The notes under the pieces are model-generated. The model saw only the letters and a list, made by a program, of their open reading frames with translations. It was not told the DNA's origin and did not search any database. A stretch of DNA of 64,000 bases from Callorhinchus milii. Its lineage: Eukaryota. Shown piece after piece: positions 1-64,000 of this stretch. The stretch lies in the NCBI RefSeq assembly GCF_018977255.1, contig NW_024705047.1, positions 1-64,000 on the forward strand, in the 5' to 3' direction. The translations under genes were made by a program, and so were the position numbers. Every line of letters starts with the position of its first letter. The first letter of the stretch is position 1.

Positions 1-1046
1 AGAGGCGACAACCATTCGCCTGCAGTGCAAAAACATTTTTTTAAGACGAGGAGTCGGTTACTCGAATCGAATTGTGACCCTGAGTTTGCGACAGATCACC
101 GCACGCCGGGTGGAGAGGGGCGAATCGCCTTCGTCAGCGGCGGTCAGGCGAAGGGTTAACAACAAACGTACAACGACAAAAAACAACGGTGCAGCGCTTT
201 CGCTGAGCGTGCGCAATCAGCGCACGGCGATCATGATCTCTGCTCGCAGTGCCCGGAGGAGACCCTTCACAGCACCTCGTGGGTTGTGTGCCGATGCTCT
301 GGCCCTTTACGAACTCCCAACGACAAACAAAACCCAACAAAACCCGTCATAGCCGATTGGGCTCAGTCCTCACGAAGGACTTATTGCGGTAAAACACGTG
401 TGCTCAATTTGATGGGTGCTTCACGAGTGGCCTTTTTGCGGTGGCAGCAATGTCATTACCCCGGCACGCCTGGCGCGTTGGTGACTTGCCAATCGCGGCG
501 TCGTCATTTTATTTATTCGTGCGTCACTGTGAATGCGACGTTACGGCTCTTTTGGAGCGCACCGCGGCGTTGCCGATGTGCGAAGAGGAGGTGATTGCCG
601 AATGTGTGTGCGTTGGCGGATTATTTTTTTGTCGCCGTCGAATTCCCAACAACTGTAACACCTTGCTTTGGTTTTTACAGCCTGTCTTGTAAACGATTGT
701 CCCTCCAAAATGCTAAAAAATTAACCCGTAAAAACAAAGTTTTTCACTATAAATCCTTTATGTGCGTGGCATCGGTTTTATTTTATTATTCATTTCTGTT
801 TTTCTTGAGTAAGAGTTTCATTTTTATCACATTGGTATTTTAAATAAAATATGAAAAAAAAAATTTCCTAGAAAGTGGAAAATTTTGGAAAAAAAATTTC
901 ACGAAAATAAATTGTCACGCACAACGAGTCTGTGTGCAAAATGTCAGCTCGATTGGATCACGGTAAGTGGGTTAAAAAACGACCGAAAGATTTGCACGGT
1001 CATAACGCGCAAGCAAGCAAGCAAGTGAACTTAATATAAAGGATTT
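1..1046 (+). mobile_element. Probable non-autonomous Helitron/Helentron-type (DINE-1/HINE-like) element, 3' part
   Basis: Ends with tgtgcaaaatgtcagctcgattggatc, then a (GCAA)n microsatellite, then gtgaacttaatataaaggat into a T-run. This layout resembles Helentron-associated elements. The left boundary is not visible. Confidence 0.35.
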
Positions 1047-2599
1047 TTTAAAAACGAAGGAGCACATCTCGATGGCTTGCGTCGTTTCTCAAGACACACT
1101 TACTGCCTTTAAGCTAATCGACACATTGCCTTTAGTTTGGCTGTTGGAGCCTCAAACATTTACAGCGAATCCGGAGAATTTTAAAAATGGACGGCTGTGA
1201 CTAAAGCAAACTTCGGTGGCCGACAGTTATTATTACTGAACTTGTAATACGGATGTCGCTGGTTCTTAAATGCCACCAGACTCTGTCCAGCCAGCAGTAT
1301 AGATGGGATATAAACACAGCTAATAGTGTGGAGGCAAAGTGTGGGCACACCCACCTCTTCCACCTAAGACATCCGGCCTCTAAAGGGGCACTCTTTCTCT
1401 CTCACGTGGAAGACTTTCTGCCAGCAGTGGCATTAGAAGGCAATTGCAGGGCTGCGCCGTCATCTTGGTCTATTCACTACCAGCACAGATTCACTCTTGT
1501 GTTTCCGTACGTAAAGATATCAGTTGCAGGGAGACAACTGTAGAACACATCACAGAATGCATGCTCATGGCAGTTATTGATCACAGACTGGAATCAAAAA
1601 GTTAAAATAAAGAGGCGAGCAATTGCAGGGCTGCACCTTTACCTTTCGATCTGACCAAATACAAAAGCATATCTGTGTAGGAGAAAGCCAAAAATTAGAC
1701 ATCTAAATCCGACTATATACACATTTTCTGTGGCCTTTCTGCATATTACATGTGGAAACTCATTTCATATTCCAGCAATGACCATATTCTTTTTTGACCT
1801 TATACTTAGGGCTCCAAGAGTCGGGTGTTGTGTTTTGTGTGAGCAGGGAGATGACTTGTGGTCTGCAGGGGAAGAGGCAGAATAATACATTTGGTTCGTT
1901 GAAAGAAAAAAAAGTGCAATTGAAAATATTCAGATTTAATAATTAAGTTTCAAAAAAATGTCCGCTTGAGGGCTGAATGTCATTTTTAGTAGAACGACCA
2001 GAAGTTGGTTTCTTTTTCAAACAGTTTATGAACCTGTAGTCCCCGTTTAAATAGGATTGGCCATGGCTCGTGATAACATTAACTCTCTTGCAAATCTGTT
2101 CCACATTCATCTGCAAGATGCATTTCACTTAACCGAGGTCACGCTCGAGTCGTTTATGGAAAGTCAATAATTATCAATGCCAAACGTGAATAGTTGTGGC
2201 CCCACCGATTTCACAGTCATTTTAACAGTCAAAGTGAAGACATTTATAATCACAATTGAAGGTCAAGCCACCTCGCTGACGTTCTTGTGTCATGTTGCGT
2301 CCGTGGTGCGTGACCTTCAGCTGACCTAGACACCGGTTTGAAGTGGTAGTTGAACAACAGGTTGACCTGAGGTGTGGCAGTGCGATTAGGCAGTTTACAA
2401 TGGATATGAGGGTGGTCAAATGATTGTCAGTTTTGGGTGTTAAACATTCTACCTATTGGTGCTATCTCACGGCCACAGCCATGTCTGCCGTCGTCTTCCA
2501 TGAATATAGAGCACATGGCCTGCAATACCCAGTCGAGGCCTGGTCCAAACATGCACTCTTGTGCACTTCTCTGGCATCCGCTAAATATCGATTGCCTTC

Positions 2600-2860
2600 T
2601 TGAGACGATTTTGGCCTATTCATCCAAACTGTCCAGGTGTATTGGAAGAGCTGGAGTACCCACAATTTAACCCACCACATGTCACCGGCCGATCGACTAA
2701 TTGTCGTGAACCCATTTACACTACTGCGTGAACAGAGGCGAGGGGGGGCGGGTGTTACGAAAATGTCAACGTTCCATAAACTGCCGTGTTGGAAAGTGGA
2801 ATTGAACCAATGACCTCTGGATTGCAAGTGCAGTATGCTAACCATTATACCCAGGCAGCA
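2600..2860 (-). mobile_element. tRNA-derived SINE copy
   Basis: The minus strand has A-box/B-box-like ggtataatggttagc...ggttcaattcc. The body shares cccaca..ttaacccaccaca with copies near 7080-7320, 11490-11570, 19850-19960 and 30950-31030. Confidence 0.55.
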
Positions 2861-4177
2861 TCCACATTTTTGTATGGATGGATGTAAATATGCATACTCT
2901 GCCCATAACTGACACTGTATACATATACATAACCTGTCGAATTCCCCAAGGTTGTCTTCCTCCTGACAATACTTGCTACACCCCCAGACTGCAAGCTTCG
3001 CACGCATATAAAGTTACATGCAAATTACTGACCGTATTTTTTATCGGGTTTCTGCGATTGTGATTTTCCAGGTGCGATGGCACGTTTCACGACACAATGA
3101 TTATGCTGATATTTAAGGATGCTTACCGGCTATAATAACTAAGCAAGCAGCGGAGTCAAAAGTCAAAGTGTTTTCCTTCCACAATGAGCATTGAGGCATC
3201 GGTGTTCATTTCCCATATACAGCCCTGCAGAGCCAGTGATGGAAATTCCACATTCCTATGTTGGGGAAAACGTCGCCATAAGACAATGACTATTGACTTC
3301 CCCACACAAAGCGATATTAATTTTATCGACCGCAAGAGATATTCATATTTCCGACCCTAAACAAAGGTTTTAACTTGCAAACTTAAATTGTTGAGCCGCT
3401 TGCTCTGCTGCTCAGCCACATCGCTGGTTATTCTGATATCAGTTTCTCACAACTGTGTAAATTGTATTTATTGCTGTGTCCTCCTGCTTTGCTGTGTTTC
3501 TGGTACAACTAAAGTTCACTAGAACGTCTTTAAACGGCATGCAGTTCGCTTGACATTAGACTATCATGCCCTCTAATGTTTGCAACCTTACAATCAATAA
3601 CGCACATGCTGTTAGTCGCGTGATAATATAATTGATAATTCATTGAACGATGAAGATAATTATGTTGTGTAACCCCCACGCAAATGAATTGCTCCAATAA
3701 CATTTCACAGAGCACGTATTCAATCGACGGTAGCTATTTCTGTCGAAGTATAATTGTTCGGTAAATTCATAAACATTTCGACCTGGACGTTTTGAAGCGA
3801 AGATAAAATGACCGACGGCATATAACGAAATGGCGGTATTTTTGCAAAACGGACGACACGATTAGCACGGATCTCACGCTGTGCGATTTATTCGCTGGAT
3901 CGTCGTATAGCTGCATCCCGAGTCTTTTCCCCATCGTCGCCCCCTTCTCCACCTGAACTCTGATCCCATCTGTCCACCGCAGGAGACTGCAGCTGCCGAG
4001 ATGGCTACCTGCCTGACCCTGTCTACAGCCACCTTTGCGTGCGCAAGCAGTGGGAACTAAACAAGGGTGAGTCTCCCGCGACACGTGACACAAACTGCCC
4101 GCACCACCACCGCCGCCGCCACCACGACTTAAGTTGTGTACAAGATAAGAGCTGCGATGATTCGCCAAGTCAACATA

Positions 4178-4368
4178 TATATTCTTGGTTCTTTCGGTAA
4201 AGTCACGTAGAAGGGAAACAATAACATAATAAAATATAAAACAATAAAATTCTCACGACATTTCGATTTATTGTTTTATATTTTATTATTGTATTGTTTC
4301 CCTTCTACGTGACTTTACCGAAAGAACCAAGAATATGAATCCCTGCAGTCCCGAAAGCTTTAAATCAA
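4178..4368. mobile_element. Penelope-like pLTR inverted repeat, centrally truncated (hammerhead lost)
   Basis: Inverted arms ttcttggttctttcggtaaagtcacgtag / ctacgtgactttaccgaaagaaccaagaa plus the tail. TSD-like aagtcaacata/aagtcaaaata. Confidence 0.8.
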
Positions 4369-4729
4369 AAGTCAAAATAGCGTGTGCAATATTTTCGGAG
4401 GGGTGAGAGCTTGTGTAGAAAGCAAGATATACCAAATACGATTGTAGCATTATTACTCATCTCTCTCTAGCGATGAACATTCGTTTACATATTGTTTAAC
4501 ATTCACTGAACCATGCACCCCCCCTCCTTCCGCTGACTTTTCTCGGCCCTGCTTTTTGTGTTTAGTTTGTTGTCCTTCCCCGCATCTCGGATTAGCACGG
4601 TTGGTTACGTAGGGTGCAAAAGAAGTTCAACATACATCAAGTTCAACATGATCAGTCAGCTGCCGGACGATGTCTTCTCTACGCTGCGACAATCGCAACA
4701 ATGTTGCGATTGTCGCAGCGTAGGAAGAC

Positions 4730-4972
4730 TACCGAAAGAACCAAGAAGGGATTCATCTTCTTGGTTCTTTCGGTAAANNNNNNNNNNNNNNNNNNNNNNN
4801 NNNNNNNNNNNNNNNNNNNNNNNNNNNNNNNNNNNNNNNNNNNNNNNNNNNNNNNNNNNNNNNNNNNNNNNNNNNNNNNNNNNNNNNNNNNNNNNNNNNN
4901 NNNNNNNNNNNNNNNNNTTTACCGAAAGAACCAAGAAGATGAATCCCTGCAGTCACGAAAGCTTTAAATATA
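4730..4972. mobile_element. Penelope-like pLTR inverted repeat spanning an N gap
   Basis: The same arm ends lie on both sides of the N run 4778-4917. Confidence 0.7.
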
Positions 4973-5219
4973 AATGTTCCATCTAGTGTCTGTGTACGTA
5001 TTTGAACTTATTTCGCACCGTACTGTAGCCAACCGTGCTAATTGGAGATCAGGGAAGAACAAGAAACTAAACCCCAAAAAGCAGTTCTAGAGAAATTCGT
5101 TTTCAATTTAGATGTTACTACAGACGGGGTGGGGGGCCGAGAAAAGTCAGCAGAAGACGGGGTGGTGGGGGGCATGGCTCAGTGAATGTTAAACAAGATT
5201 TAGACTGAATGTTCCTTCC

Positions 5220-5603
5220 CTTTATTAATGCTACCTATCCCTCCTTTGATACTGCTAATCCTGCATAATGCACGGCATATATGACTTTAAACCCCTCGCC
5301 AAACCTCCTACGCATTTCACAAGTAGTACTAATCGCATATCTGCATTTCCCATAAATATGCTAAATTCCTCTTGATATGCAAATTATTTTGTCAAGACGC
5401 TCTTCGCCCTCCATCCCAGCTTAAATAGTCGCTCCAAGCCTGGGGCGTACCATTCAGACTCTGCCTTCTCGACAGACCTGTTCTCCACCTGAAGACGGCT
5501 GCTTGCGTTGTGGCCGAAACGTCGTGAGAATTATTTTATTATGTTTTATTTTTATTATTTTATTATTTTCCTTCTACGTGACTTTACGAAAGAACCAAGA
5601 AGA
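5220..5603 (+). mobile_element. Single-arm PLE pLTR with longer upstream sequence
   Basis: 3' part matches the family (cagactctg...cacctgaagacggc...ccaagaaga). The upstream ~230 bp is absent from the opposite foldback arm, so it is inferred to be part of the insertion. Left boundary approximate. Confidence 0.6.
5484..5528 (+). ncRNA. Minimal type I hammerhead ribozyme motif
   Basis: cac-CUGAAGA-c-GGCUGC(uugcguu)GUGGCC-GAAA-C-GUC-gug; predicted cleavage after 5523. Confidence 0.75.
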
Positions 5604-5716
5604 TGGAACGCTACAATCGTAGTTGGTATATCTTGCTATATACTCAAGCTCTCACCGCCTCTGAAAATATTGCACACGCATATTTTGACTTGGCGAATAA
5701 CCACAGCTCTTATCTT

Positions 5717-5947
5717 TTCTGGTTCTTTCGCTAAAGTCACGTAGAATGGAAATAATAAAATAATAAAAATAAAACATAATAAAATAATTCTCACGACGTT
5801 TCGACCACAACGCAAGCAGCCGCCCTCAGGTGGAGAGCAGGTCTGTCGAGTAGACAGAGTCTATTTTATTATTTCCATTCTACGTGACTTTACCGAAAGA
5901 ACCAAGAAGATGAATCCCGCAGTCACGAAAGCTTTAAATCGAAATTT
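5717..5947. mobile_element. Penelope-like pLTR inverted repeat (asymmetric)
   Basis: 12-bp TSD agctcttatctt at 5705-5716 and 5948-5959. The minus-strand hammerhead has a mutated core (CUGAGGG). Confidence 0.85.
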
Positions 5948-7077
5948 AGCTCTTATCTTGTACATAACTTAAGTCGGTGTCCATTCCCGAGTCTCGCTTG
6001 TGTACTGTACTAAACAGCATGCTTACAGTCTGAAGCTTTTGTGCACCGCGATAATCCAAACTTATGTTGATGCATGTATGATGATATTATTGTTGCACAC
6101 GGGTGACCTTTTCAAAATGTTTTGATGTCGATGTTTTATTTTATTTTATTAGGAATAATATTCAAGAGCGTTGTGTGGCTTCATTTAAACCGCTTATGTA
6201 GAGGCATTATAATTTTTTTCATCGTCAAGTTTTAATCCTAGGAGACACATGGCACATGTCAAAAAATATATAATAATTATAATTAAAAGATAGAATACAT
6301 TTTCATCCACTGTTGCACTGGCTTGTGACCTTTCGTAGAAAGCCTTCCACTGCTCGTGCAGTGACACCCGTGCAGTATTACATAGAGTTTACCCTTGACT
6401 GGTTGAATGAACATCCACACTTAAATCTTTCCTGTCCGTATGCATACTCTGCGAGATAGGAGGCCATTTCAGTCAAGCACAATGGAAGCAAATTGTCTGA
6501 TAAATTGCATTGTTGATGCATCAATTACTAGGGTTCATGTTCTACAAAATTCCATTCTGGTTTATATCCTCAAATTGTGTTGACAAGTGCATCACCGTTT
6601 GAATGAAATCCAATTTTTATCTCCATCCATTATGTATATGGAGTCTGTTCATTTGAAAATTAAATGGAAGGGTTTTTCTGAGGTATTTTAAACAAATCCG
6701 CACCCCCTATTTGCTCAGAAATGAGAAATGAATTTAACATCTTAATGAACTCTAGTTGGTTAAAAGGTTCAATTTAATCAGGAAAAATACGCCGTTTAAA
6801 AAACATTATTTTCACTTTATCTTCCAGCACAATTGACACTTATGCACAGCATTACAGATAATTCCTTGGCAGTGGGCACACGAAAAATAAAATTTCACCA
6901 CACTCATCATTGACCCGAACTAATGACATGCAACTATTCCACAGACTGATGTTTCAGGTAGCTTACCTTCCTTCTTTGAATATATTTATAGTTTTACAAA
7001 ACAGCGGTAACGATGCAAGTGCTGAATTTTATTTCCAATTTGATTCATGCATTTAAGATGCTGCCATATCTTTCTGA

Positions 7078-7320
7078 AACGGTGAGAGCACTGGGCTTGC
7101 GATCCAGAAGGTCGCCGGTTCGATTTAATATCCTGGCAGCGGCAGTTGAAACGATGGGGGAGTTTCCTGAATCCCTGCCTGCCGATGTCCACCTAAAGCG
7201 GTATAAATGGGCACGACCATGGTTAATCGATTGGTGGGGTAAAGTGTGGGTTGCTCCCACCGGATCCGAAGACGTCTTTGCCAGCGTGGTAGAAGTTGGC
7301 AAACAGACCCTCTGGAGGGC
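7078..7320 (+). mobile_element. tRNA-derived SINE copy
   Basis: tRNA-like head ggtgagagcactgggcttgcgatccagaaggtcgccggttcgat; body tggtggggtaaagtgtggg...gccagcgtgg is shared with other copies in the window. Confidence 0.55.
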
Positions 7321-7599
7321 TCTCGAAAACTCCTTCTCTTGTGGAAGCCAATTCTGCCAGCATTGGCATCAGCAAGGCATTGCAGGACTGTTCCTTTACG
7401 CATATTTCATGTACTCACGACCAGCGCCATATTTACGGTGGTATTTATTCGTGGAAATATTGATGATTTCAATGGAGGGACGCAAATGGAAAATGCAGCA
7501 GAGGACGGTAACTCATGGCCGGGAGCGGGATCAACAATCTGAAATGAAAGATGACGACGAGAGCAAGGCGGAGTGTAAAGTATAATCTAATAACGGAAA

Positions 7600-8031
7600 T
7601 CAACGTACGCCAATGTGGCCGAAGAGGAGAGTTATCAATCAGTGCACACTACCTGCTGTGACCTATGGATCGAAACGTGAACTGTGACAAAGTAAATTGA
7701 GCAACATCTGAAAAGCCATTAGGCACGCCAGAGGTTCATGCCTGAGAATTACACTGAGACACGGAGGGGTACACGTACATTGGCGAGCCACGAGTTAGAA
7801 ATACCGTGTTGACTATTAATGAAAAAAAAGTACGGAGGCTTTGGTGGGGCACATCGGCAAAAAATGGACGATGGCCGGTGGTCGAGACTGGTGACAGAGT
7901 TGCAGCCGAAGTAAGGGAAGACGCGCAAGGGTGCGTTCACCGGGGAGACGGAGCAATAGGGAGAGAGACGGCCACGGCTGAGGGAGCCCTTCGTCCAGCA
8001 GTGAATGGATAATGGCTAATGACGATGACGA
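7600..8031 (+). mobile_element. Degenerate RTE-clade LINE 3' end
   Basis: Frameshifted translation gives KRRVINQCTLPAVTYGS...W.GHI...DGRWSRLVTE.QP...FVQQ, followed by a (GAT/GAC)n-like tail. This is typical of RTE C-termini. Confidence 0.7.
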
Positions 8032-8351
8032 GAGAGCACAGTTGGCTAAGAGCGGTGGGAAAAAAGTTTAAACACACGTACATACATCACGACAGTATCA
8101 AACTAACATGGATGTTCAGCCCGTATTTTAAATACACTGTCAGATAAATTGGATTGCGTAATCTTTTCTCAAGAGCATCTAGCGACGGGTTCGACACGAA
8201 CATTCCGATGCAGATCTGGCGCTGCGCAGGTTTTTTCACAGAAGTATGCACACCCTGCTGTCCATATGCTGCATATCAAGCAATTGCTTCTTGCGATAAA
8301 ATTCAAACCCACAGCTGCTGCGTTCTTGGGCTTGATCGGGTGTTTACTGCA

Positions 8352-8500
8352 GTGGGGCCCCCCAGTTGTAGAACTATCTACTGTGCCCCCCCCAGTTGTG
8401 TACATCTCTCCTGGTGCCCCCCACCCCCCCCCTCCATTTGAGCCCTCTGATCCCCCCAGTTGTGGAGCTCTCTACTGATGCCCCCCCCCCAGGTTGTGGT
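8352..8500. repeat. Degenerate C-rich minisatellite (~30-35 bp units)
   Basis: gccccccc(c)agttgt recurs about 4 times. Confidence 0.6.
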
Positions 8501-9467
8501 ACTCCCTGCGTGCCGAGATGAGGCTCTCCCTCTCTTTAAACAAGTTTTTTTTTTCTTCCGAATTCGTTTATTCTTATCTTCGGGTATCTTATTTTGCCAC
8601 CCAGTAATTTTTGTTTATTTTTGCTTCCCTTTCTCATTTTCATGCACGGCACTTGAGACGTGTGTGAAACGTGCCTTATAAGTGCACGCTATTATTGTTG
8701 CAGTGAAAAGCGAAGTGACAGCCATTTGGTACCTGTCAAGCAGCCTGACGTTGGTTACTATGAAAGTGGCTCGTGCATTTTTTCTGCATCGCATTTGCTG
8801 TATTTGTATGCAATGTGTATATATTATCTGCGACAATATTTCACAAGACACACAGTGGCGCATACAATAACGCTTATTACCGTATTTTCCCGCATATAGC
8901 CCGCATACGCATATACCCCGCAAAAATTACGTTTTGTGTGAAAACAAATTCAGATAGCCCACACCTCCATATAAACCGCATGCATTCATATATTTAACGT
9001 CGTTACCGCACGCAGCTTAATTCCATCATATTAATACAAAGTTTACATTTGTAATACATTCCACCATCAATTGTTAACAGTAAAATCATAGCGTGCACAA
9101 AGAAAACAAACTAACTAGAAACGAGTGAAATTTAAACAGTAAATAAGTAACAAAGTAAATATCCAATAAGTAAGTAACACATAACTGGTAGATAAGTAAG
9201 TAAGCGTACTGTTAGGCTTACCAGCATTCGACCCCATCATATTACAGCTACGGGTAGTTACCCCTGTACAGTTTTAGCACTGATAGATTGCGCACTGCGC
9301 AGACAATAGCGGCACTACGGGAACGCCATTGCCTCCTGGCAACAAAGCCATTGGAATTTTTCGATTTAAAGCTTTCGTGACTGCAGGGATTCATCTTCTT
9401 GGTTCTTTCGGTAAAGTCACGTAGAAGGGAAGTAATAAAATAATAAAAATAAAACATAATAAAATAA

Positions 9468-9516
9468 TTCTCACGACGTTTCGGCCACAACGCAAGCAGC
9501 CGTCCTCAGGTGAAGA
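9468..9516 (-). ncRNA. Minimal type I hammerhead ribozyme motif
   Basis: Reverse complement reads uucac-CUGAGGA-c-GGCUGC..GUGGCC-GAAAC-GUC-gugag. Confidence 0.75.
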
Positions 9517-9569
9517 CCAGGTCTGTCGGGGAGACAGCGTCGGAAGCGTCATGTCCCCGACAGACCTGG

Positions 9570-9618
9570 TCTTCACCTGAGGACGGCTGCTTGCGTTGTG
9601 GCCGAAACGTCGTGAGAA
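9570..9618 (+). ncRNA. Minimal type I hammerhead ribozyme motif
   Basis: CUGAGGA 9577-9583, GAAAC 9604-9608, GUC 9609-9611; stem I uucac/gugag. Confidence 0.75.
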
Positions 9619-11279
9619 TTATTTATTATGTTTTAATTTTATTATTTTATTACTTCCCTTCTACGTGACTTTACCGAAAGAACCAAGAAGATAAAGCCAT
9701 TGGAAGTTTGATACAAAGCTCATGGTCGACGACTGTATCGTGCTCAGCAAGTAGCAGCGGCTTAAGGGACTCAGCAATTATGATTCCACGTCTGGTAGAC
9801 GCTTGTTAAGGCCTTCCCATTGTGCAATCCATAGCCTCAGCTGAAACTTTCGCACCCCCCTACAGCCACTGAAAGTATTACGGTAAACGAAGTGCGCCCA
9901 CTTCAAACATTGTCGTTTCATTGTACAAACAATTGGAATCATTTAAAACGTGATAACATGCGCAATTTTAGTGTGAGTGGTTTATTCAGCAGTGCTTTAG
10001 TCAAAGGTAAGTGTTGCATAGTGGATAGTCCTACCATGAAAAATTAAACGGTGTTATGACATGTCACACGTGTAAAATATTTTTGGGATAGCCCGCACCT
10101 CCATACACCCCGCAGGGTCTTGTTTTGTTTCTTAAAGTAGTCTACCCCGCGGGTTATATGCGGGAAAATACGGTACAGCGTAATACGTTACAGAATAACA
10201 GCAATTATTTTTTTAAAAATATTAGAAGCCATTTTACAGAAGCTTTGACCTTGGCATACAGCTCGCTCATATACATTTTTATTTAGTTTTATATATTTAA
10301 AAGAGAGCTCAGCTGCCAGAGTGATTGCAATTGGGTAAGCGTTCATTTGCAAATCATAGGTCACACGCCATTGTGATGCACAGGACTGAGTCCTTGACAT
10401 TTGGCTCAGTTGATTTTAAACTAAAGTCATATTTTGTGAATCACTTTTGTGCAGACGAAATGTTACTGCGTGATTGGGCAGTGCCGCCGCGCCTCATATT
10501 ACCTTCACAGATTTCCGTTTAACTCTTGCGTCTGCAGATGATTTTATTTGTTTGGCCTGAATATGAATGGTGCAAGCGCGCAGCCTTGCGCTAGTTTTAG
10601 TTTTTTTGCGTAAATGTCACGTGGCGCGTGTGTAAACTGACGCCGTGAATTAAAATGACATCGGTGAAAACCCTGCGCCAAGGTTTATGCCGCCACGCGG
10701 GAACACCGTTTTTGTACGAGTCCATAAAAAAAAATATTATACTGGCGGTAGAAACACCGTAAGATCTTGTCTCGGCCTACAGGGTTATCAAAAAAAGATT
10801 TGGAAAAAAAATGTAGACACAGGCTATAGAGATGGGAAATGTAATGTGCCTTTGACAGTTTTATTCAGATCAATTAAAAGCTCCTTTGTTATAAACGCCG
10901 TCTTTTATTTTTAGCACGCAATAGCAATAGCCCCAATTTATCACTTTCAATTTCAAAAGTGAAAGATGTGGGTTCCAAGGTTGAAATGCGTTGCCGAAGG
11001 CCATTATTAAGCTGCTTTATGGTGCCTGGAAGCCAGATGTAAGAAACATTTAAGTTTGAGAGCTCTTTCCATACACAGCGGCAATGTCCACTGCCCCACC
11101 CTGAACGCCACACGTCCTTGTCATATCCTCATATGGGCCAGAATAGGTCACAGTGGCTCTGACTGTCCATTCACAGTGTTAGAATACGTGGTAAATAGGC
11201 AAAAGGTGCTGCCCTGCATTTAGATTATGCTCACATTATTGAGCATAATGTATGAACGACAATCGATCGGTTTAACACG

Positions 11280-11406
11280 TTTAACACGTAGGCTTTCGCG
11301 ACCAATATTATTCATAATAAAGGTTTTTTGGGTTAGATCGCGTAAGTATAAATGTGCCGTAACCCTCCACCGCCCGACACAGCCAGTAAGGTTTGTCACG
11401 TAAACA
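11280..11406 (+). mobile_element. Half copy of palindromic MITE family
   Basis: Matches arms at 35685-35930 and 36876-37186 (ttaa-c(a/g)cgtaggctttcgcga...gggttagatcgcgtaa...). Confidence 0.7.
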
Positions 11407-14400
11407 ACGCCCAATGAGTTTACTACTTCAGCCCACCGGTGGTTTGGAGAGTAAAATCACAACATTTACAATGTGATCAGCATGCAGCGTGTAGTGGAGT
11501 CAAATGTGGATAGTCCCGCATTTTCCGAGACATCTGGTCAGCGTGGAAGAGTAGGCCAAACGCCCTCTAGAGGGTGGAGGCCCTTTTCCCTGCAGTGGCG
11601 TGAGTGGGCATTTTCAGGGCTGCACCTTTACATTTTATTTGTGACTGTTGTTCGTTAAAATGTTAATATGTTGGAATAGCAATGCTCTTAAATCTCCACG
11701 ATTCCCAGAAGGGAAAAGGTGCCCCTCTATCGACCACGTGACAATACAAAGGATCGTAACTCAAACCAAACATTTAAAATTCCCTGCGAATATGTGACCA
11801 AACTACAGCAAAACCACAGCAACAACGATTAATGCCAACTGCAGAATTCCCAGCACAATGAACAAGTGTTCATATGGCTGGTATTTAAATAAATAAAAAT
11901 ATCCACGTGGCTTGCGGAATATTGTTAATTCTAGTCATTCTAAGTCACCGCTGGTCACAGAAATCCCACCAGGAATTTAATTTGCATCGGCTGGTGGTGG
12001 GGGGGGTGTGAGCGAGCCATTTTTTGAATTTGAATTCACGGTACACACTGGCGCTATGCAGACCACCGTGTACGGAGCCTCGTACCTTTGTACGAAATAA
12101 AAGGGCGAAGACAGAAGTGGAAAATGCATATGAATTTTTGGCCGATTATAATTGTATGGATTTTTTTTTGTTACGTGCCAGAGCCCCCAAGTAAGATTAT
12201 GGTGATTTATTCATGTGGCATCGGTGGAATAATGATAAAATGAGACGCAGGAAAAAAAAAAAAAAGTCCCACACCTTGGCTGTCTCTGGGCATTTAGGAA
12301 TGCGTGCAAATATGGAAGCCATTTGTCACTTGGATGACTGATGTGAGGTATGCAAAGGATCCCTTTTTGAATTAACCCCTTAGTTGAACTACCTTCGTAA
12401 TCATCATCATCATAATCATCAAATCAAAAGTGATTTCTTGCTCAAATAATCATTGAGTTAGGGCTTATCTATTATGCGTTCAACCCTGAGCCGTTGGTGG
12501 GAATTCCTCGTTCCTATGATGGGGGTGAGTTTATCCGGAGGGAGAAACACTGTTGTGGCCCCACAAAGTGGTTGATCGTTTTATCTACCCCAGAGGCATG
12601 ATGGGGTGAGTCAACTGCCAACCAGGATTTGAACTCTCGACCTTTTGACTGAGAGCTGCTCGCTCTACCGCACCCGAGCAAGTTTAAGGCCTATCCTTCC
12701 AACAGCGAAGTGAACAAGAAATTAAAGAGCTGCACTTTTACCTTGCTATTTGCATAGGCTATGATGTGTTTTATGAATATACTTGTGGGCCATAGGGCAA
12801 TGGAGGTTGCATCGAATTTTTTAAAATACTCTGTTCAGCTCAGGCCGACCAATGTATGGAGGTAATGTTCTTAAAACAGGGATGAAATTATAATTTGACG
12901 AGGCAGCTTTGCATTTGTTTATCCTGCAAGCAGTTTTGTATTTTGCAGCCGTGGTAATGCAGCTTGAAGCACAATCTAATTATTATGTAAATTCTGCTTT
13001 CTTTTGTAACAAAAATAATGCTAAAATACACGCAGAGCAATGCACAGTTCCTTGTGGCCTTTTTTGCGTCCGTTGGTTTGTCTGCATACCCTGTTCACTC
13101 TGCTTGCGTAAAACCCACGTGTTTAGACTGTCTCCACGTCCTTTGCTTATGCTGCCGTGCGTCTAGAAGTCTCCGCCAAAGTCTTCCCCCCTTACAAGAA
13201 GTAGCCCAGGGTGTGTGTGCGCGCGTGTGCCAGATCCGTCACCATGTCAAGTGGGATTCGTGCCATCCTCGACAGCTCCCTGTTGTTTTTTTTATTTTAG
13301 TTTTTTTCTATCCACAAATTCATTCCAAGTGTGCTGTCGGCATCGAATTACGAGATGAAGCCCGCTATTCGGAAATTGTCACGGAGCGGTCTATCACCCC
13401 GCCCCCCTGGCGCATTAGAGAATGGCCTGCGGAAGTAGACTTCAAGGAAATTGTTCTGAGATCTCTTACGTGACATTTTTTATCCACGTCCTAAGGGATA
13501 TTTTTCATTCTCAAGAATGGGATTTTTTTTGTCAATATTAAGTGAAGACCCAAAGTTCATGCAGTGGCTTTTTAATAAAAAAAGTATAATTACGAAGAGT
13601 ATCTCACAATGTCATAAGAGGTGGGAACTATATGTAAATCAGAATATGTATTTAGAATCAGAATATTTATTTAGATGCAGAGGAATCCGATGAGCTATTA
13701 AGCACAGACGCCCAGTAGTTTCACAGATGTCCAAGAGTATGCACATAATTGTCTTGAGTGGTAAAATATTAATGTTCCTCCGAAGACTTTGCAGATTTCC
13801 CATGACAGCCACCTCAAAATGAGCATGGCCCTAAGAAAACCAGCACAGGTGGGCAACTCGACTTGAGAACCCAGTTGAATCATGGATGGCTGAAATCCAG
13901 ATCTAAAGCCGTCACACTCAGCAGTGGCAGCTCAATTATCTGACCCATGCGCTATGCAGCCACAGGCCTCTGTGTTCTAATCTTATAAGTACGTGCGGCT
14001 GTGTGGCTCAGCGGAATAACACTCCCGCCCCTGCAGATGCAACGGGACCGCGCGGTTTGAGAATTCCAATATTTGGCACGGGGGCGAGCAAAAAGATACA
14101 CACTTGCCTGCGTGAGCCAGGAGGGCAGCTCACATGCAAAGAGTATTCTCAGCGTCTCGTCCCAGAGTCAAAAAGATGCACACCAATGCATCGGCTGCAA
14201 GGAACAGGTTGTTTTTACTCGCTCCGTTCGCACGGAACTTTAACGGAGAACAAAATCAACAGCTCCTGGCCCGTGACAAATATTCCTGTCTGGTCCAGCG
14301 GAGGGTGCTGCTGCTTTCTGAGTGCTGGAATGCAAAGCGATGTAGATATGTAAATTTTCGCAATTGGATACGATATCAAGTGTCACGACGGGACGATTAT

Positions 14401-15893
14401 CGCGATATCAGTTTGAACAGCTTTGTAACTGTGCTGCGCGTTTCCGTCGTGTTGTTTTTGTGCCTTTGCTGCAATGTCCAGCGCAGGCAAAGATTGATTC
14501 GAAGTTCTGCAGCTGCAATTCGCTCGATACCAAGGAAGCATGCAACGTTTGGCCAACGTTGTTGGCATGCGGTTGGCACTGTTAGATCCAACGCTCGCCC
14601 AGCGTTCCCCCCCCCCCCAACGACGTTCCATGTTTACTGGGTGCAAGCCTGCCATAAGTCTGTCTCATCATTACTATAGACAACCCTTATGATGCACGAT
14701 GAGGTACACACAAATCCGCTACGTAGTTTTATGAACCAAAAAGCAATGTTGCCGTAAAATATCTGTCGCTCTGTCAATTGATGTGATTTCATTCGTGTAT
14801 ATATGTATATTTTATAAATCGCTAATTTAAAGGAGAACATCTTCTGAATTACATCTTAGACCTTTTATTTTAACGCAAACACTCGCGACCATCCGCGCAT
14901 TTGCGTGGGTACACGGCCGTGGTGGAGGGTGGGTGGGGGAGGCATGGTGGCGTCACCTGGCTCATTCGGGCTGTGGAATTCAGTCGTTGTCATCGCAGAG
15001 ATGTGCACGGTGACGGCGCCACCGGGGCACTTGCCTGCGCGTGCGCCAGTCAGCCGGCCAGTGAGCAAAACTTTTTTGTTATTATAATATCGTGAGACTT
15101 GTGTGGTGCGAATGTGGTGGTCACACACACAACAAGGCCACGGGATCGATTGTAGGCTCAACTTCAAATTTAAATGTTAAAGTAAAAACCATGACCTCTC
15201 TTGGGCAACTCAACAATACTCAGAAGATGTAATATTTCATTTAAAAAAATAATGAAATGAACAACAACAATCATCATTTCAACTTGTTCTTTCAACACAG
15301 TATTCACTCGCGAAGAGAGACTCCAACTCAACGGTGCGAGGAGGAACCACAAACGACCACGCGGTGCGATTTGGACGGGCGATATGATTACCGTTCACCC
15401 AGTACGGCATATCGCGAAATATCCATGTCACGGCAACTCTGGATGATGCTAAATGTCCACGCAGTGTCTTGTTGCCGTGCTGTATGTTGGGATTAATGCA
15501 CAGTATACTAGTCGAGCGTTTTAAGGCAGCTGAACTTGAGCATGAAAAGGGACGTAGCAATGTGTCTCGGGAAGAAAGTTTCTAATCGGCGCGTACAACC
15601 TGCTCTGGCATATGGTTCATAAAAATAAAAACAACGGTCGTTAACAAATGGGTAGAAACCTCAAAAAGGTGTGCAAAGAGGCGTGGAGAGATGCATTGCT
15701 CGTAATTTAATTGAGGAGGCAGGGAGAGGAACACGTGGATTAGAGGACGCACCCAGGTTAAATGACATAATTCAAGCTGTCATTTTTCGATTTAAAGCTT
15801 TCGTGACTGCAGGGATTCATCTTCTTGGTTCTTTCGGTAAAGTCACGTAGAAGGGAAGTAATAAAATAATAAAAATAAAACATAATAAAACAA

Positions 15894-15942
15894 TTCTCAC
15901 GACGTTTCGGCCACAACGCAAGCAGCCGTCCTCAGGTGAAAA
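15894..15942 (-). ncRNA. Minimal type I hammerhead ribozyme motif
   Basis: Reverse complement of 16026-16074. Confidence 0.75.
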
Positions 15943-16025
15943 CCAGGTCCGTCGAGGCGACAGAGTCTGAATGAACAGAGCTCGTGTGCTGTTTCATTCA
16001 GACTCTGTCGCCTCGACGGACCTGG

Positions 16026-16074
16026 TTTTCACCTGAGGACGGCTGCTTGCGTTGTGGCCGAAACGTCGTGAGAA
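16026..16074 (+). ncRNA. Minimal type I hammerhead ribozyme motif
   Basis: uuuucac-CUGAGGA-c-GGCUGC(uugcguu)GUGGCC-GAAA-C-GUC-gugagaa; 7-bp stem I, 6-bp stem II. Confidence 0.8.
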
Positions 16075-16469
16075 TTGTTTTATTATGTTTTATTTTTATT
16101 ATTTTATTACTTCCCTTCTACGTGACTTTACCGAAAGAACCAAGAAGATCAAGCTGTCATGTTAAAGCGAGTGGGCTTGGGCAGGACGTGCCATCACGGG
16201 AGGGAAGGCGGCCGATTGGTCGAGACGGTTGACGGAGTGGCAGCCAAGGGATGGAACGTGTCACCGGGGAGAGAGAGAGGGGGAGTGTGCGTTGACCGAT
16301 GAGATGCAGCGAGGACATCGTCAGCTCATGTGCATGGTGCTGCGTGGTGATTTTGTTGCCGTATCGCGAGCGGTGGCGATGGCGACCTCACGTCACTCGA
16401 TGCAAGAATACATCTCCATTGGGTCCTGTTCATCCGTGAAATCCTTATTGGCAAAGCTGCGCTATACTT

Positions 16470-16997
16470 AGCTAATTCATTAACCCCATTGTCAAACCCA
16501 AGAAACCTCAGACGTCTATCTAATTGCCTTTTAACTATCACAAGAACAAGAATAGGAAAAGGTGACAGAGACTTTACCATTGCAGAAACGACGTTTTGGA
16601 AGGACCTTCTTTCCTCCCTTACCATGGTAAATCTTCCTTCAAAAAATGCCCCAAAGCAGAAGATTAATGCTGGATACAACTTAGTTTGCAAATCTGATTT
16701 GTAACTTTCATCGTTACCCGTGTATCTGTATTTCTATTTTAATGTGCAATGTTGTAGAGGGACTGTGTGTTGTTTTCTTGGTGTGGCCAGGGACTGTTTT
16801 TGTTGTTGTTTAGTTGACTTACCCAAGCTTGGGAATTGGTGTACTTATGCCATTTCAACTTATACACTTTAATTATTATGCATTTATTTTTAGCGATTAG
16901 CTTACCTTTCCTACACTTTGCACTCCCATCGTGTCTTGCGTCGTTTGTCATTAGCAACTTGCTGACCCGCCCCAGGATAAATAAATATTCTGATTGT
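16470..16997 (+). mobile_element. L2/Crack-like LINE 3' end (ORF2 C-terminus plus 3' UTR)
   Basis: Translation RTRIGKGDRDFTIAETTFWKDL..SL...PS...KQKI resembles CR1-group C-termini. A paralog lies at 31050-31450. Tail aaataaatattctgatt. Confidence 0.6.
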
Positions 16998-17690
16998 GGA
17001 TTGGGAGGCCTTCATCTAGCAGTGACTTGACCGTGGCTGCTGCTGCTGTTGATATGTTGGAAAGTTGCACCCAACACTATGGCTTGGCACACACAGAGGT
17101 GTGATCTTCGCTGCAGGCCCCTGCCGTGGTGTTAATAACTGAAAATAGCGGTGTAAAAAAAAACGCCAACAACAACGACAGTATTTAGTGCTTCTTGCCT
17201 ATGTGGACTTGTGCTGGGTGCAAATGGCCTGTCCGGCATTTGTGTGAATGCTCGGGTTAAAGTGTGGGCCGATGTTGCGACGTCTTAATAATGGCCTGCA
17301 TTTACTACCCAAGGATATTAATAAAAGCAAAAAAAATTAAAGAATCGGAGCGCCGTATAATTATCAAAAAACTGAATAAAAGCCACACAAATTCCAGTCA
17401 ATAAGGCGATGATTAGATCAGCGTTGATATATCGTAGGAATCTTGCTCAGATAAAGCAATTGGTGATAAAAGTGTTCAATAAACAGGAGGAGACAAGGCA
17501 GAGGAACGATTACTAATGAAGGCATTAAGAAGCAATTAGGGGCCGCAGATTCTGTTTCAAGGATGAAAACAAAATTAAGATAAAATAAAATCCAACGGTG
17601 TGACGAAAATGTGGACTCGTGAAAAAAACCGTTGCTGTTTAGATCTTTTAAATTGGACAAATGTATGAAGGCTAAACGATTTTGATTTTT

Positions 17691-17997
17691 TTTTCGATTT
17701 AAAGCTTTCGTGACTGCAGGGATTCATCTTCTTGGTTCTTTCGGTAAAATCACGTAGAATGGAAACAATAAAAAATAATAAAATAAAACAATAAAATAAT
17801 TCTCACGACGTTTCGGCCACAATGCAAGCAGCCGTCATCAGGTGAAGACCAGGTCTGTCGGGGAGACCAGGTCTGACAGACCTGGTCTTCACCTGATGAC
17901 GGCTGATTGCGTTGTGGCTGAAACGTCGTGATAATTATTTTATTGTTTTATTTTTTATTGTTTCCCTTCTACGTGACTTTACCGAAAGAACCAAGAA
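17691..17997. mobile_element. Penelope-like pLTR palindrome with two hammerheads (CUGAUGA core)
   Basis: Inverted arms; TSD-like gattttgattttt/gatttggattttt. Hammerheads at 17800-17847 (-) and 17888-17931 (+). Confidence 0.85.
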
Positions 17998-18074
17998 GAT
18001 TTGGATTTTTATGCAGTAAATGGTCAGGGTGGAATGGTGGATCGGTGTTTGCAACATTGCATTTATAAATCCAG

Positions 18075-18190
18075 TGGATTCCCGGCCAACATCAGTGGCG
18101 AATGATATCTGAACCGGTTCTGCTTCCCCCCCCACCACCCTACCCCCTTAATTAAGTTGCACTGACCAACTTGGTGAAGTATGGTCATAA
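18075..18190 (+). repeat. Unclassified interspersed repeat; inverted paralog at ~21955-22070
   Basis: aacatcagtggcgaatgatatctgaaccggttct...tggtgaagtatggtca matches the reverse complement at 21955-22050. Confidence 0.65.
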
Positions 18191-18486
18191 TAAGATCCAC
18201 TTCCAACACGGCGTGGGGAAGCCTTCATCCAGCAGTGGATTTATATAAGGCTGTAGAGTAAAGTAAACCTCTTGAGTTATAATTCACAAAGGATTGCTCA
18301 TTGCAGTTAATCACCAGCAATGCACCTTATCTGATTTGATCCGAGAGGCTAAGCAGATTCGAGCCTGGTTAAAGCTTGACTCAGTGACCCGTAGGGCTTC
18401 CCAGGTGTTGGAGGCCCAGAGGTGGCAGTGGCTGATCGGAATCGGAATTTTTAATTTCTACTGGAGGAATCCGATGAGCTATGAAG

Positions 18487-18866
18487 CAGAGGTCGCAAAC
18501 GGGTTTTGATTCCTTAACCGTACCCGGCCACACCAGGGTCGCAAACGGGTATCCGTACCCGGCCGTACCTGTACCCTACCCGTACCCGGCCGGGTACGGG
18601 TAGGGTATGGGTATCGGGTATCTGATTGCGACCTCTGGGATGAAGCCATGTTGCAGGCGTGGTGGGTTGATTCTAGGAACTTTAATTTTGAGAAGAGACA
18701 AGACGTTGGGAAATGAGTGACAAACAGTTACTCACCAGTGACTCACGGCCTACCCCGTACCGGCCGCACCAGGGTCGCAAACGGGTACCCGTACCCGTAC
18801 CCGGCCGGGTACGGTAGCCGGGTATCGGGTAGGGTACGGGTATCGGGTACCCGGTTGCGACCTCTG
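18487..18866. mobile_element. hAT-type MITE (composite)
   Basis: TIR cagaggtcgcaa...ttgcgacctctg with a perfect 8-bp TSD ctatgaag (18479-18486 and 18867-18874). Many subterminal gtaccc/gggtac repeats and an extra internal terminus at 18637. Confidence 0.85.
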
Positions 18867-20131
18867 CTATGAAGCTCTTTTTGCACAGATGTCCACAGAT
18901 GGCCAAGAGAGTGTCAGTGCCTGGGACGCGTGTGAGATGACTCTGGCTCCTCCGGTTCTCCCCCCCCCCCGCCACATACTACACGCTCGGCAGCGGTATT
19001 TCCCAACTAGAAAATGTAAGATGCAGCCCTGCAATTACTTGCTCATGGCATTGCTGGCAGAAGGGGCCTTCGCTCGAGGCGTAGCTCTGGAGAGCTTATT
19101 TAGAGGGTATTTAGCCCACTCTTCCATGTTGCGCTGAAGCCTTGGAAGAGGTGTGCATAATCACATTGGCCACATTTCCCTGTTGAATATCAATCCCGAA
19201 ATTCAGTCTCGAGACTCCGTGAGGTTTTACTGGATATATAATTGGCATCATCGTCATCTTGCAAGTTCTAAAATCAGGTCAGCTGTTAATCTTGGAGGAA
19301 ATTAGTCAACGTATACAAGCTCTGTTGATAATTCCCCATTCATACGGATTCTAAAGATGCATCAATGATTTTCATCATTAATAAAAGCTGATGCTACAAT
19401 AAAGATAGCTGAACTAGCGTATCGATCGTGTTCCTTTAGGCAACACAGTCCAACAATGATACATAATTTAGCTTGGTTGCTTGTTAAAATAACTTCTTGC
19501 TATAAAGTGCTTACACTACACTTTGCATTCTGTTCCGTGTTTGTAACATCTACGTCCTATTCTTTTGTAATTAGTTTTTCTCTCTCTCTCTCGTTCTGTT
19601 TAAGTTTTGTTTGCTTTTATTTTCCTGCGTGGCGATATAAACGGCTGCAGGGCCCGTGCCACTTCCACTTAGCGTGTTCCTTGCGAGCGTTGTCATCTTC
19701 TGAGTTCTCCAACGAGATCACAGTAATCAGGCCCAGCTTGCGGAAGGTAACGTTGGAACGGCTAACGGGGGGGTGGGGGGGGTGACGACACCAAGGAACG
19801 TCAGCGACACAACAGCGGAATGTTCCGCAGCGTTCGCTATCCCTCTTCGCACCTCCGGTGGGTATTTGGCCTACTCTTCCACGCTGGCCATAATGTCTCG
19901 GAAGAGGTGGGTGTCCCCACACTTTACCCCACCACATTCCACCTGCCGATTGCCCATTAACACACATTTCTATCTGCGAGCGAACAACACGGAGATCAAA
20001 TTGATTCGGCGACTTCTATATTGCAAGGCCAGTGTGGTAAACGTTACACCACGGGCAGGATAATATATTTTTTTTAAAGTACTGAAAATAACTATCAATA
20101 CTTCTCGTAAGCAGTATTGTTATTCGTATTA

Positions 20132-21735
20132 CACTATGTAACACAATTTTTGTTCCTGGGTAGTAAGTGTTATTTAGTAATTTCTCATGCCTAAAAAGTT
20201 TAGAAAATGGCTATTATTCCCCACAAACTTTGCTTTTGTGACCAGGACAGTGATATTTAGAAATTTACCGATTTTCAATGAAAAAACGGGTGAATTTGTG
20301 TCTTTTCGTTCACATAAAGTCAGAAAAAATCACATATGAATCAAAATGAACATGTATTCATAGTAGAGTGATACAAAAATTACGACAGAAGATTTAGAAG
20401 TGAGTAGTTTTTCGAGATTTACAATTATACTATAAATCACTTTCACGAAACAGCCCCCAAATTAGTCTCCCATCATGTTCTCGTTATACTGTCCTTGGTA
20501 GCGGCGTTCAAAGTCCAGTATATCCTGGTAGAAGCGCTCGCCTTGCTCCTCCGAGTACGCTCCCATGTTCTCCTTGAATTTATCAAGATGAGCATCAAGG
20601 ATATGGACTTTGAGGGACATCCTACAGCCCATTGTGCCGTAGTTCTTCACCAGAGTCTCAACCAGCTCACATAGTTTTCGACCTTGTGATTGCCCAGGAA
20701 GCCAAAACCACTGCGACAAAGCTGTCCCAAGTTGCTTTCTCCTTACTAGTGAGCTTCTTGGGGAATTCATTGCACTCCAGGATCTTCTTTATCTGTGGTC
20801 CGACAAAGACACTGGCTTTGACCTTTGCCTCAGACAACTTAGGGAAGAAGTCTTGAAGGTACTTGAAGGCTGCCGACTCCTTATCTACAGCTCTGACAAA
20901 TTGTTTCATAAGGCCCAATTTGATGTGCGGTGGTGGCATCAGCACCTTCCGGGGGTCCACCAGTGGCTCCCACTTGACGTTGTTCCTCCCCACAGAGAAC
21001 TCGGTCTGCTGTGGCCAGTCCCGCCTGTACCATCCTACAAAAATACATTTATTTCACCCATGACTAATGTGTAAGAGATTCTCGCAACAATTTTCATATA
21101 TGATATATATTTTTTCAATAACATAAAAAATTGTAAAACATTTAAAAATAAAAAACTTTTACAAATTAAATGTTTTTAACAAATTTTACAACATAAAATT
21201 CTAAGCAATAATTGTCCATCTTACCTTCCAGAGTTATTTTGCATTGCTCGCAGGTGAAATGAGGTGCCCAGGGTTTGTCTTGATCCTCGACAGGCATGCC
21301 GAAATATGCCTTGTAGGCCTCACACATCTTAGCAGATGCTTCCACAGAGTACTTTTTCACTCTTGTTTCATAAATTGGCCGCAGACATAGCAAAATTCGT
21401 CTGCCGGATGTTTGCAGCCTCTTGATGCCATCTCAGGTAAATGCAGATTTGTATCCACTTAGGCAGCTGGAACTAAACTGAACTGGTGTGCTTAAGGCCC
21501 CTGCATTTATACTACTATTTATATTACTGGAAAGTTCTAGAATGTTCTAGAAGTTTCTCCAAGTTTACTCAGCACTGAATCTATCTGGAATGTTCTGGAA
21601 AATTGGTAAATTTCAAAATATCACTGTCCTGGTCACAAAAGAAAAGTTTGTCGGGAATAATAGCCAGTTTGTGTACTTTTGAGGCATAAGCAATTAGGAT
21701 ATAACACTACTCAGGAACAAAAAAAAATGTTACAC
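20132..21735 (-). mobile_element. Chapaev3-type (CMC superfamily) DNA transposon, internally deleted
   Basis: ~150-bp TIRs starting cactatgtaac; flanking TTA (right tip appears eroded). Transposase remnants inside. Confidence 0.85.
20440..21431 (-). pseudogene. Chapaev3 transposase pseudogene (frameshifted, intron-containing, core deleted)
   Basis: N-terminal Cys motif MASRGCKHPADEFCYVCGQF...YKAYFG...QDKPWAPHFTCEQC. GT..AG intron at ~21224-21036. C-terminal PP.HIKLGLMKQFV...FPKLSEAK...GCRMSLKVHILDAHLD.F.ENMGAYSEEQGERF.QDI..FERRYQG. Confidence 0.85.
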
Positions 21736-24700
21736 TTATTATTGTATATTGAAAACTAAATGCTTTAAAACTTTTTTACGTTTAGTTTGTTGTCCTTCCC
21801 CGCACCTCTGATGAGCACGGTAGGCTACGTATTGCGCGAAAGAATTTCAACATGCATACATACATACGTACATGCGTTGTTAATAATAATACAAAAAACC
21901 TTTGGTCGATGCACTTCCTGTTGAAGGCCTCCCCATGCCATGTCAGTCACGGGTGCTGTTTGACCATACTTCACCACAATGGTCAATGCAAGTTTGGTGA
22001 ATGGGGTACCTAGAACCGGTTCAGATATCATTTGCCACTGATGTTAGCTGTGGCGGGGAATTCAATTCAGGTTGCTGAGTTTTGTAGTGTGGTTACGCTA
22101 ACCGCTTTTTTCCACCTCCGCACGCAATTCTACACGGCGTCGCAAAGCCAGAGATCTGGTGGTGAAAATGAATCATGAAAACCCGGCGAGACTTTTTCTG
22201 GCAAGCAAAATAAATTATTACGTATCTCTGTGTTTGCAGTTTTATTCGCGGACAACAAGTTTAATGAAATACACACCAATCTTGACAGTTGATAAGAAAA
22301 TAATGCAAGCGTCAGAGATATGCTGTGTTTTTTTTTAAGTTACAGGGGCACCACTGCTTCCTAGAGATTTTTGTTTTATCTGGCGGCATTATTTACTTCA
22401 AGCCCTGCCAAGTCACCGCTTGCCTCTTCTCCCCACGCACCTCCCTACCTCCCCGATTCTTGCTTGGAACATTTCGCGCCCCTCCCTCTGTAGCTCCACG
22501 CTGCATTAACAGATACCTATCATCAACCACCCAGTAGTTGTTGTGGGGAAGGGCGGCGGTTTTAACATCACGCTGCTGGTCGCGGAGATAGTTGTAGCCA
22601 TCGCGCCTGTGATTAATGCGCTTGTCACGGCCAATAGGACCCCTCACAACATTACACGGACGCTGCAATTTCATCTTGGCCGGTGTGGCCCATGCCTTGT
22701 GCGTTTCCAGCCACCCGGCTAAAGGAATGACAGATATACCGTTCCACGGGCTGTTTATCCGGCCCACGCAATAGGCGCGAGCGTTGTTATTTACCCACTC
22801 CGTTTGTTTGTTCGTTTATGCGTGCATGCAAACTTCTTAAAATCGTTGCCAATTATCGCCACTGCAGCGGTTTTTATTTCGCCTCCTCCTCTTCCTGGGA
22901 TATTGTATAGAGGAGGACTCCCATTAACCGCTGCGATATTGCCCGTGACTTGAAATATCCTGTTGCCCGAGACTCCATTCTTCCTATCACCTGCAGTTAT
23001 CTGTAGATTTCCCCACATACCTTAAGGAAGGCATCCTATTATCCGCAACCATCTTGCGAGTAAGAAGAGTTTATGGACGAAAATGTAGAGGATAATACGC
23101 GATTATCCACTATTTCTTCCCACGGTTAAGTGGAGTAATTTTGCGGATGTCCCTGGCGGGTGACAGGGTCTGTGATACTGGTTCTTAGCATCACCATGGA
23201 TAAAAGGAGCTCTCCTGGATTTAGTATTTTTTTTATTTCACATTTTCACTTAAGTTTAATGTCTGAATTTCGGAATTTGAAATGGCAATACTTCTCTTCC
23301 TTTTTTAATATTCTCAAAAACTATTACGGAGCCGTATTTCACGTTGGAAATGCGTAATGAAAAACCCTGCTGTAAAGAGAAAAAAAATGTAAACACGATC
23401 GGGGGATAAGAAAAGAGCTCAGCATAAAATGAGAAATATAATCGCTAAATAATCTGTAAAGCGTTTGCATTTGCTGGCATAGCCCTGTCTCGATTCAAAA
23501 GCCTTTATGTGTGTGATTGGTTTTTAGTTAAGGTGAGGAATGTCAAGTTTAGTGGGCATACCGACAGCTCATAGATTAATTTTCTTGTCATGCACGGTTC
23601 ACCATCATTTTGGCACCTTTCCTGCAAGACCCTTCCCCAAGCGACTTTGGGCACACATCTTACCAAGGATCACTCTGCCAATTCTGCCTACGTGCTAATG
23701 TAATGCTCATAACCTGTCCTCAAATCATCTAACCTTAATTGCTTTCCTACATCTTTATTACATCAGCTGGTACCCATAATTCCCTATGCACCCACTTGGC
23801 AGTAAAACAAGTTTATGGTGACAATTAAATGTCATATTTTCTCCGCTGCTGATGTATTATACATACACAGTAATTGAAGCTGGCAGTGTGTGTGTGTGTG
23901 GGTGCACAATATTCGACTTTTCTCGATACTTATCATATATGGAGCCATTTTCAGTAGTTCTCCATTTTCTGTACAATGCAATTGCCTAAAGGCCGAGCGT
24001 TTTAGCGAAATGCTTTCTCTGAAGGGAGCCTGCGATGCAAGTCGTATGCCAGGCGTAACTTTGGCCGCATCCAAGTGAGTCAAACGCCAAAAAAGCATTC
24101 GACCACTGCCTCTCACTCGTGCGTAACCTCCGTGCATTTTAAAACGATTCCAGCTCACAATGTGCCTTCCCCTGGGAGCAGGAAGAAAGTAATGAAATAA
24201 GAAAAACAGAATTGTTACCCGTGAACAATTGCGCGCAACGTGCGCTGGTTGCGCGCACTTATGTCCGTCGTAAGACCCATAGACCTGCACGTATGCCCAT
24301 AGACCCGCATAGAGACCCATAAACTCACGTAACATACACTTACACATTTACATATATGCATACAACACGCTGCCTGTGACTAATTGAACTTATGCGTGCG
24401 TGATCTCATCACCTTTCAGAAGCTAAGCTGTTTGTAGCCTGGCTAGCGCTCGGATGAGGGAGACAGTCGATGAATGCATGGTGATTTTGGCTTGGAATGT
24501 GAGGTGTCTCAAATAAGATAGGATCGCAAAGGATGCTCAGTTCTCTCAGTGTGGAACTTTGAATGACTCCCCCTCGTATGAGTGAAGTTCTCTCCAGAAA
24601 CTATGACTGTCCACGACGAGCCAAACACTCGTCAATGAAATTGGCCAAAACTTTCCGATGCAGCACGCTCCTTCAACTTAGTCTTGAAACTCAGCGAGCC

Positions 24701-25257
24701 TTTCCTGGATAACTGCAGAAATAATTGCCTTGGAGTGTATGCACAACACTCTCGCAATCGCCGGACCAATGGGAGCCACAAAACGTCAATCGTTCCTCGT
24801 GGAAAGTTATCTGTGATGGATTGATTGCTGGCGTAAAAAAAAAAATGTCATGCCATTGCCAATGAGCAGGCAGTGTGCCTCTTTCTTCTGTGGACAACTG
24901 TGAACAAGAGGGTCATACATAGCTCAAAGGATTCCTTCAGTATATATTGTGAATGTCGGTCTTCTTTCGAACTGTACTTAGCCAGCCGCGCTAATAGGAG
25001 GTACGGTAAATAATATGATTATTCTGATTCTGGATCGGACCAAAACTCGGCCGAGGGGATGCCCCGCTCAAACCCGGTTGCTTGCGGAGCCCCGGCTAGT
25101 GGCGATGGATCATGGACACCTGCGGGAACATTCGACGAAAACAGCCCCATTGATGGCTGAGCGAACACCACTGCAGTACTACCACTGCCGCCACCCACCC
25201 AAGCAGTTCACTGACTTGTTCAGAATTGGGGCCCACGATTCAAGTGCAAAATTCTAA

Positions 25258-25580
25258 TCTTCTTCTTTCGTATGGCTGATGTAGATGCAGAGCAACAACT
25301 GCAATTTCACATGCAGGTGGTCAAGCCAGACAACCGTGTCAGGAACAGTGGAGAGTATCGCTGTGATGTCTCCTTCGTATTTGTGGATGGGGCATTGCAT
25401 TGTTTGACATTATACGGTCTATTCTGGATGACCACAGCCGCACACTGGAGAGTTTTTAATGTTCCACTTGTGCATCAGGTGTTCCATGATTTGTGCAGCG
25501 GATGCGATTTAACGTTGACCATGAGTCAAATAATTTGGCATATTTTTGTTTTCAAAGTCTCGTCTGTTTTTTGCTTCTAA
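25258..25580 (-). mobile_element. Vingi/Ingi-clade LINE 3' end
   Basis: Frameshifted minus-strand translation WSTLNRIR..HG..LMHKWNIKNSPVCGCGHPE*TV...CPIHKYEG...VWLDHLHVKL (C-terminal zinc knuckle), then the tail gccatacgaaagaagaaga. Confidence 0.75.
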
Positions 25581-26198
25581 TTTTCTACTGCTGCCGCCCT
25601 TCCCAGCAATTCACTGAGCGGTCAAGATGTGGAGCCCACGATTCAACTCAAGATTCGAATAATGTCACGTCTCTCGTTTTCAACTTCTTGTCTGTATCAC
25701 TTCAAATTGTCTCCATCTTGTGGACAACTTTGTTCGCCCCGTTCGCACACGGCCAGAACGTTCATTTGCGCGCAAAACAGTTGATCGATTCTCGCACGTA
25801 GCTAATTCGACGCGTGTGTATATTCTACCTAAGCATGACAATCGAGTGCAATTGTTGAATCTATAAATGCGTCTAGGGGAGGTGCGGGCGATGGTGGCGG
25901 TGGGGTAGGGGAAGGGGGGTTTACATCGGCGTAGGCCGTGCATTGTGGGATCGAACGCCCTGATGTGTGCACTGCGGCGCTATTGATGCCACGTGTCCTT
26001 AACGTCGGAAAGGGCCCCCGTGGGAAGAGGCGAGAGACAACTTTGCCGCAGATGGCAACGGTGCTTCGAATTGCACGCGATGGAAGGCGATGAAAGTTGT
26101 AACGATTTCTGACGATGGAAATTTCAAATATTAATTCGTGAATTGTTTTTTTCTAAGTGAGGGATTTTGAGCATCATTCGGTGTTCTTGTGTGTATGT

Positions 26199-26470
26199 GG
26201 GGGGAGCGGTAGTGTAGCGGTCAGCGCTTTGCGCTACGAACCTGGTGATCCGGGTTGGATTGCCGCTCACGGCCAACACCGGTGAACCGTTTCTGGGCCT
26301 CTACTAGATAGGCTCAGCCTCGAATGAGTACCTGGTGAGATGTGTAAACATCGCCACTGGGGAGGCAAAGGCAGCCGAGCGTGATGTTGGCCACCCAGCC
26401 CCTCGTGTACCGTGCCGGCCTTAATAGGTGCTCGCTAACAGTCTGTTGAGGATATACGGCTTCATCGTTT
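26199..26470 (+). mobile_element. tRNA-derived SINE with conserved central (Deu/Nin-like) domain
   Basis: Head agtgtagcggtcagcgc...gggttggattgcc; core aatgagtacctgg...ggcaaaggcagccgagcgtgatgttggccacc. A second copy lies at 62737-62893. Confidence 0.65.
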
Positions 26471-26609
26471 CTGTTTGGTAACCACTCGAAGCTACTTTGT
26501 GATGCTTCTGGCATAAAAAGTCTAGTATCACCACATTTTATGGACTTCCTTCCCACCCCCCACCCCGTATTTTATTGCAAAAGTTTGGGGGGCGTCTTAT
26601 CATCCAGAA

Positions 26610-26810
26610 GATGTGTGTGTGTGTGAGAATAGATTTGTATAACTTTATGGACACTGGCAACAAGTTAGTGACTGAGCTATGTGATATCCAACAGTGTTCT
26701 AGAAGGCCAGCAAGCTGAAATTTGGCACAAATACATTTAAAGAGTATGCTTGTAACTTGGAACGATTTGAAATGTAAAATTTTAAAAAATTGTGTCGTCA
26801 AATGAGAACC
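26610..26810. repeat. Helitron-like non-autonomous fragment; related to 32800-33050
   Basis: (GT)n followed by gtgttcta.aagg.c.ag..a.ctgaaatt.gg at both loci. Confidence 0.4.
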
Positions 26811-26869
26811 CGTAGGTTCATTAGTTTCACTAATAGGGCAAGGTCATTCAAAGGTTAAATCTACATCAC

Positions 26870-26982
26870 AATCAGTCAGTTCGTTCGCTTCTCAGTCCGC
26901 TTGTCCTGGTGAGGGTCACGGCAGCAGCGTGTTGAGTAGTGGCGGTCCACACCTCCCTCTCCCTGGCGACAGACTCCAGCAA
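26870..26982 (-). mobile_element. Rex3/Expander-like RTE 3' end
   Basis: Minus strand LESVAREREVWT... then ggacaagcgg and a short tandem tail. Confidence 0.5.
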
Positions 26983-28409
26983 TACTACACTATACACTAC
27001 ACTATACACTACTATACACTACTACACTCTACACTACACTATACACTACTATACACTACTACACTCTACACTACACTATACACTACTATACACTACTACA
27101 CTCTACACTACACTATACACTACTATACACTACTACACTCTACACTATACACTACTATACACTACTACACTCTACACTACACTATACACTACTATACACT
27201 ACTACACTCTACACTATACACTACTATACACTACTACACTCTACACTACACTATACACTACTATACACTACTACACTCTACACTACACTATACACTACTA
27301 TACACTACTACACTCTACACTACACTATACACTACTATACACTACTACACTCTACACTACACTATACACTACTATACACTATACACTCTACACTATACAC
27401 TACTATACACTACTACACTCTACACTACACTATACACTACTATACACTACTACACTCTACACTACACTATACACTACTATACACTACTACACTCTACACT
27501 ACACTATACACTACTATACACTACTACACTCTACACTACACTATACACTACTATACACTACACTCTACACTACACTATACACTACTATACACTACTACAC
27601 TCTACACTACACTATACACTACTATACACTACTACACTCTACACTACACTATACACTACTATACACTACTACACTCTACACTACACTATACACTACTATA
27701 CACTACTACACTATACACTACACTATACACTACTATACACTACTACACTCTACACTACACTATACACTACTATACACTACTACACTCTACACTACACTAT
27801 ACACTACTATACCACTACTACACTCTACACTACACTATACACTACTATACACTACTACCTACTATACACTACACTATACACTACTATACACTACTACACT
27901 CTACACTACACTATACACTACTATACACTACTACACTCTACACTACACTATACACTACTATACACTACTACACTCTACACTACACTATACACTACTATAC
28001 ACTACTACACTCTACACTACACTATACACTACTATACACTACTACACTCTACACTACACTATACACTACTATACACTACTACACTCTACACTACACTATA
28101 CACTACTACACACTACTACACTACTACACTATACACTACACTACTACACTATAACACTACTACACTATACACTACTACACTATACACTACTATACACTAC
28201 TACACTCTACACTACACTATACACTACTATACACTACTACACTCTACACTACACTATACACTACTATACACTACTACACTCTACACTACACTATACACTA
28301 CTATACACTACTACACTCTACACTACACTATACACTACTATACACTACTACACTCTACACTACACTATACACTACTATACACTACTACACTCTACACTAC
28401 ACTATACAC
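26983..28409. repeat. G-free minisatellite, 37-bp main unit
   Basis: Unit acactct-acact-acactat-acactactat-acactact repeated over ~1.4 kb, with shorter variants. Confidence 0.95.
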
Positions 28410-30457
28410 AGGGAACTTGCTCGCAGTCAAGCCGCTTACTCTCACAACCAGTTCTGCCGTTTCAGGGTCTGCTTGGAAGCATTCATCGGTCAACTTTCAG
28501 GGCCATGTATATGTGAGGAGAGGGGAAACATTTTTTAATTATTACACGAAGAATTATGATCATTTCGTGAGAATGGGTTGGAATGTAAGGATAGGGAAGG
28601 GCGTGACACAGGAGAGCCGCAGTGTTCTAGAAGCGGTGGGAAAACAGAGGATCCATGCTGCACCGTACCAATAACAGGCCAGCGAGGAGTGGCCGTACGA
28701 GACCGAGGGCCCTATCCTTGATGGCGTTGCGCCATCAGTGTTGAACTTGGCCAGAACGTCAGTGGAATCTATCATTTGCCCCGCATCACAACACATCAAT
28801 CTGCCTGCCCTTTGGATACTGTTTCTAGCATCTGATATATCTCTTGACACTTTGTCACTTTTCTTTTTGAAAAATGTGTCCATACAGTAATTGCCTGTTT
28901 GGAGAGGGTGATTTTTTTTGCCATTGAGCTCTGTCTTTGTCGTGACAGTAAGGGGTCTCTTTACCATCCCCAGGGGTTTTTTGTTGTTTACTTTTTGCTC
29001 TTTCCCCAATTATATTCCAATTCGCGCCGTTCATGTCACCATGCGAAATGGCTCAATTTCTGTGAAGAAGTCTCGTAGCCAGATGTGCATCTCACCCTGT
29101 GTCGGAGAATGGTCCCACGAGATGATGTCACATAACTTCTTCTGAAGCACCTTCAATAGCTCATTATCCACACATAGGGGGTCCACATGTTTTACGTGCC
29201 CCATAAGGTTCATCACATGGACCAAAACATTTTTCGGAATAAGTCAACTTAAGTTAAGCACCAAACTTAAGGATAGTTTAGTTTGTGTGTGTGTACAAAT
29301 CAGAGGTTACTGTGCTGAGATCATCAACGTATTACAATTGAGAACCTAGTTTAATCACGATTGGCTAAGTGGATTCGTAAAGAGGATTTGAAATCATTGG
29401 TGCTATTTCAGTGCTTGTACCCTGAACCACCAACGATCGCACTCATTGTTTGGCATCTGATAAGAACTCAGCCTAGTATTTGTCAAACAGAAGAAGATGG
29501 AATCCTCTGTGTGACTCCCAACGAGCCCCTACTTACACACCGTCTTCTTGGCAAATATATAAGGCAAAAGGTGGGCGGCAAGAGAAAAACAAAGACAGAC
29601 CTGGGGTGGGTGGGTGGGCCGGGGTTGGGCGGAGTGATGTCTAGGAGCGGACCAAGATCGGCTCAGTGAGTATCATGAGAGCTTGTGTCAAGAGCAAGTG
29701 CTGCAACACGTTGACCTTTGACCTCCGAACCCCGGAGCTTGCATAGACGGACGGATTGATGGAAATGTAATTATGCATCCCTGGGACCACGTGTTGCAAT
29801 GTCCGAGCAAGTATGGACATACTTCAGCAAAAAACAAATCAAACAAAGATTGATTGCGATCGTTAAAAAAACTCGATGGAGTGCATTGCACACACCGCAA
29901 AACCTACTCGGATGCACCGCATCTTGCAGGCGCGAACAAGGCCGCAGAGGATGTGACACGGGACTCGACTGTCAGCTAAATCCATGCTCCATCGTCCAAC
30001 TGAGGCCTGAACAGCCCCCGTGTGGATCTCTCCGAGGTGTCAAACGTTGACCCGTCACCGCCGTGGCAAACGGCACGGATATTGAACTGTCAGGAATTTG
30101 GCCCGGCGCTCGAATGGTTATGTGCGAGGGAATCGATAGCCGGGATCCTGTGTCAGAACACTGCCCGTGGTGGTGAAGAGAGGAGCTGAGTGATAGAAAC
30201 TTACCGCTGCAGATCACAAACATTGAGAAACACTGCTGTGCTTAGCAGCTGCACGGCTGTGTACTCCAGCATGAATTTTACCAAATGACTTCCGCACTGG
30301 CAGACTAAAGTATATGGCCACTGTAATACACTGATACATATGGTGGCTTAGTCTTTCCGTACATCCTGTTATCTAGCACACTCTACCCCCATCAGGTCCG
30401 TGTTGGCAGAGTATCTGTCTCGTCCGTCATACAAATGAACTCCGCAAGCGGTGTGCT

Positions 30458-30545
30458 GCGTGTAAGCGCTGACGCCGTTTGTGAGTGCTGACGCCCTGTG
30501 TAAGCACTGACCCGGTATGGAAGCCCGACGTCGTGTGTAAGCGTA
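30458..30545. repeat. Short degenerate tandem repeat (~19-20 bp)
   Basis: gtgtaagcgctgacgcc-like unit repeated 4-5 times. Confidence 0.55.
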
Positions 30546-31049
30546 TTCTGTGCAAGGGCTCTGGCGACGTTTGCAGAGAGACCTGTATTTAAATGTTGCA
30601 ATGAACACATTTTTTTTACAATTTGTGAATTAAATTGATTAATTTGAAAAACCGGCCCTGCTTAAATGTCACCCATTAAATTAACCCTCATAATGAAATA
30701 GCAGGTAAACATGTTTTTTTTTTGCCTAGAACATTTTAAATCAAACTTAATTAAACTTTTCAACTTTTTGGCCGCTTTTGATATTATTAAAATTATCATC
30801 TGATTTTGCAACGTAATAACTCTTTTGTCTAATGTTCGTGTCTGTCGGGTTGTATTCTGAGGATTGGCGTATATGGAACAAGCAACTTGGGCAAACAAAA
30901 TCAGAACATCTGTCTCCAAGTTGTGGGTTAGTGGGTTCGAATCCAATGTAGGTGATATTTGGCCTACTCTTCCATGCTGGCCAGCCACCTTGGAAGAGTT
31001 GAGGACCCACACACTTTCTCCCACCACACATGGACTCCCATTTGGAGTG

Positions 31050-31450
31050 CACATCGTAAATCTTCCTTCAACCAATATCCTGAAGCAAAAGATTAGTGCT
31101 GGATTCAACTGCATTCGCAAACGTGATTTGTAACTTTCATCCTCACCCGTGTATCGATATTTCAATTTTAACGTTTCATTTTACTAAGGGACTATTTTGG
31201 TATTGTTGTCTTGGTGTGGTCTGGGACTGCTGTTGTTTTGCTGCCTTACCCATTGGTGTACTTATGTAATATCAACTTATACACTTTATCTCCGTTACGT
31301 ATTTATTTTTCGAAATTTGCTTACCTCTCCCAAACTGTGCACGCCTATCGTTGCTTGTGTTGTTTATTGTTGCTGTAGATGTATGACCCGTCACTACTGG
31401 ACATCTGTGAAAAAAGAGCTTCACGGCTTTTCGGAGATTCCGATTCTGTT
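31050..31450 (+). mobile_element. L2/Crack-like LINE 3' end, paralog of 16620-16990
   Basis: Shares gtaaatcttccttcaa...aagca.aagatta.tgctggat.caac...tgatttgtaactttcatc. Tail ggacatctgtg.aaaaagagcttca..gct...gattccgattc also occurs inverted at ~13640-13740 and around 18437-18910. Confidence 0.7.
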
Positions 31451-31978
31451 TAAACTGCTGGGTGGATGACAGCGGTGGTGGGCAGGGGGGAGGCAGAGGG
31501 GGGGGTGTCTTTATAAAAAAACAAAAATGCTCACGGTTTCAACTCCCTGTGGCAGAAGATCGAACCTGCTGCCTCTGTTCCATTGTCCTAACCCCCGCAC
31601 CAGGCCAGCATCCCATGTGCAATACAAAACGTTATCAAATAAGCCTGCCTGAGCTGACTGGGCGGCTCAGAGATCAGAGCACTGAGCCAGCAACGACGAG
31701 GCCCTGGCTTTCGAATCTGGGTCGAAGCCACCCACGCTTAAACTCGCCTCTCGAATGTAGCAGGTTGATTGGTCTCGCCCTGTACGCCGCCGATGGCAGC
31801 GCACGTAACAACAACGCCCTTGCTGGAACCCGATTGCCATGCAGTGTTCGCCAGCATTGGCGGTGGCACGCATTTACGGACACCAGTTTCTGTACATGGC
31901 TAATGAAAGTGGGTTGTGTAAAATCTCGGTTATTGCACATCTTAACTTTTAATGGTTAATTTCAAGATGTTGGTTTCA

Positions 31979-32255
31979 TCTTCTTGGTTCTTTCGGTAAA
32001 GTCACGTAGAAGGAAAATAATAAAATAAATAAAATAAAATATAATAAAATAAGTCTCACGACGTTTCAGGTCTGTCAAGTAGACTCTGTCTACTTGACAG
32101 ACCTGTTCTCCACCTGAGGACGGCTGCTTGCGTTGTGGCCAAAACGTCGTGAGAATTATTTTATTATGTTTTATTTTTATTATTTTCCTTCTACGTGACT
32201 TTACCGAAAGAACCAAGAAGATGAATCCCTGCAGTCACGAAAGCTTTAAATCGAA
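31979..32255. mobile_element. Penelope-like pLTR palindrome (tail on right)
   Basis: 12-bp TSD atgttggtttca at 31967-31978 and 32256-32267. The hammerhead at ~32110-32155 has GAAA>AAAA; the left arm is internally deleted. Confidence 0.9.
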
Positions 32256-33203
32256 ATGTTGGTTTCAAATCACATTTTGCCAAACCAGATGGCATCAATA
32301 AGGAAATATATTAGGCATTGGGCCCATGGGATATTTGATGTGTCTGTGTTGAGCTGTAAGGCCACACCTGTGCACAAAAAGGTTCGTGACAATAATTACG
32401 TCTGTGCTTGGCGAGAAGAAAGACCTACGGTGGCCTGAAAAACCCACACGTTTCAACCGAAAACGCAGAGACGAGAACGGCAGGCACACTGCACTTTTGT
32501 GCATTGTGCTAGAAACCATCAACAGTTCCTGAAGGGCATGCTGACAAGGTAACGCTGAATTGGCTACAAACTCAGAGGGGTTGATACCAGGACAAGATTT
32601 AGCTGCCCAAATAAATCCCGCTCACACACGTTGGTCCCTGAAGAGTCCTACTACTGCATTAGCTGGTATTGGAAATCAGATTATTTTATGTGTATCTATA
32701 ATTTAACGTTTTGTATATATATATGAAGCAGTGTAAATAATACATTGTTTTTGGTCATATGTGTTTGTAAACACCACTGGCCAGTGGAACAAATGTTATT
32801 TGTGTGTGTGTATCTAATAGAATATAGACAATCATGACTGACTAAGTGACAGATGTGACATCTAGTGATGTTTCATAAGGGCTATGAATCTGAGTGAATT
32901 TTAATTATCTACATTCTATTGGTGTTCTACAAGGGCTAGACAACTGAAATTGGGTGCAACTGTAATTGATTGGATATAGATATATAACATCTACAGACTT
33001 AAATTTTCAAATTTGGGTGCAAAATATTACAGCCCAGATTAAGGGCCAATGGGTGATGTTAAAAGCATAATTTTATTTTCGATATGGAGAGACCGATTAG
33101 TGAAGACGCATCACCTGATTGTCTGTGTTGTTACCGGTTACCGTACATGAACGCCCAGCAATCTATGGGTGTCCAAGCCAAAGGCCTGAACAGTAACAGT
33201 AAT

Positions 33204-33414
33204 CTTGATTTGAAGCTTTCGTGACTGCAGGAATCCATACTTTTTGGTTCTTTCGGTAAAGTCACGTAGGTATAAAATACATAAATCACGACGTTTCGGG
33301 CGCAACACAAGCGTCCGTCTTTTCCACCTGATGATGGACGCTTGTGTTGCGCCCGAAACGTCGTGATTTATTATTTTATACCTACGTGACTTTACCGAAA
33401 GAACCAAAGAGTAT
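33204..33414. mobile_element. Penelope-like pLTR palindrome, second subfamily
   Basis: TSD agtaacagtaat/agtaatagtaat; tail cttgatttgaagctttcgtgactgcagg. Confidence 0.85.
33325..33366 (+). ncRNA. Minimal type I hammerhead ribozyme motif
   Basis: cac-CUGAUGA-u-GGACGC(uuguguu)GCGCCC-GAAA-C-GUC-gug. Confidence 0.7.
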
Positions 33415-35684
33415 AGTAATAGTAATGCCAAATCTGTAATTATCATGCCCATTGTTTGCGCCGGAAAGCCTAGGCTGAGTCCCAGTGCTTTTGTCTGACG
33501 TGTGTTACACGTCGCTATGTTTGACAGTAACGCTCCCGAGTGATGCAGGTCATTCTTGAAAAATGAGACTGCTGGTCTCTTAAAGTTGTCGCGTGGTTAA
33601 GCAAATAATCTTCAAACTCGGCTGATCCTTCCCTTGCTTTGGGATATTACACTGCAGCAGCATGAGAGTTCAGTAGAGAAGTCAGGCAAGGGTGGGCTGA
33701 GGTTGGGAGGTTTGGCCAAATATAGGGCCACGCAGTAACACGCCCACACTGCACTGCGGACAAATAAGCGTACAGACATCTGGAACCCAGGTAATTAAAG
33801 TTTGTTGAGCTCAGTGTGCGGTGTCTGTCTGTTTGAACAACACACAGAGACCCGGTGTAGTCCCTCTATCAATGATGCACGCCGGCCCTGTCTTAGCTGC
33901 TCAAATACAGACAGATCAAATGTATTAGGTTTCATAAATGCGAGTTCCATGTATTATGATTATTATTAGCGATCGCAAGGTTCAGCTGAAAACGCCCGAA
34001 GAGTGTTCTTAGCAGCAGAGTTTCCGTTGTGGCAAGGGAGAGCATTGTGTACTGAAATCGGATCAACCAACTTTTAGAATAATTCACAAGACCTGTCAGG
34101 CAATCATTTACATTTAGTATGTGTGCTGTAATGGGGTATATAAGTGGCTATTCATCATTATTATTATGAATGTTAATATGTTTTGACTGCTTACTAAAAG
34201 ACCCACGTCTGCACTTGCCAATAATCTACCAACCCGCCCAGTGTTTGTGGTCAGAGCCTGGTTGCGAGTGTGCGCGTTGTAAACACGGGCCATTAATTTA
34301 TGACTTATCACCAACGTATTGATGCCCTTTAAAATTCGCTCTGTAAAAGCCCCTTAATATTGCATTCCGGACCAAATGGTAACTTTATTATCTCGGTCAA
34401 TGAAAAGCAATGCCGTGGAAACATTGTGTTTGTCCTTTGCATTGGCGGCCGTCGTCGCAGACACCTCGGGACGCATTTAAATAACGCGTGAAAAGTTCAC
34501 CTCCGCAGTTCATTTCAAAATATCAAGATTAATTTGATTCGCATTATTCCTCGGCAAGTGTTTTCACCGTGATTTCTATGCACAGCCACGCACCTGGCAT
34601 TTTGCTACTGAATGACTTGGTGCCTCTGTTCGTGAATCCGGCGCTCTGCCCGGCGCTGTGTTTGCGCGCCGCAAATTTTTTTTTAATGCCGCAGCAGAAA
34701 AAAAATTCAGCCTCCGTGGCATTTGCGCCGGAGCTGCTTTGCGGGGTAAAGGCGCAGCCCTGGAATTGTCTTGCTCATGCTGCTGCTGGCAGAAGCGGCC
34801 TCCACTTCGAGGAAGCTCCCGGGAAAGCACCTCGAGAGGGCATTCGTTTTGCTCACTCTTCCTCGTCGGCCGGACACCTCGCGAGGGCCTCCGATACACG
34901 GGATGATTGATGATGTGATGGGCCCACGCGAAGCCGGGTACAGAAGCATTACCGGAGACATTTTCACTTGCAGTTGAAACCAGCACGTGCGCTGAGAGGA
35001 GACTAGGGGACCCTTTACCACCACTCGCCACTACGCTCACCACCACACGGCATACACCAAACTCACGACAACCCACATACACCACGCTCACCACCACACC
35101 CCACTCCACACTCACCGCAGCAGTGTGCTTCTCACTAACTGTAGTGTACCATTTGTACTGCTTGGTGGTCAGAGACGAGGGGTGGGGGGTCGGGGGTATT
35201 TAAGAACCTGTGCTCCGTAATTTCAACTGCTGTGCCTTGAGATGGAACCGGCGGCCTCCGAGTTGCAAGTACGGTGTGCTATCTCATTACCCCGCGTCAG
35301 TACAGGCTTTCTAAATGCACTGGTGTTTTGTGTGTGTGTGCCAATATTCGCAGCGTTGGCAAGATTGCTTTTGAAAAGTAATATATAAGCAGGCCCTCAC
35401 AACCAGGGTAATATAATGTCTAATCTATGACAAAAAAATGAGAAACTACGCTCAGCTTGCAGTTTGTAACTTTTAAAAAATGTACTTTACTTCTTCATTG
35501 TAAACAAACTGGATTGAACTATTTTTCAGTCGGTTTGACAGTGAGTGCGCTTTGAGTCTTATTTTTTCTGTACATATTCACACAATGGTTCATTCTGATT
35601 GGAAAGAACCAGGCACCTATGGTGTTGATGATTAAAATCCTACAACCTATAGAATTTCAGAATAAAAATTAATCTCGCCAGCTT

Positions 35685-35930
35685 CATTAACCATAATAGA
35701 GTTTTTTTTTTAGGTTATATTGTGAAAATATAAATATGTCGTTAAACATGCTACCACCCGACACAGCCAATTAGTAAGGGTTGTCGTGTAAACAAAACAT
35801 GCCAAAACATGCCACGTGACAAACCTTACTTATTGGCTGTGTCGAGTGGTAGCAGGTTTAACGGCGCATTTGTATTTCCGAAATATAACCCAAAAAAAAA
35901 CCTATTTTATGGATAATATTGTGTTAAACC
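35685..35930. mobile_element. Palindromic MITE (diverged copy)
   Basis: Inverted arms cgacacagccaattagtaagg / ccttacttattggctgtgtcg; related to 11280 and 36876. Confidence 0.7.
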
Positions 35931-36875
35931 TGCTTCATTGGGTGGTACACGAAGGACCGCCTTATGGCTGCGCCCAAGTAAAAAAAAATACATGCAAGTA
36001 ATTGGGGAGACCTGTAGACATTTACTTAGAAATAACCTAACCTAATCAATGACATAATTAACCTTTGTTGGAAACAAAGTTAGTGTTTTATTAAAGATCA
36101 CTTCCCAATGAGGTCAAAGGGTTGTTCAAAGGTCATAGCGCCGAGACGCATTTCCTGTGATGGTCTCGACCTGGTCATCACTGACTGCACAATAATTCTC
36201 ATGAAATTATTCTGAAAAAAATGCCTGCACTTAATTTGGATAAATTCCAGCTCTGAGGATTAACACATTCCTGCGGAGGGAGCTGGTAGGAACGTTGGGT
36301 TGCTCAGTCAATGGCCAGGGTCAACGGCGGCGTGGTGTATTCCGCAAATATGGCCGACTGTGAGGGCGGGCACAAGCCGGCGTGAGTAGGTTAAACGTTG
36401 AGTTTTATAAGGGCACCACGGGGTGACCAGCTCCTCCCCACCCAGCCCCACCCTCCCACCCAGCCCCTCCCCACCCCACCCTCCCACCCAGCCTCCCCAC
36501 CCTCCCCTCTCCACCCAGCCCCACCCCTCCCATTTTTGGATGCACGACGGACTGACGGACACAATAATCCCCTGTGGGCTGGTGGAACCAGGTGGTTCCT
36601 ACCAGTAAAATTGTTAGTTGGTCATGTGACGAGCATTTGCTGTCCGTAGCAGGCAGGTGATGAAGTGCTGCCCCCTAGCCTGCGGAACAGAGAACACTGG
36701 ACGTGATCTCAGAAGAATCTCTGTGACGTACATATTAACTACTGAGAAGGCGCACGGTTGTTGCTCACTTTTCGAAAGGCAGGCGGGCGGGCCGTAAGCC
36801 GGTACCAAACAATTCGCCTAAACTCTGCGTAACTCTCTCTATATCAAGCTATTTTCAACCAATTACCGAGTCAGT

Positions 36876-37186
36876 TTAACGCGTAGGCTTTCGCGAGCAA
36901 AATCATCCATGGCATAGGTTTTTTTGGGTTAGATCGCGTAAATATATAAATGTGTCATTTAACCCGCCACCAAGTTGTAATTACTGGTGAAACATCGTAC
37001 TCAGTTTTTAAATGTTGTGGCTTTGCTCTCCAACACACCGGTGTGCTGTGCTAGTAACGAATGGGCACGTTCTGTTTACGTGACAAACCTTACTAGTTGG
37101 CTGTGTCAGGTGGTGGCGGGTTTAACGACACATTCATATATTTACGCGATCTAACCCAAAAAAAACTATGCTATGGACAATTATTG
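36876..37186. mobile_element. Palindromic MITE
   Basis: Arms ttttgggttagatcgcgtaaatatat / atatatttacgcgatctaacccaaaa. Confidence 0.75.
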
Positions 37187-37671
37187 AGTGTTTGTATGAG
37201 TGGTCGGAAAACCGGAGCACCCAGAGAAAAAAACCCACGCATGCAAGGGGGCAACACTCTATCCCATACAGGTGGAACAGATGTAGAGATTAGTGCACAC
37301 TTTCTGTAGCGCATTACGGCAATCCTTGGCGTGGCACCTCGACGCCCACGGAAAGGGGATTTCGTACGGTCCTCACCTCCACAGTGATGGATTGCAGGTG
37401 TACTTCGCCACTGCCCGTGGAATACGCGCTTTTCATCGGTTGCACAGCTCTTGTGCGAGATGCGAGTGAATTCTTGTTCTCCCCAAAACGACGCTGACCG
37501 CACAATCGGGATACGGTTCGTGAAAAAAAAAAAGTCAACGCAAAACGTCAAATATATTTATCACTTCCCAAAAGTTCGGGGCTGAGTTTAGGGAGGGATT
37601 GTAAAAGTTTAGTGCGCAGTGTTTTTCAGGCACCAGCACGGTGCAATTAAAGTTGGTTACGAAGGCATACA

Positions 37672-37760
37672 GGGGTGCCGCCATGGTGTAGTGGTTAGCA
37701 CTAGATTTGTAATCCAGGGGTCACCGGTTACATCCCCATTGGTGCAAGCTTCTTAGTACC
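37672..37760 (+). mobile_element. tRNA-derived SINE head
   Basis: tggtgtagtggttagcac...ccggttacatcccc (A box and degenerate B box); no full cloverleaf. Confidence 0.5.
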
Positions 37761-37801
37761 CCCTGCCTTTGTCTTCGCAGCAGCGTAACAGGTTTACACA
37801 G

Positions 37802-37922
37802 CTAGATTTGAAGCTTTCGTGACTGCAAGGATTCATACTCTTAGTTCTTTCGGTAAAGTCACGTAGGTAAAAATGAAATTAAAATTAATAAATAATAAAT
37901 AAAAAATCACGACGTTTCGGAG
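37802..37922 (-). mobile_element. PLE pLTR arm (second subfamily) cut by an N gap
   Basis: ctagatttgaagctttcgtgactgca...aaatcacgacgtttcggag followed by N. Confidence 0.8.
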
Positions 37923-37952
37923 NNNNNNNNNNNNNNNNNNNNNNNNNNNNNN

Positions 37953-40900
37953 CAAAACTGTGACAGTCGATCCTGTCCTCAGGGTTAGTACCAGCTTGAA
38001 GCTAGGAGTACACTGGGGTGATGGCCATTATGCATACGATCGATGCGAAGCATCCAGAACCTGCTTAGCCCGTGGACCCTTGCACCACACACAAGAGAAT
38101 GTACCTGTTTGCTTTGCAAATCAATGTCTATGTAAGGAAAGGGAGTCAGCCGATTTTTGGTGCGACCTCACGACTTGGAGCCTTGCCTCAGATAAACCGA
38201 AGTGCTGGTAGATGGGCACAGAGTTCTCTGGCACGGCATACCGGGAGGAAGTCCAGAGGGGAAAAGCCATAGGTAAGCCAAGCAGAAAGCCTTCGGTATA
38301 GCTGGAGTCGGTCATGCTGCCATTATAAGATCCAATTGAAGGGTGCGTCATCTCGTAGTGCTATTATTATATTTGCAAAGGCGAGAAAGGGTAGTCTCGA
38401 CCCAGCGGTGTATGAGTGTGCTCGAACATCGGGGAGTGGATGCTCGCAGGCGAATAGAGTAACTGCGTTCTCTACTGACGCCAGTCAAATTTCCGCGATA
38501 ATGGATTTCCATTCCTATAAAAGCGCCGGGTCGGAACAGCTAGGTTCGTGAGGGCAACTCCTACAGACCGCCGTGGCTTATAAGAAGAGACGACTCTCGA
38601 GGTGCTGAAGTAAATTGCGCCGCCTGCTGCGAAGGGGCCCACCTCATAATCCGTTTCGATTCAAGGAAGTTGGGGCGCATAAAAGCGGCTAATCCGCTAC
38701 GTGTGTCATAGAGCTTGACCTCTTCATACTGCGGTACAATGATTGGGTATATTGTGTCAGACGATCAATTTATGTGTCTGAAGTTCTATTGAACACTCTA
38801 TCCTCTTAAAGGGTGACAGAAAGAGTGTATACTTAATTTCCTATGCTTTTTGGGGTGAAGCAATTACCGGTGTGCCAAGATGGCATTCACGTTTACATAC
38901 CGACGCTTGTCCGCTGTGATGGTGTTTTCTAAATAGTCGATGCTCTGCGAGATTCGTTGACCGGTCGTCACTTATGATATGGAACCATAAACAAGGATAG
39001 AACTGTTCCGATCACCACGCGTGGTAAACCGTATGTCACACGCCTTGTATCAGCCAGTTGCAGGAGGAACGACCGACGTAGATCAAATGAGGTTGTGCGA
39101 CCAGGTAGCGCAGCTGTGCGGGGCAACAGGCACCGTTTTCAGTCATCTTCATGTCACAGTCGCTAGCACCCAGGATGAGCGAGGACAAATATGCAAGATT
39201 GAAGGTCTGCCCAACTAGGTCCGTACACACTCATGCCGAAACTTTAACGCTTGATACCATACATGTAATACCATTCCAAGAGGGTATGACAGCGGAAGAC
39301 AAGATGACTCGCGCACTGAAATATCATGCTTTGTCCTTACTTAAGGGCACGGGGTGTTATAATAACTGCCAAGGGCTTCGGGAGTCCGATTTGCTTCTAA
39401 GTTACGTGCGCGTACCTGGGCCCGCGATTTTGACCTGGGGTTGAGACAACGGTTTTCACGCGACCACAAGCCTGTTGTTTTGCCTATTCAAACATATCGG
39501 TCAGCGGAGCACTCTTGTGTTCACCATAATGGCTCCCTCCGTGTGTAGGACGCGGACTTCATGACTAGAAACTAATGGGCGCTAAAACGTTCCGGGCACG
39601 GGTTCATATAACACACGAGATTTCCTGATATTTCTGGGATACCGTACACACGTTATACGCCACGAATGAGCCGGAAGATGTATCTACTCCGCAAGATTCA
39701 AAGAGAGATCTCGAAAGTTGTGGCGGAATGAGCTTTTCCGTATTTGGGGCACGAGCGTTTCTGTCAGGAATCCAGGTTTTGGAGTGACGAGAGGGAGTCA
39801 CCATAACGTTCTAGGTGCTATACGACACCGGGCTAACTAGAGGGCCGTCGACGCTATGGGATGTCGACTCTCGCCGTAGAAATAGTAAAATAGGGGAAAG
39901 CAGATCTCGGTCTTAACAAGTACGCTGGAACCTGACCGCCAGGTAGCAGGGGGTTGTGTATCTGCACGGAAGGAGAGCTCCAAGCACATTGGGGGGAGGA
40001 ATACCAACCGTCGGCATAGAGAGAGTCACCTTTTGTACAAAACAACTTTCACGCCTCGTTAATCTGCTTAATAACGTTCTCCACCTCGACCCGCAGATTG
40101 TTCATTAATTCGGATGTGAGTCCATCACTGTTGTACCCTCAAGTAGTGACGTCGTTATGGTGTGGTCCTACCCATCGTTTGACTCTAATGTTTTGGCTCA
40201 GGTCATAGTCTTCGTCACGACCGTCACGATCTCACAACATACATGGCACTTGGATTCTGTGGCACATGATCGACTGAGGGCCCGTCCACGCAACGGTACC
40301 TAATCATTACCCCCTATAGCTAAAAGGTAGCATGTAGAGTTAGACATCAACCTCCCCTAAGTCGCTTTCTCTGAATAGGCAATAAATTATACAGGGAGCA
40401 AGTGGGGATTGACTGGCCTCAGCGTACCGTGTCTTAGAGAAGCCCGCCTTTGATCGCATGGGTATTAATATAATGAGCGCCAATGCCCAGCTCACTCCAT
40501 CTCGCATACCATTATCCACACCAATTAGGATACTCCAAAGTTCCCGCGTAAATATTCTCCATTTCCCCAACACAACGGAATTTGGCTTCTCCTTCCTGAA
40601 GTCCAGAGCTACATACTGTTTTCTTGGCTTAGAGTCAGTTACGGGTGAGGAATTGCTAGCAAGTCCCGATGTCATATGTCTGCAGCTTTTACGTGCCGCG
40701 GAAATTTCAGGTAGTTTCTTCTTTTTCAACCCTATCATTCTTCAGCCCAATCTGCCTAGGGATGACGAGGGCCTGGGCGATAACAAGTCCCTTTACACGC
40801 GCATACCAGCGGACCCGACTTGAGCGAATCCGGGGAGTGAGCTGTCAGGCTTCACTGCGCTCTCTATGTTAACATTATAGCCTTACCTGCGGATTTCCAC

Positions 40901-43900
40901 GAACACATTCACGTGTGAGATGCAGATCAAATGTTACCAGCCAAGCAACACAGGGCGGCGTCTGTGCGTCTCTCTGGTGAGTGATCAATCCAGATCGCTT
41001 CGCCGCAGGCACAACCAGGATCACGTATTCCCGCATTAGGCTCGGCCCGTTTTGTGCTCACGTAGGTCCATCTTGCCGCATCCACGGAGCCCTGAACTGC
41101 ATCCTTAGCGGAATGGATGTATTCCATTAGACCTGGGTGGCGGCTCCGGGGCTGACAGGGTCGCTCTTTGTTATAAAGCTCACTATTTGTCAATATGCAA
41201 GACAGGTATAACCGGCCGCGAACAAGGTCTGAAGCCGCAGGGGTTCATCCTCAGATCCCGAAGGAGAGGGGACGAGGGTAACTTGATTATACATGACTAA
41301 GTTATCCCAATCTGGTCTCGTCTCCTACATCCAGAAATGGAAATCACCGACTCGTTTACATTTCACTATAGAAGCTGTAGGCCGCAGATCTCTTTGAGCC
41401 TGGTTAAAACAAACGGGAGTCCACTCTGGAATTCACCCCCTCCGACCCACGTCTTAACACGTCGTTGTTGAGACTCCGTTTCGCTCTCCAGCAGTTCTTT
41501 TATAGCCAGGGCGCTTCGTGCACCGTAGGCCAGGCTTGTGTTGGAAGTTAGGAACAATGTTCCGTCTCCATATCAGGGGTTACCGGGCCGCAATTTCGAA
41601 CGAGACGGAGGAGTTTGTGGCTAAACCGGAAACTAATTAGAACTATTTGACTAACTCTAAACCCGAGTTTTGATCTGTGCACTGAAGTTCTTTGTCTCCG
41701 AATAGTTTCTCGTGTTTCAGGTGTCGAGATCTCCATGTCAAGACCAAGAGACCACTTGTTAACTGTGAGCAATAGTCGAAAGCCTCAGACAAAAATGTTT
41801 TTGAGGGGTTACGGCGAGACCACGTCGTAGAGCTCAAGATACGCCAATAGAAGTATCGGGACGAAGGCGACATAAAAGGAAGGCAGCGCAATATGTGTAA
41901 TCGATGAGCTCGACAGTCTAAGTAACACGTGTGCCCCAGTTCCGGAGCCGCGGATTAGAAAGAAGGAGTTGCTCTAGCGTAAGGCATACGCGAATGCGCG
42001 GTCACCGACGTGTGTGATTCTACTTGGAGATTCCCCAGCGTAGATCACCACTTATGCACCTTGCCATATACTGGCTTACTGGAGTATCCCGTGTAGCAGC
42101 GGAATCGGATGGCTTGCTCGCGGCTTAGTGTTTTTACTTAATCGTCCGGATCTAAATAGCCGCGCCGAAGGATACTACATATCACAACCTGTTAACACAT
42201 GTGTCTCCCTGCTCTGGGAAAACCTCCGAACTTGCTGGTGCTAGATATATGCCCAGCGGACTGATTCGGCCCGAAGACTTACAACTCTTAGCCATGAGCA
42301 GCTTCCCGACTGACCTTGCACCTATCCTCCTTTCTTCCTAGCGGACAGCGGGCCGCGGTGTTGCCCGCTTAACAGGTGCAAGCAAACTAAGGCCGCCAAA
42401 CTGTGCATACACGAAGACGTACACCAACCTAGCAAGGCCGATGCGGATGAAATTTTACGAGGTATCAGGCCGCCCGAAGCCAAAAAAACAATTTGTGCGA
42501 AGCGGGTAACCAAGCTTTTTGTCTGCAGCGCCCCGTACCGAAACACCTCCCCTATGTAGGAATGCCCGCAATTTGTATCAGGCGGATTAGGATCTTGGAC
42601 ATAACCCGCATTCGACGACCTTAAATCCCTGCTGGCGACGGGTAACGCATGCAGGTTCGCAGGAGCTTCGCAACTAACCCCCTGCTAAACTACCCCGAAG
42701 GATCGCGACGAGTCATACGTACTTCCGAGTCTCCGCGCAAGTGCCAGGGACCTGCCTTGGTCGAGAAATCTTCGATTTCGAAGAGCTACTACACCCAGCA
42801 CTGACGGTTCTAGCGTCCAGGAACCTGGCTCAATTGGAGTAGACCAAAGACTACTTCTGAGTGAAACTCTAGTGGGCCCGCACACCCACTTCGTCGCTCG
42901 CATCCTGGGTAGACACGCAAGAAGAAACAGCTAAATGTTAATGCCATGGATCGACTAGGCCTAGCATCTAACTCTTTATGTCTTGACAGAGAACTCCCTC
43001 GGACAGTGGGGTGCTTGGATCGTGCCAGGCTTCCGTAGGCTACGTATCCTGGGTCCTGTTATTGGCATCATCCAAATCGGTAGTGACCCTGCGTGCACGC
43101 ACCTGGAAGTCCACCAGTCGGCTTTGCGTTAGAACGTGTCGCTGCGGTGATGGGCAAAAAGAGGCCGTAAATACTTCCCCAGAGTGGGCAGTCGCTCGAC
43201 AAACCTAAAACCGAGGTAATGCCTGAGGAGGTTCCATGCTAATAAGAGCGATGAAGCATAAAATTGTTGTAGTGGACGAAAATTTCTAAGAGTAAAGTCA
43301 TACCGATATTGCCGGCACTTGTTCGAAGGAAAAACTAATCCGATAACTGAGATCGCACAAGGGTTAGGTCTTCATTCTACTGGCTTTAAGGTGCAAGTGC
43401 TGGCCCTTCCAGAGAGTGTATCAAACACCTGACCGCCCCCCATCATTGTAATCTTGAGCATATCTTAACACTTGATCTTCATAAGAGAACCTTCAAACAC
43501 CAATAGGACTTACACATGTTTGTTACATATGACGCAGATTTGGCCGCGCTTTTGGACCGGATTTCGCGCAGCTTATAATCAATCCACCTGGTAGAACCGT
43601 TTCAGCCGCAAAAGTTGGTGCTTCAATTATAAATATGACTCGTATCGTCAAGATGGATGAACGCCCATAGGGTTGCGAGTAATTTCCGGCATGCCCATAC
43701 ATTGCATTGCTGTCCGTTTACGCAAACCGCACAGAACGTCTACCCCGTTTAGGCCGAGAGCTGAAACCGTTGCATAATGGTTTCTGCCGTGGGGAGGCGG
43801 GATAAATACCTAATCCCCACTCAACTCCCGAGCAACGCAGTGAAAGAGCACCGCGGCACTCCAAGTCCTCGTCTGTCTGCCGAGCGCCACACGATGAGCG

Positions 43901-46900
43901 GCACCTGTGCCCAGGTGTCGCCATCTATAGACGCAGCCTTGAGGTCGTCTCGGTGGTTTCGCTAAAGCGATCTAAACGAGATTGGCAACAGCAAACGCTT
44001 CAGTGTTCATTGAACCCTTATTTTTAGGAGACAAGGCGGAATTCCACAAGCTCCAGAATCGAGAACCACGGATTCCTTAGGCCAATTCATTGCCGTGTAC
44101 CGACGTAAGGACATGTCGCCGCAATGAAATAAGCATCACCACGTTTACATCCTTGCGAGGTTTTACGCCTTATGTAAGGCGCCTTATAAAATACATTAGC
44201 AATCCAGCACATGAAATGACGCCCTGATGTGCAGGCTAATCTGCGGGAATAATCGAGATTAACAGTCGCAAGAATACCTGCAGATGCCTTAACACTAGCA
44301 CCAAGTAGTTTAATATAATTATCCAGCTCGGTGCGCTTGGTCATGTTCACTCGGTTTAAGTATAGTCTGTAATGGAATGCCAACTTTGTCGCAGTCGTGC
44401 CCTATCCTGCTCCCAAGAAAGTATTTATGTGAAGTTCTCACAGAAGGACCAGTACGCACAACACCATTATAGCATCGGTACTAAGACATGGCTTTCCAGA
44501 TCATCAGGAACCGCTCTTAGAGCCAAGTGTCACCTAGAATGCTACATGATATGATCGGGTACAGTGTCGAGGGATCTTATTGGAAATGTGTAAACCTTAT
44601 CGAGCAACCATCTTTCACAAACGTGGAGTACTAGTTCGAAATTAGTCCGCATAGACTGCATCCCTCGACGTTGCTGACTGGTAGGTTTACGGGAGTACTG
44701 AGTCAAAATGTATGCTTCCACCTGACACACAGTCCGTTCTCCATATCCCCTGTACTGTTAAAGCCAAGCCATTGTAGACGACTGCCTCCAAGGTTAATGA
44801 ATCAGTTAGTTGCGCGAAGTGCTTTGCTTGGCTCCGCAAGTAAGGGTCTGACGATTTTGTGACAACTTCATTTAGTAGTAGAGATTCAAGCAAAGACGTT
44901 CAAATTCAACGCAAGTGGGGCGACATTTTTACCGCGAAGAACTACGTAATGTCCTTGATCGCATTGGATTAACTAGGCAAAACGTGTACTCGCGTGCTTA
45001 CAGCCAATCAGCACTTACATGGCCTCCCGAGCAAACGGGGGACATAAATACTCCTATGGCCTATAAGGTAAGACGCATGATTATACTTGGTCCTTCGGTT
45101 ATTCCGTGTCTCTACAAACAAACAGTATTTGTGGGATAACGACCGCTAGGGAGACAAACACTGAAGGGCCTGGAGAACCGATCCCGTCCTACCATAAACA
45201 CTAAGCACAGGATCGCACGATAAAACGCATCCTGGCTACGGGCCGGACGCAAGTCCGCTAGGATGGACAACATGGAGCTTCGTACCTTCCCGGAGGGTAG
45301 AAAGCAGACAGATGCTCGGATACGTGGGGCGTAACTACCACAGTCAGATTCCCCGCTCTCTGTGTTATATACGATCCTTGCATTGCAATTACCCAAAAGC
45401 GTCCCTGGGCGAGATCTTAACGAATTACCTCGGCTAAGTCATGCCGTAACGACTTACTGATGCGCTGCGTAGAAGAGACGAACAATCTGGTCTCAGTGTA
45501 TACTCCTCCTGGTAGCTCAAGTGCGAAAGTCTTAGCCAGAATGGCGTCCCCTCGGGTCGCGGACATACGTCCGATGTAAGAGGGTGGTTCTAGCCCGCGT
45601 TTGCCTAAGCGCACCGGCGTTGCTACCTACATCTACAAACTGAGCTAGGTTCTGAAATAGAATCTTGCCTGGCCAGTGGAACAGTTTAGGACTCAAGCCG
45701 GCCCCGAATAGCGCCATTCGTGATGCTAAGCCCGCAGAACGCGCGATTGGGCGTAACTTTTACGTTCTCCATTCTGTACGAATAGGAAGTCGGTTTATGT
45801 TAGATTGGTCTCGTAGGCATGTGTAGTAGAATCCCTAGCACGACCCCTTTCTCTCGTAGTGTCGGAATTAATGATCCACGCTTTGATAAGGCCCCTGGCG
45901 CCCGTCTGAGTGAATTTTCGCAAGTTAAACGTATTATAAAACTACTCGTCTAAGAAACGGCTTTGAGTCTGCACTGGGGTGTATGAGCAAGCAGACCGAC
46001 TATTATATACGAACATATGCGGGACTATCGGAAAACTGACCATGGTGGGACAGTGGGACAGCCTATGTACATGCCTATCGAAAGCCTCTGTATTGGCTTC
46101 ATACATATAAGGTGCAATTTTGAGATCAACATTCAACCCAAAGCGCTTAATGCGCCATCATACTGCACCTTTCAATTCATAGCTTACGAGAGGCTATACA
46201 AATGAGGTGGTACGAAGCATCTGAATTGCTTGACCTGCCAGAATTATCCATAAATGCGTTGGGTCCAAAACATTAGTGGGAGACCGTTGGTTTGGCACTT
46301 TGCGGTGACGTACTCACTTTTTGGCGACGCCATTTTAGATTTCGAACTACGTGCTCAGGACAGAATGGATTGACCATTATCCAGATGTGGTTTGACGCCC
46401 CAAAGGTGCGGATGGAGTCACTAGCGACGTAATCATCTCTAGCGACCAAGTGCGGGGACTTAAGGCTGCTCAAGCGGGACCGCGTCATGGCTTGAGGCAC
46501 GGAGTGAGCGCAGTAAGTAACTATGATATTCCCCTTTGCAACGTGGCATCACGGACCAGCAGTACGGGCCGTCAACATAAACTAGTGGCCGCCCCCGCGG
46601 GCGCTCATGAATCGTTTAACCTATCGCGCTGGCCGTATAATGCACACCAGCAACTTATAGATCTCGTCTCCGTTTATAGGGTAAGCGGGAGTCTCGCGCT
46701 TTTAGCACACGCAATACGAGTACTCATTAACTCAATTTTATATCTTTTTGTGTAATTAGCGTTCCTCTAGGCGAGCCCGTCCGGGGTTCGCCCTGCTCCC
46801 AGACCTTAACTAGTTCGGGCGCCTGCATTAATTGGCTGGTATACGAGAGGACCTCAGATCCGTTTTCTCATTCAACAACTTGACGCCGGGCGGCCGTATG

Positions 46901-49900
46901 GTCCCCCCAGGATCCGCATTTAGGGGCTTGTGGTTAGCCGTCAAACTAATTTCGTACCGAACGCGCATGTATTAAACAGAAGGACCGATCACATAACCAG
47001 TAGTAAATAGCTGGGTGATAGGTCCTTGCTTAGCGCCAACACGCTGCTCTACAGCTTTTTTCGATCCCTGAGGAGCTATAGTACTGGAGCGCTGGCGTGT
47101 AGAGGTAAATAGAAGGGTGGCTCGCAGGGACGAATGTGGAAGAGATCCACGCCAAAATTTAGATCGTGCTATGAACCTGCCAACTTTCACTCAGAAGCCT
47201 CGACCCGTTCGTCCCCACCAATTCAAGCTTAAACAGATCAGATTTAAGAATCGACAGCGCAAGCGGAGTGATTGAGCAGGTGTGAACCATGTGTCGTATA
47301 ACCACTAACGCGTAAGAAGCTGGCGCCCCCAATGTGGTTACCACATGCGATGAATTCAATTCAACGTCCTTGGTTCCCTCTTTACCCTTGCAGCGAAACA
47401 GTGAGGCGCTTACGACAGGTCGCTTGCGCATATTCGACCCCGGATCAAGTGAGTGAAGCAACTTTAAAAGTGTTACGAGACTAAGGTTCACGGCGCAGTA
47501 CGAGGCTCACGGTTTTAAATGGTATCCCTTCTATTTATGCGGACCGATCCTCGCGAGGACCACCTAAGCACGACCCACTTTATTATAAGTCACGTTGCTT
47601 TTATCCTCAACATCCACCCTTGTAGTATTCGTTGTACTGCCAAGACGGCTCATATATGTTTGTTGGTACTTTGCTTTGACTCCTACGTAATGCTAGAGGT
47701 GCTCAGACAGCGCAGCTTGATCACCGCTGAGAGGGACGCAAGGAAGACCCTTAAGTACTGTCGTCCCTCTACGGATGGGAAGCAAGGCTCTTGCAGACCC
47801 TATGGACATAGCCATCCTTAATGCGTGTCAACGTTCAGTTGTTGCACGTGCCTGTCGTTAAGGAACTCAGGAAATTGGCAAAAGGACCTGGTGGGGGCCC
47901 CCAAAATTGCGTAGTTCGGGTCCACGTAATATTGTATTGCTCGATAGGGGTCTCACCGACGTGTGGGCAGTTCTAGTTAAACGAGCTGCTCAAACCATAG
48001 ACACCCTTTAGCAAGTCATTTGTCGCCCCAGATAGCCAGAGCTCCCGGATATGTGGGGTGGAGGGCCAGTGTAGTCGAATCTATACTAAAGGGAGCGGGT
48101 TATGGGTTTTGTATGCCTTGAACTTCCGCATCTGACTAATCGCGACAATCCCACGGTGACTCGTACAGGTTTGCTGCGTCTACCTGGGAGAAGTTTTTAT
48201 ATCGGTCTTGAGTCAGGATGGATAAGGAAGCAGTTATTGATCAAATAGAGGCATAGCACCAAAACTCGTGGCGTAATAATAGCCTATCAAAGGAATCTCT
48301 ATAATATGCCACGTAATACCTTCCTCTTCTGAGCCTTGAACGCGCCGATAAAAGTATCAATCTACAGTAGAGGTGTTGTCGGTGTTTCGTATAGCCGACT
48401 GGGAGTCCAGGCATGAAAAAGGTCTTCACGAAACTTCCGCTGGACATTGAGGGTACACTGTGTTGCATACCTAACATGATGTCTCAGACTCAAGTATTTC
48501 GTTGGAGTATAGTCCAAGGTCGCTCAGGGCGGGTATATTTTAATTCCAGCCACGCTTGGTATTCCCTATCGTTAAGTTGCCTCCAACACGATGGAGAGGA
48601 ACGTACTGGTTAGGGAATACACGTGGCACGAACAAACACGCGCACCTTGCTGAACCTTTGACAATTCCGGCGTTTTGATACACTGAGGAATCGTAAAATG
48701 GTCCGTCACTAGCTTGGAACAAGTATTAGAATAAGAGGCAGCGTTTATCTGGTAGAGACGACCATATCGCCTTTGCATAAAAGTTTCATCACGTCAGCGT
48801 TTCTTATGAGGTCGTCTTCGTTGGCAACCGACCATCGCCGGCAAATACACACTCGAATTCTAGACGTAGTACAGAGTCGACCACAGGTCTGATGTTGGGC
48901 GCCATGTTCCGACGAAAGATATGTAGTATTCCGCATAGGCCTTGCACTACTGTCGAAACCTAATCATTGGCAAAACCTTAAATGGACGATGAGGAATGCT
49001 TAATTGGGTTGTCAAACATCTTTAAGGCATTAGGGGGTCTGGCTCATCCCAGTGTAATATTGAGCTGAGTCCTAAGCCCCGAATAAGTTATTTTGACGGT
49101 TTTCTTTTTGGGGGTGGCTGCATCGTACACGGCTTTCATCCCGTTTAGTAGGCGCTCTGCAATAAAAAAGATCACCAGTTCTCCGCACAAACAAACGTTA
49201 TCTACATAATGTACCTCTACGTAAAGAAGCACCGTCCAATGTGAATGACCGCGGATGCCAGCTCACTAGTCCCTGCCACAGTAATATAGACCACCGGATA
49301 TTTCCCTGGACGCAAGTAGTTCCGTCCCCAGCTGAGAAAAGTCGTTCAAGCCATGGCTTTTCACGCTAAGCATAATCATGCATCAGCCTGCGTCATAGCC
49401 ATCGAAAAGGGCACTACACCCGAACTGCACCCCTTCCTACCAGTCCCGTTAAAATTGACCGAGGGTAGAGAGGGACTGGCGTACCGACTAAGAAAGTTAC
49501 GCTTGATTATAACCATTACACATGAAGTCTCATAAAAAGTCAATCAGGACCGTCGATCCCAGACGCTAAGTCATTGCCGATTGCCGGCACGTGTCCACAA
49601 TTTATCCTTCTACCTTCATTCCGAGATACGAAGGCACCCTCGCGTGAGACCACTATCCTATGTAGGTCCGGAATAGGCCAAATCAGAGTCAATTTTGGAC
49701 CGACGGATGGGCCTTAATAGTACTTTTTTGTAGACGACGAGTGCGAGCTCATAAAATGAGCGGGCTGAGGTTCCAAACCGGCCTACGCCTTATAAGCGGT
49801 TGCTACTAACCCGGCAATACGTTCACGAGCTCCAATCCGACGTAACCGCATCGCGGCGCGGCTGACGTTGCGCCCATGCCGTATCAGGCGGCAGATTCCA

Positions 49901-52900
49901 CCCATCCCTGCATTCTAAGTGGATGACTCTTAATGAATAGATCCCCGCTCGAGAACCTCCAGAAAATCTAGGTGAAAGTGGACGGCTTAGCATCGTCCAG
50001 ACAGAAAGAAACCTGGGAACAACATAGCTATCCTTGCACCTTTGAACTTGAAGGTGGAGGGGATGGCTAGGGGATATTAAAGGAAAGCATACGCAATGAT
50101 GACCGAGTCATATTTGGCCGGAATGAATAACGGTAATCTAATCAATATGTTAAAGAGTCGATGAAGTTCTTGTACTCAGGTGCGGTCCCTTTGACAATGC
50201 TTCGTCCACCTGAATTAGCCTCTGATTATAAATCCTCAGGTGTCGACGCGTGAGCTGTTGTAGTCGGAGCGACGCTTCGTACTATTGCGGAGACAAAACC
50301 CCCCAGGTCGATAGAGAGCTCCCACTTCGAGCGTTAAACATGATAGGCACTTACAAAAGTGAACGCCCGGTTCTCAGGTTGAGTACGGTGAGGTATATTG
50401 GCAACTTTCGTTCTCCGAAACTGAGACAAAGGGTTGTAGGAGCCGACGCTCTCACAGACGTAAACGTACCAAGCGATCATGTAAGTGCATAAGCAGCGTG
50501 ACCGACACAAAAAAAGTGTATTTATCACGTTCACTCTAAACGCATCAAGACGCGTGGTATCTTTCCGATCGTTGCATTTTAGAGCTGGTGTCGAAAGAGA
50601 ACCTGATGTTGGCGTGATCCCCGAAACGTACGATCTCGCCCGGTAAGGGCATGGCTTCTTCGCCAGCCCCCAACCGACGGCGGGGTACTCAGTCGATGCA
50701 TCGCGCCAGGCACGGCTAAAGGCCGCAACAATTGAACGAATAGCCGGGTGGCTGAGCTACAGAAAGGAAGGGTGGAGATGTGCTACAAAATCTCAGTTGC
50801 CACGTTGGTCTAGTCAAGTAGATATAACAACTTATTCAGGGATACGAAGATAGCGACCTAACAGAGAGGGGAAGGGTATTTGACAGAGTCATAAGGGACA
50901 CTCGATCCTCCTCAGCAGGCATACGGTACTGCTGCGGCCTTGTTCTTGCTGTTCCCAGGCGGACGACTGAACCGGCAACGGGCCCAGATCTATGGTTTAT
51001 CATATGAGACCATAACTATGTTGTTACAACGGTTATCTCTTGATGGCCGATACCTATAGCGTTTTTACCATAAAGTAATTCAACTAGCCCTGCATGGAAT
51101 CTATCCACTAATAATGATTTCACGCGTCTCAGTATAAAAACCGACTAGCGGAGTACGGTAAGGTCCGTTTCGATGCGGTACCAAGCGACTCGGACATGCT
51201 CACGCATCACGTGAAACGCTCCAAAAGTTCGCGCCATGCGACATAGAAGACCTGTTTCACTCTAACTATTTACACGCTTTCCCGTAAGCCGAAAGTGTTT
51301 CACTTGGGCGATGTAAGGTCAGGGTAAGATACGCGTTCACAGGTGCGTCGGGGATCCTTTATTAGGTCCGGTACCCCGCAAGACCCTGTTGACCAGAGAT
51401 TGCACGAGTCGCAGTTGACTCGTTTATTAATAGACGATCCGTCGCACTATAGGGCAAGTGGAGTACGAACCTTAGGAATTCCTAGAACCGGCGTTAAGAA
51501 CCTTCAAAAGTTGAAACCGTCCGGGAGACCTATTGATCAAAGGCGTAAAATCGGTAGTTATTTTGACTTTCGCCCCACTTCGACCCCCGGTTCATCCGCG
51601 GGTCGGAAGATGAAGCCGAATTCTTTTGTAACTCCAGGACGGAGCCTTGGATGACGGGCACTATTAACAGGCACCACGCAGTTTGGCCTACCAAAACCCG
51701 AGCTAGACGCCTCTGTAGCCAAGGTCTGTTGACTACCCATAACGAGAAAGTGTTTGGAATCGGTTACAGATCAGGCCATTACACTGACATCCATAAAGTG
51801 GACTTCGAACCAAAGCCCCGAGAGCTAGTTATTCCTGGCGGTTTGTGGTTTGTTACTCGCATAACGTGCTATCGGCGGATCGGATTGCTAACGGCAGCTG
51901 TCGGTCGTACCGTTCTGGATTTCCGTCGTCTCTGCTAGAATGGTCTCGGACTCCCCGAGCTGCGCATCCGATCGCGCAACGGCCATGCGAGGCTTTGATT
52001 CTATCGAATTCCGCCGGCCCTACATCTTATTGATGGCGAGAACCAGCTTAGGTTCGAATATCTGTCAGCTGGACTGAACTCAGCCCAGATTAATTTTAAA
52101 AAGGAAGCCGCTGGGTTCGCGTTGTAGAACTACCCCTATGCCCAGTGCCTGCCGTCGCGTCTTAGGATCCACGTAGGGAACGTTTCGGGAAAGCCCCATT
52201 TGCCCGCCTGATGCAAATAAGGACTAGGCCCACTCAAGGATTCGCGTGATTTCGGCCGTGCCTCGGCCGTCTATCTTACTCGTTACCCAAAACGGCTGTC
52301 CATCATTGGGCTGAACTCTGCGACGGGGGTGGTTTGTTACTTAGAAGGGCGAGCCTTATTATATAACGCACGCTAGATTGAAACATTTTATCGCAGACAG
52401 AATAGGACGCTCCCGACAACATATCAAACGAGTGTATGTACTGTAAAGGCGGATATGAGTGCGGTTGCGCGTCCGAGCGGGCTCTAGACGTCACAATGAA
52501 TCGAGGGTATTACTACGAACGGGTTTTCGGTCTGCTGGTACGCTTCCCTATCGTCTCACCTACCAGTCTGAAATTGTCGATTGATCCGATGCAGGTGTCC
52601 AGGTGTGCACGATAGTGTCACCGGGCCATGTTATCACATTGAAAATCTATCTCCACTAACTGGCTAAAGTCACCGTCATGGCACGAACACTTCCGCGAGT
52701 GTCGCTTAAGAACAACATTAAGGTACAATCTTCGCTATAACGAATGGACAAGGGGGAATTAGCCGGATAAAAACCCGGGGCTGGACAGCGCGGTAGAACC
52801 CACTGGTCGACTCTAATTGAGCCTACATCACGGGTCATGTACACTGAATCGCGATCGCTGCCGTACTATGGTGGAGCTTGAGCTCGTTTCCCAGATTAGT

Positions 52901-55900
52901 GTAAGATACAGCAGTGAAATGATGCCGACTGGGGGATGTCCCTAACGGTTAAAGATGCCCGTGTGATGGTACAAAATGCATAGCCCCCAGGTAAGGATAA
53001 GCGGTTACGTGGTTCCCATAAGAAAAAATCGCTACAAAGTCACTCGACTATCTCATTTGTCTATAGCAATCCCCGGTTTTCACCGATGTCTTTCCATTAC
53101 TACCATTAGCGGGAAAGAACGAAAAACTCTGGCGTCGCCAGTTGCCGAAGCACAGCAGCGTGTGGTAGTACAGGAGATCAAATCTACCATGATCGGTTTA
53201 CCCTTAGGATTAATTCGCCTAGAATTTTCTCCCTTCCTATCTCCATCTGTTGAAAGGATGTACCACCTCCCTGAGAAGTGTATCTCTTGTCCATCAAGCA
53301 ATCCTCTATGCTAGCACTTCGTGGAACGGCATCACGTGGTAACACTACGACAGCGGCGCAAGACTTCGCTAAATGTTTTAAAACGAACTATGGGCTTTAG
53401 TAGGTCATAAATGAAGAGATACTAGTGGACAGTGGCACTTGGCAGGCCAACAGTACCGGCCGGCCGCCAGGCATAACATCATTAAGATAGCCGATTAAGG
53501 ACCTGTATGTTCGTGGTAGAGAAGGTCCAAGGAGGGGCCGTATCACCGGACAAGTCACATGTACGTTCGTAAAGCTCTCCGCGCCGTTTACAAAGAAGTC
53601 CTTCGGAACGGTTCCTACTTAAAGCTGCACTAGCCCCTTTCGTTCGCGAAATGAACCTACCGTAGACCTAAGCGTCAAATTCCGTTCTTGATAACAAATA
53701 CATGTATTGACGTTTGACATGACGAACAGATTCGGCGGCATGGCACGTAGTTAGCCTCAGTTCACCTCTGGTCACAAGCTACCTGGCACTGATTGCTGTC
53801 AGGGGACAGTGGGGTGGGATGAATTATTAGGCCCGTCACTATTCCTACCACAAGAAATAGCAAACCGGAGGGGCCTACTCCCAGGATAGAAACGCTTGTG
53901 CAGTCGCTAATACATTCTATTGACGGACATGGAGACCGTACCTAAGACTAGAATTGCCGTTAGCGCAATTGACGCGACCGACGTGATGGGTAGAGAGAGG
54001 AGGGTAGATCTCCCTACACGCGACACTTTTCTATCGGCTGAGCAAAATCATAAAGCGGGTTTTCCATCTTACACGGATGACTCTCTCTTAACAAGTCCTC
54101 TCGGTATAGATTGAGGCGATAGTCGCTTGAAGATTCGTAGCAGCGGTGTCGTTAGAGAGGAGTTGAAGAGATTAAAGAACTAATTATTAAGCGGTGGTAC
54201 TTCTTCCTCAAGATGGGTCACGCTACCTAGGCCGGGCCACGGGATTATAATAAACGGCCCCACCAAAGTTCACTTTACCAATAGAACCAGGTGAGGACGG
54301 GAGCCTCGCCTCCATCGCATCATTCGTATTATGTATTCATATATTTGTCAAAGCTTATTCTCAAGGGCGAACCTAAAGTATGGCTGACGATCCGATTGTC
54401 CGTGTTAGTGGCTTCTCCCTGGTCGAGTTAAGACCGTCAACCAGGTTTTGAACATTGAGTCCATCCTTGTCTGGAACGGAATTTCTACAAGGAATTGCTA
54501 AGGGACTCGTCTGAGCTCCGTTTGTTGATCTCTTGCAGAGACCCGAACGCGGCGCAGCTCGTCGGGGATTTGTAACGGCAATGCGGACGCACCAACCACG
54601 TGTTGTCCTGTACTCCGGTTTGTGTTGACGCTGTAATTCTTGGGGATGGGGCCCGTTGCTGATCTCGGGTGGTTGGATCTATTTTTGAGATTTCATCCAG
54701 AAAATTGATCTCTCGTCGTTTAGAAGTTGTTGTAAAACCATACGTTAGATAGCCCAATACGTTAGGCGTTGGTTGCTCCCAACACGTCAACCTTGCATTA
54801 ACAATATAATAGGAAGCTTTCAACCGGTCGCAAGTTACCCGTATATGGGGTTTTCGTCACTTAGCGTCAACTTGTTCGGCCCCTGAAGAACTTGTATCTA
54901 GCTTCCTAATCCTCGAACAGTAAACGCGGGTGGTGGTTCATTGAAAGAGTGACTTTGTTATAGCTCCCTCATCGTTAAGTCACTCGTGATCGCCGCGAAC
55001 GTGGGTATGCGAGATGGTACCATGGCCCCGCTGGTCCGACTGGTGGAGACATCGAAGAGAATGAGCGTAGAAAGCCATTGGTATGTCCCGGAAAGTTCAA
55101 CAAATCCAGTATGTTACGCGGCGTAGGGTAGATTTGTGCATAACGGTAAACGGGGACGAGGCGGACTATCCGATCCTATGGTTCGTATGATCCCACCGTT
55201 ACCACTTTGAGGTGCTCTGTTTTGCGTCCAATTGATTCGCGGCACATAAAGCACGCATCTTAGCAGGCCGCATCACATACATTGGCACACCGAGGCGGCA
55301 TGGGTACGTAATGATAAGGCTTACCTATCGGTGATGCGATAGAACCTCTACTGACAATACTTAAGTCAGTTTATGCCAGCAATGCTGCGTGGCGGCGTTA
55401 GATAGATAGACCGACCCAGCCAACCCTAGAGTCGTTGGTGACGTAACAGACTGGTCCGCGGCAAGAAATCGTAAGGTGCGCCCTCGGGGTGCGGGGGGAT
55501 GAGCTCTAAGCGCGTATAGTCACAGGCCCCTCCACTTATCAATTTCGTCAAGCGAAGGACAATGCTTGATTATTGATGTATAGCTATGTCCATGCTTAAG
55601 TGTTTACCGTTCTACAGGCGTGTCCGTACTGTCTGTCAGTCAAGAGGGCGGCCTCGCAGAAAACAGGTAGTTCTCCGAACTTTTTTGCTAGGATGTTGTG
55701 CCGTTGCGTGTGATACCCATACCCCAGTATGGCAGCCAGCTACTTGTAACCGTGAAGATATGTGAGGAGATATCTTATGCCAAGGCATAGGTGGCCGCAT
55801 CATGAGAGCGGACGTTATTTAAGCCCATTCCGTCCGTAGTAGAGTTGATCACTTAGGCACTATTGCGGGCAATGCTCTAGCCACTAGGGTAGGGGTACGG

Positions 55901-58900
55901 AACGGATTGATAGCCTTAGAGGTGAATCTAAGATAGCGATATTCTCCTAGGATCCTCCAAGTCAACCAACGTGCTTTACTACGGACAGGCGGCAAACACG
56001 AGTGCAGCTCAACTAGAAGCTAAATGGTACGCCTAATCGGGCAAGTAATCGAATATGGGGTGCCAAGTTTTGGTTTGGAATCCAGCGGCCAAGACACAGG
56101 TGCAAAGCTTCAAGGCTTTCTTGTATTTGGCACGAGTCCTCATACATTCTTAACGCCGCCAAACGACAGCGCGATCACTCGCCCTCTCTTAACGCAAATA
56201 ATTCTTTGACCTTCATATACAAGCCAGCCGCCGAAGTCGAGGGTCGAAGAATACGGGACAACCGCGCGAGGCTAATAGGCCTAAGCGAGCCCTAATGGGA
56301 GAAGATTCGTTGACGTTCCAAACCAACTGTCTTGCAAATTATGCACAGTTTACTTTAGGAAAAAACTTCTCAGACATTGGGAGCGAAGCACCTCCGCGTT
56401 TACCGACAATGCAGTAGAGGTACTGTGCTGCGTGCGGATGGTAATCGGTAGTCATATAGAGACGACTTATTCGTTTGACGGTAGAAATAGGCGCGAGGTT
56501 GGTGCCGCGTGTAGTTGACCATCTTCGAACTTTAATGCTGGGGTACTCGTAATTCGCGTTTAATAGGTTTGTATTAGGTCTACGCCGGCACGCGGCTCAA
56601 CCGCCGCGCGGAAGAGTATTCCGGACAATACTCGTCTGAACTATCTAGAAGAGCATGTGTTGCTCGTCGCGAGTCTACTAATATATAAACCCAAATCTCA
56701 CGCCTCTACGCTATACGTTGCCTGAACTCATTGCGATGCTGCTTAGATCTCGCTATCATGCGAACAGGTTGGGATCGACGACCTCTTTACCCAATTGAAC
56801 TTCGAAGTCCGTGCCGAATGATACAGTTGTGCGACGAGCTTCGTCACCGGGTGACGGGCACACGACCGTGTTCGCGCGCGTAATGACTGCACTCATACTC
56901 GGTCGTCCCAATCGCCCCAATGTTACATGCGACACCGCGTGAACAAGAAGATTGAGGTAAACGCTGGATCATTGCGTGAGTAAGTCGCGTCGCGTTATGG
57001 CGCGAAGACTGATCCACGGAAAGACGTCTGTTATTGTTTCCTATTAGTAAAACATATTTGAAAGTCCGATCGGAGCTGCCTGATGTGTAGAGGGGTCCTG
57101 CAGAGACTTTTATAGTCTCAGTGCTGCGGTGATTCTGGTTATCAGACGTCTAGTTCAGCACCTGGTGTTTCCGATGCGCTGAGATGGTTAAACTTTCGTA
57201 CGTTCTTCTCAGTCATGGCGACAAGTGGGAATGAGGGACTAACCTACTTTGCAGGATAGAGTGACTCAAAGAGTCTGTATTAAAGAACATTCGGGCAAGG
57301 CAACGAGTGACGAGATTCAGTTCACATGTTCTGCTTGTTTACAGCCGTAGACTCAAAGAGGTATACGGCCCTGTGCGGACCTGTATAAAAACAGCCTGAT
57401 TTGCCTGAAGTTAGCCCCTCGCACAGAACTCCGTCGGATACGTGATAGGTGCAGGACCCTAGGGTATCGATAGCAATCCACTACAACAACGTTACCTGAC
57501 GGTACTGAGTAAGCTATCGGTATGAATATATTTTGGTTTGTGGGATCTCTTGAAAGTCCTAGATCGCACTTTACCAGTGGACACTGACGGAATTATTGGC
57601 CGATGTTCGCGTGTCGAGGTATTCAACTGAAGAAAGTCATTCGATCCTCGGTCGCCTTAAAGGATTCCTGTTTACATGGTCGACCGCCGGAAAAGACCGC
57701 AATATAGGAAACGTGTTTACAGCGAAGTAGTGCTTGAAAACAATTGCGAAAACGCGTTCATCCAGACCACCTTAGAAGCTGAGCCACGGGGCGTTGGTCT
57801 TGAGCTGAGATTTGTTGCACTGCATGGTAAGTGAAAAATTGTCAAACGCCATGCTGATCTGCCGGACGTCATTTCAACCATACGGTCGCAGCGCATAAGT
57901 GTTAATGCCGTTATTCGTGCACCTGAACCCAACTACTCTCTAGTGTTACATAGCTCATTGTACGTGACACACGGCAGACATGTGCAATCCGGGGGCAGTT
58001 TCGACATCTCAGTTTGACTTACTAGTACGTTGTACCCCGTCGTTAGAAGTAAGCTTCGATGAAAAAGGCACCTGGAGCGAGACGCCGGACGTACCCCTTT
58101 AGGATGATACGGAGATATCTATATAAACTGAGACCCCATTGCAGCCGGAGGTACCGGTCGGACGGGAAAAAGACAAACGAGAAAGCTCGTCGATCACTAA
58201 GACGGCTATATACCCACGCAAATTACGTTTCCCAAGCACTGTTTAATTCGTGAAAGCGTAGTGATCGTGCGGGATTTGGCCACACGGAACGGGTCTTTTG
58301 GATTTCTGGAGGAGGCGGGAACGCCTAATTCTTATGAGTTCTAACGCGCCTGTTCGTGATAGCCCGATCTAGCACCTTTAGCGTACTGCAATAGGCGACG
58401 CGGGTGGTTATGAGAATTTAGAGAGTTTCAGGTAGATACTGTGGTGAATTGACGGACTATGACACTGCCACATGCTAAGTTCGGGCGGTTATGCGTCCGC
58501 ATGCCCCAGAATCAATTCTCTAGCGTGGAGTACTGTTATTTCCGAGAAACAGTACTGATCTTGTAGATCTATGAATTGCGCGTCACATACTCGCGCATGC
58601 GTGCAACGGGGGCGCTATCCCAGCCACCTTGACACCGGTACTGTGACTCCCGTTACAGCAATCTCCATAGATGCAGACAAGACCGAGCGAGACCCAAACA
58701 GCGGGATTCCGGGCGCAAGATGGACATCACGACGCTTCAAGACATTCTGCACTTTGTTTACTCCGACAACTACAGAAGTGCTTCGTTGTGTGCACACAGC
58801 GATACTCGAAATAGCAGTCCACTTGCTACCTACGCGTATTCTTAAGCTACTATGAAATCACTTGTGGTAACTCTGCCGTCAGGCTCAACTCAGAGGAAGT

Positions 58901-61660
58901 TGGCGCCCACCCTGTTTCGGCAGGTCGCGGGTAGACGCTTCGGCGTACGTGCCTGCAACTTCGCTACAAAGGGTGAGCTAACTCCAGTATCCTTGTAGGA
59001 GCCGCATGGTAGTGCGAGGTCTTGTATTTTTGTCCTATCATCCTACTTAGGTGAAAGCTTACCTGATATCATGTATATAGTGAAGTTTCTAATAATCTGA
59101 AAGACTGCACGTGTAACGAGCGGGCCTCAGGTATGTTTTGTGCTTCTCACGCGAGAATCTGTCACGCTAATAACCGGCAGGCTGACCGCTAATACTTTAA
59201 GAGTTAGACCCCATCAGCGGTGGGCCTGGTTAGGAGTGTAAACTCCATTGCTCCTCAGTCGGCTACGATAGGGCATGTTCATTGTAGCTTAAAGAATCTA
59301 AAGGTTAACTCTTTTCGGTGTCACCAGGAATTCAGCTTGATTGGTATCATCCAACGTGAGGAGGCGCTCGACGCGCTTCGTTTTCCTAAAGCTCGCAACA
59401 CGTGCAAGGTGACCTGCGTCCGGCATAAGGGTCCGTAGCATGAGTAAGCAATGAATAGTAGACAATAAGGCTATCATATGCGTCCGGGTAGTAACATTCA
59501 TCGACTATCTGGAGTACGTTTACTACGAAAAGAAACAACTATTCCAACGACATGAGGAGAAGTGCGTAAGACAACGCAACGGCCATATCGTACACGTATT
59601 AGTCTCTACTACTTTGAAACATGTGCGGGTTAGTTATATCCAGTCGTTAGTTTAGCCACAGGACTCTAATTGGACGAGTCCTGAAATCAGGGCGGTATTA
59701 CGAGCAACGTGCTGTCAGTCCAAGTGCGTTGATACAAAGTACTTCTGGGCGCTAGTTTCATACTAGTGGTGAAAGGTAGATAGCGCCTCATATCCGAATT
59801 TTTGACCTCAAAATCAATACGCTACTCCACTAGGAACCCGGCGAATGCTGACCTTGGGCCTATACTCATCACTTAACAATTAAAAGGTGAATTGCGCATG
59901 AGGTCGACTTAAAAGATCCACATTAGGCTTTATCCGGCATAGTTACTTTACGCAACAATTTTGCTACCACTCATGGTCTCTCGTGATGTTGCCATGCAAT
60001 CTACTCGCGATACCGATTCTGGCTAAGCAGTCAGGGTGGTACTACACCGAAGCCAATATTGCGTCAGATCTACGAGGCAGCGCACTAGTTGATAATCTTA
60101 GCATATAGTCCCGTGTCTGCCGGTTCACAGTATTTCATGTCAGAGTGGCAAGCGCATGTGCATCTGTATACTACTAGACGTTAAGGCAGATACTACCGCA
60201 CCCTCGGGCCCCGGAGACGGTCGTGCGTATGCCTAGGCGTTCTGTCCTCCGGCGGAAGCTGTAAAGAATCGATAGTTTTCCTGGATGCAATGTCGATATG
60301 TGATTTCGCAGCTCCCCACCGTGACCCATAACTTCCCGCCGACGCAGACCTCTCTCGCACACGCCCAATTATGCAGCTATGCAGGTTACACTCGACAGCC
60401 AGTTCACTCGTTATGGACGTCTCTAGTATACCAACTAAAAATGATTCTCTTGACGAAACATTTGGTAATGGGAATACTCGGGAATGTCCCATATTTCAGA
60501 AATACGGTTCTAACTCTGCCGCGATTTGGTACATCGGAGACGGGGCCACGCCGGTGTCAGACTCCGTGATGGCCCTGCTACAGCTTGAGAAAGACGCCGT
60601 ACCATCGGTTTAATTCCTGCAAGATCCGAGGCACGGGACTACTAAATACAGGAACCCATAGTTCGGAATCTCGGTGACTAACCGACAGCGCGCGCCGTCA
60701 TATAAACTGTCATCCCCAGGATCGACAAAGGACCACTGTGAGGTAGTGCCGACCCTTAAGCATAAAGAGCGGCAGAAGTGCCACGGAGTCGTGGTCTGAT
60801 AACAAAACGGCACATTGTGTTACGCCGCGAATTAAACCTTTCGCGAGTCAGCGTTTTCGCCCGATAGGTGTAACAATCTCTGCCTTCGTTATTACATGGT
60901 GCATTGGATATTTATTAGCGCATCAAAGAGGGCAGTACAAGATTGGTGGTGGGTGAAGTTTATAACATACTAAGCCTGCAAACATATCATAGGCGCCTAT
61001 GGGGCACGAAGCGCGAATCACTTTGTCATGAAATGGTAAGCGTTATGACGATGTATTGATTCGTTAGAGACTGGCCTGAAATAGTCGCCAACAACAATGT
61101 TGAGCAGCCGCATAACCTAGACCATAGTCGAACCCACCTCTACAAGGCCCAAGCCTGCAGCACCAGAAGAACATAATTAATCCCCCCTATCTGAGTATAG
61201 GCAAATATGGCGAGAGACGGGTAAACGACGTGGCTATTGGTCCTTATTGGCTTATGAATGCGTTCTGCCCTCACCCCTAGATTGATTGACGTACATTCTT
61301 GCCGTTGACCTCTAGGTATTCTAAGTCTCCGGGGAAGGGTGCATTATCAGGCGCTAAACATTAGACATGGGCAAATTTAGTGTCAAACCGGTAGGCCCGG
61401 GCATGGGGGGTCGCGTGAACTTAACATTGGATTGTGCGAATGGGGACTGTGATTAGAGAATCTAGGCCTGTCCCCCTTGATCGCCGAATTGCTCTCGGCG
61501 TCATTTGACTGGTGGCTGTTATTCTGTACCCGGTGCAAGCGTCTGACCCAATTCCAGGTTACTATCGTTGCGCGGTTATTGCATGACCTGGTTGTTGAAG
61601 GTTATTAGGGAGTATGTGTGAGCTTCAGCACTATTATAATCAGTTCATGAGGCAATTCAC
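37953..61660. other. Featureless random-like block (probably shuffled/synthetic or artefactual)
   Basis: No repeats, microsatellites, long A/T tracts or TE fragments, unlike both flanks. CpG and TpA appear undepleted. The longest ORF in the track is 132 aa. Right boundary approximate (about +/-50 bp). Confidence 0.85.
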
Positions 61661-61708
61661 GTTAAAATAATCATTGTATTTATTTTCTTTGAAACACAAC
61701 AAAACAAT

Positions 61709-61843
61709 CTTGATTCGAAGCTTTCGTGACTGCAGGAATCCATACTCTTTGGTTCTTCGGTAAAGTCACGTAGTTAGAAATAAAATAATATAAAACAAAT
61801 CACGACGTTTCGATCAGGCAAAAAAAATAATCAAAGAGTACGT
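61709..61843. mobile_element. PLE pLTR (second subfamily) with right arm largely deleted
   Basis: Left arm with tail; residual caaagagta right end; TSD caaaacaat at 61700-61708 and 61844-61852. Confidence 0.75.
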
Positions 61844-62559
61844 CAAAACAATTGATAGAAGAATGCTTTTTAAGAGAAAAAAAATTTCTCACCTTCCAGC
61901 GGCTTGGTAGGGCAGCGCCCCAACGCCCTAGTGGACGAACCGCGCCTGCTTCAAAAAAATGTAACACTGCCATGGCACTATCGTTTTTAATGAAAAAAAT
62001 AACGGATAATGCACTGTAACCTGATAACAAATGTATATTAATAGCATCAAAAAGTCTCCACTTTTTCGCCACCATTGTCAACACACGCCTGGAATCTTCT
62101 CCAAGTGGTCTCCAGAGCCCAGAGGCACATTTCTCGTGGTGTCGTTGCAAATTCTCAGAAGTGTTTAACATTTTTTTGAAGCACTCCGTATGAATTCCCG
62201 CGTGTGATGACGATATCAGCCACTTCCCATGAGCTATCGTGTGTGGCCTAGTCACCTCTGAAAAATAGCCAATAGCTCAATGGGCTTTGCCTGGTGAAAC
62301 AGGTTTTAGTTTTAGGCTGCCCTGGTTAATACCATACAATGTGCGACGTCTGCTGCACCATGGATGTTTAACCTCCCGTGACGTCATTCGAAATGAGTAG
62401 CAGTCGCGTGCCACGTGGATCATAACCTTACGCAATATGATCGGCGCGGACATACCATTTGTACTAAATTATTACTACTCTCATCAATGCAACAGGTGAT
62501 CAGGTTAAATACTGACGCAGGGATGTAACTATACAAAAAAACGCCACGCTGCGTGAAAC

Positions 62560-62730
62560 TGCTTGGTGTAATGGTGTTGTCAGTAGTGGTGGTGGTGGTG
62601 ACGTGGGTGTTATTGGTAACGTCGGTGGATTGGTGTTAATAGCCACTGTCTCTGTGGTGGTGCTGGTGTCGTCGTAAAGTGCTGGTGATGTGGGTGGTAT
62701 GGTGATAATGGTAGTGGTGTTGGTGATGGC
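62560..62730. repeat. (GGT/GAT)-rich low-complexity tract
   Basis: Degenerate ggt triplet repeats; again at ~62910-62965. Confidence 0.7.
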
Positions 62731-62736
62731 CAAAAA

Positions 62737-62893
62737 TTAGTACCTGGTGTGGTGTATAAACATCGCCACTGGGAGACAAAGATGGCCAGGCGTGGTGCTG
62801 GCCACCCATCCCCTCTTGTGCTGTTCCAGCCTGAATAGGTGCTCGCTAACAGAACATCCCCCAACAGTCTGTTAAAGGCTTCATGACGGTTTT
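62737..62893 (+). mobile_element. SINE core fragment, paralog of 26320-26470
   Basis: agtacctggtg...taaacatcgccactggg...ggccaccca...aataggtgctcgctaacag. Confidence 0.75.
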
Positions 62894-63220
62894 CAATGGC
62901 CACGATATGGCTGATGATGATGGTGGTGATGGTGGTATAATAATGATGATGGAGGTGCTGATGGTTGAGACATTTTGATGGCACACTGCTCCTTTGTGCC
63001 ACGCAAACAAGGCCTCTGTGGGATGATATTTGACATCATTTGTACTTGACAAATGCAATGACGAAGCTGCCAAAATTTGTTAAGCATTCCCTCCTTACGT
63101 TAATCTGCGTATCTAAGTTCGCAAAGTGACAACGTAACTGGCTGAGACTTGGAGCCTTTTGTCCTTCCCATGTGCTCAGCAGTTGACACGTGCACTTCTG
63201 TGTCAAAACGCATGTACGTA

Positions 63221-63551
63221 TTCTTAGTTTTTTCGGTAAAGTCACGTAGGTAAAAAGTAAAATAAAATAAAAATCACGACGTTTCGGAGGCAACACAAGC
63301 TTCCGTCTTCAGGTGGTACCGTTACAGCCACGACAGCTGTATCAAGTAAATGAGAGATTGCAGGAGCTACCAATCTCTCATTTACTTGATACAGCTGTCG
63401 TGGCTGTGACGGTAACACCTGAAGACGGAAGCTTGTGTTGCCTCCGAAACGTCGTGATTTTTATTTTATTTTACTTTTTACCTACGTGACTTTACCGAAA
63501 AAACCTAAGAATATGAGTCATTGCAGTCACGAAAGCTTCAAATCTAGAATT
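63221..63551. mobile_element. Penelope-like pLTR palindrome, second subfamily, two hammerheads
   Basis: 14-bp TSD aacgcatgtacgta at 63207-63220 and 63552-63565. Hammerheads at 63274-63315 (-) and 63416-63457 (+). Confidence 0.9.
63416..63457 (+). ncRNA. Minimal type I hammerhead ribozyme motif
   Basis: cac-CUGAAGA-c-GGAAGC(uuguguu)GCCUCC-GAAA-C-GUC-gug. Confidence 0.75.
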
Positions 63552-64000
63552 AACGCATGTACGTAATGGTGGAAACAGATAACGATGCAAGAAAAGCCTG
63601 TCTCATTCATTGTGTAGTGCAGCCCTCACAGGCCAAATAGCCCCCCGCCCTCCAAACTCCTCTGCCACCAACTCCCGACATTCTGATTCCCATCAGGACA
63701 TGACATCAAATTTAATATTTATCTCAAATTCCCAGGGGCCTCGGGCAGAGCCATTGCAAGGAGTATCTCCTTCCTGAGCCACTGTGTACAAACACAAAGG
63801 AAACTGAATGGCTCCTAGCCGCAGTACATGGCCATGAAAATTATCCGAAAACCTCAAAGGACGTGCCAGTGCCTTGTTTCATTTATTACAATCAATGATT
63901 TCCCGGTGTATACACGTGTAGTCCACATGTGGTCGATCGGTTGGTTACGTGTTTTTGGGGCTAAAGCATGGGCAGTCCCTCTTTCTCCGGCGTGGAAGAG

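Follow-up and report, generated by a model that had tools for sequence, protein, structure and literature searches.

The dense family of short palindromic insertions in the window, the 64,000-nucleotide stretch of Callorhinchus milii DNA analysed here, probably represents pairs of 5'-truncated Penelope/Poseidon-type pLTR ends lying head to head, each pair formed separately by double-nick copying of one uncleaved RNA. The anatomy of the copies, their target-site duplications (TSDs), the one-sided tail, the copy-specific centres, the crossing of the predicted ribozyme cut site and the clustering of 5' ends near an Inr-like site make up the observed part of this reading. The family is mostly an ordinary case of a known pattern, truncated head-to-head ends of Penelope-like elements (PLEs) with minimal hammerheads, and not a new ribozyme system.

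Anatomy of the insertion at 15784-16148

The insertion at 15784-16148, the coordinates of which re-examination reproduced exactly as the sequence-only reading had given them, has two arms of 160 nt each that are 99% complementary in a self-comparison. It is flanked by a 12-bp TSD, TCAAGCTGTCAT, with a left copy at 15772-15783 and a right copy at 16149-16160. Arm alignment defines the left arm (15820..15975, minus strand) as a pLTR end running outward from an Inr-like TCATTC (15974-15969), and the right arm (15993..16148, plus strand) as a pLTR end without a tail, with the Inr-like TCATTC at 15994-15999. Between them, a comparison of the arms places the copy-specific junction of the two 5' ends at 15976..15992.

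A 36-nt PLE 'tail' is present on the left arm only (15784..15819, minus strand; arm alignment). Folding gives a terminal stem-loop, CGUGAC..GUCACG around an A/C-rich loop, at 15802..15848 on the same strand. Together with the A at 15820, the tail encodes M-N-P-C-S-H-E-S-F-K-S-K, a frame that is possibly the start of an ORF.

Both arms hold a minimal type I hammerhead, with strict-pattern cores at 16033-16067 on the plus strand and 15901-15935 on the minus strand. The left-arm motif, located by the core scan, spans 15898..15938 (minus strand), with a predicted cut between 15901 and 15900. The right-arm motif, supported by the core scan and by folding, spans 16030..16070 (plus strand), with a predicted cut after 16067, and is made up of stem I CAC/GUG, CUGAGGA, an extra C, a 6-bp stem II and GAAAC-GUC.

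Family members, target sites and empty sites

The sequence-only reading had listed about 12 related insertions, and self-comparison found family sequence at all 12 loci, about 3.1 kb in total (a hand sum of the listed coordinates) within about 40 kb of non-random sequence. It had also described the complete ones as inverted repeats of about 200-370 bp with TSDs of 9-14 bp. Eight of the 12 are complete and two-armed, 191-365 bp long and bounded by TSDs of 11-14 bp; the other four are one-armed or interrupted by N. The TSDs of the eight two-armed insertions score 9-15, against a best score of 9, reached twice, among 300 random pairs; the TSD tests covered the loci other than 37802 and 61709.

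Besides the insertion described above, the tail lies on the left in 9357..9692 (both cores intact, 13-bp TSD; TSD comparison and core scan), in 17691..17997 (both cores intact, right-arm stem II damaged, 13-bp TSD with one mismatch; TSD comparison, folding and core scan) and in 33204..33414 (a second subfamily with one intact core and a 12-bp TSD with one mismatch; TSD comparison and core scan). It lies on the right in 4178..4368 (no hammerhead core, 11-bp TSD with one mismatch), 5717..5947 (left core mutated, 12-bp TSD), 31979..32255 (a mutated core in the right arm and none in the left, 12-bp TSD; TSD comparison and arm alignment) and 63221..63551 (a third subfamily with both cores intact and a 14-bp TSD; TSD comparison and core scan).

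At 4730..4972, recognised by self-comparison, the tail is on the right and the centre consists of 140 N; a TSD was looked for at this locus and none was found. Arm alignment identified a tailed arm interrupted by a run of 30 N at 37802..37922 and a single tailed arm that ends just 3' of stem II at 61709..61812, both on the minus strand. The locus previously placed at 5220 does contain family sequence, but its start had been misplaced: the insertion is one-armed and untailed and occupies 5235..5606 on the plus strand. Its pLTR reaches further upstream, with an Inr-like A at 5452 preceded by TTAAATA at 5421, and its hammerhead lies at 5486-5526. Its 8-bp TSD scores at chance level, but an empty site for it is present in the window.

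Empty sites confirm all three insertions that could be examined in this way, namely 4178 (in the inverted duplicate of the host), 5717 and 5235-5606. In each case, taking out the insertion together with one copy of its TSD leaves inverted host-repeat halves that align without a break.

The host element itself (4125-5978 of the window) has long inverted halves at 4125-4560 and 5130-5978, parts of which recur at 21598-21860. It holds at least three, and probably four, PLE insertions. A 58-nt near-perfect hairpin at 4672-4729, unrelated to the PLE family, immediately precedes the 4730 locus.

One-sided tails and copy-specific centres

We aligned 20 arms in sense orientation, with their 3' ends pointing outward and their 5' ends meeting at the centre. 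In all eight two-armed insertions exactly one arm is tailed, by an extra 31-41 nt (about 36 nt). Measured past the stem start, tailed ends extend 61-67 nt and untailed ends 25-30 nt, the latter terminating within the A/C-rich loop of the terminal stem-loop. The tail closes the stem CGUGAC/GUCACG round this loop in five of the six tailed ends that were folded. From the predicted cut site to the short end, the distance is 70-81 nt in the main subfamily and 52-57 nt in the other two.

The tail translates as M-(N/D/S)-(P/S/H)-C-S-H-E-S-F-K-S in 10 of 11 copies in register, a reading that suggests a possible ORF start. An ATG in frame with C-S-H-E-S-F is kept in the tail of three subfamilies. A test for coding selection on 10 tails counted 4 synonymous and 7 non-synonymous alleles, with no clear sign either way.

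The centres differ in all eight two-armed insertions, which are therefore separate truncated insertions and not copies of a palindromic master. Arms of one insertion often have copy-specific bases in common: the two arms of 15784 show 0 differences in 121 positions and those of 9357 show 1 in 107, compared with 6-14 differences between these arms and other long arms. Seven of 12 arms matched their own partner best (with one tie; the 15784 arms had two candidates only). The 17691 arms differ at 6 of 99 positions. In three of the eight insertions (4178, 5717 and 33204), the untailed arm is longer toward the centre and the tailed arm is longer outward, and neither contains the other.

Comparison with Penelope-like elements

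Origin from PLEs had been proposed from the sequence alone, and the family's features point the same way: hammerhead, one-sided tail, inverted pLTR layout and short TSD are all present. As in EN+ PLEs (Penelope/Poseidon), we found a minimal type I hammerhead in the pLTR, a tail of 30-40 bp at one end, 5'-truncated head-to-head copies with a short TSD, and a stem-loop resembling the RT start of the Poseidon element PAc, the last a motif match made by eye without an alignment score. Published PLE insertions are described as having head-to-head inverted pLTRs, a tail of about 31-40 bp at one end and TSDs of about 8-10 bp (PMC3846280, PMC8557442). The truncated EN+ insertions in these accounts share the inverted pLTRs and the one-sided tail with the family, and further likenesses are the TATA and Inr-like motifs reported in the pLTR and the ORF start within the pLTR or tail. 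Short TSDs occur in both, of 11-14 bp here and about 8-10 bp in those reports. The difference is that just two pLTR ends remain here (191-365 bp), densely packed.

For PAc, from Anolis carolinensis, both target strands are reported to be cut and extended, in vitro on sense RNA, with uncleaved RNA as the main RT substrate (PMC11167929). [quoted passage not shown] RNA past the tail, to ORF +172, is required (PMC11167929). By eye, the PAc hairpin in Fig. S1 of that report has CCGAAAG, AUCCC and GAAAGC in common with the family, whereas the stem reads CAUGGCC/GGCCAUG in PAc and CGUGAC/GUCACG here. Also by eye, the hammerhead in both precedes a stem-loop whose loop is A/C-rich, copies end at this loop and some 35 nt beyond it, and H-E-S codons occupy an equivalent place. 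The distance from cut to short end is 85-92 nt in PAc and 70-81 nt in the main subfamily here. The ORF of PAc is described as starting in hammerhead stem II; in the family, the corresponding frame is closed by a stop after the core, and a candidate ATG is found instead at the tail start.

The minimal hammerheads of metazoan PLEs (PMC4209133) resemble those of the family in the full core, the extra base between positions 9 and 10.1, G10.1-C11.1, the palindromic 15.2-16.2 and the long stem II. Stem I is only 3 bp in the putative ribozymes here, compared with 4-5 bp in the S. mansoni families of the same report. Animal non-LTR retrozymes (bioRxiv 10.64898/2026.07.22.740005) are likewise ORF-less, carry a type I hammerhead and have a proposed PLE ancestry, but they are described as head-to-tail tandem repeats, whereas the present copies are dispersed head-to-head pairs with TSDs. 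No head-to-tail tandem array of the hammerhead unit was found in the window.

A promoter-like site and the 5' limit of the arms

The one-armed copy at 5235-5606 retains 215 nt of additional upstream pLTR sequence, in which TTAAATA lies 31 nt before the Inr-like A at 5452. This TATA/Inr-like match is not significant alone, as 33 of 100 shuffles yield one. Ten of 16 arms end at -8 to +21 relative to this A, and the TATA-like site is included in none of the 16. All 10 arms that reach +22 stop inside the following 30 nt, for which the earlier truncation rate predicts 9% each. The probability of such clustering is 7e-7 when six insertions are counted and 3e-4 at a tripled truncation rate, with the +22 cut-off and the 30-nt window picked post hoc, after the data had been seen; the 63221 arm ends enter this tally as projected, not aligned, positions. 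The predicted cut site is spanned by 14 of the 16 arms and is the starting point of none, which argues that the template RNA was uncleaved.

The simplest reading of the 5' limit is run-off at the 5' end of an RNA started in the pLTR. Alternatively, RT could have been stalled by a hairpin near 5460-5480.

Contigs of four sequencing runs, matched to 5228-5612, indicate that the upstream pLTR at 5241-5450 is multi-copy, native and joined to the arm; these contigs have no cover at 5531-5612, where the repeat was skipped, they show no ends of single molecules, and their summed depth does not equal copy number. No ORF was found in the short contigs of the four runs that match 5228-5612. The 5236-5605 sequence is present in sequencing runs of three organisms from several studies. 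A 579-nt contig from a PacBio RNA library holds a similar head-to-head pair, its presence as a contig not being equivalent to transcription.

The upstream pLTR of other family copies steps back by about 112 nt, a tandem sub-repeat corresponding to 5243-5354. This segment contains several ATGCAAAT-like motifs and is possibly an enhancer array. The Penelope promoter of D. virilis is reported to be internal and TATA-less (PMC2377424), so the stubs might still be transcribed.

Hammerhead cores and predicted folding

The strict core CTGANGA..GAAACGTC occurs 10 times in the window, compared with a mean of 0.01 in 100 shuffles. At the level of sequence, the family does appear to carry the minimal type I hammerhead with a palindromic ACGU that had been described, with an extra nucleotide after A9. 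The claim of a hammerhead ribozyme on each strand was not confirmed: two intact cores are present in just four of the eight two-armed insertions (9357, 15784, 17691 and 63221), one in 33204 and none in three, namely 4178, 5717 (A9 changed, other arm too short) and 31979 (G12 changed, other arm without a core). With eight different centres in eight insertions and two intact cores in four, the picture of a palindromic, ORF-less family that offers a ribozyme from either strand is not upheld. A check against Rfam did not recover the motif, with 0 families at the gathering score and no hammerhead model up to E=10. The matches within that range were generic hairpin (miRNA) models below threshold and were rejected.

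In single arms, the predicted probability of stem II is 0.65-1.0 in four of the five folded and 0.03 in 63221, and stem I is weak, at 0.45 or less. In all four whole insertions folded, the predicted probabilities of stems I and II are 0.000, consistent with the earlier suggestion that the full hairpin would compete with the ribozyme fold. Read-through RNA of either strand always has the antisense arm transcribed before its sense hammerhead, and the opposed hammerheads are predicted to be sequestered in the hairpin of such an RNA. When two cores were co-folded, the hammerhead dimer was not the minimum-energy structure. Minimal hammerheads are reported to need dimers, to cleave slowly and to perform poorly even when dimerised (PMC4209133). 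Dual minimal hammerheads on opposite strands, 100-700 bp apart and probably derived from truncated PLEs, were reported in 2014 (PMC4209133). We infer that the pairing of opposed hammerheads is incidental to the length of the copies, both motifs being present in one insertion whenever both copies happened to extend past the core.

Arms end or skip directly 3' of hammerhead stem II at 4265, 32067 and 61812, as if RT had paused there. A splice-donor candidate coinciding with the cut site was absent from the other subfamilies and was dropped.

Search for an autonomous partner

In agreement with the sequence-only reading, no RT or GIY-YIG domain was found in the window when its 97 stop-to-stop frames with a length of 88 aa or more, outside the satellite at 27-28.5 kb, were compared with Pfam. 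Three weak Pfam matches in the window all fell under the curated cut-offs. Pattern scans of viral contigs gave 0 and 0 matches. The one pattern match in a metagenome scan (L001) lies between the pgk and rpe genes of a bacterium and was rejected as fortuitous. A protein search with the tail frame returned no candidate, and two further matches to this frame, both repetitive unrelated proteins, were rejected.

Origin of the head-to-head pairs

In the course of events that we favour, the element protein would nick both target strands with a stagger of 11-14 bp, and one uncleaved sense RNA would be copied from both nicks. Priming would occur at two points on the RNA, one in the loop and one at the tail end, separated by about 36 nt. 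The template RNA would start at the pLTR promoter, copying would run off after at most about 190 nt, and joining of the two cDNA ends would create the head-to-head centre. The resulting stubs would be dead ends. More tentatively, the stubs may be the footprint of PLE inverted-repeat formation itself, in which a protein dimer would prime both nicked strands on one uncleaved, promoter-started sense RNA, using the two start sites that bound the tail, with run-off at the 5' end of this RNA. This two-nick, one-RNA model was not found stated in the literature searched, a coverage that excluded most subscription papers.

Several points bear against this origin. Later deletions are common in palindromes, and the asymmetry of the centres could stem from them. 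The likeness of the arms could reflect gene conversion, and this likeness is not general. The TATA/Inr-like match lacks significance by itself, the spacing from cut to short end is only 52-57 nt in two of the three subfamilies, and an internal promoter like that of D. virilis Penelope might allow the stubs to be transcribed. No RT/GIY-YIG ORF is linked to the pLTR in the window, in the short run contigs or in the protein searches.

The same PLE origin could be combined with a different route to the second arm, fold-back self-priming on a single cDNA or antisense RNA, the mechanism put forward by Arkhipova et al. 2013 (PMC3846280), with the asymmetry of the centre arising by later deletion. The near-identical arms of 15784, 9357 and 63221 fit this route, as do the junctions of 31979 and 17691, which sit on small natural hairpins. 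We consider it unlikely, however. Where neither arm contains the other, as in three of the eight insertions, fold-back on one template needs an extra deletion or jump, of which a later deletion is possible, and PAc is reported to use sense RNA for the extension of both target strands in vitro (PMC11167929).

Also improbable is a template supplied by a SINE-like master that lacks an ORF, spans only about 190 nt from Inr to tail and has its promoter inside; a PLE protein would mobilise it in trans, and palindromes would again form at each insertion. Such a master would suit the capping of the arms near the Inr, the lack of an ORF in the window, the internal promoter reported for D. virilis Penelope (PMC2377424) and the non-autonomous PLE derivatives described elsewhere (PMC8557442; bioRxiv 10.64898/2026.07.22.740005). 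Yet the contigs of four runs show the upstream pLTR at 5241-5450 in multiple copies and contiguous with the arm, and longer sources therefore exist. Moreover, the tails of three subfamilies retain an ATG that shares the reading frame of C-S-H-E-S-F, and, by analogy with PAc, the RNA would probably have to extend to ORF +172, a region absent from the stubs (PMC11167929).

A MITE-like palindromic element that moves as a unit and retains a functional ribozyme on each strand is very improbable, for although two cores are intact in four of eight insertions and one PacBio RNA library contig contains a head-to-head pair of putative transcription, the centres differ in 8 of 8, the tail makes the ends asymmetric, unlike terminal inverted repeats and unlike a MITE or fold-back DNA transposon, four of eight lack two cores, the predicted stem probabilities are 0.000 in whole insertions, and even dimers of minimal hammerheads are reported to be poor cutters (PMC4209133).

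Sequence context in the window

The earlier estimate of about 40 kb of non-random sequence was borne out; about 38.0-61.5 kb looks statistically random. Over 37953 to about 61600 (about 23.5 kb), the dinucleotide odds are near 1, homopolymers and repeats are almost absent, and scores under a Markov model of the flanks are negative. This segment directly follows a run of 30 N and looks like filler or scrambled sequence. The observed/expected ratio of CpG in the window is 0.6-1.07, which is high for a jawed vertebrate.

Several other repeats were observed. A second, unrelated inverted-repeat (MITE-like) family with arms of about 70-100 nt occurs at 35686-35917, 36874-37189 and 11279-11471. A satellite of period 37, with about 39 copies of TACAC/TATAC units, occupies 26983-28409, and a palindromic repeat rich in GGGTAC/GTACCC is present in two copies at 18518-18885. 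Dispersed direct repeats, 75-83% identical and unclassified, pair 16623-16946 with 31052-31365 and 26323-26441 with 62735-62852.

Implications for PLE biology

As a ribozyme system the family carries little weight, since a 2014 study had already described PLE ends with minimal hammerheads, among them pairs on opposite strands (PMC4209133). More is to be learned from the anatomy of these young, intact copies: with their one-sided tails, unique junctions, private bases in common and promoter-like 5' limit, they make the formation of PLE inverted repeats testable through a tally of copies within a single genome. If true, the two-nick, one-RNA model would replace the antisense self-priming model. 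Under that model, since the start hairpin follows the promoter by only 150-190 nt, mini-palindromes of capped size would be scattered through the genome by an active element. The density of about 12 loci per 40 kb suggests that the family provides the host with many perfect hairpins of 100-160 bp, and also with many assembly gaps.
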